From NCBI GenBank assembly GCA_002706065.1, contig PAJM01000017.1, positions 12,722 to 76,721 on the forward strand: a DNA stretch of 64,000 nt. The letters run 5' to 3'. The position numbers and the translations under genes are program-made. The notes under the pieces were generated by a model that saw only the letters and a program-made list of their open reading frames with translations, made no database searches and had not been told where the DNA came from. The DNA is from Methanobacteriota archaeon (GTDB lineage Archaea; Thermoplasmatota; Poseidoniia; Poseidoniales; Poseidoniaceae). Within the stretch, counting starts at the first letter, position 1. Each line of letters starts with the position of its first letter. Shown piece by piece: positions 1 to 64,000 of this stretch.

Positions 1-2111
1 TCTAGTCCAACATCATACATCGTGGCAATCATAATTTTGTTGTAAGCCGGTCCCTCGTACTGCGTACCACTTCGGGTCGAAATGAGAATCGGCTTAATCT
101 CTGGGGCAACGTCATTGGCTTGTGCGTTCAATGGTGCAGTTACTGCAATGTAGAACGATGCAGATGCACCTGGATTGATTACAATTGAAGGACGTTGCTC
201 AGCTTCAATCAACCAGCCGATGGTTTCAACAAAATCGACGGACAAATCAAAACTATCCTGCCTACTTGCTAAATTCGTTAGTGTATATTTGAGTTCAATA
301 CGTTCTCCTGGTGTTAAGGTCGTAGAACCATCGGGATCGATATCCAACTCAATCTGAGCATTCGATATCATTGACGCTTGAAGGACAATCGCTTCGGTGG
401 TTGTACGTGTCGTATCGTTCTGAGCGACCATGGTCAACCAGAAATCACCCGTTTTATCGGGTGTTTCACCAGAAGGTATTGTCATCACGAACTTGACCGA
501 TTGGAGTTGATTTGGTATGAGTCGAATCGATGGTGATTGATCGAACGCTAGATTGACATTCCATCCTTGATGAAGTGATTTCGGCGCGACCTCGAGATCA
601 AAAACATCCGTAGCTTGTCCAATGTTTTCAACCTCAACGTAGAATGCGCAAGACGATCCTGGAGCACATTTAGGTTTAATCTCAGGGACATGAATATGAG
701 GAATTCGATCTGCTGAAACCTGGAATTGCATTTGCTCCAGAACGGAGAAATTTGGATTTTGTAGGCTCGTAGCCTCGAACGTGAGTGGGACAAACCCAAC
801 GCTGGCATTCGCACCAGGTTGTAATTTCACATCGATTTGTCGTGATTCTCCCGGCAAAAGTCGAACGCCTGTATTTGGATTAACGCCAGCGCCATTGGGA
901 AATGAATACGCAACATTCCAATCGGTTGGTAAATTGGTAACCGATGGGACCAAAGAATCACTGATGTTTCCTGTGTTGGTTAGTTCCAATCGTATCTTAC
1001 CCCATGAACCAGGTATTGACCCGTCTGTGAAGACTCCAGACACATCAAGATTGTATTCTTCAGTTCTTGCTGTCTGATCGTAGACGATCACAAAATCATC
1101 AAACCAATATCCGATATCTGTCCCAGAAACATCACTCGTAAATGCAAATTTGAGTCTTGAATTGGAATGGAAATGATTCGCTGTATCAAGCGGGACTAAC
1201 GGAGTCGTGTGTCCCATATGATTGTTTGAGATGGTTTGCCAATTCGAAAGCGTGGCACCAACGGTTCCAGCAATATTGACAAGTTCATCCCAATTGCCTT
1301 GACGGTTGAGGGCGTAAACCTTCATTGCGTCATTTTGTTGTGCACTTCCTGTGTAGAAGAACGTTATACCGTTGGTTCTTGTTGGGTTTGAAACAATGTC
1401 ACTCATGTCCCAAATCGGTGTTAACAAATCGGTTTGGAGATTGTTTGCATAGGAACCAGTCTGGCCTTGACCAATATGACAGGATTGTCCCATACTCAGT
1501 GCGGTGTCTGTGTTGGTTCCCCAATACGGTCCTGCGTTCCAGCCAACCAGTGAGGTGCAGGTAAAATAGGAATGAGCAACAGTATAATGTCGATTCAAAA
1601 CGTCGTTGGAAGGGTTGTCGTCAACACCTTGGAACGTAGGAATAATTTCGAGTGAATGATTGCCTGAATAGTTGACCTGAACGTTGTAAAATGTTGCAGT
1701 TCCTTGTCCATTTGATGATAAACTGTTCATGGTAATGGAGCGATTCGCAAGTTCAAATCGTTCGTATTCGTTGTGAAGTATGAGCATCTGGACAGTTATG
1801 ATTCCAGAGGCTACATTTCCATTGTTTCGAATGGTTATTTCGATATCCATGGGTGTTGTATTAACAGCATCGACAACATACAAACTCTTCGGACGATCAA
1901 ATCCTAAAATCGGATGATTGGATGAGAACATTTTGTACTGTGATTCATCACTTGGATTTGAATATCGAACGGATACATCAGTTGCGGACAAATCTACTCC
2001 GCTGTTTTTTGAAGAATTCGATACGGTTTCAGTATCATGAAGTTCGTTGTTGGCAAATGGTTGAAGCAACAAAAGTACGACGAGCAGACCCACTACACCG
2101 TACCTTGGCAT
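1..2111 (-). CDS. Large secreted/surface protein, 5' end only (N-terminal ~703 aa; gene continues beyond the left edge). Signal peptide MPRYGVVGLLVVLLLLQPFANN, then repeated beta-rich (CARDB/adhesin-like) segments
   Basis: ATG (revcomp) at 2109-2111, ~27 nt upstream of the next minus-strand gene. This minus-strand frame stays open to position 1. It is absent from the ORF track only because it is unterminated; no other >=60 aa ORF appears in this frame. Hydrophobic N-terminal signal; Asn/Thr/Ser-rich extracellular composition. Confidence 0.6.
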   Translation of the reverse strand, partial: MPRYGVVGLLVVLLLLQPFANNELHDTETVSNSSKNSGVDLSATDVSVRYSNPSDESQYKMFSSNHPILGFDRPKSLYVVDAVNTTPMDIEITIRNNGNVASGIITVQMLILHNEYERFELANRSITMNSLSSNGQGTATFYNVQVNYSGNHSLEIIPTFQGVDDNPSNDVLNRHYTVAHSYFTCTSLVGWNAGPYWGTNTDTALSMGQSCHIGQGQTGSYANNLQTDLLTPIWDMSDIVSNPTRTNGITFFYTGSAQQNDAMKVYALNRQGNWDELVNIAGTVGATLSNWQTISNNHMGHTTPLVPLDTANHFHSNSRLKFAFTSDVSGTDIGYWFDDFVIVYDQTARTEEYNLDVSGVFTDGSIPGSWGKIRLELTNTGNISDSLVPSVTNLPTDWNVAYSFPNGAGVNPNTGVRLLPGESRQIDVKLQPGANASVGFVPLTFEATSLQNPNFSVLEQMQFQVSADRIPHIHVPEIKPKCAPGSSCAFYVEVENIGQATDVFDLEVAPKSLHQGWNVNLAFDQSPSIRLIPNQLQSVKFVMTIPSGETPDKTGDFWLTMVAQNDTTRTTTEAIVLQASMISNAQIELDIDPDGSTTLTPGERIELKYTLTNLASRQDSFDLSVDFVETIGWLIEAEQRPSIVINPGASASFYIAVTAPLNAQANDVAPEIKPILISTRSGTQYEGPAYNKIMIATMYDVGL

Positions 2112-2140
2112 AGTGGTGAATCGGCATTTACGTATTTGAT

Positions 2141-3001
2141 TTATTCGTCGCTGGAGTCTTGTGCAGCAAGCCTCAGCTTTTGCTCGTTCCTACGTTCTTT
2201 TGCACGAGCAGCAAAGTACACTGTGAAAGATGGAATAAGGACCATTGAAAAACATCCCACAACGGCTGCAAGGGCCCATAGAAACTCGGTTGCAGCATCA
2301 ATTTCAAAGACTTGAATACCTGCAAATTCCTCATTAACGGTGTAAACATTGACTTGTGGTTGGACAGACTTGTCGCCAGGTTCGACGATTTGAATGATGA
2401 TTTGTGAAGGCTCATGCGTGTAGTTGATTTCACTGCGTGCAAGCTCTTCTGCTTCGGACAGGCTATCTGCGAAGACCGTTCCGTTCGAGCGGCGAGCAGG
2501 GTCTGTTGACGTCAATGATTGGAGGCTAAGTTGACTGGATTCGGCTTCGACTTCGATCGAGTCTGAGTATATGCAGTGCTCTGAACACCTGAAATCAACC
2601 GTCTTTCCATCAACTTCGACTTCGGCATCGGGGACACCGAGGAACGGGTGTGAATACAACTTTCCATCATTTGTCATTTTGACCAATGCTCCGCTTGCGA
2701 GGTTATCGATCGTCATATTGACCCACGTTAGGTTTTGACCATCAGGAGATACAGTACCGATCCAGGTTGTTTCATTGTTTTGGAAGACCTTCGTAAGTTC
2801 AATGTCTTCAAATTCGCTTTCTGTTGGGTTTGTTTCATAGATGTAGTAACTGGGAGAAATTGTTGCGCCGTACACTGCATAGGAAAGCAAAATAATGAGC
2901 GTAAGAGACAAACCGATGAGTGTCCTCAACAAGTTTGGATTCTGGGCTAAAGCCTTCTTCATTGTTTCTCCCAAAACGCATCCATTCAAGAACACTTGCA
3001 C
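2141..3001 (-). CDS. Membrane-anchored hypothetical protein (N-terminal signal anchor, acidic extracellular region, C-terminal TM helix); likely true start at M14 (2962)
   Basis: ORF track 286 aa. Hydrophobic segments LLRTLIGLSLTLIILLSYAVYG and FLWALAAVVGCFSMVLIPSFTVYF. No recognisable catalytic motifs. Confidence 0.45.
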   Translation of the reverse strand: MQVFLNGCVLGETMKKALAQNPNLLRTLIGLSLTLIILLSYAVYGATISPSYYIYETNPTESEFEDIELTKVFQNNETTWIGTVSPDGQNLTWVNMTIDNLASGALVKMTNDGKLYSHPFLGVPDAEVEVDGKTVDFRCSEHCIYSDSIEVEAESSQLSLQSLTSTDPARRSNGTVFADSLSEAEELARSEINYTHEPSQIIIQIVEPGDKSVQPQVNVYTVNEEFAGIQVFEIDAATEFLWALAAVVGCFSMVLIPSFTVYFAARAKERRNEQKLRLAAQDSSDE

Positions 3002-3044
3002 GAGCCCAAAATCAGATGAATGCTCTTCAATCGCGTCTACAAAT

Positions 3045-3064
3045 CGCCCGCTTTATTCAAATAG
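3045..3064 (+). promoter_or_regulatory. Putative archaeal BRE/TATA element (tttattcaaata) about 25-30 nt upstream of the S19e operon start
   Basis: AT-rich TATA-like box preceded by a G/C-rich stretch; spacing fits a leaderless or short-leader transcript starting near 3083-3098. Confidence 0.3.
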
Positions 3065-3097
3065 GGGAGATAAGTCGGAAGGATGCTTGGTGTAGTT

Positions 3098-3592
3098 ATG
3101 ACGACGTTTTACGATGTACCTGCCAATTTCCTAATCCCTGCTCTCGCAGAGCAATTGAAGAGCAATGATGCGATTAAGATGCCAGATTGGGCAGATGTCG
3201 TCAAAACTGGCTCGTCCCGTGAGCGCCCTCCGACTCAAACCGACTGGTGGCACACGCGAGGGGCTGCACTCCTTCGAAAAATAGCTCGTCAAGGTCCAAT
3301 TGGTGTAACCGCACTCTCGCAAGAATACGGAGGCCGCAAGAACAACGGTTCCAAACCCAACACACCTGGTGTAGGGTCACGAAAAGTCATTCGAATCCTT
3401 GTTCAACAACTCGAAACTGCTGGTCTTGTCTCTACACAATCAGGTCGACTTGTTGAACCCGAGGGACGTGAAGCAACCCAACTTTACAATGGACGTATCA
3501 TAACTCCAGCTGGCCACAAACTTCTCAACGAAGTTGCACACAGTGTGCGTCCCGATGTTGAGGCAGCCTATTCTGGTCTCGATAAATATTGA
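3098..3592 (+). CDS. rps19e: 30S ribosomal protein S19e
   Basis: N-terminus MTTFYDVPANFLIPALAEQLK is canonical S19e; ORF track frame 3083..3592 (alternative start at 3083). Confidence 0.9.
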   Translation: MTTFYDVPANFLIPALAEQLKSNDAIKMPDWADVVKTGSSRERPPTQTDWWHTRGAALLRKIARQGPIGVTALSQEYGGRKNNGSKPNTPGVGSRKVIRILVQQLETAGLVSTQSGRLVEPEGREATQLYNGRIITPAGHKLLNEVAHSVRPDVEAAYSGLDKY

Positions 3593-3610
3593 TTGAACGG
3601 AAGTGAATGG

Positions 3611-3976
3611 ATGACAAGTGTTGCAGACGATTCGGCGGAACTTGAAGCGTTCCGTCAGCGTCGACAACTCGAGCTTCAGCAACAACTCGAACAGCAAGCG
3701 AAACAGCAAGCCGCCGCTGAAGTTGAATCACAAGTACAAGCACAAGAGCAGCAAGCACTTGACCAGGCCATGAAGACCATCCTTACTTCAGATGCGAGAA
3801 GTCGTTTGACCAACATTTCCTTGGTCGATACCAACAAGGCCGATCTCCTTAAGCGACAATTAGTCGGACTCTACGAGCAACAACAAATTTCCATACCTGT
3901 CAACGATGAACAGTTGAAGAGAATCCTAGCAAGCCTATCCAAGAGCCGCAGAGATGCGTCTATCCGTCGAATCTAA
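3611..3976 (+). CDS. PDCD5/TFAR19-like DNA-binding protein (archaeal DNA-binding protein of the S19e-L39e cluster)
   Basis: Gln/Glu-rich coiled N-terminus plus conserved C-terminus ILTSDARSRLTNISLVDTNKA...LKRIL. Conserved position between S19e and L39e. ORF track begins at a TTG at 3593; the ATG at 3611 is the likely start. Confidence 0.8.
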   Translation: MTSVADDSAELEAFRQRRQLELQQQLEQQAKQQAAAEVESQVQAQEQQALDQAMKTILTSDARSRLTNISLVDTNKADLLKRQLVGLYEQQQISIPVNDEQLKRILASLSKSRRDASIRRI

Positions 3977-3991
3977 GAGGGGTGCTCGAAT

Positions 3992-4147
3992 ATGTCAAAA
4001 AATAAACCAGCAGCAAAGAAAATTCGCCTGATGAAGGCAGGAAAGCAGAACCGCCGTGTCCCAGTATGGGTCATGCTAAAAACGAACAGAAACACAGTGT
4101 CGCATCCAAAGCGACATCACTGGCGACGTAGCAAGTTGCAACGATGA
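3992..4147 (+). CDS. rpl39e: 50S ribosomal protein L39e (51 aa)
   Basis: Translated directly from the sequence: [51 protein letters not shown]. Too short for the ORF track. Stop overlaps the L31e ORF. Confidence 0.85.
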
Positions 4148-4158
4148 GGTGTATTGAC

Positions 4159-4437
4159 ATGGCAAGAGCAGCAACATCTGAATTGATCGTCCCACTACGA
4201 AAAGCATGGAACATAACCCGTTTCAAGCGAGCACCTCGTGCAATCCAAATCATCCGCGATGAAGTCATTCGTCATCTCAAGGTTCTTCCTGAAGAAGAGA
4301 TTTACATCGACCCATCGGTCAATGAGAAAATTTGGGAACGTGGTATTGAAAACCCACCGCGCAAGATACGGTTGACCGTTATTCGACATGATGAACCGGA
4401 TATCCCAATCGAAGTCAAATTGTTTGAGGAGGCCTGA
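4159..4437 (+). CDS. rpl31e: 50S ribosomal protein L31e
   Basis: [36 protein letters not shown] matches the L31e N-terminal consensus; ORF track frame 4144..4437. Confidence 0.85.
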
Positions 4438-4439
4438 AA

Positions 4440-4631
4440 ATGGGAAATATTCGTCCAAGTTTTATCAAGATTCGAGCAATCCGTCTGGTTGAAGAACACG
4501 GTGAAAAATTCACAGATGACTTCGATCACAACAAGGTGATGGTCGAAAAGCTGACCGACGTGAGTACAAAGAAGCTTCGTAATTGGATCGCTGGCTACGT
4601 TACTCGTTACCGCCAACGCCGTACTGATTGA
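4440..4631 (+). CDS. rps17e: 30S ribosomal protein S17e
   Basis: [32 protein letters not shown]...[11 protein letters not shown] matches archaeal S17e (~63 aa). Confidence 0.85.
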
Positions 4632-4862
4632 TGAGGTCATTGTTGTGCCCATTCGGGTTGATTGGAACAGAACTCCCGTTTCTGTTCATAGCCCTACATC
4701 GGAGCCACTGGAACGATTGATTCTCTATCTTCGAAATACGTACAACGTCCGCAGGCGCTCGTTGGTAATGCCGGACCGAGAGCAAGGTGGCTACCTTTTT
4801 TTTCTATATCAAGCATGCAATCCGATGTGGATTGCTGAATTCATTCAAAGCCAGGAGGAAGA

Positions 4863-5702
4863 ATGATGGGTGAACGGAGTGATTTACCGCTCCCTCAATC
4901 TGCCTACAGGTTGCATGTCGTATTGGTGGGTATCCAACACCCAGGTAACTTGGGAGCTGTCTGCAGGTCACTCCTGAATCATGGATTTGATTCGTTACGT
5001 TTGGTTCAACCCAAGTGTCACCCTGACGATATCGAGGCTAGAAATCGTGCAAAACATGCTGGGCGTGTGTTGGATGATTGTCGAATTTTCGAGTCGTTTG
5101 AAGCGGCAACAAACGATTGTTCCGTAGTTGTGGGGACATCGGGCAAACGTGAGATTGGTAATAAAACGCAAAAACGTCATTTTGTTTACCCATGGGAATT
5201 TTCTGAACGGATATCGGATGTTGAGCAAGACGTTGCACTAGTGTTTGGTGAAGAAGGGAAAGGATTGTCAACAGTTGATCTCTTGCGTTGCGATTACCTC
5301 GTGACCCTCCCTACATGGGAGGGATATCCAATAACCAATCTAAGTCACGCCGTCCACACGCTGACGTATGAACTTCATCGATATCGAGTATTGAAGCGTC
5401 AAGGAAAAGAAAAAGCCCTTCCAAATATCGTGCCTCTTCAACGGGGAATCACACCAGAACAACGCAAGGTTCTGCGGAAATCGGTTGAGGATATTGCACG
5501 TTATTTGCCCGGCGGAGACGAACGCCGAATTTCTTTTGCACATTCGTTAACACGTGCCCTTCAGCGCTCTGGATTGGAGCCAGATCAAACCAATCGACTC
5601 ATTGGGGGATTTGTAGATGCTTCTACTGCACTTGAATACGCCACAGAAAGTGGTCATTGGAAATCAAATCGACGTCGTCGGGTTGTGCTTGAAGAAGAAT
5701 AG
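4863..5702 (+). CDS. SpoU/TrmH-family RNA 2'-O-methyltransferase (SPOUT fold) with a basic C-terminal extension
   Basis: SPOUT motifs HPGNLGAVCRS, VFGEEGKGLS and LPTWEGYPITNLSHAV; GGAGG ribosome-binding site at about 4851-4856. Confidence 0.75.
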   Translation: MMGERSDLPLPQSAYRLHVVLVGIQHPGNLGAVCRSLLNHGFDSLRLVQPKCHPDDIEARNRAKHAGRVLDDCRIFESFEAATNDCSVVVGTSGKREIGNKTQKRHFVYPWEFSERISDVEQDVALVFGEEGKGLSTVDLLRCDYLVTLPTWEGYPITNLSHAVHTLTYELHRYRVLKRQGKEKALPNIVPLQRGITPEQRKVLRKSVEDIARYLPGGDERRISFAHSLTRALQRSGLEPDQTNRLIGGFVDASTALEYATESGHWKSNRRRRVVLEEE

Positions 5703-6152
5703 TTATGCGTGCCACGATGCCCAACTTTTCGGAGTTTCGCGTACATGCATAGCCACGAGTCGTAAGCGATTGCCGTATGCAGTTCGGATATGTGGTTCAA
5801 CCTGTTCAAAAGCCCATTTAGCCAGGTTTTCTGCGGTTGGAATGAACGGTACAATTACGGTACGATGTTCAGCAGAAAGTCCGGAAAGTACGCTTCTAGC
5901 TTCTTCATCACCTTCGTATACAACGAACGCATGATCAACAACGTCGTGGATATGGACTGTTAGAATCGAACTTACATCGCTAAAATCCATCAACATGCCT
6001 TGTTCACTTACGCCTTCTGTTTCGACAATGTCTCCTTCAATTTCAGCTTCAAATCGATATCGATGACCGTGAAAGTGTCTGCATTTGCTTTTGTGATTTG
6101 GCACTCTATGTCCCGTATCAGTCTCAACATATCGGCGTATTTTTGTAGTCAT
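5703..6152 (-). CDS. queD: 6-carboxy-5,6,7,8-tetrahydropterin synthase (QueD/PTPS family)
   Basis: CxxxHGH-type motif KSKCRHFHGHRYRFE and a PTPS-fold C-terminus; last gene of the preQ0 operon, overlapping the msrB stop by 4 nt. Confidence 0.85.
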   Translation of the reverse strand: MTTKIRRYVETDTGHRVPNHKSKCRHFHGHRYRFEAEIEGDIVETEGVSEQGMLMDFSDVSSILTVHIHDVVDHAFVVYEGDEEARSVLSGLSAEHRTVIVPFIPTAENLAKWAFEQVEPHIRTAYGNRLRLVAMHVRETPKSWASWHA

Positions 6153-6532
6153 TCGTTCACCTCAAATCTCATTGCTGCACTGTTGATGCAATAACGTTCT
6201 CCACCAAACTTTCGTGGTCCATCATCGAAAACGTGGCCAAGATGCGCATCACAACATCCACAGCGAACTTCAACGCGAGTCATTCCATGCGATGTGTCGA
6301 TTATTCTCTTGATGTTGGCATCATGATGTTCTGTGTGAAATGCTGGCCAACCGCAACCAGAGTCAAATTTCATTTGATTCGTGAAAAGTTTGGTATCACA
6401 TACGATGCAAAAGTAGTCGCCTTTTCGATACTCTTTGTTCAGTGCACCAGTGAATGGTCGTTCAGTACCATTTTGTTGTGTGACGTAGTACGATATTTCG
6501 GATAGTGATGCGATGCGTTCATCAAAATTCAT
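6149..6532 (-). CDS. msrB: Peptide-methionine (R)-S-oxide reductase MsrB
   Basis: CIVCDT...GCGWPAF...RVEVRCGCCDAHLGHVFDDGP is the canonical MsrB Zn site plus catalytic region; embedded between queC and queD with 4-nt overlaps. Confidence 0.9.
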   Translation of the reverse strand: MNFDERIASLSEISYYVTQQNGTERPFTGALNKEYRKGDYFCIVCDTKLFTNQMKFDSGCGWPAFHTEHHDANIKRIIDTSHGMTRVEVRCGCCDAHLGHVFDDGPRKFGGERYCINSAAMRFEVNE

Positions 6533-7317
6533 ATGTTAACCTCCTGCTTGTGATTACGTTCAACGACTAAGGCGTTTTCAAGGACTGTTTTCCATTCGCC
6601 TTGGTATTCAATTGGATCTTGTCGGCCAATGGAGTGAAAAGCGAGAATACGCTCAATATCCGATCCGCTCTTACCAGAACTCCTACCGTCCTTATCAGGA
6701 TTATAGGACGTAATTGTATTGGAAAGAACTTCATCAAAATCCAAGTCCAAGAGTTGGGTTGACTCAAGGGCATCCAAGAGAATTGAGGTTTTGTCGCCAT
6801 TTAGGTACGGCAAATCGAAGCGAACCTTGTCACTCTCCCAATTCCCAATTTCAAAGGCTGATTGAAGAGCATGATAGAATTCCGGCCGACAATCTGGATA
6901 AATGGCATGATCGCCACTGTGAACTCCGAGAGCAAGGACGAGTTCATGCCCTGTCTTTTGAGCCTCAGAAAGGGCAAAGCCATACAATATGGATGCAAAG
7001 ATTGCGTTTCGGTTTGGGACTACAGTTTGTTTCATTTGAGCTTCTTCATAATGGCCAAGTGGAATATCCTTGTCGTCGGATGTAAGAGCTGAATCGAAAA
7101 GAGACATCGCAGGAGATAGATCAACAATATGATGTTCAACACTGAATCCCTTTGAGAGACAGAGTGCCACCGTAGATTTTGCCTTCTCGATTTCAATTGC
7201 ATGCTTTTGTCCATAGTTGTATGAAATGCATACAGCACGATACTCACGGGCTAAATAGTGTATCAAGAGACATGTGGAATCCATGCCTCCACTCAATGCC
7301 ATGACAACTGTTTTCAT
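6529..7317 (-). CDS. queC: 7-cyano-7-deazaguanine synthase QueC (variant lacking the C-terminal Zn-binding cysteines)
   Basis: PP-loop SGGMDST and conserved NRNAIFASILYGFA, HSGDHAIYPDCRPEF. The expected C-terminal Cys-rich Zn motif is not visible; the corresponding stretch reads TITSYNPDKDGRSSGKSGSD with no Cys. Start taken at M42 of the ORF-track frame, adjacent to the queE stop. Confidence 0.85.
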   Translation of the reverse strand: MKTVVMALSGGMDSTCLLIHYLAREYRAVCISYNYGQKHAIEIEKAKSTVALCLSKGFSVEHHIVDLSPAMSLFDSALTSDDKDIPLGHYEEAQMKQTVVPNRNAIFASILYGFALSEAQKTGHELVLALGVHSGDHAIYPDCRPEFYHALQSAFEIGNWESDKVRFDLPYLNGDKTSILLDALESTQLLDLDFDEVLSNTITSYNPDKDGRSSGKSGSDIERILAFHSIGRQDPIEYQGEWKTVLENALVVERNHKQEVNI

Positions 7318-7964
7318 AGAATTCCCATCCATTTGTGCGTTTGCAATGATAATCGCCAGCCTGCATGTTCTTTCACAATTTGTTCTGCTTCCTGAAACAT
7401 GACACCATTCTCTTCGATGGTCGCTGTATCGATGTAACAAGGTTGGAGAAAGTGGTGCTCAAATCCTGATTTGAGATCACCATACATCGACAATTCTTGA
7501 CCACAATACACAATCTTCAGTTCATTTCCCATGCGTTGGCGAACAACGGAGTTGGGATAGACTTGATCTTTTGGCGATATACAGATCCAATCGATGAGAC
7601 CTTGTGGTATTTCTATCGTGCCATTGCTTTCGATTGAAAGGTTGAATCCGCGTCGCTTTAACAATCGATGCAATGGCCATAAGTTGTGGAGCATGGGTTC
7701 ACCTCCAGTGAAGATGACACGTTTGCAATCGTATTGCATGATTTCACCAAGGATCTCTATAGCATTCATTTGTTCATGTGTATTGAAGTCAGTATCGCAC
7801 CACGAGCATCGCAGATTGCACGTTCCAAAACGTACAAACACGTGGGGAATCCCAGCGTGATACCCTTCACCTTGCACTGAATGGAAGATTTCAACGACCG
7901 GATACTCGGTAGCCAAATCCGTTGGGTCATCACCAACCGCATCTCCAGCACGTTCGCAATCCAT
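7314..7964 (-). CDS. queE: 7-carboxy-7-deazaguanine synthase QueE (radical SAM)
   Basis: FVRFGTCNLRCSWCDT radical-SAM cluster motif typical of QueE; tightly coupled to queC. Confidence 0.9.
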   Translation of the reverse strand: MDCERAGDAVGDDPTDLATEYPVVEIFHSVQGEGYHAGIPHVFVRFGTCNLRCSWCDTDFNTHEQMNAIEILGEIMQYDCKRVIFTGGEPMLHNLWPLHRLLKRRGFNLSIESNGTIEIPQGLIDWICISPKDQVYPNSVVRQRMGNELKIVYCGQELSMYGDLKSGFEHHFLQPCYIDTATIEENGVMFQEAEQIVKEHAGWRLSLQTHKWMGIL

Positions 7965-7970
7965 TTGCGA

Positions 7971-8537
7971 TCAACTCGAGTTTTCAATGAGTTGCATCAG
8001 TTCGTTCCTTGCTTCTTGTTTCTCAAAGAAAACTCCACGCATTGCACTGGTTGTCATGATTGCATTTTGCTTGCGAACGCCACGACACCGCATACAACCG
8101 TGTGCTGCTTGGATAATCACGGCAGCACCAAGAGGGTTGAGATGCTCCACCAAATCACTGGCAACATCATTGGTAATCCGTTCCTGATTCTGCAGTCGAT
8201 GTGCATGATGATCGACGATACGAGCAAGTTTTGAAATCCCTACGATCCTATCGACAGGAATGTACGCAACGTGTGCTTTACCACTGAACGGTTGCAGATG
8301 ATGCTCGCATGTCGAATGGAATTCAATGTTGCTTAACAACACAATACCATCGTATCCTTCCGCATTGAATGTTGAGTCAAGAATGGTTTTGGAATCGGTA
8401 GAATACCCAGAAAAAATCTCCCCCCAAGAATCGATCACACGCTGAGGTGTGTCTTTCAGTCCCTCTCGATCAGGATTCGATTCTAAAAAATTCAAGAGCG
8501 TGTACACCGCCTTTTTTGCCTCATCTCTCGTAACCAT
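7971..8537 (-). CDS. folE: GTP cyclohydrolase I (FolE type I)
   Basis: FHSTCEHHLQPFSGKAHVAYIP, HGCMRCRGV. Start taken at M31 (MVTRDEAKKAV) of the ORF-track frame 7971..8627, giving ~188 aa. Heads the que operon. Confidence 0.85.
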   Translation of the reverse strand: MVTRDEAKKAVYTLLNFLESNPDREGLKDTPQRVIDSWGEIFSGYSTDSKTILDSTFNAEGYDGIVLLSNIEFHSTCEHHLQPFSGKAHVAYIPVDRIVGISKLARIVDHHAHRLQNQERITNDVASDLVEHLNPLGAAVIIQAAHGCMRCRGVRKQNAIMTTSAMRGVFFEKQEARNELMQLIENSS

Positions 8538-8726
8538 ATTAATCGCCCCCAAGTCGACCGTGTCGCATATCAATCGTGTCGAGTTGATCCAACAATTTGC
8601 GGCAAGCAGAGCGTATTGCATCTGCAACGCTGATGAATTTCTTGTCGTCCCCTACATGCTGTTTTAAGTCAACGAGAAGCTCGTTCGGCATGTCTAAACT
8701 AATTTTGGGCATAGTCTGCCCTTACT

Positions 8727-8746
8727 GGAGTATTATTTTAAGAATA
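8727..8746. repeat. Inverted repeat AGTATT-ATTTTAAG-AATACT immediately 3' of the ABC permease stop; candidate terminator/operator
   Basis: Read directly: 6-bp perfect arms around an AT-rich 8-nt loop; lies between two convergently/tandemly ending minus-strand units. Confidence 0.35.
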
Positions 8747-9961
8747 CTATGATTTCGTGGTAATAATGTCTTCACGGTGAAATTGCTTGGCTGCGTAACG
8801 AACCGTTAGAATACAAATCAATGATGATACGAACACCCACACAACGACGTGCTCAAGAATCACTCGATTGAGCAACAATTCTCTTAATCCTAAAAGAACA
8901 TTCACGAACGGTACGCCAAACCAAAACATTTCTACATCGTCCAGATTGATGAACTGAGTCAAGAGTATTGGCATGATCATGGCTAGTGTTATGGGTGTAA
9001 GTACAGAACCTGCTTCTTTGACGGATTTTGAACGCATTGCAAGTGCCAAATACAGCGCCACAATCATGGTTCCATAAAATCCAACAGCGAGTGCGAGTAA
9101 AAGCACTGCTGTTACACTCAACGATGGTACATCGATGAAATCACTCGCAAGATAGGCAATACCAAACAAGAGCCCTGTGATTTGGAGGGCGACTCCCACG
9201 CCTGTAATCGAAACGACTGCAAGCCATTTGCCAAGTAACAATTCTGTTCGCGACAGCGGGAGACTCAACAATGACTCAAGAGTGCCGCGTTCGCGCTCGC
9301 CAACGGTCATATCGATAGCAGGTTGGACTGCAGCACTCGCTGTCCAAATTGCTAATACGAACGGAATGAACAATGAAAGAAGCATGCCGGCCTGTTCGCC
9401 TTTTGTTGCAGCATCTGCATCGTTAATCGAACCATCCCAACGCAATGGGTTCAATGTTGACTCGACGTCAAGGCCTGCGGATTCAATCCGCTCACTTGTC
9501 AGATCCTCTTCCCATTGAATCAAAACATCAAGAATCCGACTCCTTGCCTCATTCGATTGTTCGGATGTTGAAAGGTGGAGAATGGAATAATACCAGGTTT
9601 CATTGCGCAATTCGATTCGCAAAATAGCATCATAATCCAGATTACGTAATTGTTCAGTACTGTTGCTGGTATCGGAAAGGCTTGTTAGATTGAGGGGCAT
9701 TGATTCGATGGTCAATGTTGCTGTCTGATTCTCAAGTTCGAGTATCAAATGATTTTCAATATCATTTGATTGCACAAGGATGTCGACTGTTTTTTCATTC
9801 AGTTCGGCTGCCTCATTTTGCATTACAATTGGAAAAGCAATGAACAACAAAGGGAACAACAACAGTGGTATGAGGACCAGAGCGACGATGGTTCTCCAAT
9901 CACGTATGAATTCAATGATCTCCTTTTTCGCCACAATTACAATTCTTTTTCGGCTACTCAT
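8747..9961 (-). CDS. ABC-2 family transporter permease (NatB-like, 6 TM plus large extracellular loop)
   Basis: N-terminal cytoplasmic stretch then a TM helix, a ~170 aa loop, and 5 C-terminal TM helices; overlaps the upstream ATPase gene by 8 nt. Confidence 0.7.
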   Translation of the reverse strand: MSSRKRIVIVAKKEIIEFIRDWRTIVALVLIPLLLFPLLFIAFPIVMQNEAAELNEKTVDILVQSNDIENHLILELENQTATLTIESMPLNLTSLSDTSNSTEQLRNLDYDAILRIELRNETWYYSILHLSTSEQSNEARSRILDVLIQWEEDLTSERIESAGLDVESTLNPLRWDGSINDADAATKGEQAGMLLSLFIPFVLAIWTASAAVQPAIDMTVGERERGTLESLLSLPLSRTELLLGKWLAVVSITGVGVALQITGLLFGIAYLASDFIDVPSLSVTAVLLLALAVGFYGTMIVALYLALAMRSKSVKEAGSVLTPITLAMIMPILLTQFINLDDVEMFWFGVPFVNVLLGLRELLLNRVILEHVVVWVFVSSLICILTVRYAAKQFHREDIITTKS

Positions 9962-10790
9962 CTTCTCCCACCTCCATTCTTTTCGAAGGTGTGAACAGTC
10001 GTCTCCATAGAGTTGATATTCGGGAAGGTTTGTCTGTTTCTTCCATCCTCGGTCGTGCCGTTTCGTTCGTGAGTGCTACATAAGCCTCTTCAAGCGAGTC
10101 GGTATTCGTAAGCACGAGCAGTTCTTCGGGCGTTCCATCGGCTTGCACAAAACCGTTGTGCACAATAATAATCCTGTCACACACCTGTTGTGCCTCAGCA
10201 AGGTGATGTGTTGAATAAATAACAGTGCCACCTTCATTCTTGAGCTTTCGGACGAGGGAACGAACCGTTCGTGCAGAGGTCACATCAAGACCTCCTGTTG
10301 GCTCATCCAACAAAAGAATTTGAGGCCCATGCGCAAGTGCTCGTAACAACGCCGTTTTTTGTTTCATTCCCCTTGAAAACCCTTCAGTATATCGATGGAG
10401 TGAATGCTCTATATCGAGGAGCTTTGCAAACCGATAGGTCCTGTTCCATGCCATTTGATCATCTATACCATGCAGTCGACTGTGATATCGGATGTTTTCC
10501 CACGCCGTTAATTTCGAGTACAATCCTGTTGATTCCGGAACAACACCAAGCACCGAACGCATTTCAGAAATTGGCCGATTGTTATCCAATTCGACTGAGC
10601 CTTCTGTTGGCCGGTAGACACCTGACATCAATCGGAGCAGGGTTGTTTTACCAGCACCATTTCCGCCAACTAAACCAATGACTGAATTTTTGTGAATGTC
10701 AATGTTAACATGCTGAATCGCATGTATCTCTCCGAAGGATTTCTTGACGTCGAGAAGACGCAGAAGCGGTTCCATATGGAGCACTCTCAA
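9954..10790 (-). CDS. ABC transporter ATP-binding protein
   Basis: Walker A GGNGAGKTT, signature FSRGMKQK, Walker B LLLDEPTGGLD; real start may be M6 (10775). Confidence 0.9.
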   Translation of the reverse strand: MRVLHMEPLLRLLDVKKSFGEIHAIQHVNIDIHKNSVIGLVGGNGAGKTTLLRLMSGVYRPTEGSVELDNNRPISEMRSVLGVVPESTGLYSKLTAWENIRYHSRLHGIDDQMAWNRTYRFAKLLDIEHSLHRYTEGFSRGMKQKTALLRALAHGPQILLLDEPTGGLDVTSARTVRSLVRKLKNEGGTVIYSTHHLAEAQQVCDRIIIVHNGFVQADGTPEELLVLTNTDSLEEAYVALTNETARPRMEETDKPSRISTLWRRLFTPSKRMEVGEDE

Positions 10791-11092
10791 GATGCGCGAC
10801 CGCTTTCAACTGCGAAATCGAGTCCAGGGTGTTTTTCCTCCAAACGCTTTGCCCGGTCAAGTGTGTTACGGAGTTCTTGCTGTATTTCTTTTTGAGAAAC
10901 ACCCATCTCAATCAATGTGCCAATCAACTCGAACGCCCCTTGCACGGCGCCAGCATCAAGGAATGCTTCGTTGGTAATCGTTCCATTGTGACGCAAGGTT
11001 TCCAACTGTTGAGCCAAGTATTCTGATTCCAAACGAATGCGAGGTCCGGCAACATGCGGCAGGGCCATCAGGTGGTCAATACAACTCCTCAT
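10787..11092 (-). CDS. Small hypothetical protein (101 aa) translationally coupled to the ABC ATPase
   Basis: ORF overlaps the ABC ATPase start by 4 nt; no recognisable domain. Confidence 0.3.
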   Translation of the reverse strand: MRSCIDHLMALPHVAGPRIRLESEYLAQQLETLRHNGTITNEAFLDAGAVQGAFELIGTLIEMGVSQKEIQQELRNTLDRAKRLEEKHPGLDFAVESGRAS

Positions 11093-11142
11093 CAGTTGTT
11101 AGAAGTCGAGGACGATTATGAGCATTCTGTCCATCGTATCTC

Positions 11143-11562
11143 TTATCGCTGTTTGAGTTCCACCAATATCCCACCTGTGCTTTTTGGATGTACAAAAGCA
11201 ATACTGGAGTTGTGAGCGCCCTTTCGTGGGCTCGTATCAATCATTTGTATGCCGTTATCCATAAGATGTGCAATCATTGATTTGAGATCATCAACGGCAA
11301 GACAGAGTTGTTGGATGCCCGGACCACGTTTGTCGAGGAATTTACCAATCGGCGTATCAGGTCCCATTGCCTCAAGAATTTCGATATTTGTTGAAGATTT
11401 ATCGACGACATCAAGCGGGAAAAATCGGGTAATTACGCCTTGGTCTTTGACTTCTTCATCCTCACCGTTGGAATCCAATCCTAAGAGTTCCCAAAATCTA
11501 CTTCCTTCGGCCAAACTATGGGCTGCAATTCCAACATGATCGATTGTAATTCGTTGTTTCAT
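11143..11562 (-). CDS. Methylmalonyl-CoA epimerase (VOC/glyoxalase-fold)
   Basis: IDHVGIA...IEILEAMGPDTPIGKFL..GPGIQQLCLAVDDL...GAHNSSIAFVHPKSTGGILVEL fits the MCE pattern. Confidence 0.8.
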   Translation of the reverse strand: MKQRITIDHVGIAAHSLAEGSRFWELLGLDSNGEDEEVKDQGVITRFFPLDVVDKSSTNIEILEAMGPDTPIGKFLDKRGPGIQQLCLAVDDLKSMIAHLMDNGIQMIDTSPRKGAHNSSIAFVHPKSTGGILVELKQR

Positions 11563-11570
11563 ACTCTCAC

Positions 11571-13145
11571 CTAAAACCCACTGGGAGCAGAGTAAGTGCC
11601 AAAAATATCCTTCATAGCCGACATAATTTCACCTAATGTCGCATTATGTTGAATTGCATTGATAACGATTGGGAATAGGTTCGAACCGTCTTCAGCAGCG
11701 CTCCGAATCTGTTGCAGAATTACCTCGACTTTTGATGAATCCCGATTCTTCCGTAATCCATCCAAACGTTGATGTTGGTGTTGTGCAACCTCTGGATTCA
11801 ACTTCATTGGTTTGATTTGTAAGTACTCATCCATCGTACCGTGATTGACACCAACGATACGACGAGAACCACCTTCAATCTCATTGAAGTAGCGATATGC
11901 AGTTGTGTGAATCTCTTGTTGTTGATATCCTTGTTCAATCGCTTTCAACGCCCCACCCATTGAATCGATCTTTTCAATTTCAGATTTTGATTTGTTGTAG
12001 ATTTCATCAGTGAGTGATTCAATGTGAAAGGACCCTGCAAAAGGATCTACTACATCTGCAACACCAGACTCCTCAGCAATAATTTGTTGAGTTCGTAGGG
12101 CGATTGTAGCACTTTCTTCTGTAGGTAAGCCCAATGCCTCATCGTAACTGTTTGTGTGCAAGCTCTGTGTTCCGCCACAAACTGCCGCAAGGGCTTGGAT
12201 TGTGACTCTGCTGATGTTGTTCAGAGGTTGTTGAGCAGTCAGTGAAACTCCAGCAACTTGAGTATGAAATCGTAATTGCGTGGACCGTGGATGAGATGGA
12301 GCATAGCGTTGAACCATGAGGTCATGCCATAATCGCCGTGCAGCACGGAACTTTGATATTTCTTCCAGGAAATCGTTGTGGCAATTAAAGAAAAAGGAGA
12401 GTCTTGGGGCAAATGTATCAACTGCCAAACCTTTTTCACAGGCTGAATCAACATACGCAAGTGCATTGGATAACGTGAATGCAAGTTCCTGGACAGCAGT
12501 CGAACCAGCTTCTCTGATATGATAGCCTGAAATTGAGATGGTATTCCATTTCGGGATATTTGTGGAACAATACTCAAAGATATCCGTGATCAATCGCATT
12601 GAATGGTTTGGAGGGAACACATAGGTACCTCGTGCAATGTACTCTTTCAGAATGTCATTTTGAATCGTCCCTGATATCTTTTCTCTGCTTACACCTTGTT
12701 CTTCTGCAACAACACAATACATCGCAAGAAGGACCATGGCTGGCGCATTGATGGTCATTGAGGTTGACACCTTGTCGAGCGGTATATCTGAAAACAAATC
12801 ACGCATATCTTGCAGACATGAAATAGAGACTCCGACCTTGCCAACTTCACCCTCGCTAAGTGGATCATCAGCATCCAAGCCAAGTTGGGTGGGTAGGTCA
12901 AACGCTACCGATAGTCCCTTTTGGCCTCGATCAAGCAGCAAGCGAAAACGTTCATTGGTTTCTTGTGCAGACGAGAAACCTGCATATTGTCGCATCGTCC
13001 ATAATCTGGAGCGATACATCTTCTCGTGAATCCCTCGTGTGTATGGCGCAGAACCCGGCGTTTCAACGGAATCATCTGGCACGTGATAAGCCGGAATTGG
13101 TAAACCACCCAGGGTCTCCCAGTTGGATTTTCTTAACTCGACCAT
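11571..13145 (-). CDS. Methylmalonyl-CoA mutase, large (catalytic) subunit; the separate B12-binding subunit is not in this window
   Basis: 524 aa with extensive MCM-family similarity (SAPYTRGIHEKMYRSRLWTMRQYAGF, TISISGYHIREAGS, FFFNCHNDFLEEISKFRAARRLW). Confidence 0.9.
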   Translation of the reverse strand: MVELRKSNWETLGGLPIPAYHVPDDSVETPGSAPYTRGIHEKMYRSRLWTMRQYAGFSSAQETNERFRLLLDRGQKGLSVAFDLPTQLGLDADDPLSEGEVGKVGVSISCLQDMRDLFSDIPLDKVSTSMTINAPAMVLLAMYCVVAEEQGVSREKISGTIQNDILKEYIARGTYVFPPNHSMRLITDIFEYCSTNIPKWNTISISGYHIREAGSTAVQELAFTLSNALAYVDSACEKGLAVDTFAPRLSFFFNCHNDFLEEISKFRAARRLWHDLMVQRYAPSHPRSTQLRFHTQVAGVSLTAQQPLNNISRVTIQALAAVCGGTQSLHTNSYDEALGLPTEESATIALRTQQIIAEESGVADVVDPFAGSFHIESLTDEIYNKSKSEIEKIDSMGGALKAIEQGYQQQEIHTTAYRYFNEIEGGSRRIVGVNHGTMDEYLQIKPMKLNPEVAQHQHQRLDGLRKNRDSSKVEVILQQIRSAAEDGSNLFPIVINAIQHNATLGEIMSAMKDIFGTYSAPSGF

Positions 13146-13186
13146 GACTTATCCATGCATAGACGATTCATCAAGCCTCGCATGTC

Positions 13187-13660
13187 TCAGTGTTCAACGC
13201 CGCCTGGACCGTGTGCATGGCCATGGGCCAATTCTTCTTCGGTTGCCACCGTTACGTCAACAACCTCAACACTGAATTCCAATGTCTTGCCTGCCAGCTG
13301 GTGATTGAAATCGACCGTTACTGTCGCCTCTTCAACAGATACAACTCGGAATGGACCGACATCAGACATCAATGTCATACCTGGTTCTGGTGTGATCTCT
13401 CCAAACATTTCGGCAGGAATTTGTTGAACCGCTTCTTCAATTACAGCACCATAAGCGCGCTCTGGCTCCAGCGTGAATGTACGCCGTTCTCCTTTTACTG
13501 CACCAAGAAGTTCTTCCTCAAATCCTGGTATCATTTGCTTGTGTCCGACAAGAAATCGGAGCGGGTCACGACCTTCGCTGCTATCGAATACTTCACCACT
13601 TTCCGGTAATGTACCTGTATAATGAACGGTTGCTACAACATCTTTCTCAATTTTGGTCAT
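13187..13660 (-). CDS. FKBP-type peptidyl-prolyl cis-trans isomerase (SlyD-like with inserted flap domain)
   Basis: VHYTGTLPESGEVFDSS...PLRFLVGHKQMIPGFEEELLG; His-rich C-terminus HGHAHGPGG. Confidence 0.85.
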   Translation of the reverse strand: MTKIEKDVVATVHYTGTLPESGEVFDSSEGRDPLRFLVGHKQMIPGFEEELLGAVKGERRTFTLEPERAYGAVIEEAVQQIPAEMFGEITPEPGMTLMSDVGPFRVVSVEEATVTVDFNHQLAGKTLEFSVEVVDVTVATEEELAHGHAHGPGGVEH

Positions 13661-13664
13661 CTTA

Positions 13665-14360
13665 TCATCTTCTTGTCGTTAGCGCTCTGACGAGGTCGCT
13701 TAGTTGTTTAGCTACCTCATCGCTTATGATGAGTTGTTCCTGTTTTTCTTCAATGAATTGGTACGTCGCCTCAACACCTATCCTTTCTCCTTTCGCCCAT
13801 ATTTGGCCAAGAAGATTTGATCGATGCTCTTCAGCTATTGAATCATCTTCAAGAATATCTCGTGCAGCATACTTGTAGTCATTGTATCGTTGCCGATTCA
13901 ATTTCTTGACTTTTGGTTGACGACCTCCACCTGAGTCATCATGGCGTGAACGGCGTCTTCGATGCTCTTTCTTCTTCGGAGTTTTAGTGACAATTTGTTT
14001 GAAGACGTTTTTTGAAGACAGACTTGGTTCTGCAGGATTCGGCGTGTCCTTTATTTCCACTTTTTCTCCTACGGAGTCTGTATCGACTACAGTGGATACC
14101 ACTGTTTCGGTGGGTTCGGCAGCAACTGGTTGGACACGGACTGGATTTGGTTCAAGAATCGACTCGGTCTTTTTGACGGATTCTTGTGATTGCTTACGCA
14201 ACTCAGCGAGACGTTCCGCTCTGGATGTCTGTTGGGCGGTTTCTTTGGTGCTTGTTTTGTTGAGATCTTTGGCGCTTATGGCAGGTTTCTGAACGGGTGC
14301 TGCACTTGGAGAAGCCTGAGCGCCGAGTCTTCTTCGTGCTTCTTCTTGACGCTTTCGCAA
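13665..14360 (-). CDS. Hypothetical protein: basic, low-complexity N-terminal two-thirds and a ~90 aa globular C-terminal domain
   Basis: ORF track 231 aa; K/R/S/T/E-rich disordered region then conserved-looking VKKLNRQRYNDYKYAARDILEDD...IGVEATYQFIEEK; sits immediately downstream of kae1. Confidence 0.5.
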   Translation of the reverse strand: MRKRQEEARRRLGAQASPSAAPVQKPAISAKDLNKTSTKETAQQTSRAERLAELRKQSQESVKKTESILEPNPVRVQPVAAEPTETVVSTVVDTDSVGEKVEIKDTPNPAEPSLSSKNVFKQIVTKTPKKKEHRRRRSRHDDSGGGRQPKVKKLNRQRYNDYKYAARDILEDDSIAEEHRSNLLGQIWAKGERIGVEATYQFIEEKQEQLIISDEVAKQLSDLVRALTTRR

Positions 14361-14584
14361 ATCATTTTGATCAACATTCTGCCGGTTGTCTTGTCGATTA
14401 GTTGTTGATTGAGTTGGGGCATTGGTAGCACTTCGTTCGCTTCGTTTCTTTTGGCGAACTTGATTTGCATTCGCAGCAAATGGATTGAATGGTTCATCCG
14501 GTTTCCTGCGTCGATCTCGAATTCTTAATCCCCCAGTGTTCGTTTCTCAATGCCGACTTGTTAAAAACAATCCGCTGCAATTGA

Positions 14585-15601
14585 CTAACTCCATGTTACA
14601 ATCGTATCATCTGTACGCATGTATTGGTCAATTCCGCTTGTTTCAAATGGGGTTTTACGACCATTTCGCAATTCGATGTAACCAAGGAGACCAATCATTG
14701 TACCATTATCAATGCAGTACATGCGTGGAGGTGCGTGCGAGGTTGATTCCCTCTCATGTGCCATCAATGTAGACATTTCTCGAAGTCGAGAATTGCACGC
14801 AACACCTCCTCCCAGCAAAACTTCCTTCTTTCCACTGTGGGCAAGGGCACGTTCTGCCACCTCAATGCAAGCAGCAAAGGCATGCTCTTGAAGTGACCAA
14901 CATACTGAACCCAATGAATTTCCTTTTTCGATGAGTCGTTGAGCAGCCGTAAGAATGCCTGAAAAGGCTAGATCCATTCCTCGGACGGGATAGGGTAATT
15001 CGAGTCCATCCAAGGTTGCACCAGGATTGTTTTCAATGAATTCCTTTGCTAATTTTTCAATAACAGGTCCTCCGGGAAATGGAATCCCTTGTTGTCGAGC
15101 AAATTTGTCCAACATATTGCCAATGCCGATGTCAAGGGTCTCACCAAGCACTCGGTACTTTCCTTGCAGTTTAGCAATGACTTGGGTATTTCCTCCGCTA
15201 ACGTACAGCAGAACAGGATCGTCGCATTCGCACTGTTGCCGACCAATTTCAATATGGGCTACACAATGGTTTACACCAATGAGCGGTACACCAAGCCGAC
15301 TGGACAATGTTCGTGCAACGGATGCACCAATACGAAGACAAGGTCCTAAACCTGGCCCTTGCGAGTATGCAATTGCGCCGATATCAGTAGTGCTAAGTCC
15401 TTGTGAAGTGAGAACTCCTCGAAACAATTCAGCAGCGTAATCTCGATGATGATCGGCAGCTTCTCGAGGATGGATCCCTCCTTCCAATGGCTTGATTGTA
15501 TCACCTACTGATGGATAGGGGATGCCGTTCGGGTCGACCAACCCGAATGAAAATGTGTGTGCTGTGGACTCAATTCCGATGGTCCACTTACCTTCGCTCA
15601 T
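14585..15601 (-). CDS. kae1: tRNA N6-adenosine threonylcarbamoyltransferase Kae1 (KEOPS catalytic subunit), stand-alone, not fused to Bud32
   Basis: MSEGKWTIGIESTAHTFSFGLV, HCVAHIE, SGGVACNSRLREM are canonical Kae1/TsaD motifs; start taken at M13 of the ORF-track frame. Confidence 0.9.
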   Translation of the reverse strand: MSEGKWTIGIESTAHTFSFGLVDPNGIPYPSVGDTIKPLEGGIHPREAADHHRDYAAELFRGVLTSQGLSTTDIGAIAYSQGPGLGPCLRIGASVARTLSSRLGVPLIGVNHCVAHIEIGRQQCECDDPVLLYVSGGNTQVIAKLQGKYRVLGETLDIGIGNMLDKFARQQGIPFPGGPVIEKLAKEFIENNPGATLDGLELPYPVRGMDLAFSGILTAAQRLIEKGNSLGSVCWSLQEHAFAACIEVAERALAHSGKKEVLLGGGVACNSRLREMSTLMAHERESTSHAPPRMYCIDNGTMIGLLGYIELRNGRKTPFETSGIDQYMRTDDTIVTWS

Positions 15602-15651
15602 GGATGTTCGTGGAAGCGATTGTTCTTCAACTCTCACCTCTAGCCTCGACC

Positions 15652-16854
15652 ATGCGAACCATTTACCATAACATTGGTTCTATGCAAACGATGAATGATA
15701 TTGATTCATTATCTAAAGGAAAAGCAATTGCTGTAAAAGATAATAAAATTGAGAATATCATGGACTCAATAGATGAGTTTGAATCATCGGATGCTCAATT
15801 TATCGATGTAGATGGCAGATCTATCGTACCTGGTTTCATCGATGGCCACTCTCATCTTTTGTGGGCTGGGGACCGATTTAACGAGCACAACTTGAGAATG
15901 CAAGGTAAATCCTACGCAGAGATTGCGGAAATGGGTGGAGGCATTATGGAAACTGTACGTCAAACACGTAAGGTTGGTGCTGAAGAATTGTATTCAATCG
16001 GGGAGAATCGGTTGAAGAATGCTTTACGATATGGTACGACTTTTCTGGAAGCCAAAACTGGATATGGATTATCGACTGAGCATGAATTACGTCTATTGTC
16101 CGTCGTTGAACAATTGAAATCGGTCCAAAACCTTCCGTCAATTCACTCGACATGGATGGGCGCTCATGCTGTAACTCCAGAACATACCTATGATTCCTAC
16201 ACCGATGAGATACTTTCCGATCAGTTGCCACGTGTTCTCGAATCCAACTTAGCCGATTCTGCTGATGTATTTTGTGAACCCGGTTGGTTTTCTGTGGAAC
16301 AGTCGGAGGATATTCTTCGAGCATCGCGCAAAGGTGGCTTGCGCCTTCGAATGCATGTTGATGAATTTAGTGATGGTGGAGGTGGGGAACTCGCAGCTGA
16401 ACTACGTGTTCGCACCGCAGATCATGCACACCATACCTCGATGGATACACGTATGAAAATGAAAGATGCTGGGGTTATGACTGGTTTCCTACCGGGAACA
16501 CCATACTGCAACGGAGACGACTGGCCAAATTTTGCTGAGATCCATAATCATGACATCCCCTTCTCGATGGCGACCGACTTCAATCCAAATTGTCACATCA
16601 GCAGCATTCCTTTCATCGGTTCTCTCGCAGTGCAACGTAACGGTATGAGTCCGTTTGACGCATTAGCGTGTGTTACTCGACAAGCTGCAAAATCTACTCC
16701 ACGATCTGACGGGTTAGAGCAAGGGGTGATTAAGCCAGGAGCTGTGGCGAACTTCAACATTCTCAACAGTAAACATTGGGAAAGTTGGTGCATGTCACCT
16801 GCATCATCCCCTGTGCATTCTATATGTCTCGAAGGAACCCATATTGAATTTTAA
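15652..16854 (+). CDS. hutI: Imidazolonepropionase (amidohydrolase superfamily)
   Basis: GFIDGHSHLLWAGDR metal-binding motif and a HutI-like body. Start at M53 of the ORF-track frame, clear of the kae1 start. Confidence 0.85.
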   Translation: MRTIYHNIGSMQTMNDIDSLSKGKAIAVKDNKIENIMDSIDEFESSDAQFIDVDGRSIVPGFIDGHSHLLWAGDRFNEHNLRMQGKSYAEIAEMGGGIMETVRQTRKVGAEELYSIGENRLKNALRYGTTFLEAKTGYGLSTEHELRLLSVVEQLKSVQNLPSIHSTWMGAHAVTPEHTYDSYTDEILSDQLPRVLESNLADSADVFCEPGWFSVEQSEDILRASRKGGLRLRMHVDEFSDGGGGELAAELRVRTADHAHHTSMDTRMKMKDAGVMTGFLPGTPYCNGDDWPNFAEIHNHDIPFSMATDFNPNCHISSIPFIGSLAVQRNGMSPFDALACVTRQAAKSTPRSDGLEQGVIKPGAVANFNILNSKHWESWCMSPASSPVHSICLEGTHIEF

Positions 16855-16872
16855 CTAAAAATAAATTATTTG

Positions 16873-16886
16873 CAAATTTAAATTTG
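16873..16886. repeat. Perfect 14-nt palindrome CAAATTTAAATTTG in the hutI-downstream spacer (contains a TTTAAA TATA-like core)
   Basis: Read directly from the sequence; AT-rich spacer 16855-16907. Confidence 0.3.
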
Positions 16887-16907
16887 TTGTGTACCAAAAG
16901 GAATTAA

Positions 16908-17246
16908 GTGATTATCATGGCATGGTTGGAAACAGTAGTTTGTTCATCGCACAAGAAAGTCAATGCACGATTTCTTCGAGTTCTTAATTCACATCAAGAG
17001 CTCAAACGTCGACAAGATGGATGTCTACTTGCTTGGGCAGCTAAATCTGTTGATGGTCAGCCACTTTTCTTGGTTCAAACCTTGTACAAATCCAGAAACG
17101 ATCTCAAGTTCATTTCGAAAATCGTTTCCGACAAACTCGATTCTGAACACGGACCACTTGAATCATTCATGAGTGGTCCGCCTCTTGTTGGAATCTTTGA
17201 GGTTGATGAGGTTCAATTCCTTCAGCAGTTCAAAATTGACGAATGA
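16908..17246 (+). CDS. Hypothetical protein (~110 aa)
   Basis: ORF track; no recognisable motif; followed by a strong hairpin. Confidence 0.4.
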   Translation: MIIMAWLETVVCSSHKKVNARFLRVLNSHQELKRRQDGCLLAWAAKSVDGQPLFLVQTLYKSRNDLKFISKIVSDKLDSEHGPLESFMSGPPLVGIFEVDEVQFLQQFKIDE

Positions 17247-17251
17247 CCACT

Positions 17252-17290
17252 GCACATGACGTCGTATAATGGTAGTTATACGACATGTGC
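17252..17290. other. Stable stem-loop GCACATG(ACG)TCGTATAA-TGGTAG-TTATACGACATGTGC directly after the 16908..17246 stop; candidate terminator or structured RNA element
   Basis: 15 bp of pairing with a 3-nt bulge, read directly; no downstream T-tract. Confidence 0.4.
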
Positions 17291-17691
17291 AATCAAACCG
17301 GAGAATTGTATTCATTGATAAAAATGAAGAAATGTATCGCTGTATAGCGTTTTACCGGTTACACAGTGTATGTTTCCGCTAAACAATCAGCTTTTCACTC
17401 CACAAAGTAGGGGGTAAAAGGTGGATTTATCCATTTTATTGGCCAAAGAGTTCATACAGTTCCTTTGTTGACAGAGGGGTATGTCTTCAATTGAGGGTTT
17501 TTGCTTAAAGTGCAAGCAGTATGGGCCAATCGTCAACGGAAAGGAAATCAAAATGTCAAACGGAAGGACTCGATTTGCTGGAACTTGTTCTCAAGACGGA
17601 TGCACAGGTAAAATATCCAAGATCATCTCGTAACTGCACAATTGCTCTACCGATGTGAATAAATACGCGACTATGGTGGGAAGATTACCTA

Positions 17692-17765
17692 GGGCTCGTG
17701 GTCTAGGGGTTTATGACGTTGCCTTGACATGGCAAAGATCGAGAGTTCGATTCTCTCCGAGCCCA
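17692..17765 (+). tRNA. tRNA-Val (anticodon GAC); CCA appears encoded at 17766-17768
   Basis: Cloverleaf folded by eye: acceptor GGGCTCG/CGAGCCC, anticodon stem TTGCC/GGCAA with loop TTGACAT, T-arm GAGAG-TTCGATT-CTCTC, discriminator A. A TATA-like AATAAATA lies ~30 nt upstream. Confidence 0.8.
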
Positions 17766-17825
17766 CCAATGATTTCCTATTTATTTTATGATGAAAAATA
17801 ATTTAAATAATCATTATTTGAATAC

Positions 17826-18182
17826 TTAATCCTCATGAATCAATTCGACGTCCTCAACGTCGAGTTCTGGTTTTTTTACTACTGGTTCTTCTTCGCCAAG
17901 GTCTGAAAAATCAGTGTTCCCTCCTGTCCATGATTTGATTTCGTTAGTCTCGTCAAATGATTCAGTAATAAGTTTAGAATTGCCAGAAAGTGAATACGCT
18001 GATGGATCAATTTCACGTGGTTGTGAGCGTTCACTTGGCGGTGGAGCTTGGCGTTCTTCCATTGGCAGTGCTGAATGAAAGAGGCCACATTCTGGACATT
18101 TGAATGTGCCTTTGCTTTCAAGCGTTCCACATGATGGACAGCGAACAGAGGCCAACAGTGTAAACAACGGATCGTCACTCAC
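17826..18182 (-). CDS. Small zinc-ribbon protein with proline-rich linker and acidic C-terminal tail
   Basis: CPSCG-x10-CPECG zinc-ribbon near the N-terminus; tail DFSDLGEEEPVVKKPELDVEDVELIHED. Lies 2 nt downstream of the EF-hand gene, probably in the same operon. Confidence 0.6.
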   Translation of the reverse strand: MSDDPLFTLLASVRCPSCGTLESKGTFKCPECGLFHSALPMEERQAPPPSERSQPREIDPSAYSLSGNSKLITESFDETNEIKSWTGGNTDFSDLGEEEPVVKKPELDVEDVELIHED

Positions 18183-18184
18183 GA

Positions 18185-20212
18185 TTATTCCTCAGGGATG
18201 AACATTTCATCTTGGTATCCGACAATTTCATCTCCAGTTTCATCTTCCTCAATGACGACAGTTCCTTCATCATCATCAAACTCAATGATGGTTCCATAAT
18301 AATCTTCGCCGTCAATCTCAAGTCCGACATACGAACCAATATCAAATTCTTCTTCCTCGGGTTCTTCCCCGTCATCAGCATCGGTTTCTTCTGAATCCTC
18401 ATCTGCTTCTTCATCGCTGATTTCCTCGCTCGTTGATTCGTCTTCATTCTCGTCCATGTCCGACTTTTCTTCGTCTTCAATCGCTTCCTGTACTTCGGCT
18501 CGATCATCATCAACATCTCGCATTGCCTTGAGACGTGCTCGCCATCCCGGTGCCAAGATGAGATGCGTGTACAGGCTCCAAATAAGACCTAATCCAGATA
18601 TGATCATGAGGATGATAGCATCAAGATAAAATCCTCCTGGCATAGATGATGCTTTTCCAGAGAACGGTGTTAGAGAATTCTTACATTCACCTTCTTGATA
18701 TTCAGGAACACAAGGATATGCGTCCCCTTCAGAAATGACTTTACCATCAATCATGATACTGTCATCTGGTGCATCGGGTTTGGCATCGAATTCGACCATT
18801 CCTCCAGTCCCATCGACGAATGGGATGAGCGCATTGACAAGTAAACCAACGATTAGGATAGCGAAGGACGTATGAATAAGAGGCCAATACACATCGTGCC
18901 ATTTCTTTGACATAAAGCGCGTTTGCATTTCTGTTGGGAATGTTTTGACGGTCTCTGCTTCCTCATCTTCAATGGTTGAAATTTCATCCTCATGACGTTC
19001 GATGGCATTGACAAATTCGATCATGTCAATGTTACCGTCGCCATCTGTATCCATCGAACTGAGTAGGGACTCTGCTTCTGATTCGGTTAGCCCGTGTGGC
19101 AATATCACATTCAATTTATGAACCAGTTCTTCAGAAGTTAGGAGTCGATCACCATCGTCATCGAGATCGCCGAACGCGTTCACAAGCGATTTATCTTCTT
19201 CTTCAATTACATCGAGGAGTTGTTCAATAATTTCTGCAGATGAACGTTGAGTTTCGAATGATTCTGTTTGCACATCCTCTTCTTCATCCTCTTCTCCAGG
19301 GTCATCTGATTCAGTTTCGATAATATCTCTTGAGTCATCTTCTTCGGAATCTGTTTCGAAAATTTGTTCTTCCGCCTCTTCTTCATCGAGAGCATCGTCT
19401 TCGTGAATCTCTTCTGTATCATCTGAATCTTCCTCAGGCTCGGAAACGTCCTCATCTAGTTCTTCTTCAGAGACTGGTTCGCTCTCATCCGATTCTTCCT
19501 CAGCTGACTCAGCGGTGTCTCCAACATCGGTTGCATCCAAGTTAGTGCGTGCATTCCATGCTTCTGCAGCCGTCTGCAACTCTTCCTTTTTGAGATATTG
19601 ATTACCATCCGTATTGAAATCTCCAGCAAAAGCAATGAATTCTTCTTTGTCGGATTCATCGATTTCAAACGATTGCATAATTTTCGACAGAACATTTTCG
19701 TTGAATTGCAGAGTTTCCTGTTCATCACCATCATCACTTGGCCCGGAATCATCCTGGAGCTCTTCTCCACCAATGATGGATTGCAGTTCCACCAAATCAA
19801 TTAGGCTATCACCATCTTGATCAATTGCTTCGACCAAACGGTCGACTTGTGATGGAGGAAGATCCGCAAGATTGAGTGAAAGAAGGCCTTCTTTGAGTTC
19901 GCCCGAATCGATCATGTTGTCATTATTGGTATCGAAGCGGCCAAACAACGTCTTGACATCCATCTTATTCATTGCCATCCAACTACGTAAGATATCAACA
20001 ACATCATCAGCGACGAATACCACACCACAATCAGGACACTTCGTGGAGTCAAGTGGTACCAGTGAGTTGCATGCACCACACTCTCCCAAGGCTTCATCCG
20101 AAACACCTGAAAATGAAATTCCACATTCTGGACATTCGCTTGTGTTGATCGGTACGATAGCCCGGCAAGAGCCACATTCGGCCATGGGAGTTTCTTCATT
20201 TTCATCCGACAT
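18185..20212 (-). CDS. Hyperacidic membrane protein: two N-terminal zinc ribbons, five EF-hand Ca-binding loops, two TM helices flanking a Cys-containing loop, poly-acidic C-terminal tail
   Basis: Zinc ribbons CGSCRA..CPECG and CGACNS..CPDCG. EF-hand loops DTNNDNMIDSGELKEG, DQDGDSLIDLVELQS, DFNTDGNQYLKKEELQT, DLDDDGDRLLTSEELVH, DTDGDGNIDMIEFVNA. TM helices LIHTSFAILIVGLLVNALIPFV and FYLDAIILMIISGLGLIWSLY. Long Asp/Glu runs. Start taken at M19 of the ORF-track frame 18185..20266. Confidence 0.75.
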   Translation of the reverse strand: MSDENEETPMAECGSCRAIVPINTSECPECGISFSGVSDEALGECGACNSLVPLDSTKCPDCGVVFVADDVVDILRSWMAMNKMDVKTLFGRFDTNNDNMIDSGELKEGLLSLNLADLPPSQVDRLVEAIDQDGDSLIDLVELQSIIGGEELQDDSGPSDDGDEQETLQFNENVLSKIMQSFEIDESDKEEFIAFAGDFNTDGNQYLKKEELQTAAEAWNARTNLDATDVGDTAESAEEESDESEPVSEEELDEDVSEPEEDSDDTEEIHEDDALDEEEAEEQIFETDSEEDDSRDIIETESDDPGEEDEEEDVQTESFETQRSSAEIIEQLLDVIEEEDKSLVNAFGDLDDDGDRLLTSEELVHKLNVILPHGLTESEAESLLSSMDTDGDGNIDMIEFVNAIERHEDEISTIEDEEAETVKTFPTEMQTRFMSKKWHDVYWPLIHTSFAILIVGLLVNALIPFVDGTGGMVEFDAKPDAPDDSIMIDGKVISEGDAYPCVPEYQEGECKNSLTPFSGKASSMPGGFYLDAIILMIISGLGLIWSLYTHLILAPGWRARLKAMRDVDDDRAEVQEAIEDEEKSDMDENEDESTSEEISDEEADEDSEETDADDGEEPEEEEFDIGSYVGLEIDGEDYYGTIIEFDDDEGTVVIEEDETGDEIVGYQDEMFIPEE

Positions 20213-20322
20213 TGTTTTTCCCCAACACTCACCAAGACATGAGCGAATATAATGATTGATGGTCATTTACACGATGAAACCTATTTATCTTCGTCCACAA
20301 GGACCATCTGGAGGGACTTTGT

Positions 20323-21177
20323 ATGACGGGCCGTATTCATTCCATCCAAGCGGAGGACACTGAATCTTTCATTGAGGCTTTTGATCAAATTGAGAACCAA
20401 GGCGAGGGCCGTCAAATTTTCATTTCTCGTTACCCTCAATCCAGATTGATTGATTTGCTTGACATCTCAAAAATGCAGTGCTATTGGATGACAACTGTCC
20501 AGGATACAGGCGTTCTTGAACCGAGTCTTGAGAAAATAAATCATTTCATAGAATCTTTGCTTCGCTCTGAATCAGGAACCATCTATCTCGAAGGTGCTGA
20601 ATGGCTCTTCTCATTGCACGGTTTTGATGCCGTTCAATCGATGATTCGCACATTAGCGGAAAAAGTCTCAATAAGTCAGTGGTCGATCTTCATTTCAATT
20701 TCAAGAGACAGTCTGGACATGCGTGAACGTTCTCGTTTTTATCGCGAAGCACCACTCTTTGAGGTCAATACGATTCAGCACAATGTCATCTCCGATGATG
20801 GGGATTCGGGCAACATCGACACGATGCAATCGGCATCGGTTGAGATGGATTTATCGGATGATGGTTCTCCAAAGTTGTTCCTCCTTACTCGATTACCCCG
20901 TTCGGGATTCAGCAAGAGGATTCTCCAACGACGTATCCTTCAATGGAGGAGGATGGGATTGGATACTTCGGACATCGAAGCGGTCTTGTATTTGCAAGAT
21001 GTTGATGAAATATATTCAAAATATCGAGGTGTCGAAGAACAAGTCCGGCGTGCGACGGAATTAGAACAACACGTACTCGAACATGTATCTGATAGCCATG
21101 AACGTACAATCGCATTGTTCCGTATACGTCAATTAACAGGTCTTGATGAACTTGAAAGAATCTACTTCTCAGATTGA
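20323..21177 (+). CDS. DUF835-like domain protein (archaeal family of unknown function) with a C-terminal extension
   Basis: ISRYPQS...YWMT...LEPSLEKINHFIESLL...TIYLEGAEWLFSLHGFDAV...ISISRDSLDMRERSRFYREA, which I recognise from memory (not checked) as the DUF835 consensus; divergent from the EF-hand gene. Confidence 0.55.
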   Translation: MTGRIHSIQAEDTESFIEAFDQIENQGEGRQIFISRYPQSRLIDLLDISKMQCYWMTTVQDTGVLEPSLEKINHFIESLLRSESGTIYLEGAEWLFSLHGFDAVQSMIRTLAEKVSISQWSIFISISRDSLDMRERSRFYREAPLFEVNTIQHNVISDDGDSGNIDTMQSASVEMDLSDDGSPKLFLLTRLPRSGFSKRILQRRILQWRRMGLDTSDIEAVLYLQDVDEIYSKYRGVEEQVRRATELEQHVLEHVSDSHERTIALFRIRQLTGLDELERIYFSD

Positions 21178-22728
21178 TTTGCGAAGCGGATTCTTCAACG
21201 TTGATTGAATGATTGACAACCAACTCGATTTTGTTAACTCGTCAGCTATTGAAATAATTTCATCGCTAGTACTGCGGTCAGCTCGACCTTCGAGAACGAC
21301 GTTATTCATGCATCGTATCATGGATTGAACACATGTTGAGGAAGGAGTTTCAATGATGGTGATGGCTCTGTGTGCTACGAAGGCTTCACAGGCAATCACC
21401 TCGGAGCAGCGTTCAATCGCTTGCAATAAATTCCAACTTGCTGTTGCACCCATACTCACATGATCTTCCTGGCCAGCAGAGGTTGTCGTTGAGAATGCAG
21501 TTCTTGGTGTTGAATGGCCATGCAACTCACCAAGTGCCGCAGCGGCTGCATACTGAACGATCATGAGGCCTGACTCCAATCCTGCATTATCTGCCAAAAA
21601 CGGTTTGATGGCAAGCCGATTTGGATCGAGCATTTGATCGATACGACGTTCACTCATTGAAGATAATTCAAACAATGCTAAACTCATTGCGTCGGATACG
21701 AATCCAAGTACCTCTGCATGAAAATTACCTTGGGACACGACTTCATGCGGACCGGGATCCACCGGGTCAGGGAAAATCAATGGATTATCTGTCGACGAAT
21801 TCAATTCAATTGTGACCGTTTGAATCAATTTGTGAAGCGATTCTTGTACTGGCCCGTGAACCTGCGGTATGCATCGAAACGAATACGGATCTTGGATTCG
21901 ATTGCATTCATGATGGTTTGATAGAATTGTCGAATCATCGAGAATTGCCCGAATCCTTTCAGCGACAAAGAGTTGGCCTAAATGTGGGCGGGTTCGATGA
22001 ATTCGGTCATCATACGGTGTTAACGTGGATTCAGTTGCATCGAGCGACATGGCTGCAACAATGTCTGCATAGGTCAACAATTGACGAAGTTGTTCAACAG
22101 CAATCGCTAACATTCCTGTTATGAGGCTGGTGCCATTGATGAGAGATAATCCATCTTTTGCGCGTAGAGTAAGCGGTGCGAGTTCACAACGCTGTATTGC
22201 ATCATAGGCCGATATGACTTCACCGTTGTACTCGACATTCCCTTCACCGACAAGAGCGCAGGCAAGATGAGAGAGTGGTGCTAAATCCCCACTAGCGCCA
22301 AGACTACCGATACGTGGAATAATCGGATGAATTGAATGATTGATGAACTGTTCGAGTTGCGAAATCACATCCGGATGACAACCCGAATGACCTTTGACAA
22401 GTGAATTAAGTCGCACGCACATCATTGCACGAACAATTTCTGTTGAGAGGTTGGGCCCTAAACCAGTTGCATGAGAGCGTACAAGATTAAGTTGCAATTG
22501 TTCAACATCATCTTGACTCACCCGTGTTTGAACCAGCGAGCCAAAACCAGTATTGATCCCATAAACCGTTTCATCTCCCTCGACGATTCGATCGACAACA
22601 CTTCGGGCCAATTTTACTTTGAGCATGGCTTCTGGAGCAACCTGGACTGTTGCTCGACCGTATGCCACATCATGAACATCAAGCGTGTTGACAGTTGTCC
22701 CATCCAGTGTCACAATCCGCTTATTCAT
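21169..22728 (-). CDS. hutH: Histidine ammonia-lyase (MIO-dependent)
   Basis: GSLGASGDLAPLSHLA contains the Ala-Ser-Gly MIO triad. ORF track frame 21169..22740; likely start at M5. Confidence 0.9.
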   Translation of the reverse strand: MNKRIVTLDGTTVNTLDVHDVAYGRATVQVAPEAMLKVKLARSVVDRIVEGDETVYGINTGFGSLVQTRVSQDDVEQLQLNLVRSHATGLGPNLSTEIVRAMMCVRLNSLVKGHSGCHPDVISQLEQFINHSIHPIIPRIGSLGASGDLAPLSHLACALVGEGNVEYNGEVISAYDAIQRCELAPLTLRAKDGLSLINGTSLITGMLAIAVEQLRQLLTYADIVAAMSLDATESTLTPYDDRIHRTRPHLGQLFVAERIRAILDDSTILSNHHECNRIQDPYSFRCIPQVHGPVQESLHKLIQTVTIELNSSTDNPLIFPDPVDPGPHEVVSQGNFHAEVLGFVSDAMSLALFELSSMSERRIDQMLDPNRLAIKPFLADNAGLESGLMIVQYAAAAALGELHGHSTPRTAFSTTTSAGQEDHVSMGATASWNLLQAIERCSEVIACEAFVAHRAITIIETPSSTCVQSMIRCMNNVVLEGRADRSTSDEIISIADELTKSSWLSIIQSTLKNPLRKSI

Positions 22729-24763
22729 GTACGCCACCATCCAATAACGTGTCGAGTATGGAATCCTCTACCAATTGTGGTATTGTGACTTGAAGTTGAG
22801 GATTAATGTCCATGGCTCTCTGAATGGACGTAATAGCGCCATGATTTCTAGCCCATGCTCGACGTGCTACACCGTTGGAAACATCCCAGTGGAGCATGGA
22901 TTCAAGGCGCCTCATCGAATCCTCTGTTCCATCGATAAGGAGTCCAAAGCCGCCATTGGATACTTCTCCCCAACCGACACCTCCACCATTATGGAGGCTG
23001 ACCCAAGTAGCTCCACGCATAGCGTCGCCTACGAAATTTTGTACTGACATATCAGCAGTCCACTGTGATCCATCCCCTATGTTGGCTGTTTCACGATAAG
23101 GTGAATCAGTTCCACTCACATCATGATGATCCCGTCCAAGGACAATCGGTGCTGAGATTCGACCATCGGCTACAGCTTGATTCATAGCAGCAGCGATTCG
23201 TGTACGTCCTTGTTCATCAGCGTAAAGAATTCGAGCCTTCGATCCAACGACCAGGGCATGTTGTTCTGCCTCTTGGATCCATTTGAGATTGTCCTGTATT
23301 TGCTGACGAATATCCTGATCGCTCTCTTCGTCGAGCATTTCTGCAAGCACTTGTTCAGCAATTTTGTCGGATTCTGCTAAATCTGAATCCAAACCAGATG
23401 AGCACACCCAACGGAACGGACCAAATCCACGGTCAAAACACAACGGGCCCATGATGTCTTCAACGTATGAGGGGTATTTGTAGGTGCCATCGGGTTGGAA
23501 AATGTCCGCTCCTGCACGTCCAGATTCCAGCAAGAATGCATTGCCATAATCCCAAAAGAACATGCCTTTTGAGACCAATGTATTGATTGCATCTACATGC
23601 CTGCAGAGGGATTGTTGCACCAATGTTCGAAATGTATCAGGTTGTTCATGCATCAGGTTCTGAGCTTCATCGAAGTCCAAACCAGCGGGGAAATAGCCCC
23701 CTTGGAATGGATTGTGAAGAGATGTTTGATCGCTTCCAAGATGGACAAATACATCACGCTCAACAATTCGTTCCCAGAGGTCAACAATGTTGCCTACGTA
23801 TCCGATTGAGGTTCCTTTCTTATGTTCTGATGCTGAAATCATGCTGTCGATGGCCTCATCGACGTCGTATGCTAATTGCTCAACCCAACCTTGTCGGTAC
23901 CGTTTTTCAGCAGCAATTGGATTAGATTCAGCAACAATACATGCTGCACCAGCGATGACTGCGGCTTTGGCTTGAGCACCCGACATTCCGCCTAGTCCTG
24001 ATGTGATGAATCGAAGACCACTCAAATCACTGTTTGAAGCAACACCAAATTTCATCCGGGCAGCATTCATCAACGTAATTGTCGTTCCATGAACAATCCC
24101 CTGAGGACCGATGTACATGTACGAACCTGCTGTCATTTGACCATACTGTGTAACCCCCATGGCATTCAGTCGTTCGTAATTCTCTGTTGAGGAATAATTT
24201 GGTATCATCATGCCGTTGGTGACAACCACCCGCGGAGCATCTTTCGACGAAGGGAAGAGCCCAAGTGGATGGCCTGAATACATCACAAGTGTTTGCTCGT
24301 CAGTCATTTCGGAGAGGTACTTCATGACAAGACGGTATTGTGCCCAATTTTGAAACACGGCACCATTTCCACCATAGGTGATTAATTCGTTAGGAAATTG
24401 AGCTACCCGCGGGTCAAGATTGTTGTCGATCATTAGCATAATTGCCGCAGCATGAGTTGAAACTGCGGAATATTCGTGTATTGGCCGTGCGCGAATGGTT
24501 TGCTGTGGGCGGAATCTATGCATGTAAATTCTACCTAATTCACGTAATTCCTTGAGGAATTCTTTACTCAATACTTCATGGTGATTGGGATCGAAATAGC
24601 GCAGTGCATTTTGCAATGCTAGGCGTTCTTCAATTACAGAGAGCACTCGTTTACGTACTGGTGCGTGATCGACTTCGGCATCAAGACCAGGGTGTGTCGG
24701 CAAGTCATCGGGCAAACCAAATGAGAAATCGCTGACCATTTTGCTCCCCCTACTTCGTCCCAA
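22721..24763 (-). CDS. hutU: Urocanate hydratase (long, eukaryote-like ~680 aa form)
   Basis: Extensive urocanase similarity (MIDNNLDPRVAQFPNELITYGGNG, NAD-binding region GLGGMSGAQAKAAV, HGGGVGWGEV); overlaps the hutH start. Confidence 0.9.
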   Translation of the reverse strand: MGRSRGSKMVSDFSFGLPDDLPTHPGLDAEVDHAPVRKRVLSVIEERLALQNALRYFDPNHHEVLSKEFLKELRELGRIYMHRFRPQQTIRARPIHEYSAVSTHAAAIMLMIDNNLDPRVAQFPNELITYGGNGAVFQNWAQYRLVMKYLSEMTDEQTLVMYSGHPLGLFPSSKDAPRVVVTNGMMIPNYSSTENYERLNAMGVTQYGQMTAGSYMYIGPQGIVHGTTITLMNAARMKFGVASNSDLSGLRFITSGLGGMSGAQAKAAVIAGAACIVAESNPIAAEKRYRQGWVEQLAYDVDEAIDSMISASEHKKGTSIGYVGNIVDLWERIVERDVFVHLGSDQTSLHNPFQGGYFPAGLDFDEAQNLMHEQPDTFRTLVQQSLCRHVDAINTLVSKGMFFWDYGNAFLLESGRAGADIFQPDGTYKYPSYVEDIMGPLCFDRGFGPFRWVCSSGLDSDLAESDKIAEQVLAEMLDEESDQDIRQQIQDNLKWIQEAEQHALVVGSKARILYADEQGRTRIAAAMNQAVADGRISAPIVLGRDHHDVSGTDSPYRETANIGDGSQWTADMSVQNFVGDAMRGATWVSLHNGGGVGWGEVSNGGFGLLIDGTEDSMRRLESMLHWDVSNGVARRAWARNHGAITSIQRAMDINPQLQVTIPQLVEDSILDTLLDGGVHE

Positions 24764-24794
24764 TGTATCGAAGGACTTGAGGATTATTCATGAC

Positions 24795-26726
24795 ATGTCA
24801 AGCCGACGGGTTGAAGAAGAGAGGGTGTATGATAGCATCATGACCCAAGACACGCATGTCGATGCGATTGTTGTGGAAGCAGAGAAAGACATGACGAAAT
24901 CATTCAACTCTGTCCTTGGTGCCACGATTGCTGTATGCATCGTCTTCTTGTTCATCTCCGCTTCATACGACAAAACAGTATCTGCTTCAATCGAAAACGA
25001 CGGAGATTCCACTACAGAATATGTTCCTGTATGGGAACGATATTTGGAAGACTATGTTACCGATGCTGATTTTGGTTCTGTTCTGGAATCTGGACCCTAT
25101 GAATTACTGAACACATCCAATGAGTGGGGTTCTACACATTATTTTGTTGAATATGAAATCCCAATCGAAGAAGGCGGTGCTGCTCCATTCGGTTTGATTA
25201 GTCTCGCTGTCTGGCTCCCGAGTGCAGTCGATGAGGGCATTAAAGTTCCAGTGATTGCTGAGAGTGGGCCATATTTCCAAGAACCGTCTGTACAGACTGA
25301 CAGTATTGAAGTTCCCGGCAGTTGGTTGGGCACAATGATCATTGAAGACATACTTCCGCATGGGTATGCTTTCGCACAAATTTCTGTTGCGGGTACGGGT
25401 CGTTCCAATCACTGTATGGATCTCATGGGTACTGCTGAACAGTTGGGCAATGATGCTGCTGTTCGCTGGTTAGCGGAACAAGAATGGAGCAACGGCAACG
25501 TGGGGCTAATCGGCAAATCGTATGATGGTTCAACGCCTTGGCAAGCAGCGATGTTTGGTAGTGAACACGATTATCTCAAAACCATCGTTCCAATTTCAGG
25601 ACTCATTGGTGTAAAAGAATTGATGTGGCGAAATGGCAGCTCTGAGGCTCGTGCACCGATTATGCACAACGGAGTTTACGGCTCATACGGGATTGATGGC
25701 GACGAGGAAGACTATCAGAACCTCTGTCCAGATTACGTTATTGGTCCAGGAACCGGTGCCTCAGCTTATCTACTTGGTTCGGAACAGTTTGGCGATTATT
25801 GGGCTGAACGGTACTTTTTAGACCGTGTATTGGAGAACTACCAAGGTTCCGTTTATCTCATTCAAGGTATGCACGATTGGAATGTAGACCCCCACATGGC
25901 AGTACCGACGATCAACGCACTAATCGATGCAGGGATTGATGCGAAAGGATTGTTCGGGCAATGGGACCATGATTATCCTGATAGACCTATTCAGCTGTCT
26001 GAACGAAGTGATTTGGGTGGAAGAGGCGGAGAAGCATTTCCTCAAATGATTCGATACGACTGGATGCAAGATTTACTTGAATGGTTCGAATATTATCTAC
26101 AAGAACGCGGTCCTAAACCCGGACTCTGGATTGAAGTTCAAGACAACTACGGTGAATGGCGAGTTGAGATGAATCGTTATCCTCCATCGGATACGACCGA
26201 GTGGGTAGCTGATTTGGGAGGTTCGTTATCAAATGTTGGTGGTTCACTGACCATTTTACCAGATGCTTCATCTGGTCCTGTTTGGGAAACTGAACCACTC
26301 ACCGAAACCTTACGAGTTGCAGGAACACCTCGCCTCCATGTTGATGTAACAACAGCTAGTGTTGGTGGCCAACTCTATGCTCTCCTCGAAGATTGTTACG
26401 AAGGCTCTTGCATCCACGTTGGACATGCAATCATGGATCTCCGGTACTATGCGGGTGGAGACGATATTCAAACTTGGACACCGGTGTTTGAAACCATTAA
26501 TGCGAAGATGGAATTTATGCCGCTTGATGCCATTATTGAGGAAGGGCATACAATCCGAGTCTCGCTAGCATCAACCGGAGAGGATTATCTTCCAGCAAGT
26601 ACCTCAACGATTGTAACTGTACAAGAAGGGGAAACTTCGACACTCCAGTTGGATACAATCGATCGAAATTCAGAAGAACGAATCTACTTCACGCCACCGA
26701 TTTGTACTCACGAGGTGTGCTCTTAG
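24795..26726 (+). CDS. X-Pro dipeptidyl-peptidase / CocE-NonD family serine hydrolase (S15) with N-terminal membrane anchor
   Basis: GLIGKSYDGSTPW serine-nucleophile motif (GxSYxG), a signal-anchor helix VLGATIAVCIVFLFISA and a large beta-sandwich C-terminal domain. Start uncertain (ORF from 24741 overlaps the hutU start; M19 chosen). Confidence 0.8.
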   Translation: MSSRRVEEERVYDSIMTQDTHVDAIVVEAEKDMTKSFNSVLGATIAVCIVFLFISASYDKTVSASIENDGDSTTEYVPVWERYLEDYVTDADFGSVLESGPYELLNTSNEWGSTHYFVEYEIPIEEGGAAPFGLISLAVWLPSAVDEGIKVPVIAESGPYFQEPSVQTDSIEVPGSWLGTMIIEDILPHGYAFAQISVAGTGRSNHCMDLMGTAEQLGNDAAVRWLAEQEWSNGNVGLIGKSYDGSTPWQAAMFGSEHDYLKTIVPISGLIGVKELMWRNGSSEARAPIMHNGVYGSYGIDGDEEDYQNLCPDYVIGPGTGASAYLLGSEQFGDYWAERYFLDRVLENYQGSVYLIQGMHDWNVDPHMAVPTINALIDAGIDAKGLFGQWDHDYPDRPIQLSERSDLGGRGGEAFPQMIRYDWMQDLLEWFEYYLQERGPKPGLWIEVQDNYGEWRVEMNRYPPSDTTEWVADLGGSLSNVGGSLTILPDASSGPVWETEPLTETLRVAGTPRLHVDVTTASVGGQLYALLEDCYEGSCIHVGHAIMDLRYYAGGDDIQTWTPVFETINAKMEFMPLDAIIEEGHTIRVSLASTGEDYLPASTSTIVTVQEGETSTLQLDTIDRNSEERIYFTPPICTHEVCS

Positions 26727-27948
26727 GATTCCATATGGTGAAGATAAATCCGCTGAAAATCATCAGACAGGCGAATGCAAGTATTCCTTGCTGCAGATTA
26801 ACGTACCCGTTTTCAATAAGGAAACCAGCAGAAATTGTTGAAATCACTTGACCAATGGATAACAAAAGCATGTCTGTGGAAAACACTCTTCCACGCATCT
26901 CGTCTTCTACCCACTGTTGGGTGAGTACAGTCGAAAGCACCCAATTACCGCCACTCGCTGTATGTGCTAACGTGACCAGCATGAGGGTGAGAATCAACGG
27001 CCCTTGCAAGCTAAGGCCAACGAGCAGATAGAACATACCACTCGCAACGATGAGAAGCCCAACGAGTCGTGGCCATTTTTCTGAATCCTTGAAGAAGCGT
27101 CGTGCGAGGATTGGACCAATACCAGTACCTACACCACGTGCGAAAAAGAAGATTCCAAACCCGAGTGCGGCACCAACAAACTCAATCTCGCTTCCGGCTA
27201 AAACCAAATACACACCTGCCAAGCCTCCTCCTGCAATATTCCACGACGTTTTGGCAAAGATGATTCGAAACAATCTCGGATCAGATTGTATTCTTTTCTG
27301 CCCCAACCATATGTCCTTCAATGAAGATGAAATGATTGAGCCTGACGATGCTTTATCGTACGTTTGTGGCACTGTTAACGGAATCAGAATCAACGTGCCA
27401 ACCAAGAATGTAAAGGAATCAATGACGAAGGCTATGGCCACACCATATTCGGAAACCACAAGTCCTCCTGCAAAGGCTCCCATGCACAACGCAGTAGACC
27501 AGGTCGCACTATCCAGTGCGTTGGCTGTTGTTAGGTCCTCTTTCGCAACAATGTTTGGCAAAGCGGCTCTTTCTGCCGTAACATAAAGGCCATGTAGGGC
27601 CATCATGATTCCAGAACAGAGGAACATCCACCACATGTCTTCTGGACCATCCACGGCTATGAATGCCAGAGCGAGGAAAATCTGTATTACGTTTGTTAAA
27701 ATCATTAATTTTTTACGATTGATCCGGTCTGCGAGTAACCCAAAAAACGGTTGCATGAGTGCAAAACACCCCATGCGTACGGCCATCAAAACGCCGAGCA
27801 AGAGTTCAGAATCCGTATATTTTAGAATAATAAGAAACAGTGCAATTGTATTGAACCATTCTCCAAACATGGATATGAATGCAGCAATCCAAAATTTTCG
27901 ATAGGTCTTATTCTCACGAACAAGCCGAAGATACGCATTATCACTCAT
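26689..27948 (-). CDS. MFS transporter
   Basis: 12-TM topology with MFS signature-like loops (GLLADRINRKKLM, GAALGFGIFFFARGVGTGIGP); 38-nt convergent overlap with the peptidase gene. Confidence 0.8.
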   Translation of the reverse strand: MSDNAYLRLVRENKTYRKFWIAAFISMFGEWFNTIALFLIILKYTDSELLLGVLMAVRMGCFALMQPFFGLLADRINRKKLMILTNVIQIFLALAFIAVDGPEDMWWMFLCSGIMMALHGLYVTAERAALPNIVAKEDLTTANALDSATWSTALCMGAFAGGLVVSEYGVAIAFVIDSFTFLVGTLILIPLTVPQTYDKASSGSIISSSLKDIWLGQKRIQSDPRLFRIIFAKTSWNIAGGGLAGVYLVLAGSEIEFVGAALGFGIFFFARGVGTGIGPILARRFFKDSEKWPRLVGLLIVASGMFYLLVGLSLQGPLILTLMLVTLAHTASGGNWVLSTVLTQQWVEDEMRGRVFSTDMLLLSIGQVISTISAGFLIENGYVNLQQGILAFACLMIFSGFIFTIWNPKSTPREYKSVA

Positions 27949-27956
27949 ATGCTCAC

Positions 27957-30245
27957 TTATTCCTCTTCGGAAAGGTGTTGAATTGATGTGGAGAGAGAAA
28001 CTTCAATCCATTTTGAGGTAGGTGTGTTTGAGATGTCTGCTGTAGAATTCAGTGGCACGAGCTCATTGGCTTCGGGAAAATAAGCCGCTAAATTGCCGCG
28101 TGGTATTTCGTAGGGAACGACAATCCAGTGGCTCGAATGGCGTTTTGTTCCTTCGAAATGGCTCGTCATATCAACAATATCTCTCGTTTTTAATCCACGC
28201 TCAGACATGTCCAATGCGTTCATCAGAAGTATTCTGCGGTTGCCATGTACGCCTCGATAACGATCGTGCAATCCGTAAATGGTGGTATTGTACTGATCGT
28301 GACTACGAATGGTCATCAAGATAAAATGATCTTTCCTGACGCATAGATCAGGTAGCGAGTGAATCGTAAACAATGCCTTGCCTGTCGCCGTATTGAACTG
28401 GCAATCATCTCGAGGTGGATTGGGAAGCAAGAAACCGTTTTCTTCACGTACTCTTTGATTGTAATTTTCAAACCCGTTCAAGGATTTGGACATGACATCC
28501 CGTATGGAATCATAATTTTTTGAGAACTGATTCCATTCCAAGAGTTCTGGACAGAGGCGCCTCCCCAATTCAGCTACAAGAGAAGGTTCGCTCAACAGCA
28601 TAGATGATACGGGTTTCAACGTCCCTTTAGAACGATGTACAACGCCCATGGAGTTTTCAACGGTAACAAATTGCTCACCACTTTCCTGCAAATCCAATTC
28701 AGTGCGACCCAAAACCGGCAATATGAGAGCAGTTTCACCTGTGATTAAGTGACTTCGATTGAGTTTGGTTGAAATCTGAACTGTCAACCCAACCTTCTGC
28801 AGTGCTGATGCCGTGCGACGCGTGTCTGGTGTGGCTGAAAGAAAATTACCACCCATCGCAATGAATACATCGACAGCATCAGCATCCATGGCACGAATTG
28901 CGTGAACAACATCAAATCCGTGTTCTCTTGGCATCTCAAAATTAAGACCGCGTTCCAACTTCTCCAAGAACGATTCACTCGGCGCCTCCCATATTCCAAC
29001 CGTTCGATCGCCTTGCACATTGGAGTGTCCGCGAACAGGGCATACACCAGCACCGGGACGTCCGATGTGACCTCCCATTAACAGCAAATTCACCACTTCT
29101 TGAATGACTGCTACACCGTTTCTATGCTGCGTAAGACCCATCGCCCAACATGCAATCGTTGCGCTGGATTCTTTGCACATCTCAGCGATTGTTCGTATCA
29201 TTTGGCGGGAAATACCTGAATCGGATTCAATGGTTTCCCATTGTACATCATCTAGAGATGCCTTAAACTCAGAAAAACCATTTGTTTTGGTTTCGATGAA
29301 GGATAAATCGTATGATGATGATTTCATCATTTCTTTCATGATGCCTTTGAATAACGCAGCATCCCCGCCGATGCGTACAGGAACAAAAAGATCAGCAAGT
29401 TGCATGGTTTTGAAATCTGCAGTCATGTAATCTTGGGGATGTTTAAAGCGTTGTAAGCCAGTTTCAGGTAATGGATTAATGCTGATAATTTTGGCACCAT
29501 GCTTCTTGGCATCCCTCAACGCAGTCAACATTCTTGGGTGATTCGTTCCAGGATTTTGACCGACTACAAGAATCAAATCTGCATGGTTAAAATCTTCAAG
29601 GTGGACGGTTCCTTTACCGATTCCAATCGTTTCCGTAAGTGCTTTACCACTTGATTCATGACACATGTTTGAACAATCTGGTAAATTATTCGAACCGAGT
29701 CCACGCACTAAGGCTTGGTAAAGAAAAGCAGCTTCATTCGAAGTTCGACCTGAGGTGTAGTAAACTCCTCGCATTGGGTTATCCATTGTTTGAATGGATT
29801 CGGAAATGAAGTCCAGTGCATCTGACCATTCAATCGCCTCATAATGTGTTGAGTCTTTTTTCAGGATCATTGGTTGTGCAATACGCCCCTGACTATTCAA
29901 CCAAAAATCGGACTTTTTGCGTAGTTCTGCAATTGAATGCTTTTTGAAAAATGTTGCATTGACATTTGCTTTCATGGATTCGTCCGCAACGGCCTTGGCA
30001 CCATTCTCACAAAATTCAAAGGATGTTCGATGCGTTGGGTCTGGCCAAGCACAGCCCGGACAATCAAATCCTTCTTTTTGATTGACCATCAAGAGCGTGC
30101 GGACCGTTTTGGTCAACCCCATTTTCCGGATGCCATGATTCATCGAGGAAAGTGCTGCTGGAATACCAGCTGCAGTTTTCTTCACAGAGGTAAGACGGAG
30201 GGTGTTCATATCAGGGGGCGTTGTTCCATCAGCCCCCTCCTTCAT
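27957..30245 (-). CDS. YdeP/FdhF-like molybdopterin (bis-MGD) oxidoreductase
   Basis: EGFDCPGCAWPDP, YYTSGRTSNEAAFLYQ, SNNLPDCSNMCHE, MTIRSHDQYNTTIYG match the YdeP family. Confidence 0.85.
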   Translation of the reverse strand: MKEGADGTTPPDMNTLRLTSVKKTAAGIPAALSSMNHGIRKMGLTKTVRTLLMVNQKEGFDCPGCAWPDPTHRTSFEFCENGAKAVADESMKANVNATFFKKHSIAELRKKSDFWLNSQGRIAQPMILKKDSTHYEAIEWSDALDFISESIQTMDNPMRGVYYTSGRTSNEAAFLYQALVRGLGSNNLPDCSNMCHESSGKALTETIGIGKGTVHLEDFNHADLILVVGQNPGTNHPRMLTALRDAKKHGAKIISINPLPETGLQRFKHPQDYMTADFKTMQLADLFVPVRIGGDAALFKGIMKEMMKSSSYDLSFIETKTNGFSEFKASLDDVQWETIESDSGISRQMIRTIAEMCKESSATIACWAMGLTQHRNGVAVIQEVVNLLLMGGHIGRPGAGVCPVRGHSNVQGDRTVGIWEAPSESFLEKLERGLNFEMPREHGFDVVHAIRAMDADAVDVFIAMGGNFLSATPDTRRTASALQKVGLTVQISTKLNRSHLITGETALILPVLGRTELDLQESGEQFVTVENSMGVVHRSKGTLKPVSSMLLSEPSLVAELGRRLCPELLEWNQFSKNYDSIRDVMSKSLNGFENYNQRVREENGFLLPNPPRDDCQFNTATGKALFTIHSLPDLCVRKDHFILMTIRSHDQYNTTIYGLHDRYRGVHGNRRILLMNALDMSERGLKTRDIVDMTSHFEGTKRHSSHWIVVPYEIPRGNLAAYFPEANELVPLNSTADISNTPTSKWIEVSLSTSIQHLSEEE

Positions 30246-30296
30246 GATTGTTGCAAATCATTCCGACTCATCAATGCTTGCAGACAAAATCAGGTG

Positions 30297-31079
30297 TTAG
30301 CCTACTTTCCAAGCACCATCGTTCTTTACAAATCCAAAAAGAATGAGTCCATGTTCTCGTGCGAGTTGAATAGCAGCAGATGACATTGCACCCAATGAAG
30401 CAATGGCAGGTATGCCACTGCGTACTGCTTTCGCAACGATGTCCCATCCACAACGCCCAGAAAGCAAGAGCATCGAAGTTCCAAGTTGCTCACTCTGATC
30501 AAGAATGGCTTTTCCTATTGTTTTGTCAACAGCATTGTGCCTACCGATATCTTCGGAAACGTAGCGTAGGCCAACATCACGCACATAGAGACCAGCGCCG
30601 TGGCTTCCGCCGCTTGCTTGGAAGAGCTTCATTTCATGACTAAGAGATTTCAATGCGTTATTGATGAGAATCAATTCTAAATTCTTGAAGGGCTGATGTT
30701 GGAGATTCCCACCGATATCATCGATCAATAAGTCCGGATGGTTACAGGCTCCACACGAACTTGTGACAAGACGTTTGCGTGGTACGATTTCTACTAACCC
30801 ATGAAATACAACAACATGATGCGGCGTTGTCTCGTGGGTAAAAGAATCGAGCGATACCGTTGGGGAAACGTACCCCTCTGCTACAAGATGACCTGCATGC
30901 AATTCAATGAGATCCACAGGAGTCGCCAGCAGCGTCGTATGCGTGTACATGTTACCGTCTGAATCGAGCGCATCCAGTTGAATTGCGGTTTCCTCCACGA
31001 TGGTCTCTTTTTCGATTTCCACACCGCTTCTGGATATGCGCTGCAACGGCAATTCAGAACGACCATCATTCATCTGCAT
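30297..31079 (-). CDS. fdhD: FdhD-type sulfurtransferase (formate dehydrogenase family accessory protein)
   Basis: SSCGACN plus GGSHGAGL motifs. Start taken at M33/M35 of the ORF-track frame 30297..31175, abutting the Tsr3 stop. Confidence 0.85.
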   Translation of the reverse strand: MQMNDGRSELPLQRISRSGVEIEKETIVEETAIQLDALDSDGNMYTHTTLLATPVDLIELHAGHLVAEGYVSPTVSLDSFTHETTPHHVVVFHGLVEIVPRKRLVTSSCGACNHPDLLIDDIGGNLQHQPFKNLELILINNALKSLSHEMKLFQASGGSHGAGLYVRDVGLRYVSEDIGRHNAVDKTIGKAILDQSEQLGTSMLLLSGRCGWDIVAKAVRSGIPAIASLGAMSSAAIQLAREHGLILFGFVKNDGAWKVG

Positions 31080-31608
31080 CCACCTCAATGTCAAAAAATT
31101 CAAACTGAAGTGCGACCAATTCGGCGGAGGATTTCGCGTTCGAGTACGCATCAAGGGGCTCTTGATTGAGTTCAAGAAATCGTTCGCCCCAACGAAATTT
31201 ACTCAACAAATTTCGAGCTTGCTCCACTCGACCCAGAAGATAGAGAGACGCTGCGAGCGCTTCAACTGTGGATAATTTTCCAGGTTTGCCCCAATTCACA
31301 GGATTGGCCGCCAACAACAACGGAAGTGTTCGAGGCTTCAGTCGAGTTCGACGCATTACGTGTTCGACCGACTCTTCAATTTGGGCCCATGAACAATCCA
31401 ACCCAACAAGTGCTCCGTTGTTGTCAAACATTTCACGGTCTTCGGGACCGAGCACCTTTCCGCATAACGGCTCTAAGATTATGCCACGTTTTGGTAATCG
31501 TCTGAAATCCTTGTGCAATCGGAGTAAATTATCCTTTGAAACACGGACGGCTGTGTTCTTTTTGGGGTCATCCTGTGCAAGCCATATCGCGTGAACAGGA
31601 ATATCCAT
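31066..31608 (-). CDS. tsr3: 16S rRNA aminocarboxypropyltransferase Tsr3 (DUF367)
   Basis: DPKKNTAVRVSK...GIILEPL...GLDCSWAQ pattern characteristic of Tsr3, ~180 aa. Confidence 0.75.
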   Translation of the reverse strand: MDIPVHAIWLAQDDPKKNTAVRVSKDNLLRLHKDFRRLPKRGIILEPLCGKVLGPEDREMFDNNGALVGLDCSWAQIEESVEHVMRRTRLKPRTLPLLLAANPVNWGKPGKLSTVEALAASLYLLGRVEQARNLLSKFRWGERFLELNQEPLDAYSNAKSSAELVALQFEFFDIEVDADE

Positions 31609-31612
31609 GGAC

Positions 31613-32104
31613 TCACCGTAGATCTTTCAGATAATCTCCAATCGTCATACCACGACTGTTGGAACTGTGACCGACCATTGATTGGTGCTCAGCACTTGAT
31701 ACAACCATGAGTTCGATTCCGAGAATCATTTCAAACTTCGTAATGACTGAATCTGTCGGAGGTTTCCCGGATTCTGAAGATTTGATGACGTTGATGGTTT
31801 CTGCCATTCGTTGACCTAATTGTGCTTGTGACCAGCCCTTGGATTCACGTGCACTTACAATGCGGCGTGCGAAATCATCCGCAAGTTCCTTTTCTTGTTT
31901 GTTCATGATGTTGTTCTTGCGAAAGGATTGCTTTTTGTTCTTGGGCATCGGACTACGACGCGATTGTGCTAAACCAGGCGCTTCCTTTTTTGGTGCTAAA
32001 TTCATTTGTTCGACACATTTTGGACAGACTGCTAACATCGATTTGTTGACACGATGTTCACGTGTTGGGACCTTGGTTGCTCCACATAATTCGCAATCAC
32101 CCAT
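31613..32104 (-). CDS. mbf1: Multiprotein-bridging factor 1-type transcription regulator (N-terminal zinc ribbon + C-terminal XRE-type HTH)
   Basis: CELCGA...CPKCV zinc ribbon; HTH region RESKGWSQAQLGQRMAETINVIKSSESG. Confidence 0.8.
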   Translation of the reverse strand: MGDCELCGATKVPTREHRVNKSMLAVCPKCVEQMNLAPKKEAPGLAQSRRSPMPKNKKQSFRKNNIMNKQEKELADDFARRIVSARESKGWSQAQLGQRMAETINVIKSSESGKPPTDSVITKFEMILGIELMVVSSAEHQSMVGHSSNSRGMTIGDYLKDLR

Positions 32105-32212
32105 TCTATCCCCAGATTCTCCTCACGCTGACATTTGATGAACCCTTCGCTTTTGTTCGTGAATTGTTACGATGTATTGATGAACTGTGGACACGACGGA
32201 CAATTGATTGCG

Positions 32213-33433
32213 ATGGGTACTGATGTCGATCGAAACACAGAGTCCGTAAAAAACCACAGAGATGATGAATTTCAAACTCTGGAACAGGACTACCGCAAAC
32301 TTCAGGAAAAAACGCAGGAATTGATCAGCGAGAGAACCCATATCGAGTCGGAATTGCGCAACGTGAAGAAACAAGCAGGTCGTCTTGAAGAAGAGGTTCG
32401 CCATCTCCGTGCACCACCATTGATTGTTGGCACCTTACAAGATATTCTAGACTCTGAACGCGCCATCGTTCGTTCATCGAATGGAACCGTATTTCAGGTT
32501 TCACTGAATCAACGAATCGACCCTGAATTGCTCAAGCCTGGGACCAGAGTAGCGCTTAATCAAGACTCCCTCTCACTCGTGGAAGTACTTCACGATGCAT
32601 GGGACCCAATTGTTAGTGGCTCTGAAATGGTTGAGCGACCTGATATTACCTACGACATGGTTGCCGGTCTTGATGATGAAATACTCTCCGTCAGGGAAGC
32701 GATTGAATTGCCACTTACCAAGCCTCAACTGTTTGCTAAAGTTGGCATAAAACCACCAAAAGGCGTGCTTCTTGTGGGTCCTCCTGGATGTGGGAAGACG
32801 CTCCTTGCCAAGGCTGTAGCACATCATACAAATGCTACATTCATTCGTATGGTTGGTTCAGAACTTGCGCAAAAATACATCGGGGAAGGTGGACGTTTGG
32901 TACGGGAATTGTTCTCTCTTGCAAAGGATAAATCACCTTCGATTATTTTCCTCGACGAAATCGATGCAATCGGTGCAAAACGTTTGGATGGTTCGACCAG
33001 TGGCGACCGAGAAGTCCAAAGAACCCTAATGCAATTACTAGCTGAATTGGATGGTTTTGATGAGCTTGAACACGTGAAAATTATTGCTGCTACAAACCGT
33101 CCAGATATTCTTGACGATGCTCTTTTGCGTCCTGGCAGATTTGATCGTATTATTGAAATTCCAATTCCCGAAGAAGAATCTCGACATGCCATTTTGGAAC
33201 TTCACCTATCAAACATGAACACCAAGGGTGTTCGAACAAAAGCAATTGCGCGCAGTACCGAAGCATTCAGTGGTGCTGAATTGAAAGCAACCTGTGTTGA
33301 GGCAGGCATGATTGCTATTCGTTCGAACAGAGACACAGTCGTCCATGCAGATGTCGTTAAGGCAATCAATCGACTCAACAAGAAAAAATCACAATCTGGT
33401 GGCGCATCATCACCTGACGGTTTGTATGGTTGA
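32213..33433 (+). CDS. pan: Proteasome-activating nucleotidase PAN (AAA+ ATPase)
   Basis: Coiled-coil N-terminus, Walker A GPPGCGKTLLAKA, Walker B IIFLDEIDAIG, SRH region, C-terminal HbYX-like ...GLYG. ORF-track frame from 32135; likely start at M27. Confidence 0.9.
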   Translation: MGTDVDRNTESVKNHRDDEFQTLEQDYRKLQEKTQELISERTHIESELRNVKKQAGRLEEEVRHLRAPPLIVGTLQDILDSERAIVRSSNGTVFQVSLNQRIDPELLKPGTRVALNQDSLSLVEVLHDAWDPIVSGSEMVERPDITYDMVAGLDDEILSVREAIELPLTKPQLFAKVGIKPPKGVLLVGPPGCGKTLLAKAVAHHTNATFIRMVGSELAQKYIGEGGRLVRELFSLAKDKSPSIIFLDEIDAIGAKRLDGSTSGDREVQRTLMQLLAELDGFDELEHVKIIAATNRPDILDDALLRPGRFDRIIEIPIPEEESRHAILELHLSNMNTKGVRTKAIARSTEAFSGAELKATCVEAGMIAIRSNRDTVVHADVVKAINRLNKKKSQSGGASSPDGLYG

Positions 33434-33472
33434 TAGGTCAATGTTCAAAGTCCGACCTGTGAACCATAAGGT

Positions 33473-34513
33473 ATGTCAAGCACCATTGTTGAATGTGTTC
33501 CGAATATCTCAGAGGGTCGGGACCTTGAAAAGATCAATAGGATAGTCGACGCTGCTCGCCGAGATGGTGTGAAAATCCTTGGCGTTGAACCCGATCCAGA
33601 TTACAATCGGACTGTCATTACCTTTGCAGGTAGTCCTGCAGAGGTTGAAGAATCTGCAATCACATTGATTGAGACGGCAATTCATGAAATTGATATGCGC
33701 ACACACAGAGGTGAGCATCCGCGAATGGGTTGTGTGGATGTTTGTCCATTTATTCCAATCCGTAATATTTCAATGGACGAATGTGCTGAAATGGCTCACC
33801 GGGTTGCTACCAAAATTTCTCATCATGATGTCCCAGTGTTTCTTTATGGATTTGCGGCAGCAACAGAAGAGAGAACGCTGCTCTCGAAGTTACGAAAAGG
33901 CGAGTATGAGGGGCTCAAACAGCGCCTTTCTGGTTCGTCTGATGCACACGCTGATGCAACGATGATGCCAGATATGGGTTCAAACATTTGGTCTGAAACT
34001 TCGCAGAAAAGTGGAGCGATTACAATTGGAGCTCGCGATATCTTGTTGGCATACAACGTCAATATTGACGATTCAAATCCTTACGTCGCTCAGCAAATCG
34101 GGTCCATCGTACGAAGTTCTGGACGATTGCTAAAATCCGATGATCAAGAACGTAAATTTCGAACGAAAGGATTGCTTCAGCACGTTCAAGGGATGGGTGT
34201 TCCGCTTGAATCTCACAACATTAGTCAGGTCTCAATGAATCTTCAAAATTATAGAGTGACCAATCTGCATCACGCTTTTGATACCATTGATAGTTTATGC
34301 AAAAACATGAACAGTTCGACGAAGGGAAGTGAACTCGTTGGTTTGGTACCTCTTGAGGCCATGGTACAAGCAGGGCAATGGTACGGCGGAGAGGGGTGTT
34401 CTGAAAGGGAGTACATCGATATAGCAATCCAGAGGTTGGGGTTGGATTCAATTGGCCCATTTGACCCGAATAAGAGGATTATAGAATGGGCTATTGAGGA
34501 GGGTCAAGAATGA
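33473..34513 (+). CDS. Glutamate formimidoyltransferase (FtcD N-terminal-type domain, stand-alone)
   Basis: IVECVPNISEGRD matches the formiminotransferase signature; ~345 aa two-subdomain architecture. Confidence 0.85.
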   Translation: MSSTIVECVPNISEGRDLEKINRIVDAARRDGVKILGVEPDPDYNRTVITFAGSPAEVEESAITLIETAIHEIDMRTHRGEHPRMGCVDVCPFIPIRNISMDECAEMAHRVATKISHHDVPVFLYGFAAATEERTLLSKLRKGEYEGLKQRLSGSSDAHADATMMPDMGSNIWSETSQKSGAITIGARDILLAYNVNIDDSNPYVAQQIGSIVRSSGRLLKSDDQERKFRTKGLLQHVQGMGVPLESHNISQVSMNLQNYRVTNLHHAFDTIDSLCKNMNSSTKGSELVGLVPLEAMVQAGQWYGGEGCSEREYIDIAIQRLGLDSIGPFDPNKRIIEWAIEEGQE

Positions 34514-35142
34514 GTTGGGCAGACAAAACACTACGAGAATTTCAGGACGCACTTGCAAGTGATGCACCAACACCAGGTGGTGGTTCTGCAGCGGGTGTAG
34601 CCCTTGGTCAAGCCGCCGCATTAGCTGTTATGGTAAGCGACCTGACGCTTGCAAAGGAATCTTGCAAAGATGGGTGGTCTGTTTCTAAGCAAGTAAAAGA
34701 AACTGCTACTCCTTTACTCGATCAAGGTCTTGAGTTGGCAACAGAAGACAGCCAATCATTTGACGCTGTAGTCGACGCATTTCGTTTGCCAAAACAGACC
34801 GATGAACAAAAGGAAGTTCGTCGTGATTCAATACGAAAAGCAACACTTGGGGCCGCTGAGGTTCCATATCGTACGGCCTTATCAGCACTCGAACTTCTAC
34901 GTCTCCTTCCAGAATTAGCAAAGAAAGGAAATGGTAACGCAGCATCTGATGCGGGTGTTGCAGGATTGCTAGCGTCCGCAGCACTCAAAGGGGCTATTTT
35001 CAATGTGGAAATTAACCTACAATCCTTACCAGACAATTATGGTGTTGAAATGAGAAAACAATTACCATCCTTGATCGAGGATGGGCGCTTGTATTCAAGA
35101 CAGTGTATGGATGAAGTTCGATTGCGATTAACGGACAACTGA
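34510..35142 (+). CDS. Formimidoyltetrahydrofolate cyclodeaminase (FtcD C-terminal-type domain, stand-alone)
   Basis: Ala/Gly-rich helical protein TPGGGSAAGVALGQAAALA typical of the cyclodeaminase domain; 4-nt overlap with the formiminotransferase gene. Confidence 0.8.
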   Translation: MSWADKTLREFQDALASDAPTPGGGSAAGVALGQAAALAVMVSDLTLAKESCKDGWSVSKQVKETATPLLDQGLELATEDSQSFDAVVDAFRLPKQTDEQKEVRRDSIRKATLGAAEVPYRTALSALELLRLLPELAKKGNGNAASDAGVAGLLASAALKGAIFNVEINLQSLPDNYGVEMRKQLPSLIEDGRLYSRQCMDEVRLRLTDN

Positions 35143-37371
35143 ACCCGTTGCAATATCGCCATCGATGGTAATCAAACGAACCGTATCGTTGCCATCATCA
35201 GCAGCCAACATCATGCCTTGGCTTACAACACCTCGTAATGGGCGTGGTTGAAGATTAGCAACAAAGACTACAGATTTGTTTACAAGTTGATCAGGCGTGT
35301 AGTATGCTTTGATTCCTGCACAAATAGTCCGCTCATCGTCAGTTCCATCATCAATTTTGACAACATAGAGTCGATCCGCATTTGGATGATCTTCAACAGA
35401 TACGATGCGGCCTACTCGTAATTCTACTTTCATGAACGTATCAAAATCAAGATATTCAATACCTTCTGGTGGTTTTTCTTTCATACTCTTCTTCTCCTTT
35501 TTTCCGCCTTTTACAGCGTGTGTTACATCGATGGATTCCTCATCCTTTTCAACAAGTGATTGTTCTTCTTCAACGATTTCATCAACATCCAGCCGCTTGA
35601 ACAATGGTTCGTACGCAGCTGACGGATTCGCAACCGAAATAGTCCAATCGATTGCATCAGACCAATTTGCATCACACAGCGGCTCCTGTATTCCAAGCAT
35701 GTCCCACAATCGCTGGGCGCTAAATGGAAGGAATGGTTGTGTTACGATGGCAAGATACCGGCAAATACGCCATCCAAAAGCGAGTGAAGAAAGCGACTCA
35801 TTCCGTCCTTCAGCATCCACTTCGGTCTTCAAGTGCTTCCACGGCATTGCTGATTGCAACAATTGGTTGCCATGTTGAGCGGCTGTCATTGCTGTACGTA
35901 GTGCTTCTTTGTAGCGGTGTTTCTCAAGTGATGAGGTCATATCCGAATGCAGCTGTTGGAGTGTTGTGCAAAGGTCTTGATAGTGACGAATATCATTGAA
36001 TGCTGGCAAAGTCTCACCACCAGGTGTTTCGGGCAATCGTGCAGAGAGTGATAACACGCGGTTTGCAAAGTTCCCGTAGGTCGCTATGAGTTCGTTGTTA
36101 ATCCGGTCGACAAATTCTGTCCACGTAAAATCAGTATCGTGGGATTCGGGCATGTTGATGCTGAGATAATATCGCAAAGTATCAGGATCGAAGCGTTCAA
36201 GGAAAGATGGTAACCATATGGCATGTTTCCTGGATTTGGAGAACTGACCTCCAGCGAGCATAAGGTACTCCATTGCAGGAACGTTATCTTCCAAACGAAG
36301 ATCTCCCTGAACTGGTAAATCTACGGCATCATTAGCAGTTTTTCCGGAGCGTGCATGGTTCAGCCCCATCAAAATCGCAGGCCATATTACTGTATGAAAT
36401 GGAACGTTATCCTTTCCAAGGAAGTAGTAGTGACGCTGGTTTGCGTTCTCTTGTTCAATCCACCACTTCTCCCAAGAGGAACCATCACCAAAGGATTCTG
36501 ACCATATTTGAGAGCATGTCAAATATCCTTGGACCGCTTCAAACCACACGTAGATGCATTTACCATTCCAGTCATCACCATCAAGTGGCACCTCTATACC
36601 CCATTCAAGGTCTCGTGTTACTGCCCGTGGCCTTACCCCCATGTCGAGCCATTGTTTCGTCATAGCACGGACGTTTGGTTTCCAAACCGAATGATTGTTG
36701 CTAGCATGCTTTTCAAGAGCATTTTGGAAGAGATCTAGTCGATAGAACAAATGGTCTGTGTTTCGTATTTCGACAGTTAATTCAGGATTCATTTTGGATA
36801 CGGGACTTTTCAATTCAGAGGATTCGTACGTTGCTCCACATGAATCGCATTGATCGCCACGCGCACCATCTTCACCACATGCTGGACATGTTCCCTCAAT
36901 GTATCGATCTGGAAGGAAGCGTCCGCCCCCATCTGGGTGGACTTCGTAGTACTGCTGCATGGTTCTCATTTCAAAAAAGCCAGCATCATACAAGAGTTTG
37001 AAATTTTCTTGTACCTTTTGTTTATGACGTGGGTCACTCGTCCGGTTGAACAGTGATCCACCATAATCCATCCCGCGTGGGTCGATGTTGGGCATCCACG
37101 TACAACCAAGATCAAGCAGGGCCTGTGTATTGATGCTATGATATTCATCCACGACATCCTGAGGCGAAACACCATCTTGTTCTGCAGTAACTGTGATTGG
37201 TGTTCCATGTTCATCGGAACCTGAAACCATCAGAACACAATTACCTCGTAATCGTTCAAATCGTGCATAAATATCGGGTGGCAGATAGCACCCCGCCACG
37301 TGACCAAGGTGGAGTGGCCCATTTGCATAGGGCCATGCAACGCACACAAGAACGTGGTCGCCACCGGACAT
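35128..37371 (-). CDS. metG: Methionine--tRNA ligase with C-terminal EMAP/tRNA-binding domain
   Basis: HLGHVAGCYLPPDIYAR (HIGH), zinc knuckles CPACG..CDSCG, KMSKS-type FSKSRKH, C-terminal OB-fold tRNA-binding domain. Confidence 0.9.
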   Translation of the reverse strand: MSGGDHVLVCVAWPYANGPLHLGHVAGCYLPPDIYARFERLRGNCVLMVSGSDEHGTPITVTAEQDGVSPQDVVDEYHSINTQALLDLGCTWMPNIDPRGMDYGGSLFNRTSDPRHKQKVQENFKLLYDAGFFEMRTMQQYYEVHPDGGGRFLPDRYIEGTCPACGEDGARGDQCDSCGATYESSELKSPVSKMNPELTVEIRNTDHLFYRLDLFQNALEKHASNNHSVWKPNVRAMTKQWLDMGVRPRAVTRDLEWGIEVPLDGDDWNGKCIYVWFEAVQGYLTCSQIWSESFGDGSSWEKWWIEQENANQRHYYFLGKDNVPFHTVIWPAILMGLNHARSGKTANDAVDLPVQGDLRLEDNVPAMEYLMLAGGQFSKSRKHAIWLPSFLERFDPDTLRYYLSINMPESHDTDFTWTEFVDRINNELIATYGNFANRVLSLSARLPETPGGETLPAFNDIRHYQDLCTTLQQLHSDMTSSLEKHRYKEALRTAMTAAQHGNQLLQSAMPWKHLKTEVDAEGRNESLSSLAFGWRICRYLAIVTQPFLPFSAQRLWDMLGIQEPLCDANWSDAIDWTISVANPSAAYEPLFKRLDVDEIVEEEQSLVEKDEESIDVTHAVKGGKKEKKSMKEKPPEGIEYLDFDTFMKVELRVGRIVSVEDHPNADRLYVVKIDDGTDDERTICAGIKAYYTPDQLVNKSVVFVANLQPRPLRGVVSQGMMLAADDGNDTVRLITIDGDIATGSVVR

Positions 37372-37489
37372 ACTCCCTGCTAACAGGCATTGATTTTCAA
37401 ATCAACCCTTCCCTTTATTGCAAAACAACATTTTCAAGAAGCAGAAGGTGCTGGCCAAACTATCCAACGGACAGGAGTTCAAGTTCAAC

Positions 37490-38524
37490 ATGAACCTCAC
37501 TTTACTCATTTTTTACACAATACTTGCACTTGGCGTATCGTTTCTTTGCTCGATTTTGGAGGCAGTAGTCCTCTCTATTCCGAATACTCAAGTTGCTGTT
37601 TGGCAAAAAGATGGTAACAGACGCGGTGACATTTGGTCGAAACTCAAATCCGATGATGCAGTAAAACCGCTCACTGCTATTCTAACATTGAACACGATTG
37701 CGCACACAATGGGTGCTGCAGGAGTAGGGTCTGAAGTGCAAAATCAATTTGGAAACGAGTATCTCACCGTTGCATCGGTCATCCTGACACTCGCAGTCCT
37801 GTTCTTATCCGAAATTATACCAAAGACTCTGGGCACTGCATATTGGCGCCAATTGTCCCTCATAACAGGAATCATCCTCAATTCAATCACGATAGCCCTG
37901 ATATTCATTATTGCACCGATCCAGTGGATGAAAAAGATTCTACCGAGTGCAGACGGCCAGCTCGTTACACGCGATGACCTTGTAGCACTCGCTGATTTAG
38001 GAGAAGAAGAAGGTGCATTGATGGAAGATGAAGAAACGGTGATTCACAATCTACTACGACTTCGAGAAATTCCAATTACTGAAGTTATGACACCACGGGT
38101 TGTTGTTACTGCGTTGCAACAAGACATGACGGTTCGGGAAGTACTCGACGAGTATCCTGTTATGCGTTTTTCTCGCATGCCTGTCTTTTCTGAGTCCGTT
38201 GATGAAATTCAAGGACTTGTAATTCGCTCTGAGCTCTTGGTTGCGGCAAGTCGCGATGAGTGGGATCGTGTGGTTCAAGAATTCATGAAACCTGTTCAGT
38301 TCCTTTCAACAACACAGAGTGTTGATGCAGCACTCGACATGTTGCTTGAACGTCGACAACAATTTGCTGTAGTCCAAGATGAATTTGGAGGTACATCTGG
38401 AATCCTAACCATGGAAGATGTGCTTGAAACGTTGTTAGGTGAAGAAATCGTTGACGAACTTGATGAGGTCGATGATATGCGCGAATTGGCTCGGGAACAA
38501 GCAAGTTCAACCGAAGAAGAGTGA
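37490..38524 (+). CDS. CNNM/CorC-family divalent-cation (Mg2+/Co2+) transporter: DUF21 TM domain + CBS pair
   Basis: 4 TM helices then two CBS domains (EVMTPRVVV..., VQDEFGGTSGILTMEDVLETLLGE). Start at M25 of the ORF-track frame 37418..38524. Confidence 0.8.
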   Translation: MNLTLLIFYTILALGVSFLCSILEAVVLSIPNTQVAVWQKDGNRRGDIWSKLKSDDAVKPLTAILTLNTIAHTMGAAGVGSEVQNQFGNEYLTVASVILTLAVLFLSEIIPKTLGTAYWRQLSLITGIILNSITIALIFIIAPIQWMKKILPSADGQLVTRDDLVALADLGEEEGALMEDEETVIHNLLRLREIPITEVMTPRVVVTALQQDMTVREVLDEYPVMRFSRMPVFSESVDEIQGLVIRSELLVAASRDEWDRVVQEFMKPVQFLSTTQSVDAALDMLLERRQQFAVVQDEFGGTSGILTMEDVLETLLGEEIVDELDEVDDMRELAREQASSTEEE

Positions 38525-39481
38525 TTTCGTTTCCATCCATTCTTCAATCAATTGATCACGAATTGCGTTCTCTTTTTCGTACGCATGATTCAGTTCTGCA
38601 ACGATGTGAAACGTAAAATCGGATTGGCTATTATCGTGAACATCAATGAGAAGTGCCGCATGTTGTGTACCCAACGTTGCATCATGTTTGGCTTGAATCA
38701 GCAATGTCGGACACGAAGGGAATCCCCAAATTGGTGTTGACAATTGTTCTACTGAATCTACTTGGTATATTGGAGGATTAATTCGATTGTAATACTTTAA
38801 CAATCGATTCATCATTGTCTTGTGGAAGTATGATGGGATACGTAGATACTCACATGTTTGATTGTTAATGTACTCATACGATGTAACAGGAGATTCCAAA
38901 ATCATTCCCAAAGCATACTTCGATGTGTGCAAATCCGGGCGCATGACACGTTGGGCAACAAAACCTCCTAAACTATGACCGTGGATGACGAAACCATTCT
39001 TCAGCCATCCACGTTGTTCAAACGCGTTAAGCACGTTTTCAAGATCATGACAGACATGTAATGCCGCCCAGTTCTTCACGCGTTCACTCCCGCCGTGGGC
39101 TCGCATTTCAAACAAAATGGTGTTGTATCCTGATTGTTCATAGAGTACACTTCGTCCAATCATGTTAGATGCCCTTGAATTCCATCCGTGGATAAGAATT
39201 GCGAGTGGTTTGTCAGGGTCGATGGCTTTCGACAACCAACGAACGGGATAATCAGCAACAGAAAGCACATCCCTGGTCCATTCAACTGGAGGTGGTGAAT
39301 CCTTACGCTGAATTGGAAGCCTTAGCATGAAGCCTAAGGTTAACGCATACCACAAATCACAGACAATGAATGGTGTGAGGTAAATTAGAACATACAATGC
39401 ATCTGTCAATGCCAGACATATGGAGATGAGCAACCAAAACGTTGAATGAGCAACGAATGCAGAAAAACGATGGGTGGACAT
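38507..39481 (-). CDS. Membrane-anchored alpha/beta-hydrolase
   Basis: Nucleophile elbow IHGHSLGG, oxyanion HGWNS, two N-terminal TM helices. Confidence 0.65.
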   Translation of the reverse strand: MSTHRFSAFVAHSTFWLLISICLALTDALYVLIYLTPFIVCDLWYALTLGFMLRLPIQRKDSPPPVEWTRDVLSVADYPVRWLSKAIDPDKPLAILIHGWNSRASNMIGRSVLYEQSGYNTILFEMRAHGGSERVKNWAALHVCHDLENVLNAFEQRGWLKNGFVIHGHSLGGFVAQRVMRPDLHTSKYALGMILESPVTSYEYINNQTCEYLRIPSYFHKTMMNRLLKYYNRINPPIYQVDSVEQLSTPIWGFPSCPTLLIQAKHDATLGTQHAALLIDVHDNSQSDFTFHIVAELNHAYEKENAIRDQLIEEWMETKSLFFG

Positions 39482-39495
39482 AAGGTTGTATTCCT

Positions 39496-40329
39496 TCAGT
39501 CATCTTTGCTTTCTTCTGTTGTTTCTTCCGAATCCTCGGAATTGGCTTTTTCTTCTTTGGCCTTTGCACGCTCTTCAACACGCTTTGCGTACTTTTCACC
39601 AAACTGACTCATGCTTTCGAGTCGAGCTCGGAATCCAGATGTAGCCTTTTCTTCCGGAACATAGCGAACCAGATAGGCTCCAAACATCAGATCAAACAAT
39701 CCTTGATTGAGTTCACTGTTTCGAGTAAATTGCCAGTTCACGATCCAGAGAATCATAAAGACGGCTCCAATCGATGTCATAACCATTGGAGTTGTGCCTC
39801 CATCGGATAGACTGCCTGCTTGTGTAAATATCAGCCAAAATCCAACCAATGAAAGCAATCCGATGTTGTTCACGGCCAATGCATGGAGGAAGTTGGGTTT
39901 TGTTCCATCTCCGCGAATGTAGCGCGTACTGGATGTGAATTGGCCGAGATTGCGGCCAGAATTGAAGGGCAAGAAGATCGAGTTGAATATCAGTACAACG
40001 AGAGAGATCACTGCAACAGCTGTGATTGCAACACCACCGTTTCCTGAACCACCTGTGTATGCTGACAAAAATCCAGCAGTGATAAGCAGAGCAAAATTGG
40101 CTGTGAAATTGATCCACCAGCAGATGACACGACTTAGTTTGGGTGCAATTTCAAACTCTGCTGAAAGACTTGCTGGACGAGGTTTCTTGACCTTTTCCTT
40201 TTTGACTTTCTTCGGTTTTGCAGCAGCAACTTTCGCTGCTTTTGCAGGTTTTGCTACCTTTGCCGCTTTCGCTGGTTTTTTCTTGGTAGCTTCCGTTTCG
40301 CTTGATTCAACTTTGTCGAGTAGTCCCAT
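39496..40329 (-). CDS. RDD-like multi-TM protein with an N-terminal histone-H1-like Lys/Ala/Pro repeat and an acidic C-terminal tail
   Basis: KPAKAAKVAKPAKAAKVAAAKPKKVKK repeat; 4 hydrophobic helices; RYIRGDGTKPNF loop resembling the RDD family. Confidence 0.5.
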   Translation of the reverse strand: MGLLDKVESSETEATKKKPAKAAKVAKPAKAAKVAAAKPKKVKKEKVKKPRPASLSAEFEIAPKLSRVICWWINFTANFALLITAGFLSAYTGGSGNGGVAITAVAVISLVVLIFNSIFLPFNSGRNLGQFTSSTRYIRGDGTKPNFLHALAVNNIGLLSLVGFWLIFTQAGSLSDGGTTPMVMTSIGAVFMILWIVNWQFTRNSELNQGLFDLMFGAYLVRYVPEEKATSGFRARLESMSQFGEKYAKRVEERAKAKEEKANSEDSEETTEESKDD

Positions 40330-40342
40330 ATTCTCGCCTCAT

Positions 40343-41371
40343 TCATGTGTACATTTCAGAAATCTGCTTGTAAATTGCAAAGTCTCCAGATTCGACAAAC
40401 GCAGTAATCGAAGAGTCAGGCATGTTTCCGAGTTGCTCATCGATGATGTTGAAAAATTCACCACGTTGTTCATCACTTATAGCTGTAGGATCAGCTCCAA
40501 CTTCCTTGAACAATTCAAAACCATCGGACGCTAGGAATGCTTGAATTGCATCCTCAGGAAGTTCATCACCGAGTAAATCATTGACAATTGAAAAGAACTG
40601 GGAGAACAGTTCATCGGCCTCATCAATACTTGCGTCTTCCATTTCATCGGTTTCATCTTCGTCTTCCGATGCAGTATCAGCTTCAATGGGCTTGCTCATG
40701 AGTGAGCGCCGTTCAGCCATCAGTTCTTCAAGTTGAGGGACGAGAGCGCGTAATGCGTCTTTGTCTCCATTAGCTTTAGCCGATTTGTATTGCGGTTTGA
40801 GTTCTCTGAGAAGGTTTTCAACCACCGTCAGTCGGTCCGGTTCCTCTTCGTCAAGTAATTCTACAACAGGAGCGTTTCGAACTTCGTTCAGTGCGTCATC
40901 TCGTTCTTTTTTCCTGAGCACAATGATGTCTCGGTCGAGTTCATGCCCGAATCGGTCGGAATATCGATCCAAGAGTGATCCAGATTCACCGGATCCGAGT
41001 CGGTCAATCGCCCCGTATATTTGGGGGAGAGGTTTAGCGGAACGTTTTGCCCATAGATCACCATATTCATTCGATGGTTCCTCCACAGGTGCGGGAGCAG
41101 GTGTGGGGGCAGGGACCTGTGGTGCTGGCGGTTGCTCAACAGGCAATGGAGAAGGTGTTGGCATTGGTGCTGGAGGAAGTTGTGGCTGAGGCGATGGTTC
41201 TGGGATTGGCGCTGCAGGTAACGGTGGAAGTGCAGCCCCTGGTAGTGGGGGCAAATCACCCAATGGAGGCAAAGGAGAAGGTGGAGTTTGTGGAGTTTTG
41301 TTCTTCTTCCGACGTCGCATACACTCACCTCTATATTGACTGGAGGCGATTCTACCCTTGAACCTTACCAC
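40343..41371 (-). CDS. Hypothetical protein with a polyproline (LPPLP-type) N-terminal region, an acidic centre and two C-terminal tandem ~35 aa repeats; probable start at M18 (41320)
   Basis: PPSPLPPLGDLPPLPGAALPPLPAAPIPEP...; repeats FFSIVNDLLGDELPEDAIQAFLASDGFELFKEVG and FFNIIDEQLGNMPDSSITAFVESGDFAIYKQISEMY. Confidence 0.5.
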   Translation of the reverse strand: MVRFKGRIASSQYRGECMRRRKKNKTPQTPPSPLPPLGDLPPLPGAALPPLPAAPIPEPSPQPQLPPAPMPTPSPLPVEQPPAPQVPAPTPAPAPVEEPSNEYGDLWAKRSAKPLPQIYGAIDRLGSGESGSLLDRYSDRFGHELDRDIIVLRKKERDDALNEVRNAPVVELLDEEEPDRLTVVENLLRELKPQYKSAKANGDKDALRALVPQLEELMAERRSLMSKPIEADTASEDEDETDEMEDASIDEADELFSQFFSIVNDLLGDELPEDAIQAFLASDGFELFKEVGADPTAISDEQRGEFFNIIDEQLGNMPDSSITAFVESGDFAIYKQISEMYT

Positions 41372-41410
41372 AAATAGAACACGAAAATGTACATCTTAGT
41401 TTCTTCAAGT

Positions 41411-42610
41411 TCACACCATTTTTGCCCAACCTTTGAGGCTTAGAAACGTAGCCGCAGATTCGGATACGTTTAGACGATCGCCTGCTGAAACATCGTGCTG
41501 GTCCTGTTCGAAACGAAGGACAGCATCGTCGACAATTATTTCCACATCAATCATTTTTTGGTTACCAAAGACAAAAGCTTCACTCAGTGCATCAAATGGA
41601 TCCCCTCCCTCAGCGTCAAGACGGTGGAGAGGGAATTCTGTAACCCTCATTCCAGTTTTCCCATGCAATGAAGTAGGCCAACGTATTTGCCGACGAACAT
41701 CAATAGTGACGACTTCATCGGTTTCACCTGCTGCTCCTAGTACGATTGAGGCATCGGATTTAACAAGATCAAGGAACAACCCTTGGTGTGCCCCTAACCG
41801 TGAAATTTGTCCATTGATTATGGATTGCCGTCGATCATCATGCAGAAACATATCTGCTAATTTTTGAATGCTTGCTGGTCCTTTTCCTGGCTTTCCTTCT
41901 CTTCGGAGATTCTCCTTCAATCCGAGATGCAGTTCTTTCATTATTCTTGGTGCATCTTCATCACCTTGAGCAATGGTGAGAAGTTTGTCAATGAGAGTGG
42001 GTATTTGGTTTCGTATCCGTTTGCTCCAGCCTTTTGCATTGGCATCGCCAAACCGCGTCAGACCACCTTGGACATCAACACCCTCGCCACGTATATGCGA
42101 AACCAACTCCCTTCTGGCTTCAGAATCCAAGTGAAACAACGATGGGTCGCGATAATGGAGATGGAATCCTCGATGACCGGAAAACGTCACTTGCAAGAAA
42201 GATTCATCAAATCCAAATTCAGGTTGAAGAAAATCATTCCAGAGTGCGTGCGCTTGATCTCGAATCACATCCAACATTGCTGGGAAATCACGATCTGTCA
42301 CGCCAGGCAAGTGGTCACCGTCCAAATCAAAAATTAAATCGGCCCCTTGCCACATTTTGTCATCCATTTTTAATTCGTACGGCTTTTGCCAATATGCCGT
42401 TGAATAGAAGCAAGAGTGCATGGCTCGTTCAGAGAGGAATTGACGTAAATCGGTCTCACTTCTGAACGATTTATGACGCAATGGCGGTGCACCACCAAAT
42501 GGAATAAACATCCATTCCCTTTTCGGCATTCTTGGGGGTCTCCAGAATGTAGAATTTTGATAGTAACGGCCAAATTTGTGAGCAAAGCGAGCCCATCCGG
42601 ATGAGGCCAT
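41411..42610 (-). CDS. priS: DNA primase small (catalytic) subunit PriS
   Basis: REWMFIPFGG...MHSCFYSTAYWQ...GADLIFDLDGDHL matches the archaeo-eukaryotic primase catalytic core. Confidence 0.8.
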   Translation of the reverse strand: MASSGWARFAHKFGRYYQNSTFWRPPRMPKREWMFIPFGGAPPLRHKSFRSETDLRQFLSERAMHSCFYSTAYWQKPYELKMDDKMWQGADLIFDLDGDHLPGVTDRDFPAMLDVIRDQAHALWNDFLQPEFGFDESFLQVTFSGHRGFHLHYRDPSLFHLDSEARRELVSHIRGEGVDVQGGLTRFGDANAKGWSKRIRNQIPTLIDKLLTIAQGDEDAPRIMKELHLGLKENLRREGKPGKGPASIQKLADMFLHDDRRQSIINGQISRLGAHQGLFLDLVKSDASIVLGAAGETDEVVTIDVRRQIRWPTSLHGKTGMRVTEFPLHRLDAEGGDPFDALSEAFVFGNQKMIDVEIIVDDAVLRFEQDQHDVSAGDRLNVSESAATFLSLKGWAKMV

Positions 42611-42646
42611 GTAGGCTGCTATGGTTGACAGTTTTTGAACGCAACC

Positions 42647-42856
42647 CTATTCAGTCTTCATGTAGAATTTCTCTTCGGTTTCCCCTACAACGGTGACTGT
42701 ATCTGCGCCGGTATGTTCGACGTAATGTTCCCAGCAGTAGTAGTGTTGATTGTGAACCATAGCCGAACCAAACGTGAGGCGTATACCACACGTATGGCAT
42801 CGTGGCCCAATCTCACCATTCGGGGCTTGTGCGAGTTGGACATGTTCATGTGGCAT
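42647..42856 (-). CDS. Small YHS/TRASH-like metal-binding protein
   Basis: CHTCG-x17-HYYCWEHY resembles the YHS/TRASH Cys-x2-Cys...YYFCSxxC pattern with the last Cys replaced by His. Confidence 0.45.
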   Translation of the reverse strand: MPHEHVQLAQAPNGEIGPRCHTCGIRLTFGSAMVHNQHYYCWEHYVEHTGADTVTVVGETEEKFYMKTE

Positions 42857-42913
42857 CTTCTCACCTGTTTGATGCTAATGGTCTGGGTTCTAAAATGTCT
42901 TGTTGAATTGTAG

Positions 42914-43384
42914 TTATTCCGGCATTGTACTCTTACGTACCCAATCCAACAAGTCCAATGCAACTTCACAAGATTCACTTACTTCGATGTGTTCATCGTC
43001 AAGATATTCCTTCAACACCTCGATCGCTTTAGGGTTGCCAATGGCCCCTAACGCTTCTGCAGCTTCATGGCGGACCATGACATGTTCGTTGGAATCGGAG
43101 AGAATATGAATCAGCGTGGGTATGGCATCGTCCATTTGCATTTGTCCTAATACATAGGCCAGTTCATGTCGTAAAAGAGCACTCTTTGAAGAAAATGCCT
43201 CGCACAGGGCTAAACATGACTCAGATGATCGTATGTTTCTCAGTTTGAACACAGCTCTCATGCGTTGGAACATTTTTTCTTCCTCGTTGAGGAGTGTGGA
43301 GCGTAATGTATCCAACTCGGTGAATTCTGATGCGGGCGCAGGATCTACCGAACCGTATTCACTCACTTCGGGGCGCTGAGTCAC
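42914..43384 (-). CDS. Half-length deoxyhypusine-hydroxylase-like HEAT-repeat protein with two His-Glu motifs (DOHH-like diiron-site half)
   Basis: By my recall of DOHH (not verified against a database): SVDPAP linker, LLRHELAYVLGQMQ and VMVRHEAAEALGAIGNPKAIEVL, then IEVSESCEVALD closely mirror one half of eukaryotic DOHH. Only one half (~156 aa) is present, starting 6 nt after the mqnD stop. Confidence 0.7.
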   Translation of the reverse strand: MTQRPEVSEYGSVDPAPASEFTELDTLRSTLLNEEEKMFQRMRAVFKLRNIRSSESCLALCEAFSSKSALLRHELAYVLGQMQMDDAIPTLIHILSDSNEHVMVRHEAAEALGAIGNPKAIEVLKEYLDDEHIEVSESCEVALDLLDWVRKSTMPE

Positions 43385-43390
43385 AATGTT

Positions 43391-44272
43391 TCACTCCACT
43401 GCGCCAATGAATGATAGACTCTCGACATCAAAGTCCTCTCGAATCATACCTAACTCTTGACCTTCTTTGAGGAATTGTCGTATTGAGGAACGACCTTCTG
43501 GTTTGTAGTCAATGGTGCGGTCGTTGACGTACATCGTTACAAATTTTTGATTTGTCTCATCGTCAATTCCACGACCCCAAGCCTTTGCAAATTCTAGCGC
43601 TTCTTCAGGATGCGTGATTGAATGCTCAATACTCATCTTTGTGTACATTGTAATATCTTCCATTATTTGTTGGCCAAGGTCACGACGCACTACGTTCCCA
43701 CCCAAGGGCATAGGCCAACCGTTGGTGCGTTCATTCCACCAAACACCAAGATCGATGAGGACATTCAAGTCGTGTTCTACATACGTCAGCTGACCTTCGT
43801 GGATGATGAGACCGCATTGATAGGTATCGTCGAGAATTCTTGGAATGATTTCATCAAATGCTACGACTTCAACATCTACATCACCCCATGCCAATCTGAG
43901 CCCAAGATATGCAGATGTTTTCAATCCAGGGATTGCAATCTTCGATAATTTCGCCTCTTCAAGACTCAAACCTTGCTTAGCGACGATCATTGGTCCATAT
44001 CCCTCACCCATTGATGCTCCACAATTCATCAAGGCATAATTCTCTGCGATGTCCGGATATGCATGAATGGATACTGCAGATACCTCAAGGTCACAGTTCA
44101 TTGCACGGTGGTTAAGAGTTTCTATGTCCTGAAGTTCGTGGACAAAATTGTAACCAGGCGTTGGAAACGCGTTCGTCGTCATGGCATGAAACATGAATGC
44201 ATCATCAGGATCTGGTGAGTGTCCGATGCGAACTATGAGGTTGCCATGTTCATCTCGTGGAAGATTCGCCAT
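43391..44272 (-). CDS. mqnD: 1,4-dihydroxy-6-naphthoate synthase MqnD (futalosine pathway)
   Basis: IGHSPDPDDAFMFHAM, IETLNHRAM, GLIIHEGQLTY, LGVWWNERTNGWPMPLGGNVVRRDL, HPEEALEF closely match the MqnD family. Confidence 0.85.
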   Translation of the reverse strand: MANLPRDEHGNLIVRIGHSPDPDDAFMFHAMTTNAFPTPGYNFVHELQDIETLNHRAMNCDLEVSAVSIHAYPDIAENYALMNCGASMGEGYGPMIVAKQGLSLEEAKLSKIAIPGLKTSAYLGLRLAWGDVDVEVVAFDEIIPRILDDTYQCGLIIHEGQLTYVEHDLNVLIDLGVWWNERTNGWPMPLGGNVVRRDLGQQIMEDITMYTKMSIEHSITHPEEALEFAKAWGRGIDDETNQKFVTMYVNDRTIDYKPEGRSSIRQFLKEGQELGMIREDFDVESLSFIGAVE

Positions 44273-44294
44273 GAACGTCCCAAGGACGTTTCAT
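44271..44294. repeat. Near-perfect palindrome ATGAACGTCC-CAA-GGACGTTTCAT spanning the mqnD start codon
   Basis: Read directly; 9/10 matching arm positions; the CAT at 44270-44272 is the mqnD ATG on the minus strand. Confidence 0.3.
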
Positions 44295-44378
44295 TCAAGA
44301 ACCAACCGACTCATTTTGAAAACAAAATTCACTCTCAATTAACGGATTGTTTATGTAATTGTTGAGTATGTTCAGTAC

Positions 44379-46637
44379 ATGGTAACAGGAGGTCGAATTC
44401 GAGATGTTCTCATTCTCCTTGTTGTCGTAGGTACTTTGTGCTGTTCTAGCACGGCATCCGCATCCAATGAACTCTTCTTTAATGAGGCGATTGAAGTTGC
44501 CGATGTAGACACTGGTATACGAACCATTGAAGTGGATGCATCTGGAAACGTATTTGCAACATTCGGATCAGTTTTGTACAAACTGTCGGACTCAGGTTCC
44601 GTTCTAGCAGAACGAACATTTGAGAAGGAAATTACGGCTACCGCCATTTCGCCAGATTTTACGAAATTAGCACTCACACTCCGTTCGGGTTCGAGTGGAG
44701 ACGATTCAATCTTTATTTTGTCAACTGGTGATTTGAGTACACAGGTTTCGAGTGATACCACACGTACAAACGCCTTCATCCTTGAGTGGTCACCAAACGG
44801 GGGTGATCTCTATTCAAATGATCCGAACGCAGGCATGATTCAATTGAACCGAGAGACACTTGCAGAAGACGTATCCTATCAAGGCAACCATACAGGAACA
44901 ATGGCTTGTGTGGACATATCCGGCAACAGTGGTGCAGTACTCACTGCAGATGAAAACGGATTGATTCAGTTGTGGAACAACGATGGTGATGTTATCCAAC
45001 ATGAATTTCAGCTCCAGTCATCAATCCTAGATTGTGCTATTGGATACAACGACCAATACTTTTCAGTGTCAACTCCAGAAGATGGGATCCGTAAGTGGAC
45101 ATTTTCAGGATCGGAACTTAAACCGATAGATGTTAATGGAGCGGAGAGGTACCAATTTACCACAAGCGGGGACAAGGTTATCGTTCACAAAAGCACACCT
45201 TCTCAGCACATTCTCGTGTATGATTATGTCAATGAGATATCTGTCAATCAAATCTCAATGTTCCACACGTTTGATGATTATGTGGTGATGTTTGACGGTG
45301 CTGGAACCATTTCCGATATTTTCCTTAATTCAAAGGTAGATTACATCGTGAAATACGGGACCTCAATAGAGCGTGTAGGTGTCGGAGCATCGGGAATCGA
45401 TACAGATGGTGATGGTGTCCCTGATTCTTTGGATGATGATGATGATGGGGACGGAATTGAAGACAATTGGGACCTCAATTGTGCTGACGTTGGAATTGCA
45501 TGCGATCTCCTTCCAGATGAAGATCTTGTTCGTTCCATAAATTTGAACATCAACAAGACCAACTTCATCGTTGAGCAGACATTCACATTCAATAAAGCCA
45601 CGTCAGCAAGCATCCGAGATTTGTCTCGCTTGTCGTTGGATAACGATGTACGATTATCTTCCGATGAAGCACAGCTCTTGGCAAGTACGATTTGTTCGAA
45701 CATTGATCAAGAAGCTGCAAGTACAGGTATAACATCCACCATAACCATCGAAAATGCTTCACTCAACTTCACACACATGGACTGTTCAATCGAACAAGGA
45801 ATGACGCTTGTCCCAACCAACGACAGGACCTCTCACATTCGATATTCGATATCGTTTGTCTATGACATCGAAACAACTCAACCATTGGATGGGACGGCTG
45901 TTGATGTTGAAAATCATCGATTCCCCAGTTCTGGAAGTGTTACTGAACTAAGTGATCAACACCCAATTCGCATAACAATAGGTGGGCCTACGATCATAAC
46001 GCAAGTGTATGTTCCGTGGCACATACAACAATCAGATGTAACGTTTAATCTCGAGTCGGTGAAAGAAGACAATGACAATCTAAATCCAAAAAATATACTG
46101 TCTTCACCTCTGACAATCGGAATCATTCTTGTTGGAATATTTGTTGTTGGATTTGTTGCTCAACGACTCTATGATCTCGTTTCTAAATCAGGTTATGACA
46201 TTGAATTGGATGACGAAGATGATGAAAATGATGCATCGGATGCTGATGAGTTAGACGACGACTACGAAGATGAAGCGTATTATCATGAAGAAGCGTTTGA
46301 AGAGGAGCCTGTTGAAGAAGCGGTGACTGAAACCGTAAAAAGGAGACCTGCGCGACGCAAAACCGTTGGCAAAACGTCGAAGCGCGTCCCCATTGATTCT
46401 TCAGAAGCAACTCAGGCAAAAGAGCTCCTTGAACAATCTTCCAACGAAGTAGTCCGTAAGCGTAGAGCACGACGATCTGAACAGGACCCTGGAACGAGTA
46501 AGCGAAGGAAACTGAGTGATGTTGAACCTAGCGATTCAAGACCGCGTAAACGGCGAGCAGTGCGGCGTGATGTTGCCAATGATGAGGAGATGGATGAGAC
46601 ACTGAAGCGCTTTGTTTCAGAATCACCAGAGGAATGA
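44379..46637 (+). CDS. Large surface protein: signal peptide, beta-propeller-like N-terminal region, TSP3-type Ca-binding repeats, C-terminal TM helix and an acidic then basic cytoplasmic tail
   Basis: Signal LILLVVVGTLCCSSTASA. Repeats DTDGDGVPDSLDDDDDGDGIEDNWD. TM helix ILSSPLTIGIILVGIFVVGFVAQ. Tail RKRRARRSEQ...RPRKRRAVRR. Confidence 0.7.
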   Translation: MVTGGRIRDVLILLVVVGTLCCSSTASASNELFFNEAIEVADVDTGIRTIEVDASGNVFATFGSVLYKLSDSGSVLAERTFEKEITATAISPDFTKLALTLRSGSSGDDSIFILSTGDLSTQVSSDTTRTNAFILEWSPNGGDLYSNDPNAGMIQLNRETLAEDVSYQGNHTGTMACVDISGNSGAVLTADENGLIQLWNNDGDVIQHEFQLQSSILDCAIGYNDQYFSVSTPEDGIRKWTFSGSELKPIDVNGAERYQFTTSGDKVIVHKSTPSQHILVYDYVNEISVNQISMFHTFDDYVVMFDGAGTISDIFLNSKVDYIVKYGTSIERVGVGASGIDTDGDGVPDSLDDDDDGDGIEDNWDLNCADVGIACDLLPDEDLVRSINLNINKTNFIVEQTFTFNKATSASIRDLSRLSLDNDVRLSSDEAQLLASTICSNIDQEAASTGITSTITIENASLNFTHMDCSIEQGMTLVPTNDRTSHIRYSISFVYDIETTQPLDGTAVDVENHRFPSSGSVTELSDQHPIRITIGGPTIITQVYVPWHIQQSDVTFNLESVKEDNDNLNPKNILSSPLTIGIILVGIFVVGFVAQRLYDLVSKSGYDIELDDEDDENDASDADELDDDYEDEAYYHEEAFEEEPVEEAVTETVKRRPARRKTVGKTSKRVPIDSSEATQAKELLEQSSNEVVRKRRARRSEQDPGTSKRRKLSDVEPSDSRPRKRRAVRRDVANDEEMDETLKRFVSESPEE

Positions 46638-47402
46638 GGGCATTTCCTTCAAGCCACAACAATTCGCTAGGAATTGGCGAAGACCGTCCACATGTTCATC
46701 ATCAAGACGATTGAAGACCTCACCAAAGTATCGATTCAAACGTTCCATTGACATGTCTGAATGGAGGTGTGCATGGAGAAGGACCTTTTCACGTGTCAAC
46801 GGGTTTTCTTCGAATGAACTAAGCCGTGAGAGGAGTGCTTGATGTGCTGCTTTAACAGCTTCAAGCGGTGTATCTTTACGTGCAGCAAAGACTCCGAAGA
46901 CCATTGGTTGACCAGTGAGATCGAGCCAAGCTTGCCCCAAGTCAAGCTGGACCAATTCAGGATTGGTTTTTGCTCGATCAAGTGCTCGATCACCAATGAG
47001 TAATGCTCCATCGCATCGTTCAAGCATTGTATCCAAATCAGGACCCATCTCAACAGGTCGAGGGTCGATTCCACGTTGCTTCAGAAGGAATTTGAGCAAA
47101 GCAACGGATGATGATGAATCAGTAGGCAGTGCGATATCTCGCATTTCTTCAAGTGGCCTGTTTCCAAACACGAGAACACTACCAACTTCTCCTTTGGAGC
47201 AAATTCCGATTTCTGGGACGAGTGCAAGTTCATCGCTGTGTTTGGCGTAATCAGCCGCCGGTATTGGTGCAAGGACACAATCTCTGCGTAGCAAGTGACC
47301 AGTAAGCCATGAGGGAGGAGCCGGTAGAACATGGTACGATTCATCCAAACCAACGAACAGTGGATCGCAATTCATGAATGCAACTCGACCAATGGTCTTC
47401 AT
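46623..47402 (-). CDS. mqnA: Chorismate dehydratase MqnA (futalosine pathway)
   Basis: GRVAFMNCDPLFVGL, SSVALLKFLLKQRG, GALLIGDRAL, QPMVFGVFAARKD fit MqnA; start at M9 of the ORF-track frame. Confidence 0.8.
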   Translation of the reverse strand: MKTIGRVAFMNCDPLFVGLDESYHVLPAPPSWLTGHLLRRDCVLAPIPAADYAKHSDELALVPEIGICSKGEVGSVLVFGNRPLEEMRDIALPTDSSSSVALLKFLLKQRGIDPRPVEMGPDLDTMLERCDGALLIGDRALDRAKTNPELVQLDLGQAWLDLTGQPMVFGVFAARKDTPLEAVKAAHQALLSRLSSFEENPLTREKVLLHAHLHSDMSMERLNRYFGEVFNRLDDEHVDGLRQFLANCCGLKEMPSFLW

Positions 47403-47435
47403 CCAACGGGGAGATTGTGTTAACATTGTTTCACC

Positions 47436-48635
47436 TTATGCCATGGGCAGCCGTTTAATGGGCTGTGGGGGACTGTATTCTTCAAATTCCGTGTATGTTG
47501 TGTTGCGTTGGATTGGGACACAGCCAGCGTTTCTCACCAACTTGGATAATTGTTGCCGATCGTGTGTGAGCGGAGTGGTTGAACCTGCCAGATGCATGAT
47601 GGATTCTTGTTGAACTGTACCATCAATGTCATCTGCACCGAATTGGAGTGCGAGTTCAGCCAACTCATCGCCAATGTTCATTCGATATGCTTTGATGTGA
47701 GGTATGCTATCCATCAATATTCTCGAAACCGCAATTACACGCAAAATTTCTTGTCCTGTTGATAATTGTGCCATCGGCAAACGAGTAGAATCTGGTAAAA
47801 ACGGATAGGGGACAAAGCACTGGAATCCGTTCGTTGTTGCTCCCAAGTCCCGAAGTTTGAGGATGTGGTCGACCCGCTGCGATGCTGTTTCAATGGTTCC
47901 AAATAGCATAGTACAATTGCTTGGAAGACCAATTTTGTGCGCAGTGTGATGGATGTCTAAGTATTCCTGGCTGGATTCTTTCCCGTTGCAAATAACGGCT
48001 CGGACATCATCATCAAGAATTTCTGCACCGCCGCCCGGAAGCGATGTGAGACCGGCATCTTTGAGTTGTTGAAGTGTCGATTCAATGCTGAGGTCCGACA
48101 ATTGAGCCAAGTGTTTGACTTCCACTGCAGTTAGTGCTTTAATCGAAAGATGCGGGTGTTCAGCTCGAATCCGTTTGAACAACTCGGCGTAGTGTTGTAC
48201 CGACCAATCAGGATGCAATCCACCAACAGAATGCACTTCAGTGACATACGGCGAGAATTTTGAGAGTTCTTCCAAATACTCTTCAACCGAGAGAGCGTAT
48301 GCATCTTTGGATCTCGGCCCTCGTCGGAACGCACAAAATCTGCAAGCGAGTACGCAGATATTGGTTTGATTAACATGGACATTTGAGTTAAAGTAGGCTC
48401 GATTTCCAAACATTGCTTGTTTGTGTAGGTGTGCAAGCCGCCCGAGTTGGAACAGGTTGGGTTCTGCGAAGAGTTGTAGTCCATCTTCATGACCTAAGCG
48501 TTGGTCTGAGAGAATCTTATCCACGATTGGCTGTAAGGTGCTGGGCCACAGTTCTTGACGAAGACTGTCTTTCAAATCAACTCTCCAATGCGGATTTCGG
48601 TCTGCTAACACGACCGTGGAAACCCACTCAGGCAT
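47436..48635 (-). CDS. MqnC/MqnE-family radical SAM enzyme (cyclic dehypoxanthinyl-futalosine synthase or aminofutalosine synthase)
   Basis: NICVLACRFCAF (CxxxCxxC), GGAEI..; 9-nt gap to mqnA. Confidence 0.8.
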   Translation of the reverse strand: MPEWVSTVVLADRNPHWRVDLKDSLRQELWPSTLQPIVDKILSDQRLGHEDGLQLFAEPNLFQLGRLAHLHKQAMFGNRAYFNSNVHVNQTNICVLACRFCAFRRGPRSKDAYALSVEEYLEELSKFSPYVTEVHSVGGLHPDWSVQHYAELFKRIRAEHPHLSIKALTAVEVKHLAQLSDLSIESTLQQLKDAGLTSLPGGGAEILDDDVRAVICNGKESSQEYLDIHHTAHKIGLPSNCTMLFGTIETASQRVDHILKLRDLGATTNGFQCFVPYPFLPDSTRLPMAQLSTGQEILRVIAVSRILMDSIPHIKAYRMNIGDELAELALQFGADDIDGTVQQESIMHLAGSTTPLTHDRQQLSKLVRNAGCVPIQRNTTYTEFEEYSPPQPIKRLPMA

Positions 48636-48684
48636 ACTTACCCCTCGAGTTCATTCTTCAAGAAGATGTGGATAGGTCCACGAC

Positions 48685-51573
48685 TCAACGTCGTACCCTG
48701 AAAAATCCAGAATTCATCATGAACTTACGGAATTCTTCTACCAATAACACAGTCGATGCCACGGCAACCAACACAATCCAATCAATTCTCTTGAGAGGTG
48801 TCGTGCTAAGCAAGTTTCCAAACTCGATTCCGATGAGAGGTAGAGGTAGCGTTGCAAAATGTACGAACGTGAAGAGAAGGAGTCCAGATGCGAGGATTGC
48901 ATAATTGATGGCTTTATTTGAAAATAGTCCGAGCGAGAAGAGACTCTCTTTTTCCGATCTACAATTCAGTACGTTAAACAATTGAAACACAATAAACACT
49001 GCAAAGGTCATTGTTTGTGCGTCAGCAAATGTCGATTCAGAATAACTCTCCCATGCACTCAACGCAGCTTCATCGCCCTGTAGACAATCCTGTTGTGAAA
49101 ACCCAGCATCAGTATCGTCGGTAAATGGTGCCAAACTGCATTCATTCCCGTACACGCCGCCACCTGCTAAGAAGAAGACCACGAGAGTACCAATGACCAT
49201 GACTGCACCGAGATAAAAGATCAATGCGATATCTCTTGAATTTGGTAGACCTTCGTCAACCGGGCGCGGTGGGCGAGACATGACATTACCATGACGTTTT
49301 TCGACACCCAAAGCAACTGCTGGCGGTCCATCCATGAGGATGTTAATGACCAGAATTTGTGTTGCTGTAAGTGGTAATTCCCAACCAAAGATGAATGTTG
49401 ATATGACGATAAGGGCTACTGCAGCAACGTTCGTGGAGACTTGGTATCGTACGAAATTCCGAATATTTTGGTAGATCTTCCGACCTTCCTCAACCGCATG
49501 AACGATGTTTGCAAAGTTGTCATCCTGCAAAATCATGTCAGCTGCATCCTTGGCCACGTCTGTTCCAGAAATGCCCATGGCAATACCAATGTTCGCTCTG
49601 GACAATGCGGGTGCATCATTGACACCATCACCGGTCATAGCAACGATTTCCCCTTGCTCCTGCAACGACGAAACAATTCTCATTTTCTGATCGGGAGTGA
49701 CTCGAGAGAAAATTGCTTTTTCCACGGACTCTGTTAAATCATCATCGGACATTGTACGCAAATCTGCACCACTGACTGGTTTGTGTTCTGCACCTTTGAT
49801 ATGCAATTCCTTACCAATCGCAGAGGCTGTCATGTGATGATCACCTGTGATCATTTTCACCTTGATTCCCGCATCTTGACAGACCTGTATTGCTTCTTTT
49901 ACTTCGGGACGCGGTGGATCCATGATTCCAACAAGTCCAAGGAAAATCAGATTGTTTTCGATGACCGACATGTTATCGATATCTTCATCATCGTTGAGTT
50001 TCCTTGCAGCGAGTGCAATAACACGCATGGATTGGGAACCCATCTCTTTGTTACGAATTGAGGCATGTTTGAAATCTTCGTCTTGGATTGCAACCAATTC
50101 TCCATCCAGGTAGCGATGACTCGTGATGGGTACAAAACCACCAGCAGCTCCTTTCGAGAACACCCAACGTTCACCTTCATATTCGTGAATAACAGACATG
50201 CGTTTCCGTTCTGTATCAAAGAAAAACTCGTTGATTCGTGGATGACGTTGTGAGAATTTTCGTACATCTCCGTTCAACTTCCACCCAAGTACAGCACATG
50301 CAGAGTCGGTTGGATCTCCAATCGCAGTCCATCGACCATCTTGCTTGATGATTTGAGAGTTGTGACAGAGTGAGAGACAGGTGGCAAGTAACCGAAATGC
50401 GGGATTGGACTGAAGTGATTCCATTTTGCCTTCCTCGAGCTCTTCTCCGTTCTCTAATAAGGTGCCTTTTGGATTGAATCCATCTCCTGTTACGCTGTAG
50501 TATCCATCAACGGTGTGGAGTTGTCGTACTGTCATTTCATTTTTGGTTAGCGTGCCTGTTTTATCAGAACAAATCACTGTGGTTGAACCAAGTGTTTCTA
50601 CAGCCTTCATGCGACGTATAATCGCTTTGTGCCGTGCCATATTACGCATACCTAACGCAAGTGTAATTACCAGAATAATGGGCAATCCCTCTGGAACGAT
50701 TGCGACAAATATTGCAATAGCAGTGATGAATTGTTTAATGGCCACATCTCTCAGTGGGTCAGGCCCACCATAGGCAAGAATCAACTTAATCGATACAAGG
50801 AGTACAGCTACAATCAACGCAATAAATCCAAGGAATCGACCGAGCGACTCAAGTTTGAGCTCGAGTGGGGTTTTCGGTGTTTGCGCTTCTGAGATATCAC
50901 TTGCAATTCGGCCCAATTGGGTTTTCATTCCAGTTTCGACGACAACACCTACTGCACGTCCTGTTGCGACAGTGGTGCCCATGTACAACATGTTCTTGTG
51001 GTCAGCAAGCAATGCGTTTATGTCCAGTGGTTCAAGGTGCTTTGTGATCGGTTCCGATTCACCCGTCAATGCTGATTCATCAACTCGACATTGATACACC
51101 TCAAGCAAACGCAAGTCCGCGGGAACGTTGACACCCTCCTCCAATTTGACAATGTCACCAGGAACAAGTTCTGTTGTGGGGATTTCTGATTCAAAACCAT
51201 CTCGCAATGTAACTGAATTCGAGATACTCATTTGTTTGAGAGCATCCATGGCTTGTTCAGCTTGCCCTTCCTGCCAGAATCCGAAGAATGCGTTAGCAGT
51301 TAAAACCAAAAAGATGAAAATAGCGTCTCCAGGGTGGTCTGGCTTAATCGCTAGCGCTACCAATGCAGCGGTAATCAAGAGATAGTTCAATGGATCATTG
51401 TATTGCGATAAGAATCGTAGGAATGCAGACGTAGGTTCTGGTTGCTCTAATTGATTTGGACCATATTTCTGCATGCGTGTATGTATTTCACTCTGAGTCA
51501 AGCCGTTGGGACTTGCGTCCAAAACCGACAGGACTTTCTCCTTATCCATGGAGTGCCAGTTTTGTTGAACCAT
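48685..51573 (-). CDS. P-type IIA cation-transporting ATPase (SERCA/PMCA-like, probable Ca2+ pump)
   Basis: ICSDKTGTLT phosphorylation site, TGES, MITGDHHMTA, MTGDGVNDAPAL, 10 TM helices. Confidence 0.9.
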   Translation of the reverse strand: MVQQNWHSMDKEKVLSVLDASPNGLTQSEIHTRMQKYGPNQLEQPEPTSAFLRFLSQYNDPLNYLLITAALVALAIKPDHPGDAIFIFLVLTANAFFGFWQEGQAEQAMDALKQMSISNSVTLRDGFESEIPTTELVPGDIVKLEEGVNVPADLRLLEVYQCRVDESALTGESEPITKHLEPLDINALLADHKNMLYMGTTVATGRAVGVVVETGMKTQLGRIASDISEAQTPKTPLELKLESLGRFLGFIALIVAVLLVSIKLILAYGGPDPLRDVAIKQFITAIAIFVAIVPEGLPIILVITLALGMRNMARHKAIIRRMKAVETLGSTTVICSDKTGTLTKNEMTVRQLHTVDGYYSVTGDGFNPKGTLLENGEELEEGKMESLQSNPAFRLLATCLSLCHNSQIIKQDGRWTAIGDPTDSACAVLGWKLNGDVRKFSQRHPRINEFFFDTERKRMSVIHEYEGERWVFSKGAAGGFVPITSHRYLDGELVAIQDEDFKHASIRNKEMGSQSMRVIALAARKLNDDEDIDNMSVIENNLIFLGLVGIMDPPRPEVKEAIQVCQDAGIKVKMITGDHHMTASAIGKELHIKGAEHKPVSGADLRTMSDDDLTESVEKAIFSRVTPDQKMRIVSSLQEQGEIVAMTGDGVNDAPALSRANIGIAMGISGTDVAKDAADMILQDDNFANIVHAVEEGRKIYQNIRNFVRYQVSTNVAAVALIVISTFIFGWELPLTATQILVINILMDGPPAVALGVEKRHGNVMSRPPRPVDEGLPNSRDIALIFYLGAVMVIGTLVVFFLAGGGVYGNECSLAPFTDDTDAGFSQQDCLQGDEAALSAWESYSESTFADAQTMTFAVFIVFQLFNVLNCRSEKESLFSLGLFSNKAINYAILASGLLLFTFVHFATLPLPLIGIEFGNLLSTTPLKRIDWIVLVAVASTVLLVEEFRKFMMNSGFFRVRR

Positions 51574-51585
51574 TAAATCACCCTA

Positions 51586-51600
51586 GTCGTCCAAGACGAC
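51586..51600. other. Perfect hairpin GTCGTC-CAA-GACGAC 13 nt upstream of the P-type ATPase start codon (in its 5' leader on the minus strand)
   Basis: Read directly from the sequence. Confidence 0.3.
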
Positions 51601-51721
51601 CCTTCCACGGCTTCCTGTTTTTCCTATCTTATGATTTTGATGGAGGTAATCCCATGAAAAGAATTCTCAACTTGAACTGACCAATAACAGCCGAATCTTT
51701 CTCAAACCTCTACGATTTGGG

Positions 51722-53797
51722 ATGGGTATGTCCGCTGGAGATGGTCCATACATTCCAGCAGACCAAGAACCCAAAGAACTCACGTTACGTGTCCTGATTG
51801 TAGGGGTCTTGCTCGGCATACTTATGACTGCGGCTAACGCGTATCTTGGATTGTATGCTGGAATGACGGTTTCCGCAAGCATACCAGCAGCAGTAATGTC
51901 CATGCTCATACTGAGAAGTATGTTCAAGGATGTGAGTATCCTTGAGAACAATGCTGTTCAGACAATGGCAAGTGCTGGTGAGTCATTAGCCGCTGGTGTC
52001 ATCTTCACGGTACCGGCAATGCTGGTTATTGGAATATGGATCGATATTGAATGGTTCCCAACGCTATCCATTGCCTTGCTCGGCGGTCTACTTGGAACAA
52101 TGTTCACCATTGCACTTCGAAGATTGTTCATTGTCGAAGAAGCTCTCCCTTATCCTGAGGGTGTAGCCTGTCGAGAAGTTTTGGTGGCTGGTGAAGAGGG
52201 TGGCAGCGGAGCCTTGGCCATTGTGTATGCTCTTGGTATTGGAGCTCTTTACGGGTTGATGGTCAAAGGATTCAAAGTCACGCATCATTCTGCAGAAACA
52301 GCCTTTGAATTCATGAAAACACGGATGTATGCAGGAATTGACCTATCTGTGGCGCTGTTGTCTGTGGGATTCATTGTCGGCATACGTATCGCTTCCTATA
52401 TTTTCTTAGGTGGAATCATTGGTTTCGGTGTTCTCGTCCCGCTCTTTGGTTATTTGAACGGATGGCCAGAATCCGAAACCCTAGCCAAAGGCTTTGACAA
52501 ACTTTGGCTCGAACAAGTACGGTATGTCGGCGTAGGAGCCATGGTTGTCGGAGGAATTTACACCCTATGGAGTATGCGAAAAACGATCATCACCGGTCTA
52601 AAGAAATCCTTCGTCCAAGGTGACTCAGATGCAGAATTCCATTTGCGAACTGAAAAGGATTTGCCTCTTAAATGGGTCACTGTTGTCTGTGGAGTTCTCG
52701 TTGTGCTTACGTTCTTCTTTTATTGGATTGTCACGGGTTCTCTCATTCTATCGCTAGCAGGTGCGCTTTTCCTTGCATTTGTCGCCTTCTTCTTTGCCGC
52801 TGTTGCAGGATACATTGCTGGAGTTGTTGGTTCGAGCAATTCACCTGTATCGGGAATGACAATCGCTACCCTGTTGTTCACTGTTGGCCTGGTTTGGGTT
52901 GTTGGTTCGTTGATTTTGGATCTCTCCCAGACCGAGTTGATGTATGCGACCTTACTCATTGCCGCTGTCGTCGCTAGCAGTGCAGCAATCGCAGGCGATG
53001 TCATGCAGGACCTCAAGACAGGGCATATGGTCGGAGCAACTCCTTGGCGCCAACAAATAGCGGAGATAGTGGGTGTCATTACCGGTGCCTTTGTGATTGG
53101 ACCAACAATTGCTCTGTTGCACAATGCCTTTCAAATTTCATCAACCGCATGCCTTGCTACCAATGAACGATTAACAGCGGCAAATCCGAATGCTGAGTTG
53201 TACGATTGTAGTGATGCATTGTTTGCACCACAAGCTGAACTGATCGGAGCCATCGTGAAGGGTGCTTTTGTTGGAGATATGAATCTTCCAATGGTCTTTC
53301 TTGGCGCAGCGCTTGCGGTGGTGTTGATTCGTCTCTCAATGCCCGTTATGTCCGTAGCCATTGGAATTTACCTGCCATTGAAATTGAGTGTTCCAATCAT
53401 GCTCGGTGGAATTTTATCGTCCCTTGCAATGGGAGCGGCCTACTTGAGAGTGGATGGAACACTCGACGAACCCCCTTCCGAAGATGCAAAGCAAGCAGCA
53501 TCGGATGTAGAAAGCAGAGGCGTATTGATTGGTGCCGGATTTATTGCTGGCGAATCAATCCTTGGCGTACTTATCGCCGTGCTGATTGTGTTGGATAAGG
53601 ATCTCAACAAACTACTAGGCATCCATGAGTTGCCACAATTGGCCTCCTTGCTCTTCTTTGCTTGGTTTGTTGGTGTCTTCATTTGGCTTGCCACACGGGC
53701 GCTTCCGGAAGGCGGAAATTTAGCAAAAGAGATTGCCAAAACGTCCGTTCATTCAATTCGGAAATTTATCCGTTCCCTGTTGCCCCAATCCAAATAA
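51722..53797 (+). CDS. OPT-family oligopeptide transporter
   Basis: ~16 TM helices, OPT-like N-terminus LTLRVLIVGVLLGILMTAANAYLGLYAGMTVSASIPAAV. Confidence 0.85.
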   Translation: MGMSAGDGPYIPADQEPKELTLRVLIVGVLLGILMTAANAYLGLYAGMTVSASIPAAVMSMLILRSMFKDVSILENNAVQTMASAGESLAAGVIFTVPAMLVIGIWIDIEWFPTLSIALLGGLLGTMFTIALRRLFIVEEALPYPEGVACREVLVAGEEGGSGALAIVYALGIGALYGLMVKGFKVTHHSAETAFEFMKTRMYAGIDLSVALLSVGFIVGIRIASYIFLGGIIGFGVLVPLFGYLNGWPESETLAKGFDKLWLEQVRYVGVGAMVVGGIYTLWSMRKTIITGLKKSFVQGDSDAEFHLRTEKDLPLKWVTVVCGVLVVLTFFFYWIVTGSLILSLAGALFLAFVAFFFAAVAGYIAGVVGSSNSPVSGMTIATLLFTVGLVWVVGSLILDLSQTELMYATLLIAAVVASSAAIAGDVMQDLKTGHMVGATPWRQQIAEIVGVITGAFVIGPTIALLHNAFQISSTACLATNERLTAANPNAELYDCSDALFAPQAELIGAIVKGAFVGDMNLPMVFLGAALAVVLIRLSMPVMSVAIGIYLPLKLSVPIMLGGILSSLAMGAAYLRVDGTLDEPPSEDAKQAASDVESRGVLIGAGFIAGESILGVLIAVLIVLDKDLNKLLGIHELPQLASLLFFAWFVGVFIWLATRALPEGGNLAKEIAKTSVHSIRKFIRSLLPQSK

Positions 53798-53838
53798 TTC
53801 AACGGCAATTATGAAAGGCTCAAAGCGATGGCCAATGT

Positions 53839-54675
53839 TTGTTGGTCAGAATGTCTGCATCGATTTCAGAACTTGAAGAACTCGCACGACGTTGTCGAAT
53901 CGAAATTGTCAACATGGTATATCGCGCACAAGCAGGCCATCCAGGTGGTTCACTATCAGAAATTGACCTTATGGCTGCGTTGTATTCGACATCCTTGAGG
54001 GTTCGTCCAGATGAACCTGATTGGCACGACAGAGATCGCTTCATCCTCTCCAAAGGTCATGCATCACCGGGCATGTACGCACTCCTTGCTGAGAAGGGTT
54101 TCATTCAACATTCAGATTTGCACTCATATCGCGTACTTGGAGGGGTATGTCAGGGTCACGTCGACATGAAATGGTGTCCAGGCGTTGATTTTAGTGCTGG
54201 CAGTTTGGGAATGGGTCTCTCATTTGGCATGGGATGTGCTCTTGCTGCCAGACTCGATGGCAGTGATCGACGTGCGTTTGTCATGCTCGGGGATGGTGAG
54301 ATACAAGAAGGGTCAATTTGGGAAGCAGCCATGGCTGCAACTCATCATGAACTCGGAAATTTGAAAGTTATACTCGACAGAAACCGAATCCAAAATGATG
54401 ATTTTTGTCTCGAACAAATGCGAATGTTTGACATTCCCGCAAAATGGAAGGCTTTTGGCTGGAATGTGAAAGAAATCGATGGACACAACATGGAAGAAGT
54501 CGTTGAAGGAATACAATTTCTAGACGAATCAAACGATGGTCCTTCAATATTGATCGCACATACCATCAAAGGGAAAGGTGTTTCTTACATGGAGAACAAT
54601 CCATCCTTCCATGGAGCTGCTCCTAACGAAGAGCAATATGCTCAAGCCATGAAAGAACTCGGGGTGGTTGAATGA
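53839..54675 (+). CDS. Transketolase, N-terminal (TPP-binding) subunit
   Basis: GHPGGSLS, GSLGMGLSFGMGCALA, GDGEIQEGSIWEA. Confidence 0.9.
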   Translation: MLVRMSASISELEELARRCRIEIVNMVYRAQAGHPGGSLSEIDLMAALYSTSLRVRPDEPDWHDRDRFILSKGHASPGMYALLAEKGFIQHSDLHSYRVLGGVCQGHVDMKWCPGVDFSAGSLGMGLSFGMGCALAARLDGSDRRAFVMLGDGEIQEGSIWEAAMAATHHELGNLKVILDRNRIQNDDFCLEQMRMFDIPAKWKAFGWNVKEIDGHNMEEVVEGIQFLDESNDGPSILIAHTIKGKGVSYMENNPSFHGAAPNEEQYAQAMKELGVVE

Positions 54676-55610
54676 GCCGAATGGCAGCGACGCGAGATGG
54701 TTACGGACAGGCTCTGCTTGACCTTGCTGAAAACGACCGAATCGTCGTTCTTGAAGCAGACCTCGGTAAATCAACAAAGTCACTACACTTCCGGAAGGCA
54801 CACCCGGACCGGACTGTCTCTTGTGGCATTGGCGAACAAAACATGCTCCTTGTTGCTGCCGGTATGGCATCGAGCGGATACATTCCTTTTGCGTCAACAT
54901 TTGCAATTTTTACTGAACGAGCATTCGAACAAATGCGCAATGGAGTTGCTCGTCCAAAATTGGCAGTGCATTTGTGCGGATCTCATGGTGGAACCCATAC
55001 TGGAACGGATGGTTCATCTGCTCAATCCATTGAAGATTTAGCAATCTACAGAACCCTTCCAAACGTTACAGTACTGCATCCATGCGATGATGTAAGTACA
55101 CGGTTGTTGACCAAACAACTTGCGTCTTCAACCAATCCCTCTTACATGAGGACCGCCAGAAACAAGACACCAGTTTTGTACGACGACGTTGATGAGAGCA
55201 CCATTCAAATTGGGAAAGGAATTGAACTCCGTAAAGGAAATGATGTTGCCATTATTGCATGTGGAGTCCTCGTTTCTGAAGCACTCAAAGCTGCAGACGT
55301 ATTGAGTCAAGAGGGTGTCGAAGCAACGGTAATTGACATGCACACCATCAAACCTCTCGATGTCAACCTCGTCGACCAGGTTGCTGCACGTTGTGGTGCA
55401 ATCGTGACCGCAGAAGATCACTCTGTAATCGGCGGCCTCGGTGGAGCTGTTGCTGAACATCTATCAGGTTCCTCAAATACTCCACTCGAACGTGTAGGTG
55501 TAAAAGATCGGTTTGGGGAATCAGGGCAAGCAGACGAAATGTTGGAACTCATGGAATTAAGTTCGCCACACATCATAAAGGCTGCACAACGGGCGATTCA
55601 TCGCAAATGA
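54672..55610 (+). CDS. Transketolase, C-terminal (pyrimidine-binding) subunit
   Basis: 4-nt overlap with the N-terminal subunit gene; GSHGGTHTGTDGSSAQSIEDLAIYRTLPN. Confidence 0.9.
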   Translation: MSRMAATRDGYGQALLDLAENDRIVVLEADLGKSTKSLHFRKAHPDRTVSCGIGEQNMLLVAAGMASSGYIPFASTFAIFTERAFEQMRNGVARPKLAVHLCGSHGGTHTGTDGSSAQSIEDLAIYRTLPNVTVLHPCDDVSTRLLTKQLASSTNPSYMRTARNKTPVLYDDVDESTIQIGKGIELRKGNDVAIIACGVLVSEALKAADVLSQEGVEATVIDMHTIKPLDVNLVDQVAARCGAIVTAEDHSVIGGLGGAVAEHLSGSSNTPLERVGVKDRFGESGQADEMLELMELSSPHIIKAAQRAIHRK

Positions 55611-55652
55611 GACGACCATCACATTCATGAAGCGTCAATTGAAGGAACCTCT

Positions 55653-56312
55653 ATGGAGTTCTTCCTTGATACCGCTGATGTTGACGAAATTCGTGAAATT
55701 GCTGCATGGGGAATCCTAGATGGTGTTACAACCAATCCGTCATTGATCAAAAAAAGTGGACGCGATTTCAAAGAAGTCGTTCGCGAAATTGCAGGAATCT
55801 GTTCAGGTCCAATTTCTGCTGAGGTAACAGCAATGGACACAAATGGTATGCTTGAACAAGCACGACAACTGAAATCCGATTTACCCAACAATGTCATTAT
55901 CAAAATTCCGTGTACACCAGAAGGCTTAGCCGCAACAAAAGTTCTCACACAGGAAGGAGTCGATACCAATGTCACCCTCATCTTTTCAGCATCGCAAGCT
56001 TTGATGGCCGCGAAAGCAGGAGCAACCTATGTCTCACCGTTCATTGGGCGAATCGATGACACAGGACATGATGGGATGAATCTGATTGCAGAAATCATGG
56101 AAACGTGGGCACAATACGATATCTCAACAAAAGTCCTCGCTGCGTCAATTCGACATCCCACGCATGTCCTGCAATGTATGCAACTTGGGGCGCATACGGC
56201 CACTATGCCTGCTAAGATTTTCCGCCAACTCATGAAACATCCACTAACGGATAAGGGACTCGAAGGATTCATGAGAGATTGGGCTGAAGTCGAGGCTGCA
56301 GGCAAGGCTTGA
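55653..56312 (+). CDS. Transaldolase (short Fsa/TalC-type)
   Basis: [15 protein letters not shown]...GVTTNPSLI...[10 protein letters not shown]...SPFIGRIDD. Confidence 0.85.
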
Positions 56313-56381
56313 TGATTCTACCTTCGCAAAAGGAGGCTTCATCAATGATGGAGCATCAGCCCGTATCATCGAGGGACAACC

Positions 56382-56957
56382 GTGAGTGATATTCAAGAGC
56401 GCCTGCAAAAACTTCTCGATGGGGAGTTGGATGCTGCGGAAGTTGCTGAAGATCCTGCCCTCGCTTCCTTGGCTAATCGCCTTTATGGTATCAAAATCCA
56501 ACCGGTCCAGCCGAAAAAACTGCGTGATTTTGAAGACCCACTTGCAACACCTTCTGCACCTCTCCCTGCAACCGATATGATGATTGAAGTCATTGGTAAT
56601 GTCGCATTAGAACACCCTCCAGCGCCAGCGGCTGAGTTACCATCTATGGCTGCTGTCCCAACCAAAAAAGGGGCAAATGGAGCCAAGTCATTTGGCGCCC
56701 TTAGTTATCTCTCACTTCTTGGTCTCATCACTGTAGTTGTAAACATGTTCGGATTCTTGCATTCTTTGGTTGGATCGATGTGTACGAATGCATGCGAAAA
56801 TGAAGGCCACACGAAAATGAACCTCCTCGATCTATATCGACTCGACTCATTAGACGGTTGGAGTTTGCCAGTAACCGACGGTGTCGTTGGGATTCCTGAC
56901 ATTGTTGCGATTGTTGGATGCATTGCAATGATTTTCCTTCTTCGTAAGAAGTCCTGA
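56382..56957 (+). CDS. Hypothetical two-TM membrane protein
   Basis: ORF track; hydrophobic helices LSYLSLLGLITVVVNMFGFL and IVAIVGCIAMIFLL. Confidence 0.4.
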   Translation: MSDIQERLQKLLDGELDAAEVAEDPALASLANRLYGIKIQPVQPKKLRDFEDPLATPSAPLPATDMMIEVIGNVALEHPPAPAAELPSMAAVPTKKGANGAKSFGALSYLSLLGLITVVVNMFGFLHSLVGSMCTNACENEGHTKMNLLDLYRLDSLDGWSLPVTDGVVGIPDIVAIVGCIAMIFLLRKKS

Positions 56958-57019
56958 AGCTACTCCAAGAGCAGTATTTCCGCCGTCATCTTGATGAGCA
57001 AGTGTCTTGAGGAACTACC

Positions 57020-58546
57020 ATGAGCAAACCAGCCAAAGCCAAGCGAGGTATTCCGAGCAAAGTTGAAGATTTCAACGCCTGGTATCCATTTATTGTAGAG
57101 GCTGCTGACCTTGTTGACAAACGATATCCAATCAAAGGAATGGACGTTTGGCGCCCATACGGCTGGAAAGCGATGAGGCAAATCGATGCACTTACACACA
57201 CTGAGATGGACCGTACAGGACATGAAGAAGTCAATTTTCCACTGCTTATTCCAGAAGATTTGTTGGAAAAAGAAAATGCATTGGTCGCACGATTAAAACG
57301 AGCACGTGAAGAAGGTGTAGATCCAGACGAACTTCGTGATGAGGTTGAAGAAGCTGGATTTAAGAAAGAAGTTTACTGGGTCAAACATGCTGGTGAAAAT
57401 GAACTGGATATACCGATGTTTCTACGACCGACAAGCGAGACTGCAATGTACACAATGTTTCCACTTTGGATTCGTAGTCACAAGGATTTGCCTCTCAAAG
57501 TCTACCAGATGGTGAACACCTTCCGTTATGAAACCAAACAAACGCGTTCCTTTATTCGAGTACGAGAGATTCATTTCTTTGAAGCACATACTGCTCATGC
57601 AAATGAGGACGATGCAACACAACAAATACAGCAAGATTTGGAGATTGTCGACCGGCTAATGCAACAACTTTGCTTGCCGATCATAAAAGCAAAACGACCG
57701 GTTTGGGATACATTCCCGGGAGCCCACTATACCATCGGAATTGATGCTGTGATGCCAAACGGTCGAACCCTCCAAGTTGCAAGTTGTCATCATTATCTTG
57801 ACCAATGGGCAAAAGCCTTCGATATTACATATGAAAATCTGGAGGCAAAACAACAACATGTCCACCAGACAACATACGGTATGTCTGAGCGATTGCTTGG
57901 TGCTGTTGTCGGGATGCATGGGGATGACTCTGGATTGATAATGCCGCCCGCTATTGCCCCGTGGCAGGTCGTCGTATGTCCGATGATTCGCAAGAATTCA
58001 GATGTTGACACAGTTGCTATTTCCCATGATGTCGCTGAAACACTGCGTGCCGCAGGATTACGTGTCCATGTTGATGATCGTGATCTCCATCCAGGTCAGA
58101 AGTACTACGATTGGGAAATTAAGGGTGTCCCTCTCAGATTAGATATCGGTCCACGTGATGTCGAGCAAGGGACGGCCTTCGCTGCAAAACGAACAGGCGG
58201 TAAGCAACCGCTGCCGATGGATTCAATTGTCGATTCTGTTAATGAAGTGCTCGATGAGATTTCCGATGTGCTTCGCTCACGCTCAACCGAACACATGGAA
58301 CACGTCATTCAGCCATTACCAGAATTTACTGAAGAAGATGGACAATGGCACATGAACGGTGATGTGAAAGATGGGCACATTTACGAGCTACCATTCGCAG
58401 GTTCTGATGCGCATGCAGAAGTTATAGAGCGAACTACGGGGCTTACATTCCTTGGCGACTCCACCGATGATTACGCTGAAGAGCGCCCGTGCCATATGAG
58501 CGGTGTACCAACAAAACGAAGGGTACTACTTGCTAAGACTTATTGA
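57020..58546 (+). CDS. proS: Proline--tRNA ligase (archaeal/eukaryotic type)
   Basis: Class II motifs (FRYETKQTRSFIRVREIHFFEAH), C-terminal Zn-binding domain. Confidence 0.9.
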   Translation: MSKPAKAKRGIPSKVEDFNAWYPFIVEAADLVDKRYPIKGMDVWRPYGWKAMRQIDALTHTEMDRTGHEEVNFPLLIPEDLLEKENALVARLKRAREEGVDPDELRDEVEEAGFKKEVYWVKHAGENELDIPMFLRPTSETAMYTMFPLWIRSHKDLPLKVYQMVNTFRYETKQTRSFIRVREIHFFEAHTAHANEDDATQQIQQDLEIVDRLMQQLCLPIIKAKRPVWDTFPGAHYTIGIDAVMPNGRTLQVASCHHYLDQWAKAFDITYENLEAKQQHVHQTTYGMSERLLGAVVGMHGDDSGLIMPPAIAPWQVVVCPMIRKNSDVDTVAISHDVAETLRAAGLRVHVDDRDLHPGQKYYDWEIKGVPLRLDIGPRDVEQGTAFAAKRTGGKQPLPMDSIVDSVNEVLDEISDVLRSRSTEHMEHVIQPLPEFTEEDGQWHMNGDVKDGHIYELPFAGSDAHAEVIERTTGLTFLGDSTDDYAEERPCHMSGVPTKRRVLLAKTY

Positions 58547-58866
58547 TTCTGAACCAATTGAAGAATTGACTCTGGTGGCCTTCCTAAAACAGCTTCACCA
58601 TTGTGTATGAGAACAGGTCGTTCCAAGCATTTTGGTTGAGACAAGAGCAAGTGTTGTATGGATTCAGCATCGAGATTTTTGAAATCATAATCGCCACTCA
58701 CGTCCTTCGTTCGAATAATGTTTGGAAGAGTGGATAAGATCTCGACATCATTGGAGTCTACACCTTCTGTGAGATACCTATACTCCTCAAAATCAATTCC
58801 AGCATCCGTAAGTAAAGCAACTGCTTGTCTCGATTTCGAACATCGTGGGTTGTGATACAGTCGCAT
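58540..58866 (-). CDS. ArsC/Spx/YffB-family (glutaredoxin-fold arsenate-reductase-like) protein
   Basis: MRLYHNPRCSKSRQAVALL catalytic-Cys motif. Confidence 0.7.
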   Translation of the reverse strand: MRLYHNPRCSKSRQAVALLTDAGIDFEEYRYLTEGVDSNDVEILSTLPNIIRTKDVSGDYDFKNLDAESIQHLLLSQPKCLERPVLIHNGEAVLGRPPESILQLVQNQ

Positions 58867-58881
58867 CAAATCAACCCAATA

Positions 58882-60252
58882 TCACATGCCAAAGCTTGAC
58901 GGATCCATGTCCATCTCACCATCTTTCATCATTTTTCGCATTTGTTTGTTCAACTTACGGTTTCCGCCCATTCCCTTCATCATTTTACGGGAACGTTTCC
59001 ATTGTGCAATGAGTTCACGAACATCCTTTTCTTTTACACCAGAGCCGCGGGCGATTCGTTGAATTCGTTCCGCTTTAATTTTAGCAGGTTCGTTCTTTTC
59101 CCATCCAGTCATAGAATCCATTATTGTCCGGTAACGGTCGAGATTCCCTTGCATGGCTTCTTTTTGAGATTTGGACATTCCACCAAGACCTCCGAACATA
59201 CTACCGGGTAGGAAAGACATGAGTTTGTCAATTGTGCCTACTTTGGCCATCATCTCCATTTGTTTGTACATGTCATTAAGTGTAAATCGGCCAGACATGA
59301 GGCGCTGTGTGAGACGCATGGCTTCTTCTTCGTCCAAATCCTCAGGTGCAAGGTCGATGAGACCACGTATGTCTCCCATTCCAAGAAGTCGCGAAATAAA
59401 TCGGTCAGCTTCGAATTTTTCAAGATCAGAAACTTTCTCTCCAACACCAATGTGGACAAGTGGAGCACCAGTGGCAGCAACGGCGGACAATGCACCACCT
59501 CCACGGGCAGTACCGTCGAGTTTTGTGACAACGATTCCCGTGACCCCTGCGAGGTCGTGGAATGAAGCAGCAACTGGCCCCGCAGCCTGACCAACTTGAG
59601 CATCGATGACGAGCCAACGTTCGGTTGCACGGGTTATTGATGCAATTCGTTCCAATTCATCAACAAGTTCCTCATCGAGTTGATGCCGTCCTGCAGTGTC
59701 AACGATGACGAGGTCGGCTGCTGAACACGCAGCAAGTCCATTACGAACAATCGTTGTTGCATCTTTTTCTTCTGGTTCTCCATAAACGGTTACAGTAGAA
59801 TCTTCCAATAATTGCGACAATTGAGCGTATGCACCTGGACGATGAACGTCAGCTTCGATCACTGCAACACGCAGTCCGTGCTTTTTCCGATACCATTCGG
59901 CTAACTTTGCGGTTGTTGTGGTCTTACCTTGACCGTACAGACCTACGAGGAGTAAGGTTGCACCACGAGGCTGAAACTCATGGTTTGTTCCGAGAATACG
60001 AACCAATTCGAGGTAGAGAATATTCATCGCATGTGTTTGAAGATCGATGCCTGGACGAGGTTCTTCCTCGCGCATTCGTTCTTCCAGACGATCGACAATC
60101 TCTTTGGTTTGTCGAACGTTAAAATCAGCCTCCTGTAATGCGCGACGAAGACTTTTGGTCATCTCTTTGAGTTCTTCTTCATTGAGACGACGTTTGCTAC
60201 GAAGGAGTCCAAGTGAGCGAAAAATCCCACGTGAGAGTCCCTCAAGCGCCAT
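58882..60252 (-). CDS. srp54: Signal recognition particle protein SRP54
   Basis: N domain, G domain GLYGQGKTTT, DTAGR, TKLDG; Met-rich M domain. Confidence 0.9.
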   Translation of the reverse strand: MALEGLSRGIFRSLGLLRSKRRLNEEELKEMTKSLRRALQEADFNVRQTKEIVDRLEERMREEEPRPGIDLQTHAMNILYLELVRILGTNHEFQPRGATLLLVGLYGQGKTTTTAKLAEWYRKKHGLRVAVIEADVHRPGAYAQLSQLLEDSTVTVYGEPEEKDATTIVRNGLAACSAADLVIVDTAGRHQLDEELVDELERIASITRATERWLVIDAQVGQAAGPVAASFHDLAGVTGIVVTKLDGTARGGGALSAVAATGAPLVHIGVGEKVSDLEKFEADRFISRLLGMGDIRGLIDLAPEDLDEEEAMRLTQRLMSGRFTLNDMYKQMEMMAKVGTIDKLMSFLPGSMFGGLGGMSKSQKEAMQGNLDRYRTIMDSMTGWEKNEPAKIKAERIQRIARGSGVKEKDVRELIAQWKRSRKMMKGMGGNRKLNKQMRKMMKDGEMDMDPSSFGM

Positions 60253-60293
60253 GCATTACCCACCAAGCCTTCTCCTTTGAATCCAACGGAAGT

Positions 60294-61550
60294 TCACTCC
60301 AAGAGTGGAACTTCCAATCGAAGGACATCATCCTCAAGTTTGGCTTTAATTTGTGATGACTTCGCTGGTGATGTTGTTGGTATTGCATGCTCCCGACCAT
60401 TCACTCCAACAAACAGCGTACCATCTTCACTTCGCAGTGAGAGATCATCTCGCTCAAGACCAGGGAAATGTAAATGGATAATTTCAACACCGTCACCTTG
60501 TTCGATGTAGGTACCTCGATGGATTGAATGTTGCAACCGATCTCCTACTGAATAAGGTCCAAGTTCTTTTGAAAGCGTTGTAACCTCACCGTACAATAAC
60601 ATCCCGTAAGTTCGGAGGCGTTCAAGCCCTTGCACTTCTGAATCAAACAAGTCCATTGTCGTAACTGGAATTTTCAAGGTGTCCACGAGTTCAGCAATAT
60701 GCCCCTGTTCTTCAGTACGTCGTCGTTGCAAGAATGGATGGTCTAGTTCTGGTGTAACGCGATTGACCAAACAACCCGTAACAGGTAACTCGTATTCGTT
60801 AAGGGAAGCATTCGCCCGCACAGTCTCGTTGACCCCCATCCGTTCTGGTATGGTGACAAGTGTGAACGATGTAGTCGAGGCATCACTCAAGACTCGGCGT
60901 ACATGTAGCACACGTCGTCGAAATCGCTCCAATTCCTCTTTCATTGCATCGCTTTGTTTTCGACCAAAAAGCATGGAGCGGATACCACCAGAGACGCGCA
61001 TCATACGAAGAAGTCGCCCAGACCATGCTTCAATCAGTTCAGGCAAAGAGAGGAAACGCAAGGTATGGCCTGTCGGAGCCGTATCAAAGACAATCACATC
61101 CCAGGCTGGATTTTCAACGTGTTTCAGCAATTCATCGAATGCAATCGCTTCATCGAGTCCTGGTAGAACCAATTCACTCGAATCAACTTCTTCCTTTATC
61201 GATGCCATTTCTTCCTTTGCTGATTGATCGAACATACCTCCAAGCCCACCCAGTGCAGCAAACGGTGATGAAGACATACCGGAGAGGCTTTCACCAAGTT
61301 TGGGCATGAAGGTTGAAAGTTTGGCCTCTGGATTCAATTCGAGACCAAAAAGACCGGGAACACCTTCGACCGGTGTTGGCTCAGATCCGAGTTGGACACC
61401 AAGTGAATCTGATGTTGAATGTGCTGGGTCACTTGAAACAAGGAGGACTTTGAGGCCAGAATCTGCCAGCCATACGGCTGTTGAGGCTGAAGTTGTGGTT
61501 TTCCCAACACCACCTTTTCCTCCAAACAACAACAATCTCGCCATGGGCAT
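60294..61550 (-). CDS. ArsA/Get3-like P-loop ATPase with C-terminal HSP20-like (ArsA_HSP20) domain
   Basis: FGGKGGVGKTTTSAS deviant Walker A, DTAPTGHTLR, plus ~100 aa beta-rich C-terminal extension. Confidence 0.8.
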   Translation of the reverse strand: MPMARLLLFGGKGGVGKTTTSASTAVWLADSGLKVLLVSSDPAHSTSDSLGVQLGSEPTPVEGVPGLFGLELNPEAKLSTFMPKLGESLSGMSSSPFAALGGLGGMFDQSAKEEMASIKEEVDSSELVLPGLDEAIAFDELLKHVENPAWDVIVFDTAPTGHTLRFLSLPELIEAWSGRLLRMMRVSGGIRSMLFGRKQSDAMKEELERFRRRVLHVRRVLSDASTTSFTLVTIPERMGVNETVRANASLNEYELPVTGCLVNRVTPELDHPFLQRRRTEEQGHIAELVDTLKIPVTTMDLFDSEVQGLERLRTYGMLLYGEVTTLSKELGPYSVGDRLQHSIHRGTYIEQGDGVEIIHLHFPGLERDDLSLRSEDGTLFVGVNGREHAIPTTSPAKSSQIKAKLEDDVLRLEVPLLE

Positions 61551-61630
61551 GACAACTTGTGGAGGTGTTTGAACTCATTGCCTCCAATTGGTGCTAATCA
61601 TCTTATGTATGCGATTCATCAGGACGTCCT

Positions 61631-62413
61631 GTGGTCAATGAATTTCTCACATTCCAAGTTGCCGCAATTTGCGGTCTCATCGGAATGACGCTTGGTTGGC
61701 GCGGAGTCATGACAAAGTATTCCGGATTTTATGACCTACCAACAGCATGGAATCAAGTCTTCTGGGGCATTCTCCTGGGAGGAGCTTTTGCGTCCTATGC
61801 TGATTCTTCCCTGTTTTTACCTTATTATGATGCACAATTAACAGGTGAACGAAGTGCGGAATTGAATGTTTTTCGATTGTTTCTGATACCGTTAATCGCA
61901 ACGATTGGTATGCACTTTCTATTGCGTCGAAAGCGGGTTCGAAAAGGAGGTTCACAAGCGACCAGTGGTTGGGCACTGGGCGTCGCAGTGGGTGGAATGT
62001 TAGCCATTGTGTTGATCACCCGCCGTATTGAAGCCGACATCAGCACACCCATGCATGTAGCAACAGTTCTCCTCATTGGATTTTTTGCACCGAGAGCTGA
62101 AGCGATTATTGGGTCGTATCATGGAACGCTAATGTTGCGAGGCAAGCGTTGGGGTGCAATCCTTCGGGCAACGATTTGGAGGGCTTCAGCCCTGACCATG
62201 TTTTATTTTGCATTTTTCAACCTCATTGCTTGGATCTTCATCATCCCTCCAATTCTTCTTGTACAAAGTTCAGCAGAAAAATGGGTATGGGACTCCGTGC
62301 CAAAAGAAGGAAAGCGACGCTGGAGGAGAATGCAAGCAGATAAGAAGCGTCAAAATCAGCCTACATCGGCACTTCTTGAGCCGATTCATTCACTGCATGA
62401 ATCAGAGGAATGA
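61631..62413 (+). CDS. Hypothetical multi-TM membrane protein
   Basis: ORF track; ~6 hydrophobic helices, basic C-terminal tail. Confidence 0.45.
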   Translation: MVNEFLTFQVAAICGLIGMTLGWRGVMTKYSGFYDLPTAWNQVFWGILLGGAFASYADSSLFLPYYDAQLTGERSAELNVFRLFLIPLIATIGMHFLLRRKRVRKGGSQATSGWALGVAVGGMLAIVLITRRIEADISTPMHVATVLLIGFFAPRAEAIIGSYHGTLMLRGKRWGAILRATIWRASALTMFYFAFFNLIAWIFIIPPILLVQSSAEKWVWDSVPKEGKRRWRRMQADKKRQNQPTSALLEPIHSLHESEE

Positions 62414-62498
62414 TATCGCGCCCTCGGACCTCCTCTATCAATGGTTTGGTCGGTCATCTCACACAACCATTAAACCATGACTGCGAAACCAAGTGGGT

Positions 62499-64000
62499 AT
62501 GGGTTCATGCCCGTATTGCAGTGCGACCACGCTGGATGGCGATACCATTTGCTATTCTTGCGGGAGAGTGTTAGCAAACAGTTCCATCATGGAAAGCAGA
62601 ATTCACCTCCAGAGAGATCGACATAAAGGTTCCAATACATATCGAATGACATCCACTCCGCATCGACGAGGTATTGTGCAAACCGATCGTGGTCGAACCA
62701 AAAACATCCTCAAAGGTAGGAAAAATCGTTTTCGAAGCCTCATCATGCTTGGGTTGGTGGCGTTCATTATGCTTTCACCACAAGCACGTGAAATGACAAT
62801 GGGAAAGATTTCTGAGGCAAAGGAATTCATCACGAATCCGACATCAGGCTATCTCGTGTATGACATTGAGGCTGATTACACGCTCAATCGAATCGTAACG
62901 TTCCAGAACGAAGACAGTGATATGAACGAATTTTTCAATGAAACGTTGCCTATTTCCCCCGACGTCTATGCAGTTGAAAACAGCAATTCGATGTATACGT
63001 ACACTGACGGAACGCAAGATTTACCAAATCCAAAAATACAGGACGTCACTGCCATCGAATTGAGGATTGATGGTCAATCGATCAACATACCACTAGAGAA
63101 TGCTGCGATACGATCACATGCAGATGCGTTTATCACACCAGGCGGTCATAAAGTTTGGTGGCCAGGAACATCAGGTTCTGGTTCTCATTTCTGCATCGGA
63201 GGACCGTGTGTTAAAGTCAACATCAACCTTGGTCCAAATCAAGAACTCAGTTTCGAATATCTTGTTACCATTAGCACCAAATCGTATACTTGGTGGTCCG
63301 ATGTGGACGATGTCGACCCAAGAATCCCTGGATATTCATCCGGAATGCTTGAAGAGCATAGCGGAACGTTTGATGATTTTCAAAATCGAGGCAATGGGGA
63401 ACGTGAATCTGAATTCACCGCCATTCGTTGGTACGATAAAAACCGCCCAGATTACGCTATCGATGCGACGGCAGCAAATGTTATCGCAGCCGTATCAGCA
63501 ATAGATTCCAATTTACCGGATGGAAATCAAAATGCATTCACATTTGCGAAAGCAGCCTTCGATTACATACGAGATAATATCGAATATTATACAGATCCGA
63601 CATCAAAATCTGCTGCGTTAAGCGGACCTTCGTGTTTAGCTGCAGGGCAAGGTGACTGTGATGAACAAACCAATGCTTTCCTCAGTTTATTGAGAGCGAA
63701 AGGGATTCCAGGATGGTACGTATTTGGGATTCTATCAAGCAAGTCCTACACCAAATGGGAAGCACACGCATGGGGTTACATCCAATTACCAATGTCAACG
63801 GAATGGTGCAATGAGAACAACATCGAATTGGACAGTTGCTATGTTGAAGCATCTGTTGATGTAACCAACAACAAGTGGCTGTTGCATACAGCCTCTGCTC
63901 TTATCGATTGGATTGAACAACCTGATCCCAATAGAGATGGAACCTACATCAATGCCTATTACCGTCCTCTTTCTTACTCAGACAAAGATGGCGATGACGA
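62499..64000 (+). CDS. Membrane-anchored transglutaminase-like cysteine-protease-fold protein with N-terminal zinc ribbon, 3' end not in the window
   Basis: Translated directly; unterminated, so absent from the ORF track. MGSCPYCSATTLDGDTICYSCG zinc ribbon, TM helix LIMLGLVAFIMLS, transglutaminase core GQGDCDEQTNAFLSLLRAKGIPGWYVFGI...WEAHAWGYIQL. Same frame as the ORF ending at 62480. Confidence 0.65.
   Translation, partial: MGSCPYCSATTLDGDTICYSCGRVLANSSIMESRIHLQRDRHKGSNTYRMTSTPHRRGIVQTDRGRTKNILKGRKNRFRSLIMLGLVAFIMLSPQAREMTMGKISEAKEFITNPTSGYLVYDIEADYTLNRIVTFQNEDSDMNEFFNETLPISPDVYAVENSNSMYTYTDGTQDLPNPKIQDVTAIELRIDGQSINIPLENAAIRSHADAFITPGGHKVWWPGTSGSGSHFCIGGPCVKVNINLGPNQELSFEYLVTISTKSYTWWSDVDDVDPRIPGYSSGMLEEHSGTFDDFQNRGNGERESEFTAIRWYDKNRPDYAIDATAANVIAAVSAIDSNLPDGNQNAFTFAKAAFDYIRDNIEYYTDPTSKSAALSGPSCLAAGQGDCDEQTNAFLSLLRAKGIPGWYVFGILSSKSYTKWEAHAWGYIQLPMSTEWCNENNIELDSCYVEASVDVTNNKWLLHTASALIDWIEQPDPNRDGTYINAYYRPLSYSDKDGDD

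Follow-up and report, generated by a model that had tools for sequence, protein, structure and literature searches.

Can a QueC, the ATP-dependent enzyme leading from CDG through ADG to preQ0, do without the zinc site by which its family is known? In descriptions of QueC, including the 2026 survey of PF06508, the Cys4 zinc site is one of two hallmarks of the enzyme and zinc is called necessary, and the site is kept even in the distant defence paralogue QatC. The window, that is, the whole stretch of 64,000 nucleotides analysed here, comes from a Marine Group II archaeon and contains a queC gene whose product has none of the four ligand cysteines. It is discussed below whether this product is still a QueC, what occupies the ligand positions and how the protein may do without the site.

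The ORF starts with MKTVVMALSGGMDS, stops with TGA and has an intact frame; an in-frame ATG lies five codons upstream (MDGNSMKTVV) and is the start for some homologues. QueC (PF06508) is the sole Pfam domain of the 262-aa protein and spans residues 4-229 (E 1.7e-38, 132.7 bits against a gathering cut-off of 22). Structure prediction, which the first-pass annotation had proposed, gave an AF2 model (pLDDT 84.5, pTM 0.85; pLDDT 76-96 over residues 201-250) matched best in Foldseek by the QueC crystal structures 2pg3 and 3bl5 (probability 1.00, target-normalised TM 0.75-0.79). These are likewise the best sequence matches among solved structures, and the modelled fold is the QueC fold, a Rossmann domain with a helical C-terminal domain. 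With the NCBIfam equivalog model TIGR00364 the protein scores 130.2 bits, below the cut-off of 150.3, in an alignment that ends at model position 190 of 201. Every Cys-less relative tested also falls under this cut-off (120-134 bits), with an alignment stopping just short of the motif, and Cys-bearing relatives score 133-165 bits. The gene and its catalytic motifs are the following:

complement(6529..7317), minus strand: queC, 262 aa, Cys-less variant (PF06508 match, translated ORF)
7276..7293, minus strand: PP-loop S9-G-G-M-D-S14 (SGGxDS, ATP pyrophosphate binding), invariant in 37 homologues
7192..7215, minus strand: Y35-G-Q-K-H-A-I-E42 (YxQxHxxE substrate/ATP motif), invariant in alignments
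7006..7020, minus strand: V100-P-N-R-N104 (VPxRN motif), invariant in alignments
6889..6900, minus strand: Y140-P-D-C143 (YPDC motif, from alignments); C143 is the last Cys of the protein

Invariance of the motifs was judged on 37 Poseidoniales homologues and on a 12-sequence alignment including characterised phage QueCs; among the 37, Met12 of the PP-loop and Met95 do not vary either. The tyrosine of the C-terminal loop, the equivalent of E. coli Y189, is also kept (Y205). SGGxDS, YxQxHxxE, VPxRN, YPDC and the loop Tyr are essential or conserved signatures of QueC; in the E. coli enzyme YxQxHxxE is essential and the R99A mutant (VPxRN) is inactive (PMC13329287). Judged by alignment, all canonical QueC catalytic residues are present in the Cys-less protein (SGGMDS, YGQKHAIE, VPNRN, YPDC and Y205), and the first-pass annotation was right to call the catalytic N-terminal two-thirds canonical. 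The protein is of the 'GVHxGDHxIYPDC' subtype, unlike the 'GVCETDFSGYPDC' subtype, and has in common with canonical QueC the fold, the four motifs, the loop Tyr, the ERxxAF...DPxxY end and the linkage to folE, queD and queE. It differs from canonical QueC in its score under the equivalog cut-off, in an additional helix, about 20 aa long, at the C terminus and in the zinc motif, which is C(x)8CxxCxxC in the canonical enzyme and S(x)9SxxSxxD here:

6649..6717, minus strand: former Zn-knuckle loop T201-R223 (TITSYNPDKDGRSSGKSGSDIER), from column-by-column alignment with Cys-bearing relatives
6706-6708, minus strand: S204, ligand position 1, codon TCC
6676-6678, minus strand: S214, ligand position 2, codon TCT
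6667-6669, minus strand: S217, ligand position 3, codon AGC
6658-6660, minus strand: D220, ligand position 4, codon GAT
6538..6594, minus strand: extra C-terminal amphipathic helix, residues 242-260, W242xxVLxxAL (DSSP on the AF2 model)

Within the peptide TITSYNPDKDGRSSGKSGSD (residues 201-220, nt 6658-6717), S204, S214, S217 and D220 fall exactly on the C(x)9CxxCxxC of the closest Cys-bearing relatives, which read TCYNPDxxGRSCGKCGSCxER at the loop, and in HMMER alignments with the two solved QueCs S204 lies opposite the first Zn Cys ('TITSYN' against 'TLTCYN'). The only Cys residues are C16, C30, C53 and C143, none of them after YPDC; C143 of the universal YPDC is the only invariant one, and C16 and C53 are not conserved. 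Relocation of the Zn motif elsewhere in the protein was considered and rejected, as these Cys are spread over the Rossmann domain and there is no new Cys/His cluster; in addition, the alignment against Cys-bearing members contains no Cys or His column specific to the Cys-less group. The absence of the four Zn-ligand Cys claimed in the first-pass annotation is thus confirmed, with S/S/S/D at the ligand columns, no Cys beyond residue 143 and a motif that was lost in place and not moved. The tail of about 45 aa which it described as Cys-free is so, but measures 42 aa after D220. For the most part that tail is how QueC usually ends (ERxxAF...DPxxY), with one helix added. In the AF2 model the loop has a pLDDT of 76-85, and DSSP assigns beta bridges to residues 202 and 213 and starts a helix at 218. 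The added helix, in which W242, L246 and A249 are invariant in 37 homologues, occurs in Cys-less and Cys-bearing members of the clade, the median tail of other QueCs being 7 aa, and is a hallmark of this clade.

The Ser/Asp substitutions are shared by the relatives. Position 1 is S, position 3 S or T and position 4 D in all of the 120 best 90%-identity clusters, 111 of which have exactly S-S-S-D, position 2 sometimes being N; of the 150 closest cluster representatives at 50% identity, 93 have CCCC. The S/S/S/D pattern occurs in about 66 archaeal species in GTDB (Poseidoniales, MGII/MGIII), and the Cys-less motif is present in 80 GTDB species. Across the 66 archaeal species both TCN and AGY codons are found at each Ser position, and both GAT and GAC at the Asp position. 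Because the Ser codons switch between TCN and AGY, the replacement residues are under purifying selection. The chance that the motif is a sequencing or assembly artefact or belongs to a decaying pseudogene, for which its unusual appearance speaks and nothing else, is practically nil: an independent contig carries a 99%-identical protein (P0001), the motif recurs in all the best clusters, the 80 GTDB species and 53 viral contigs, synonymous codons turn over while the amino acid stays, and the intact frame overlaps both neighbouring genes by 4 nt. Sequencing error and pseudogene are ruled out by this conservation, the independent contig and the codon turnover. The first-pass annotation had expected a naturally Zn-less or otherwise metal-binding QueC, and the alignments support it in that the Cys4 site is gone, a conserved, selected feature of a clade.

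The genes around queC are those of its pathway, together with a methionine sulfoxide reductase gene:

7971..8627, minus strand: folE, GTP cyclohydrolase IA (PF01227 E 7e-67; NF006825 above cut-off)
7314..7964, minus strand: queE, radical-SAM CDG synthase (Radical_SAM; TIGR04508 E 3e-40)
6149..6532, minus strand: msrB, methionine-R-sulfoxide reductase (PF01641 E 6e-48)
5703..6152, minus strand: queD, CPH4 synthase (PF01242 E 9e-26; TIGR03367 E 2.5e-22, at 79.1 bits under the cut-off of 89.25)

The operon, in the order folE-queE-queC-msrB-queD (5703-8627), is tightly coupled: queE and queC overlap by 4 nt, and msrB overlaps both queC and queD at an ATGA. Synteny shows it conserved in about 65 Poseidoniales species, with queE beside queC throughout, and msrB-queC fusions occur in many relatives (for example, P0067, P0095 and P0120). 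The ten largest ORFs of the window do not include an arcTGT; downstream, preQ0 would be used for tRNA archaeosine, as is general in Archaea. The other products of the operon keep their Zn ligands (FolE CEHH...GCM, QueD CxxxHGH as CRHFHGH, MsrB two CxxC pairs), so there is no evident general zinc-sparing strategy. Organism-wide avoidance of zinc was rejected on this ground.

We consider it probable that the protein is a working preQ0 synthase in which polar, helix-capping residues have taken the place of the structural Zn knuckle. It would catalyse the final step in a translationally coupled operon supplying preQ0 for tRNA archaeosine in this archaeon. Its Rossmann/PP-loop core is intact, the essential loop Tyr included. 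In the helical C-terminal domain, Ser204, Ser214, Ser217 and Asp220 have replaced the structural Cys4-Zn knuckle, and their side chains would keep the hairpin-plus-helix shape without metal: S/T217 and D220 may be the N-cap and N3 residues of helix 218-229, that is, a capping box, and S204 and S214 would lie near the hairpin beta-bridge residues 202 and 213. The extra C-terminal helix and other insertions of the clade, which are older than the Cys loss, may give the stability that zinc gives elsewhere. The capping-box and hydrogen-bond geometry is suggested by the DSSP string and the sequence; the S/S/S/D loop presumably holds no metal, to which AlphaFold is blind, and CDG-to-preQ0 activity is presumably retained. 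Zinc in QueC has been described as structural (PMC13376578). Against a working enzyme, however, zinc has been stated to be required for QueC function (PMC13329287), and QatC, a QueC homologue, is severely impaired when its four Cys are changed to Ala (PMC13639016). The TIGR00364 scores of the Cys-less sequences (120-134 against 150.3) also count against it.

That the loop still binds metal through other ligands is unlikely. In its archaeal form this explanation would place a hard cation (Mg2+, Ca2+ or Na+) on the Ser/Asp oxygens, and it can point to D220, invariant in the S-x-S/T-D type, and to the nearly invariant S204. Yet S/S/S/D is not a metal ligand set, because seven residues (S, N, H, D, E, P, I) occur at position 2 and either S or T at position 3, and no ligand set is constant, position 4 being S in the SDSS type; moreover, Ser hydroxyls are poor Zn ligands. 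In marine Planctomycetota, whose Cys-less QueC has S/H/T/D at the ligand positions, the metal would be a rebuilt Zn site of a Cys two residues before ligand 1 together with His at position 2 and Asp at position 4. This Cys and S, H, T and D occur together in 94 sequences of the combined homologue set, in the Planctomycetota branch, but the coupling of Cys and His is not strict (10 cases of I with H, 7 of C with S and 3 of C with N), and in the QueC of the window position -2 is I and position 2 is S, which leaves neither thiol nor imidazole there. A changed function, in which the enzyme stops at the amide (ADG) like QueC* or acts on another substrate like QatC and Cap9, is very unlikely. On several occasions the PF06508 scaffold has been turned to new functions (PMC13329287), QueC* is proposed to be an ADG synthase (PMC10516641), the equivalog score is under the cut-off and many clade members are viral. 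However, the canonical catalytic residues are all kept, whereas the QueC* of Campylobacter phage CP21 has YGSNH and VPFRN; in about 65 species folE, queE and queD share a housekeeping operon with the archaeal gene; PADLOC gives a weak generic QueC match (49 bits) and no QatC or Cap9 match; and the protein carries neither a GATase domain nor a partner-binding extension at either terminus.

Gat-QueC, QueC*, QatC and Cap9 share the PF06508 core and the PP-loop with the working preQ0 synthase proposed here, and differ from it in other respects. Gat-QueC, of the archaeosine synthase type, has an N-terminal class-II glutamine amidotransferase fusion, which is absent from the window protein. QatC and Cap9 are recognised by defence models and have extensions, altered motifs and qatABD or CBASS neighbours, whereas this QueC has canonical motifs and preQ0-gene neighbours. 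The QueC* of Campylobacter phages CP220 and CP21 (CP21 34% identical) keeps the four Cys with YGSNH and VPFRN, against YGQKH and VPNRN with no Cys at the ligand columns here. The derivatives compared (CP21 QueC* and QatC) keep Cys4 and have extra domains or altered motifs, the opposite of the pattern in the window.

Loss of a structural zinc site has a parallel in adenylate kinase. The lid of the E. coli enzyme carries His126, Ser129, Asp146 and Thr149, and so has residues of just the types that make up the S/H/T/D of Planctomycetota QueC. In adenylate kinase lids a structural Zn-Cys4 site is replaced by a hydrogen-bond network and activity is retained (PMC11526920); fold and enzyme are unrelated to QueC, and the likeness would be one of mechanism only. 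Zinc-independent paralogues such as FolE2 (GCYH-IB), the C-minus L31 and L36 and DksA2 are likewise versions of Zn proteins without the Cys ligands, FolE2 belongs to the same pathway as QueC, and Zur regulation extends to queC itself in Neisseria (PMC6103462). Zur-regulated paralogues, however, are second copies used under Zn starvation, whereas the Cys-less queC is the operon copy.

No description of a Cys-less QueC was found in the searched literature. A large, abundant Cys-less clade with catalytic residues and pathway context amounts to a natural experiment: should its members prove active, QueC can dispense with zinc, whose role is then a structural one only. In that case, the preQ0 supply of abundant planktonic archaea and of DNA-modifying marine phages would need one zinc site fewer, which would apply in zinc-poor surface water, and a metal-free, thiol-poor nitrile synthetase could serve biocatalysis. 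In addition, the NCBIfam equivalog model misses these QueCs.

Marine sequences with a Cys-less QueC number in the thousands and come from archaea, bacteria and viruses. In a Marinimicrobia MAG the Cys-less queC overlaps queD, and 53 of the 80 closest viral contigs in IMG/VR are Cys-less, with the gene beside folE, queD and queE. Phage contigs carry it in queC-queD-queE-folE with a terminase or near a weak TGT/DpdA-like neighbour. Among the cultured or characterised phage QueCs compared, that of Flavobacterium phage immuto (cultured, SDSS type) is the only Cys-less one, and those of Cellulophaga phiSM, Escherichia Seurat, Mycobacterium Rosebush and Campylobacter CP21 keep CCCC. It is possible, though doubtful, that the variant is an adaptive metal-independent or oxidation-proof isoform of marine phage or plankton origin, which horizontal transfer then carried into several surface-ocean lineages (Poseidoniales, Pirellulaceae, Marinimicrobia, Verrucomicrobiota, flavobacterial phages). 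If so, the last 7-deazaguanine step would be freed from zinc supply and thiol oxidation, and the recurrent insertion or fusion of msrB beside queC would reflect the same oxidative pressure.

In NJ trees computed with the ligand region left out, 34 of 36 Cys-less sequences fall in one clade with four CCCC sequences; bootstrap support is 22/100 for this mixed clade and 0/100 for monophyly of the Cys-less sequences alone. With such weak support, the trees appear compatible with single or multiple losses of the Cys. The closest Cys-bearing members of the clade (P0124, P0125, P0131, P0132 and the viral L099 and L101-L104) are 44-51% identical to the window QueC over residues 1-199 and share with it the x9 loop spacing, the insertions W160 and LDFD 192-195 and the C-terminal helix, but keep all four Cys. 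Because these members already have the marker residues of the Cys-less group and the C-terminal helix, the scaffold is older than the Cys loss. Several of the Cys-bearing members, with inteins or an HNH domain in them, are apparently viral.

The gene queC, for a predicted preQ0 synthase, comes third in a compact run of five genes of the window, all on the minus strand:

7971-8627, minus strand: folE, first of the five
7314-7964, minus strand: queE, second
6529-7317, minus strand: queC, third, 262 codons with a Pfam QueC match
6149-6532, minus strand: msrB, fourth, a methionine-R-sulfoxide reductase gene
5703-6152, minus strand: queD, fifth

Short basic ORFs upstream of this operon resemble, on reading their translations, what we take to be the archaeal ribosomal proteins L39e and L31e. 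From queE to queD each gene overlaps the next by 4 nt, the overlap of queC with msrB reading ATGA, and folE, queE, queC and queD constitute the complete pathway from GTP to preQ0 (PMC13329287, PMC5699537). The order folE-queE-queC-(msrB)-queD is retained in about 65 Poseidoniales species, msrB sitting between queC and queD in the preQ0 operon of this order; in-frame fusions of msrB to the 3' end of queC are found in many species, giving a protein with Pfam QueC followed by SelR (relatives P0067, P0095, P0096, P0104 and P0120). Five codons upstream of MKTVV lies another in-frame ATG (MDGNSMKTVV, window 7318-7332), which is the annotated start in the homologues P0008 and P0020, so the start of queC is uncertain by five residues; the gene overlaps the end of queE from either candidate start.

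Residues 4-229 of the product match Pfam QueC (E 1.7e-38), and its only sequence relatives of solved structure are 2pg3 and 3bl5, both QueC. Canonical QueC was defined in a 2026 family survey by SGGxDS, YxQxHxxE, VPxRN and YPDC together with a zinc motif which the survey describes as highly conserved, zinc being stated as required, and mutants in these motifs, as well as Y189A within the zinc loop, are inactive (PMC13329287). The first-pass annotation had called the catalytic part canonical, and indeed all the signature motifs are present (S9GGMDS14, Y35GQKHAIE42, V100PNRN104, Y140PDC143) as well as Y205, and SGGMDS, YGQKHAIE, VPNRN, YPDC and Y205 are invariant among the relatives. The PP-loop of this subtype carries Met (SGGMDS), whereas both solved QueCs have SGGQDS, and Met95 is invariant.

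The same annotation held that the four zinc-ligand cysteines are missing and that the C-terminal end is free of cysteine, and both statements proved correct. The cysteines are C16, C30, C53 and C143, the last within YPDC, with none C-terminal to it. In HMMER alignments S204 (TITSYN) faces the first zinc cysteine (TLTCYN) of 2pg3 and 3bl5. When 1.84 billion cluster representatives were searched and the best 150 aligned, the closest cysteine-bearing relatives showed TCYNPDxxGRSCGKCGSCxER opposite TSYNPDKDGRSSGKSGSDIER, so that S204, S214, S217 and D220 replace the ligands one for one; a curated alignment gave the same replacements. The peptide quoted in the annotation, TITSYNPDKDGRSSGKSGSD, corresponds to residues 201-220.

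Whether relatives share these substitutions had been named as a check, and they do: in a collection of 5.8 billion proteins, the Cys-less motif occurs in all of the 120 best clusters (63-99% identical), exactly as S-S-S-D in 111 of them; in the remaining nine the only differences are in adjacent residues, T in place of S at position 3, or N in place of S at position 2. The representative P0001, 99% identical, comes from an independent contig. In addition, scanning GTDB with a single genome per species gave 80 loci, of which 66 are archaeal, and the related loci are labelled as Poseidoniales, Poseidoniaceae, Thalassarchaeaceae, Marine Group II and Marine Group III MAGs obtained in ocean surveys. 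At each ligand-column serine of the archaeal loci, codons of the TCN as well as of the AGY family are in use, and the aspartate is encoded by both GAT and GAC; nucleotides have therefore turned over repeatedly while the amino acids were retained. Furthermore, the loop is among the best-conserved stretches in an alignment of 37 sequences, in which T201, T203, S204, Y205, P207, D208, G211, S213, G215, G218, D220 and E222 are invariant. The Cys-less motif is thus genuine and under selection.

The protein might instead have been a derivative of the QueC family, namely a GATase fusion, QatC or Cap9, or QueC*, but it is unlike these by domains, PADLOC and motifs: the Pfam search found no GATase domain, PADLOC gave no QatC or Cap9 match, and the proposed amide-forming QueC* of Campylobacter phage CP21 is its reverse, with altered YGSNH and VPFRN and four cysteines kept. 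An AlphaFold2 model (pLDDT 84.5, pTM 0.85; block means of 76-96 over residues 201-250) finds QueC 2pg3 and 3bl5, then Cap9, as best PDB matches. The protein is a member of PF06508 and is predicted to work like QueC. It lacks one of the two QueC hallmark motifs and scores below the cut-off of the NCBIfam equivalog, a cut-off that every Cys-less relative tested also fails, the alignment ending just short of the zinc motif.

The zinc of QueC has been described as structural (PMC13376578) and sits in a helical C-terminal domain closing the active site (PMC5699537). In the AlphaFold2 model the loop has β-bridge positions at residues 202 and 213, followed by a helix spanning 218-229. With the helix starting at 218, Ser or Thr 217 would take the N-cap and D220 the N3 position, a classical capping-box arrangement, and S204 and S214 would lie near both bridge residues of the hairpin; we infer from the model that capping and hairpin roles of this kind may hold the loop. 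Position 2 accepts S, N, H, D, E, P or I and position 3 S or T, while a second motif type (SDSS) has S at position 4, a variability that would fit hydrogen-bonding residues better than a conserved ligand set. The lid of Escherichia coli adenylate kinase relies on His, Ser, Asp and Thr, the residue set found in the ligand columns of Planctomycetota QueC. Adenylate kinase may serve as a precedent for QueC: among these enzymes the lid exists both in a Cys4-zinc form and in a hydrogen-bond-network form (PMC11526920).

Cys-less QueCs, 50-57% identical to the query, are also found in marine Planctomycetota (Pirellulaceae, Mariniblastus), a Verrucomicrobiota MAG and a Marinimicrobia MAG, with S/H/T/D, S/S/T/D, S/N/T/D or S/D/T/D at the ligand columns; at the Marinimicrobia locus queC overlaps queD. 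The Planctomycetota branch (loci L063-L080, representatives P0271-P0390) mostly reads NTCTSY...GRSHGxTGSD, that is, Ser/His/Thr/Asp, with a Cys two positions ahead of ligand 1, a combination present in 94 sequences of the combined set. This loop could be a metal site rebuilt from Cys, His and Asp, but the coupling of Cys and His is not strict, or it could be a hydrogen-bond network like that of adenylate kinase.

Among the 80 closest IMG/VR viral contigs, 53 carry a Cys-less QueC (SDSS in 24, SSSD in 11, other patterns in about 18), and most have folE, queE or queD close by, 30-50% identical to the archaeal genes. On one contig a (large) terminase gene adjoins queC-queD-queE-folE, and on another a weak TGT/DpdA-like ORF directly upstream ends at the queC start. 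Both carry a Cys-less queC next to queD, queE and folE:

L085, 6799-7989
L106, 4596-7516 and 8074-9555

These contigs suggest that uncultured marine phages modify their DNA with 7-deazaguanine. A cultured Baltic Sea phage, Flavobacterium phage vB_FspM_immuto, has an SDSS QueC, and CCCC is kept by phiSM, Seurat, Rosebush and CP21, the phage QueCs with studied products or their close relatives. Inteins (Intein_splicing, LAGLIDADG_3) split several of the close QueC relatives; in others a free LAGLIDADG_1 endonuclease lies within the zinc loop, or an HNH domain is present at the N-terminus (together P0123, P0125, P0141, P0144, P0243, P0263 and P0132), features typical of phage genes.

In a weakly supported neighbour-joining tree made with the ligand region excluded, 34 of 36 Cys-less sequences group together with four CCCC representatives in a single clade, and monophyly of Cys-less sequences alone appears in 0 of 100 bootstraps of this poorly resolved tree. 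Three otherwise canonical representatives (P0206, P0208 and P0251) have CCCD (CGxCGSD), and a marine group III locus (L047, CACAGG010000006.1, 6001-6753) keeps the first cysteine alone (C-S-S-D); these forms are possible evolutionary intermediates. Column-by-column comparison separates the Cys-less group from other QueCs by W160, Y171, D182, L192-D193-F194, G211 and S213, and reveals no new Cys/His cluster specific to it. Other QueCs finish about 7 residues past DPxxY. Because the separating residues and an extra C-terminal amphipathic helix (residues 242-260, WxxVLxxAL) are also present in Cys-bearing members of the clade, the simplest history would be that the scaffold gained stabilising elements first and that metal loss became possible afterwards.

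Every named owner of a Cys-less QueC is either a member of the marine plankton or a phage of such an organism, which invites the reading that zinc economy or oxidation resistance drove the loss; this adaptive reading has a low probability, and general zinc avoidance is not supported, since FolE, QueD and MsrB of the operon retain their own zinc ligands. Proteins are well known to lose structural zinc sites in evolution, so the surprise is limited; no published description of a Cys-less QueC was found in the literature searched. The significance of this form lies in how large and abundant the clade is, in its occurrence in phages and in its conflict with a stated QueC hallmark.

A locus labelled Phycisphaerae bacterium MED703 (L050, NZFX01000056.1) has the typical Poseidoniales folE-queE-queC/msrB-queD arrangement, with 61-83% identity and many ambiguous bases, and is probably a mis-binned archaeal contig. 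Elsewhere the window encodes an S15 peptidase, an OPT oligopeptide transporter and, unusually for an archaeon, a 693-aa protein (18185-20266, minus strand) with several calcium-binding EF-hand domains and a UPF0547 zinc-ribbon-like N-terminus. Histidine ammonia-lyase adjoins urocanase (21169-24763, minus strand; histidine degradation), and these genes together with the methylmalonyl-CoA mutase large subunit (11571-13145, minus strand) fit the life of Marine Group II as peptide-using heterotrophs.

What the first reader, a model, noticed from the sequence alone, without database searches (positions are those of the whole stretch)
42647..44272. mqnD - half-DOHH - YHS-like metal-binding protein arranged as a tightly coupled minus-strand unit
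The DOHH-like ORF starts 6 nt after the mqnD stop, and a 69-aa YHS/TRASH-like Cys/His protein follows after 57 nt, then priS. The late steps of the futalosine route, after 1,4-dihydroxy-6-naphthoate, are incompletely defined. A diiron hydroxylase-fold protein co-transcribed with mqnD, plus a putative metal-delivery protein, is a candidate for an uncharacterised quinone-modifying oxygenase step. Alternatively the coupling is incidental and the protein serves aIF5A hypusination.
Basis: inference. Interest (0 to 1): 0.65.

Follow-up and report, generated by a model that had tools for sequence, protein, structure and literature searches.

The report
Half-size deoxyhypusine hydroxylase beside mqnD
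Marine Group II archaea encode a one-lobe version of deoxyhypusine hydroxylase, an enzyme the literature says archaea lack; it probably finishes the hypusine modification of translation factor aIF5A and not a vitamin K2 step, and the small Cys/His protein next to it belongs with the primase gene.

Summary
The ORFs and spacings are exactly as described, in a Poseidoniales (Marine Group II) archaeon.

**Half-DOHH (156 aa).** It is a true DOHH relative.
- It aligns to both lobes of human DOHH (E 1e-71, 47-48% identity).
- It keeps both His-Glu iron motifs and 32 of 34 DOHH signature positions.
- Its AF2 model (pLDDT 90) best matches PDB 4D4Z.
- It has one lobe, so it must dimerise to build a diiron site. 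This is inferred.

**mqnD adjacency.** mqnD→half-DOHH is kept in all loci examined. In MGIIb the pair is inverted as one unit. However, the whole ~10 kb block is syntenic across the order, and 38% of same-strand gene pairs in this window are ≤10 nt apart.

**The 69-aa protein.**
- It has a CCC[H/C] zinc-finger-like site and gives no YHS/TRASH match.
- In MGIIb it stays upstream of priS, separated from the half-DOHH.
- There it has lost two of its four ligands, so it is not the hydroxylase's obligate metal partner.

**Most likely reading.** This is a homodimeric aIF5A deoxyhypusine hydroxylase co-transcribed with mqnD for no mechanistic reason. The quinone-oxygenase idea is not excluded but lacks support. 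Reviews through 2021 state that archaea have no DOHH orthologue, so this is the real interest.

The parts
43391..44272 (-). mqnD (1,4-dihydroxy-6-naphthoate synthase), 293 aa
   Evidence: Pfam PF02621 at 1.4e-62. Best PDB relatives are AF1704 (3e-65) and TTHA1568/MqnD 2czl/3a3u (3e-49).
42914..43384 (-). Half-size (one-lobe) deoxyhypusine hydroxylase homologue, 156 aa, four HEAT repeats
   Evidence: 4D4Z at E 1.3e-71, with both lobes aligned. AF2 pLDDT 90.5 with 8 helices. Foldseek top hit 4d4z at E 3e-10, TMq 0.81, 47-48% identity. 32/34 DOHH signature positions kept.
43163..43168 (-). His73-Glu74, first His-Glu motif (LLRHELAYVLGQM), aligning with human H56-E57
   Evidence: Invariant in alignment A1. 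Aligned to human llkHElayclgqm.
43064..43069 (-). His106-Glu107, second His-Glu motif (MVRHEAAEALGAIG), aligning with human H89-E90
   Evidence: Invariant in A1. Aligned to human mvrHEagealgaig.
43334..43351 (-). N-terminal arm motif SVDPAP, matching the inter-lobe linker of two-lobed DOHH
   Evidence: Aligned to the human linker YLSVDPAP. The motif is at the N-terminus of 106/108 half-size proteins, in the linker of 64/87 two-lobed DOHH, and at the N-terminus of 0/87 of those.
43385..43390 (-). 6-nt mqnD stop to half-DOHH start junction, with GGAG overlapping the last mqnD codons
   Evidence: Sequence. The junction is -8 to +12 nt in 90 loci. It is 0 nt or an 8-nt overlap in MGIIb.
42886..42899 (-). 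Conserved spacer motif GACATTTTAGAACC, a probable TATA-like internal promoter for p69-priS (inference)
   Evidence: Conserved as ACATTTTAGAACC or CAAGTTCAAAGACT across MGIIa spacers while the flanks vary. Similar T-rich motifs sit at the same distance upstream of MGIIb p64.
42861..42866 (-). Shine-Dalgarno-like AGGTGA before p69
   Evidence: Sequence. An SD-like element lies within 18 nt of the p69 start in 69 of 91 loci.
42647..42856 (-). p69, a small single-site Cys3-His/Cys zinc-finger-like protein found only in Poseidoniales; ligand candidates are C20, C23, C41 and H44
   Evidence: Homologues only in Poseidoniales. H44 alternates with C. AF2 pLDDT 72. Only weak LIM-like hits. Always directly upstream of priS, also in MGIIb.
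41411..42610 (-). priS, DNA primase small subunit
   Evidence: PF01896 at 1.9e-15. NCBIfam PriS models at 3e-58, below their cut-offs.
46623..47426 (-). mqnA (chorismate dehydratase), context
   Evidence: PF02621 at 3.8e-51. PDB 7ahr/2nxo chorismate dehydratase at 7e-26.
47436..48635 (-). mqnE-like radical SAM enzyme (aminofutalosine synthase), context
   Evidence: TIGR03700 at 418 bits against a cut-off of 434.6. MqnC model at 334 bits.

Best explanation
The 156-aa gene encodes one lobe of a deoxyhypusine hydroxylase.

Proposed mechanism.
- Each subunit is a four-HEAT-repeat solenoid. It carries His73, His106 and Glu107, which align with the residues reported as iron ligands in one lobe of human DOHH, plus Glu74 and Gly80, reported to be needed for substrate binding.
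- Two subunits pair, with the SVDPAP N-terminal arm playing the part of the eukaryotic inter-lobe linker. This gives a symmetric diiron site with four His and two Glu.
- The site activates O2 and hydroxylates the deoxyhypusine side chain of aIF5A to hypusine.

Role of the neighbours.
- The gene is co-transcribed and probably translationally coupled with mqnD, because the two sit stop-to-start in a very compact genome. This need not mean they share a pathway.
- p69 is a separate small zinc-finger-type protein that heads the p69-priS unit.

Shown here: homology, fold, conservation of the ligand positions, single-lobe architecture, gene order and its history.
Inferred: dimerisation, iron binding, the substrate, and the transcription units.
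For: Homology and fold.
- Human DOHH at E 1.3e-71, with the query aligned to both lobes.
- AF2 model at pLDDT 90.5, matching 4D4Z at E 3e-10. The next hits, designed alphaRep proteins, are at about 5e-5.
- Both His-Glu motifs and G80 are invariant in 13 diverse family members and are kept in MGIIb.
- 32 of 34 positions conserved in both lobes of two-lobed DOHH are kept.
- Generic HEAT proteins have other residues in place of HE, as seen in the alphaRep alignments.
- The nearest relatives outside the clade are two-lobed ~300-aa DOHH. Those that carry labels are eukaryotic.

Selection and copy number.
- The half-DOHH is 60% identical between MGIIa and MGIIb. That is at least as conserved as MqnD (54-63%), MqnE (55%) and PriS (49%).
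- Each locus holds one copy.

Weakness of the neighbourhood argument.
- The whole block from mqnE to MetRS is syntenic in 94 MGIIa loci.
- Gaps of <=10 nt are seen in 38% of same-strand pairs.

Substrate availability.
- DHS homologues are reported in all archaeal genomes (PMC5178350).
- A Marine Group II/III gene cluster and a Poseidoniales MAG carry a DHS homologue next to agmatinase and an arginine decarboxylase (PMC10407285).

p69 is decoupled from the hydroxylase.
- In MGIIb it stays upstream of priS while mqnD and the half-DOHH lie inverted on the other strand.
- There it has lost C23 (to T in 115/117) and H44 (to A in 117/117).
Against: - mqnD is followed directly by the half-DOHH in every locus that extends far enough (93 of 94 MGIIa loci; the remaining one starts at the contig edge; all 6 MGIIb loci). 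The pair survived an inversion as a unit with a 0-nt gap or an 8-nt overlap. The aIF5A reading does not explain this.
- No dhs or aIF5A gene lies in the window or in about 2 Mb of fetched loci.
- No single-lobe DOHH has been shown to bind iron or to be active.
- Archaea that contain hypusine, such as Sulfolobus, have no DOHH homologue (PMC6105217). Archaeal hydroxylation can therefore use another enzyme.
- Nothing here is experimental.
Confidence: 0.65

Rival explanations
1. The half-DOHH is a diiron oxygenase acting on a futalosine-pathway intermediate or on the finished naphthoquinone. It is made in fixed ratio with MqnD through translational coupling.
For: - mqnD followed by the half-DOHH is invariant across both Poseidoniales families and is kept through an inversion.
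- An SD-like GGAG overlaps the end of mqnD.
- mqnE and mqnA are nearby.
Against: - The known chemistry from 1,4-dihydroxy-6-naphthoate to menaquinone (prenylation, decarboxylation, methylation) needs no hydroxylation (general knowledge).
- The DOHH signature is almost fully kept, including the His-Glu glutamates reported to bind an amine-bearing substrate.
- The half-DOHH was seen only in Poseidoniales. All of the best 80 of 231 matching species genomes are Poseidoniales-type loci, whereas mqnD is widespread.
- Unrelated neighbours are equally syntenic, and short gaps are the norm in this genome.
Confidence: 0.08
2. The protein is a DOHH-type hydroxylase with a different amine substrate, for example a free polyamine such as homospermidine, or another protein.
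For: - The single-lobe architecture and the symmetric active site differ from the characterised enzyme.
- Marine Group II genomes carry unusual polyamine genes, including a DHS homologue called SpeY (PMC10407285).
- No aIF5A or dhs linkage was found.
Against: - 47-48% identity to human DOHH and 32/34 signature positions argue for an unchanged substrate pocket.
- Eukaryotic DOHH is described as dedicated to eIF5A (PMC8153317).
Confidence: 0.12
3. p69 is a redox or metal partner of the half-DOHH, at least in MGIIa. In that case hDOHH-p69 is the functional pair.
For: - p69 lies directly downstream of the half-DOHH in 91 of 94 MGIIa loci.
- It has a four-ligand Cys/His site whose fourth ligand swaps between H and C.
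- Both genes are confined to Poseidoniales.
Against: - In MGIIb the orthologue is on the other strand from the half-DOHH, still ahead of priS.
- It lacks two of the four ligands there, although the MGIIb half-DOHH keeps its iron motifs.
- A conserved promoter-like motif sits in the hDOHH-p69 spacer.
- There is no match to YHS, TRASH or rubredoxin models.
Confidence: 0.1
4. The protein is a non-catalytic HEAT-repeat protein, such as a scaffold or chaperone, for example for MqnD.
For: HEAT repeats are usually binding modules. The best NCBIfam hits are lyase-type HEAT proteins, all far below their cut-offs.
Against: All residues at the metal-ligand positions are invariant across the order. This would be unexpected without catalysis.
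Confidence: 0.05

Closest known systems
Eukaryotic deoxyhypusine hydroxylase (human DOHH, PDB 4D4Z; yeast Lia1)
   Same: - HEAT-repeat fold.
- Two His-Glu motifs per lobe in the same sequence context (HELAYxLGQM and MVRHEAxEALGAIG).
- 47-48% identity.
- An SVDPAP segment ahead of the lobe.
- 32/34 signature positions.
   Different: - One lobe of 156 aa, against two lobes of about 300 aa, so a homodimer is needed for a diiron site.
- Found in an archaeon.
- Encoded stop-to-start after mqnD.
- Activity untested.
Prokaryotic PBS-lyase-type HEAT proteins (CpcE, NblB) and designed alphaRep proteins
   Same: Same repeat type (PF03130, PF13646), with weak matches.
   Different: They lack the His-Glu pairs. 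Scores are far lower: NCBIfam 15-30 bits against cut-offs of 275-600, and Foldseek about 5e-5 against 3e-10 for DOHH.
LIM-type / treble-clef zinc fingers (for p69)
   Same: The C-x2-C-x17-C-x2-[H/C] spacing equals one LIM zinc site. The best, though weak, sequence and fold matches are LIM domains.
   Different: - One site only, where a LIM domain has two.
- All matches are below threshold.
- The N-terminal MPHEH...APNGEIGPRC segment is peculiar to the family.
- MGIIb orthologues lack two ligands.
YHS / TRASH metal-binding domains
   Same: Small size and a CxxC...C pattern.
   Different: No Pfam hit even at E<=10. The spacing differs from the TRASH pattern C-x2-C-x19-22-C-x3-C, which is recalled from memory.
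MqnD of Thermus thermophilus (TTHA1568) and AF1704
   Same: Full-length match at 3e-49 and 3e-65, same Pfam family.
   Different: None noted. This is an ordinary MqnD.

Membership tests
Deoxyhypusine hydroxylase (DOHH) | HEAT-repeat solenoid, four repeats per lobe | tested here: met
   AF2 model with 8 helices at pLDDT 90.5. Foldseek top hit 4D4Z, TMq 0.81.
Deoxyhypusine hydroxylase (DOHH) | Two His-Glu motifs per lobe at the iron-ligand positions | tested here: met
   H73-E74 and H106-E107 are invariant. They align to the human HE motifs and are kept in MGIIb.
Deoxyhypusine hydroxylase (DOHH) | Sequence similarity well above that of generic HEAT proteins | tested here: met
   E 1.3e-71 against 4D4Z. 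The next natural (non-designed) protein, a phycocyanobilin lyase subunit, is at 1.6e-4. 32/34 signature positions kept.
Deoxyhypusine hydroxylase (DOHH) | Two lobes (eight HEAT repeats, four His-Glu motifs) in one chain | tested here: not met
   156 aa, a single lobe. 108 family members are 150-166 aa long.
Deoxyhypusine hydroxylase (DOHH) | Binds two irons and forms a peroxo-diiron intermediate | not testable with these tools
   Needs purified protein. A homodimer model could not be run with the tool as offered.
Deoxyhypusine hydroxylase (DOHH) | Hydroxylates deoxyhypusine on IF5A | not testable with these tools
   Needs an enzyme assay or mass spectrometry of aIF5A.
Deoxyhypusine hydroxylase (DOHH) | Substrate pathway (DHS, IF5A) present in the same organism | not tested
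   Neither gene is in the window or the fetched loci. Literature only: PMC5178350 and PMC10407285.
Futalosine-pathway enzyme | Co-occurs with mqn genes across the taxa that use the pathway | tested here: inconclusive
   Always next to mqnD within Poseidoniales. The half-DOHH was seen only in that order: all of the best 80 of 231 matching genomes are Poseidoniales-type loci. The other 151 were not shown. mqnD loci of other taxa were not sampled.
YHS / TRASH domain (p69) | Match to the family profile | tested here: not met
   No hit at E<=10. Only a LIM hit at 0.0064, below its cut-off.
YHS / TRASH domain (p69) | Conserved metal-binding cysteines across orthologues | tested here: not met
   MGIIb orthologues have T at C23 (115/117) and A at H44 (117/117).
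LIM domain (p69) | Two consecutive zinc sites | tested here: not met
   Only one C-x2-C...C-x2-[H/C] site. The hit covers the second half of the LIM profile only.
MqnD | PF02621 match, with best similarity to characterised MqnD and not to MqnA | tested here: met
   The paralogue at 46623-47426 matches MqnA instead.

The most novel reading that the evidence does not exclude
The Poseidoniales protein may be a surviving pre-duplication form of DOHH. On this reading, the eukaryotic two-lobed enzyme arose by tandem duplication and fusion of such a half, and the second copy's SVDPAP arm became the inter-lobe linker. The half-size homodimer would then be the first archaeal enzyme known to complete hypusine.

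The evidence does not exclude this.
- In the best neighbour-joining tree the archaeal halves fall outside both the N-lobe and the C-lobe clades.
- They are more similar to each lobe (43% and 46%) than the lobes are to each other (38%).

Bootstrap support is weak, and a truncated eukaryotic C-lobe acquired by transfer fits the data nearly as well.
Probability: 0.2. Interest if true: 0.85.

Novelty: new variant of a known kind. Interest (0 to 1): 0.6.

Why it matters
Papers on hypusine state that no DOHH orthologue exists in archaea and that the archaeal pathway is therefore unsolved (PMC5178350, PMC6105217, PMC8153317). No paper in the searchable library connects DOHH with Marine Group II.

- A clear one-lobe DOHH in the most abundant planktonic archaeal order gives a concrete candidate for archaeal hypusine formation, at least in this lineage.
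- It offers a minimal, symmetric version of a diiron oxygenase whose two-lobed form is a drug target.
- It gives a handle on how the eukaryotic enzyme arose, by duplication-fusion or by inter-domain transfer.
- Automated annotation is split: JGI calls the protein 'deoxyhypusine monooxygenase' and NCBI calls it 'hypothetical protein'. The protein is therefore visible in databases but apparently undiscussed.
- The invariant coupling to mqnD remains an unexplained oddity worth one direct experiment.

Tried and rejected
- **Neighbourhood conservation as a test of function.** All 94 MGIIa loci keep the whole block, so this does not discriminate. The MGIIb loci were the only informative rearrangement.
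- **Phylogeny of the halves.**
  - A Biopython neighbour-joining run timed out.
  - A numpy version gave three clean clades, but bootstraps were weak: archaeal clade 165/200, N-lobe clade 51/200, C-lobe clade 30/200.
  - Lobe-discriminating sites are too few to decide: 3 sites, 1 N-like and 2 C-like.
- **Search for aIF5A.** A search for its hypusine-loop motif found nothing in the window or in the fetched loci.
- **Viral carriers.** None found in IMG/VR.
- **Foldseek against AFDB50.** This was meant to find other prokaryotic relatives, but the library was unavailable.
- **Representative-library search.**
  - Its top 150 hits are dominated by two-lobed and giant HEAT proteins.
  - Other half-size families scoring lower would not have been seen.
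- **Two-lobed 247-aa hit P0120.** It was checked as a possible prokaryotic link, but its contig is eukaryotic.
- **Contig L063.** It seemed to show p69-priS without a hydroxylase. It is a chimeric join of MGIIb and MGIIa sequence inside mqnD.
- **Late futalosine genes.** None were found among the window genes scanned.
Full report
**What is there.**
- The window comes from a Marine Group II archaeon (order Poseidoniales, MGIIa type). The same 20 kb is found at 98-100% protein identity in Tara Oceans assemblies. The 80 best matching species genomes are Poseidoniaceae/Poseidoniales MAGs, apart from a few bins labelled as bacteria that carry the same archaeal block.
- On the minus strand lie mqnE-like (47436-48635), mqnA (46623-47426), mqnD (43391-44272), a 156-aa HEAT-repeat gene (42914-43384), a 69-aa gene (42647-42856) and priS (41411-42610).
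- A 752-aa beta-propeller gene sits on the plus strand between mqnA and mqnD.
- The gaps are 6, 57 and 36 nt.

**The HEAT-repeat gene is a one-lobe DOHH.**
- phmmer against all PDB sequences gives human deoxyhypusine hydroxylase (4D4Z) at E 1.3e-71. The 156-aa query aligns once to the N-lobe (116 bits) and once to the linker plus C-lobe (125 bits).
- The motifs LLRHELAYVLGQM and MVRHEAAEALGAIG align with the two His-Glu motifs of each human lobe.
- H73, E74, G80, H106 and E107 are invariant in 13 diverse family members and are kept in the MGIIb branch.
- Of 34 positions that are conserved and identical in both lobes of 73 two-lobed DOHH sequences, the archaeal family keeps 32.
- An AlphaFold2 model (pLDDT 90.5, eight helices) matches 4D4Z best: E 3e-10, TM 0.81, 47-48% identity. 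Designed alphaRep proteins follow at about 5e-5.
- The nearest relatives outside the clade are two-lobed proteins of about 300 aa at 45-52% identity. Those that carry labels are eukaryotic, for example Phytophthora, Mallomonas, and a contig carrying an IP3-receptor gene.
- With a single lobe, a diiron site as in the human enzyme requires a homodimer. That step is inferred, not shown.

**Relation to the two eukaryotic lobes.**
- Over the 118 shared columns, the archaeal halves are 43% identical to N-lobes and 46% to C-lobes. N- and C-lobes are only 38% identical to each other.
- The best neighbour-joining tree has three clean clades: archaeal halves (including an MGIIb representative), all N-lobes and all C-lobes. 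Bootstrap support is weak.
- Only three sites discriminate the lobes: one is N-like and two are C-like.
- The motif [ST]xDP[AS]P is at the N-terminus of 106 of 108 half-size proteins. It is in the inter-lobe linker of 64 of 87 two-lobed proteins, and never at their N-terminus.
- Two histories fit: duplication-fusion of such a half, or a truncated C-lobe acquired from a eukaryote. I cannot decide between them.
- Inter-domain exchange of a polyamine gene involving Marine Group II archaea and stramenopile algae has been proposed before (PMC10407285).

**Does the neighbourhood say anything about function?**
- In all 94 MGIIa loci, the half-DOHH follows mqnD directly wherever the contig extends that far (93 of 94). 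The junction is -8 to +12 nt.
- The whole run mqnE, mqnA, mqnD, half-DOHH, p69, priS, two unannotated genes, a hydrolase, a CNNM transporter and MetRS is equally conserved.
- In this 94%-coding window, 14 of 37 same-strand neighbour pairs are within 10 nt and 31 of 37 are within 60 nt. Neither the adjacency nor the spacing is special within MGIIa.
- The informative case is MGIIb (Thalassarchaeaceae), reached through a divergent p69 relative seen on contig L063.
  - The order there is mqnE(+), mqnA(+), half-DOHH(-), mqnD(-), then p64(+), priS(+).
  - The mqnD to half-DOHH pair has been inverted as one unit and is still stop-to-start: TAGATG in L096 and an 8-nt overlap in L098.
  - The p69 orthologue (p64) stayed directly ahead of priS.
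- This supports mqnD and the half-DOHH as one transcription unit, and p69-priS as another.
- It is only modest evidence for a shared function, because a breakpoint between overlapping genes would be disruptive.

**The small protein.**
- p69 has homologues only in Poseidoniales.
- In MGIIa it has C20, C23, C41 and position 44. Position 44 alternates between His and Cys, which marks it as a ligand.
- The spacing C-x2-C-x17-C-x2-[H/C] equals one LIM-type zinc site.
- Pfam gives only a sub-threshold LIM hit and nothing for YHS or TRASH, even at E<=10.
- The AF2 model (pLDDT 72) finds only weak LIM matches.
- In 117 MGIIb orthologues, C23 is Thr (115) and H44 is Ala (117). The MGIIb half-DOHH keeps its iron motifs and is 60% identical to the window protein.
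- A protein that loses its metal site while the hydroxylase stays intact, and that sits on the other strand from it, is not the hydroxylase's obligate metal or electron partner.
- The hDOHH-p69 spacer holds a conserved motif, ACATTTTAGAACC or CAAGTTCAAAGACT, about 30-45 nt before the p69 start, followed by an SD-like GGTGA. T-rich motifs lie at the same distance before MGIIb p64, which must have its own promoter. I read this as an internal promoter for p69-priS. This is an inference.

**Weighing the readings.**
- The quinone-oxygenase idea rests only on the pairing with mqnD.
- Four points count against it.
  - The known route from 1,4-dihydroxy-6-naphthoate to menaquinone needs no hydroxylation (general knowledge).
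  - The protein keeps the DOHH signature, including the glutamates reported to be needed for substrate binding.
  - The half-DOHH was seen only in Poseidoniales, whereas mqnD is widespread.
  - No late futalosine genes were found among the window genes scanned.
- The aIF5A reading explains the sequence conservation and fits an aerobic surface-ocean archaeon. It does not explain the invariant pairing, and no dhs or aIF5A gene is nearby.
- I put the aIF5A hydroxylase reading at about 0.65, another amine substrate at 0.12, the quinone reading at 0.08 and a non-catalytic role at 0.05.

**Novelty.**
- Papers from 2016, 2018 and 2021 state that no DOHH orthologue has been found in archaea.
- Searches combining DOHH or deoxyhypusine with Poseidoniales, Marine Group II or Asgard found no paper describing one.
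- JGI's pipeline already names these proteins 'deoxyhypusine monooxygenase', while NCBI calls them hypothetical.
- I file it as a new variant of a known kind: a single-lobe, presumably homodimeric DOHH in archaea.

**Limits.**
- Only the best 80 of 231 genome matches and the best 150 of 608 strong library matches could be seen. Half-size relatives in other lineages may exist.
- mqnD loci outside Poseidoniales were not sampled.
- No experimental or expression data were available.

Noticed in passing
L063:1-2000: Contig CALGEM010000272.1 carries an MGIIb-type priS and p64 (minus strand) and an MGIIb-type mqnD N-terminus. It then continues as MGIIa-type half-DOHH, p69 and priS. This is most likely a chimeric assembly joined inside the conserved mqnD.
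   Followed up: partly
window 41411-42610: The PriS protein has a single cysteine, so it seems to lack the Cys-rich zinc motif usual in archaeal PriS (this from memory). The zinc-finger-like p69 always sits directly upstream. p69 might be a detached primase accessory module, but its MGIIb orthologues lack two of the four ligands.
   Followed up: no
window 42857-42913, and the same spacer in L001-L094: A 13-14 nt motif (ACATTTTAGAACC or CAAGTTCAAAGACT) is conserved in an otherwise variable spacer about 30-45 nt before the p69 start. It is a probable internal promoter. No T-run terminator follows the half-DOHH gene.
   Followed up: partly
L013 and L046: Two contigs of one MAG (isolate ARS60) each carry the whole mqnD-hDOHH-p69-priS block, at about 80% and 67% identity to the window half-DOHH. 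The bin probably mixes two genera.
   Followed up: no
L012, L027, L079: Records titled Rhodobiaceae bacterium, Salipiger bermudensis and Deltaproteobacteria bacterium carry the archaeal Poseidoniales block, including priS. These are mis-binned or mislabelled contigs.
   Followed up: no
window 44379-46637 (+): A 752-aa beta-propeller protein with an acidic, repeat-rich C-terminal region lies between mqnA and mqnD on the opposite strand, overlapping the end of mqnA by 15 nt. It is absent in Poseidonia-type loci and in MGIIb, where mqnA abuts mqnD or the inverted pair.
   Followed up: no
window 47436-48635: The radical SAM gene scores best as MqnE (418 bits) but falls just under the NCBIfam cut-off (434.6). 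The MqnC model scores 334 bits. No second CofH-type gene was seen among the window genes annotated here.
   Followed up: no
window 42635-42913 (+): A 92-aa ORF runs antisense across p69 and the spacer. It is almost certainly spurious.
   Followed up: no
window 53839-58546, and L095-L100 1-4500: The transketolase halves and ProRS near the mqn genes are also neighbours in MGIIb, but in a different arrangement. The P-type ATPase and OPT transporter between them in MGIIa are missing there. Synteny across the order is high with small local rearrangements.
   Followed up: partly

What the first reader, a model, noticed from the sequence alone, without database searches (positions are those of the whole stretch)
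42914..43384. Stand-alone half-size DOHH-like (deoxyhypusine hydroxylase-like) diiron HEAT-repeat protein in an archaeon
The 156-aa product carries near-verbatim DOHH blocks, by my recall of eukaryotic DOHH (not checked against a database). These are SVDPAP, LLRHELAYVLGQMQ and MVRHEAAEALGAIGNPKAIEVL with two His-Glu pairs, then IEVSESCEVALD. It corresponds to one of the two pseudo-symmetric halves of the ~300-aa eukaryotic DOHH. Eukaryotic DOHH builds its diiron site from four HE motifs, two per half, so this protein would have to homodimerise to form a full site. As far as I know, archaea are generally reported to lack DOHH homologues, though some contain hypusine. A half-DOHH would be either the missing hydroxylase or an ancestral single-half form of the fold.
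Basis: partly seen in the sequence, partly recalled or inferred. Interest (0 to 1): 0.85.

Follow-up and report, generated by a model that had tools for sequence, protein, structure and literature searches.

The report
Half-size deoxyhypusine hydroxylase in marine archaea
Marine Group II archaea carry a strongly conserved gene for exactly one half of the eukaryotic iron enzyme that completes the hypusine modification of translation factor 5A, an enzyme the literature says archaea lack, and two copies probably pair up to form the working enzyme.

Summary
Window 42914..43384 (-) encodes a 156-aa protein whose best solved relative is human deoxyhypusine hydroxylase (DOHH, 4d4z, E=1.3e-71). It aligns without gaps to both halves of DOHH: 45% identity to the N half and 48% to the C half. 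The two His-Glu pairs and the substrate-binding Gly are kept.

It is not a fragment. The same 155-167 aa gene is present in 98 Poseidoniales (Marine Group II) loci, always single copy. It starts within a few bases of the stop of an mqnD-like gene, and dN/dS is about 0.05.

An AlphaFold2 monomer model (pLDDT 89) has four HEAT hairpins and superposes on 4d4z (TM 0.83).

My best reading is a homodimeric, one-iron-per-subunit DOHH that hydroxylates deoxyhypusine on aIF5A. The dimer, the metal site and the substrate are all inferred. My one dimer-like model was of poor quality.

In trees the archaeal clade falls outside both crown eukaryotic half-clades and is about equidistant from them. That fits a pre-duplication form or a very old transfer.

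The invariant operon link to futalosine-pathway (menaquinone) genes is unexplained and supports a rival function.

IMG's automatic annotation already names the gene "deoxyhypusine monooxygenase", but no paper I could search describes it.

I rate it a new variant of a known kind, with interest 0.7.

The parts
42914..43384 (-). Coding sequence of the 156-aa half-size DOHH homologue. It has an N-terminal tail followed by four HEAT hairpins (8 helices).
   Evidence: ORF list. phmmer against PDB: human DOHH 4d4z at E=1.3e-71. Pfam HEAT_2 and HEAT_PBS. AF2 monomer pLDDT 89.4 with helices H20-32 through H133-152. Foldseek top hit 4d4z_A, TMq 0.83, rmsd 2.1 A. dN/dS 0.05-0.07 between orthologues.
43334..43351 (-). 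SVDPAP motif (aa 12-17) in the N-terminal tail. It matches the linker that precedes the C half of eukaryotic DOHH.
   Evidence: S12 to P17 are invariant in a 32-sequence family alignment. A DP[AS]P motif is present in 76/93 eukaryotic linkers but before the N half in only 1/93. The tail has pLDDT of about 52 in the monomer model, so it probably docks on a partner (the docking is inferred).
43163..43168 (-). First His-Glu pair, H73-E74. It is equivalent to human H56-E57 and H207-E208.
   Evidence: Ungapped alignment mapping. Invariant in the family. Roles of the human residues are taken from PMC9117371.
43064..43069 (-). Second His-Glu pair, H106-E107. It is equivalent to human H89-E90 and H240-E241.
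   Evidence: Ungapped alignment mapping. Invariant in the family.
43145..43147 (-). G80, equivalent to human G63 and G214, which are deoxyhypusine-binding residues.
   Evidence: Mapping. Invariant in the family. PMC9117371 lists G214 and its N-half counterpart, which it prints as G65; by the sequence the N-half residue is G63.
43391..44272 (-). mqnD-like gene (1,4-dihydroxy-6-naphthoate synthase family) immediately upstream on the same strand. It is the presumed operon partner.
   Evidence: Pfam PF02621, E=1.4e-62. PDB hits AF1704 (1zbm, 3e-65) and TTHA1568 MqnD (2czl/3a3u, 3e-49). It lies directly upstream on the same strand in 93 of 98 loci; 4 more loci are cut by a contig end.
46623..48635 (-). 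Context only: mqnA (chorismate dehydratase, 46623-47426) and a radical-SAM mqnE/mqnC-type gene (47436-48635). These are the rest of the local futalosine-pathway cluster.
   Evidence: PDB 7ahr chorismate dehydratase at 7e-26. NCBIfam MqnE at 418 bits and MqnC at 334 bits, both just below their cut-offs. In the rearranged loci L011-L017 these genes converge on the 3' end of the DOHH-like gene.

Best explanation
The gene encodes a single-half deoxyhypusine hydroxylase.

Proposed mechanism:
- Each 156-aa subunit is one four-hairpin HEAT domain. It carries one set of iron ligands (H73, H106, E107) and one set of deoxyhypusine-binding residues (E74, G80, E107).
- Two subunits associate around a two-fold axis, in the way the N and C halves of the ~300-aa eukaryotic enzyme pack around their pseudo-two-fold axis. 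This creates a non-haem diiron centre at the interface.
- The conserved N-terminal SVDPAP tail takes the place of the eukaryotic inter-domain linker.
[quoted passage not shown] These aerobic surface-ocean archaea would then carry true hypusine rather than deoxyhypusine.

What is shown: the sequence family, the fold of the monomer, retention of every residue known to be catalytic or substrate-binding, the stand-alone half-size architecture, purifying selection, and the distribution across Poseidoniales.

What is inferred: homodimerisation, iron binding, the substrate and the product.
For: - Human DOHH is the best solved relative by sequence (E=1.3e-71) and both halves align without gaps.
- H73/E74/G80/H106/E107 coincide with H56/E57/G63/H89/E90 and with H207/E208/G214/H240/E241. 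All are invariant in the family. Their roles in iron anchoring and deoxyhypusine binding are given in PMC9117371.
- The AF2 monomer is confident (pLDDT 89.4) and its best structural match is 4d4z, with TM 0.83, rmsd 2.1 A and 44% identity.
- One monomer corresponds to exactly one repeat unit of the eukaryotic protein including the linker. Query residues 22-151 map to the N half and 5-147 map to the linker plus the C half.
- The gene is 155-167 aa and single copy in 98 loci. dN/dS is 0.05-0.07.
- The core is more similar to either eukaryotic half (43.0% and 45.8%) than those halves are to each other (37.6%). This is expected if one subunit has to do the job of both halves.
- DHS homologues are reported in all sequenced archaeal genomes (PMC5178350). 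An ADC-agmatinase-DHS-homologue cluster is described in MGII/Poseidoniales MAGs (PMC10407285).
- IMG's automatic annotation gives the same name.
Against: - No dimer was demonstrated. A head-to-tail fusion folded without an alignment scored pLDDT 62 and matched 4d4z only at TM 0.33, with rmsd 20 A.
- No aIF5A or DHS gene lies in the window or within 6-10 kb of the gene in any of 98 loci.
- The gene is instead welded to mqnD inside a menaquinone (futalosine) cluster in 93 of the 94 loci where this can be judged. That is not what a translation-factor modifier would predict.
- Amino-acid analyses cited in PMC5178350 found mainly deoxyhypusine, not hypusine, in Euryarchaeota including Thermoplasmatales. 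Poseidoniales themselves have never been analysed.
- I did not verify the presence of aIF5A and DHS in these particular genomes.
Confidence: 0.6

Rival explanations
1. The fold and metal chemistry are the same but the substrate is different. The half-size diiron oxygenase has been recruited to the pathway it is transcribed with, for example an O2-dependent modification of a naphthoquinone/menaquinone intermediate downstream of MqnD. Alternatively it hydroxylates a free aminobutyl polyamine such as homospermidine, which resembles the deoxyhypusine side chain.
For: - The gene starts 6 nt after the mqnD stop here. It directly follows mqnD on the same strand in 93/98 loci, with 4 more cut by contig ends.
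- The pairing survives the inversion that separates the primase block in L011-L017. There, mqnA and mqnE converge on the gene's 3' end.
- The neighbours are MqnD, MqnA and MqnE/C types.
- There is no linkage to aIF5A or DHS anywhere.
- MGII archaea are reported to have a DHS-homologue 'SpeY' cluster that its authors interpret as homospermidine synthesis (PMC10407285).
Against: - To my knowledge, no step of the established futalosine route needs an oxygenase.
- 45-48% ungapped identity to human DOHH extends over the whole domain, well beyond the metal ligands, and includes the residues mapped to deoxyhypusine binding. This argues for an unchanged substrate.
- Gene order across this whole 20-kb region is conserved within the order, so adjacency may be inherited rather than functional.
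- L012 keeps the gene without mqnD.
Confidence: 0.15
2. This is a rival about origin; the function is the same. The gene is a secondarily truncated C half, with its linker, of a full-length eukaryotic DOHH. It was acquired by horizontal transfer into the Poseidoniales stem and later adapted to homodimerise. On this view it is not a relic of the pre-duplication enzyme.
For: - The N-terminal SVDPAP tail is the eukaryotic inter-domain linker motif. It occurs in 76/93 linkers but before only 1/93 eukaryotic N halves.
- C halves score higher than N halves against the family HMM, for example 177 against 145 bits.
- 15 columns are C-like and 8 are N-like.
- No homologue was seen in other archaea.
- Trans-domain transfer between MGII archaea and stramenopile algae has been proposed for another polyamine gene (PMC10407285).
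Against: - The archaeal clade is not nested in the crown C-half clade. M, N and C are each monophyletic in the observed NJ trees. C monophyly has 80% and M monophyly 73% bootstrap support with 30 well-behaved eukaryotes, and 'nested in C' is at most 10%.
- Eight conserved states are N-specific and nearly absent from C halves, for example E134 (N 0.68, C 0.01) and W148 (N 0.56, C 0.01). A C-half origin would require convergence at these positions.
- At consensus level N-C identity (61.6%) exceeds M-C (55.2%) and M-N (57.6%). This places the archaeal form outside both halves.
- GC content equals that of the neighbours, so any transfer is old.
Confidence: 0.35
3. The protein is a non-catalytic HEAT-repeat protein, or it works as a heterodimer with an unidentified second HEAT half encoded elsewhere in the genome.
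For: - NCBI names the proteins only 'HEAT repeat domain-containing protein' or 'hypothetical protein'.
- Whole genomes could not be searched for a paralogue.
Against: - The metal ligands are invariant in all 108 family members.
- All half-size hits form one orthologous family of 53-99% identity, and no second family appeared.
- There is one copy per locus.
- dN/dS is about 0.05.
Confidence: 0.05

Closest known systems
Eukaryotic deoxyhypusine hydroxylase (DOHH; yeast Lia1; human structure 4d4z/4d50; KEGG 'deoxyhypusine monooxygenase')
   Same: - HEAT-hairpin fold.
- HE motifs in the contexts LL(R/K)HE(L/V)AYVLGQ(M/L)Q and MVRHEAAEALGAIG.
- The ESCEVALD block and the SVDPAP linker motif.
- 45-48% ungapped identity to either half.
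- The residues for iron anchoring and deoxyhypusine binding are all kept.
   Different: - Half the length: 156 aa and 4 hairpins instead of about 300 aa and 8 hairpins.
- Two HE pairs per chain instead of four, so a true two-fold homodimer is needed where the eukaryotic enzyme has a fused pseudo-dimer.
- Archaeal host.
- Encoded in an operon with mqnD.
- The sequence is a mosaic of N-half-type and C-half-type states.
PBS-lyase / E-Z type HEAT-repeat proteins (Pfam HEAT_PBS PF03130 and HEAT_2 PF13646; CpcE/NblB; designed alphaRep proteins)
   Same: The repeat type and helical hairpin geometry are the same. Pfam places the protein in these families, since there is no DOHH-specific Pfam model. 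Foldseek TM is about 0.7.
   Different: - These proteins have no His-Glu pairs; they have 'REAA/YEAA' where DOHH has 'HEAA'.
- They bind no metal.
- Identity is 27-35%.
- NCBIfam NblB/CpcE scores are 21-30 bits against cut-offs of 300-600.
Single-domain precursors of internally duplicated, pseudo-symmetric enzymes (general evolutionary pattern)
   Same: One polypeptide equals one repeat unit of a pseudo-two-fold enzyme whose active site lies on the symmetry axis.
   Different: For DOHH, no half-size form has been described in the papers I could search. Whether this one predates the duplication is unresolved.

Membership tests
DOHH (deoxyhypusine hydroxylase) | Significant, specific sequence similarity to characterised DOHH, ranking above generic HEAT proteins | tested here: met
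   4d4z is the top PDB hit at E=1.3e-71. The next hit is a synthetic multi-repeat protein at 4e-39, whose score is summed over 6 or more repeats. The closest ~300-aa, two-half relatives that carry a source name or genomic context are eukaryotic (Phytophthora, Geosiphon; eukaryotic neighbours for P0120).
DOHH (deoxyhypusine hydroxylase) | His-Glu motifs that anchor the diiron centre: H56, H89, E90 and H207, H240, E241 in human | tested here: met
   H73, H106 and E107 align with both sets and are invariant in the family. One chain supplies only one set, so the second set must come from a second chain.
DOHH (deoxyhypusine hydroxylase) | Residues needed to bind the deoxyhypusine side chain: E57, E90, E208, E241, G63 and G214 | tested here: met
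   E74, E107 and G80 align with them and are invariant. The residue roles come from PMC9117371.
DOHH (deoxyhypusine hydroxylase) | Eight HEAT hairpins in one ~300-aa chain, arranged as two pseudo-symmetric four-hairpin domains | tested here: not met
   The protein is 156 aa with 8 helices, i.e. 4 hairpins. An mqnD-like gene ends 6 nt upstream. The architecture is the same in 98 loci.
DOHH (deoxyhypusine hydroxylase) | HEAT alpha-solenoid fold superposable on the DOHH crystal structure | tested here: met
   Foldseek rank 1 is 4d4z_A, with TMq 0.83, rmsd 2.1 A over 135 columns and 44% identity.
DOHH (deoxyhypusine hydroxylase) | Two domains packed so that both ligand sets form one diiron site (here, as a homodimer) | tested here: inconclusive
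   A head-to-tail fusion folded from a single sequence gave pLDDT 62 and pTM 0.54. It matched 4d4z only at TM 0.33. The model is too poor to count for or against. No multimer tool was available.
DOHH (deoxyhypusine hydroxylase) | Binds two Fe per active unit, activates O2 and converts deoxyhypusine-IF5A to hypusine-IF5A | not testable with these tools
   This needs biochemistry.
DOHH (deoxyhypusine hydroxylase) | Co-occurrence with IF5A and deoxyhypusine synthase in the same genome | not tested
   Neither gene is in the window or within 6-10 kb in 98 loci, and whole genomes could not be searched. The literature reports DHS homologues in all sequenced archaea (PMC5178350) and a DHS-homologue cluster in MGII MAGs (PMC10407285).
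Generic PBS-lyase HEAT-repeat proteins (CpcE/NblB type) | Reaches the curated family score and lacks metal-binding HE pairs | tested here: not met
   NCBIfam NblB scores 30 bits against a cut-off of 300, CpcE 25 against 330, and CpeY 21 against 600. HE pairs are present.

The most novel reading that the evidence does not exclude
The Poseidoniales protein is a surviving pre-duplication form of DOHH. It would be a true two-fold homodimer from which the fused, pseudo-symmetric eukaryotic enzyme arose by tandem duplication. Under this reading DOHH, and full hypusination, either originated in archaea or was exchanged with the eukaryotic stem before the last eukaryotic common ancestor (LECA). These abundant ocean archaea would then be the first known prokaryotes with a DOHH-made hypusine.
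Probability: 0.3. Interest if true: 0.85.

Novelty: new variant of a known kind. Interest (0 to 1): 0.7.

Why it matters
Reviews of hypusination state that archaea have deoxyhypusine synthase but no DOHH orthologue (PMC5178350, PMC8153317). Here a clear DOHH homologue is conserved throughout one of the most abundant archaeal groups of the surface ocean.

Its half size makes three questions directly testable with a small, easily expressed protein:
- Can a symmetric homodimer build the unusually stable peroxo-diiron centre of DOHH?
- Do these archaea carry hypusine rather than deoxyhypusine?
- Did the eukaryotic enzyme arise by duplication and fusion of such a half?

It would also be a minimal scaffold for studying or engineering this diiron chemistry.

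It does not explain the hypusine reported in Crenarchaeota, where no homologue is known.

Tried and rejected
- **Frameshifted or fragmentary full-length gene: rejected.** The mqnD-like gene ends 6 nt upstream. tblastn finds no second DOHH-like stretch in the 64-kb window or in any locus. The half-size ORF recurs in 98 loci.
- **Recent transfer from a particular eukaryote: rejected.** The closest full-length relatives are scattered eukaryotes such as Phytophthora and Geosiphon, plus unnamed metagenome contigs. The archaeal clade is not nested in either crown half-clade. GC content matches the neighbours.
- **The 247-271 aa hits as possible prokaryotic intermediates: rejected.** P0120 sits on a contig with an IP3-receptor-type channel and an eIF2B-epsilon-like gene. 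It is a truncated eukaryotic gene call.
- **Genomic linkage to aIF5A or DHS: none found.** The negative covers only 6-10 kb of flank.
- **Viral carriage: none.** There were no hits in IMG/VR.
- **Dimer geometry from a tandem fusion in AF2: low-confidence model, uninformative**.
- **The afdb50 fold library, meant to find half-size relatives with taxonomy, was unavailable**.
- **Asgard hit L018: rejected.** It is a 478-aa generic HEAT_PBS repeat protein without any HE pair.
- **The + strand ORF 42635..42913: rejected.** It is interrupted by stop codons in the orthologous loci and is spurious.
- **Distribution limit, unresolved.** The large searches list only the top 120-150 hits, and two-domain eukaryotic proteins and giant HEAT proteins outrank single halves. 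Half-size relatives below about 60% identity in other lineages would not have been visible. 'Confined to Poseidoniales' is therefore provisional.

Full report
**The sequence.** Window 42914..43384 on the minus strand is an open reading frame of 156 codons that begins with GTG. On that strand the upstream gene ends '...GAVE*'. The two His-Glu pairs are H73-E74 (nt 43163-43168) and H106-E107 (nt 43064-43069).

**Family assignment.** Pfam sees only generic HEAT families (HEAT_2 at 2.3e-24, HEAT_PBS at 1e-17) because it has no DOHH-specific model. NCBIfam gives only far sub-threshold phycobilin-lyase hits.
- Against PDB sequences, human deoxyhypusine hydroxylase (4d4z/4d50) is first at E=1.3e-71.
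- The query aligns twice and without gaps. Residues 22-151 align to the N half (116 bits). Residues 5-147 align to the linker plus the C half (125 bits).
- Identities are 59/130 for the N half and 69/143 for the C half. The two human halves share 50/126 over the same columns.
- H73/E74/G80/H106/E107 fall on human H56/E57/G63/H89/E90 and also on H207/E208/G214/H240/E241.
- According to PMC9117371, H56, H89, E90, H207, H240 and E241 anchor the diiron centre. E57, E90, E208, E241 and the two glycines bind the deoxyhypusine side chain.
- A generic Asgard HEAT_PBS protein recovered in the same scan has no HE pair at all. This shows what a non-DOHH repeat looks like.

**It is a real, stand-alone gene.**
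- A search of 5.8 billion proteins returned about a hundred clusters of 155-166 aa at 67-99% identity. They come from marine metagenomes and MAGs, some on contigs of up to 0.9 Mb. Next come eukaryotic DOHH sequences at about 50% identity.
- IMG names the short proteins 'deoxyhypusine monooxygenase'. NCBI names them 'HEAT repeat domain-containing protein' or 'hypothetical protein', from Candidatus Poseidoniaceae, Poseidoniales or Euryarchaeota MAGs.
- A scan of one genome per GTDB species found the gene in 17 MAGs labelled Poseidoniales, MGII or unclassified 'Euryarchaeota/Methanobacteriota archaeon', all syntenic with the window. A metagenome scan added 80 more loci.
- All 108 half-size proteins have at least two HE pairs, and 96 keep all four blocks.
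- There is one copy per locus and no second DOHH-like stretch in the window.
- Nei-Gojobori dN/dS is 0.05-0.07 for the pairs that are not saturated. GC content (46.5%) equals that of the neighbours.

**Structure.** With a 32-sequence family alignment, AlphaFold2 gives a confident monomer (pLDDT 89.4, pTM 0.79). It has eight helices, i.e. four hairpins, and a low-confidence N-terminal tail covering residues 1-19.
- Foldseek against the PDB ranks 4d4z first (TM 0.83, rmsd 2.1 A, 44% identity). Designed alphaRep proteins follow at TM about 0.7.
- To imitate a dimer I folded a direct head-to-tail fusion. By the alignments, this fusion reproduces the eukaryotic domain-linker-domain layout almost residue for residue.
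- Without an alignment the fusion model was poor (pLDDT 62). It matched 4d4z only at TM 0.33.
- The homodimer therefore remains an inference from homology and symmetry.

**Genomic context.**
- The upstream gene is of the MqnD type (PDB AF1704 at 3e-65, TTHA1568 MqnD at 3e-49).
- Further upstream on the same strand lie an MqnA chorismate dehydratase and a radical-SAM MqnE/MqnC-type gene. A poorly conserved 752-aa gene on the other strand sits between mqnD and mqnA.
- In 93 of 98 loci mqnD lies immediately upstream on the same strand. Four loci are cut by a contig end, and only L012 lacks it.
- The pair stays together in L011-L017, where the primase side is inverted and mqnA and mqnE converge on the 3' end.
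- No aIF5A or DHS gene lies in any locus.
- The context therefore does not support the hypusine reading. It raises a rival in which the oxygenase serves quinone or polyamine chemistry.
- I rank that rival lower for three reasons. Identity to DOHH spans the whole domain, including the substrate-binding residues. To my knowledge the known futalosine route needs no oxygenase. Gene order is conserved over the whole 20-kb region within this one order.

**Relationship to the two eukaryotic halves.** I split 93 full-length eukaryotic proteins into N and C halves with the family HMM.
- Over a 125-residue core the mean identities are: archaeal-N 43.0%, archaeal-C 45.8%, N-C 37.6%, N-N 41.2% and C-C 47.8%.
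- In NJ trees the archaeal, N and C groups are each monophyletic. With 30 well-behaved eukaryotes and 500 bootstraps, support is 73%, 69% and 80% respectively, and all three hold together in 57% of replicates. 'Nested in C' is at most 10%.
- The archaeal consensus is about equidistant from the N consensus (57.6%) and the C consensus (55.2%). Those two share 61.6% with each other.
- Conserved archaeal states are a mosaic. Fifteen columns are C-like (F39, S138, V141 and others). Eight are N-like, including E134 and W148, which are nearly absent from C halves.
- The SVDPAP tail matches the eukaryotic linker. It is found in 76/93 linkers and before only 1/93 eukaryotic N halves.
- An unrooted three-clade tree cannot distinguish 'sister to N+C' from 'sister to C'.
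- The data exclude a recent capture of a crown-eukaryote half.
- They favour a pre-duplication lineage only mildly, because under that view the N-like states need no convergence. An ancient truncated C half that later became symmetrical remains possible.

**Literature.**
[quoted passage not shown] It also states that Euryarchaeota, including Thermoplasmatales, showed mainly deoxyhypusine.
- PMC8153317 (2021) repeats that no archaeal DOHH orthologue has been found.
- Full-text searches combining DOHH or hypusine with Asgard, Poseidoniales, Marine Group II or metagenomes found nothing describing this gene.
- The only overlap is PMC10407285. It describes an ADC-agmatinase-DHS-homologue ('SpeY') cluster in MGII MAGs and proposes trans-domain gene transfer with stramenopile algae.

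**Verdict.** The observation and the identity call are correct. The protein is a DOHH-family member by sequence, fold and active-site residues, but it fails the eight-repeat single-chain architecture. It is best filed as a new half-size variant.
- Function as a homodimeric deoxyhypusine hydroxylase is the most likely reading (about 0.6).
- It is unproven, and the invariant mqnD linkage is unexplained.
- The distribution beyond Poseidoniales could not be examined properly. The large searches list only their top hits, and the AlphaFold-database fold library was unavailable.

Noticed in passing
window 42647..42856 (-): A 69-aa ORF with a Cys/His pattern that suggests a zinc ribbon (…PRCHTCG…YYCWEHY…). 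It is conserved without stop codons at 37-88% identity in the Poseidoniales loci. It always lies next to the DNA primase small-subunit gene (41411..42610) and moves with it when that block is inverted in L011-L017. It may be a small primase-associated protein. It has only weak sub-threshold Pfam (LIM) and NCBIfam matches.
   Followed up: partly
window 42635..42913 (+): A 92-aa ORF on the opposite strand overlaps the 69-aa gene. It is interrupted by stop codons in the orthologous loci, so it is a spurious ORF.
   Followed up: yes
window 43391..48635: A partial futalosine (menaquinone) cluster: mqnE/C-type radical SAM (47436-48635), mqnA (46623-47426) and mqnD (43391-44272), all on the minus strand. 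In the window and its nearer relatives it is interrupted by a fast-evolving 752-aa + strand gene (44379-46637, 26-50% identity between loci). That gene has an acidic and basic low-complexity tail and no significant Pfam family. It is absent from that position in L009 and in L011-L017.
   Followed up: partly
window 40343..41371 (-): A 342-aa protein with a proline-rich N-terminal third (PQTPPSPLPPLGDLPPLP…) and a very acidic C-terminal part. It has no Pfam family and is conserved at 32-81% identity beside the primase gene across the loci.
   Followed up: no
window 18185..20266 (-): A 693-aa protein with several EF-hand calcium-binding motifs (weak, sub-threshold per-domain Pfam hits). This is an unusual domain set for an archaeon.
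   Followed up: no
window 21169..24763 and 33473..35142: Histidine-utilisation genes: histidine ammonia-lyase type, urocanase, and a split formiminotransferase-cyclodeaminase. They fit the peptide and amino-acid heterotrophy ascribed to Marine Group II.
   Followed up: no
L012 3508..3990: This is the only locus out of 98 in which the half-size DOHH gene is not preceded by mqnD. It lies directly beside the divergently oriented small-ORF and primase block, so there it must have its own promoter.
   Followed up: partly
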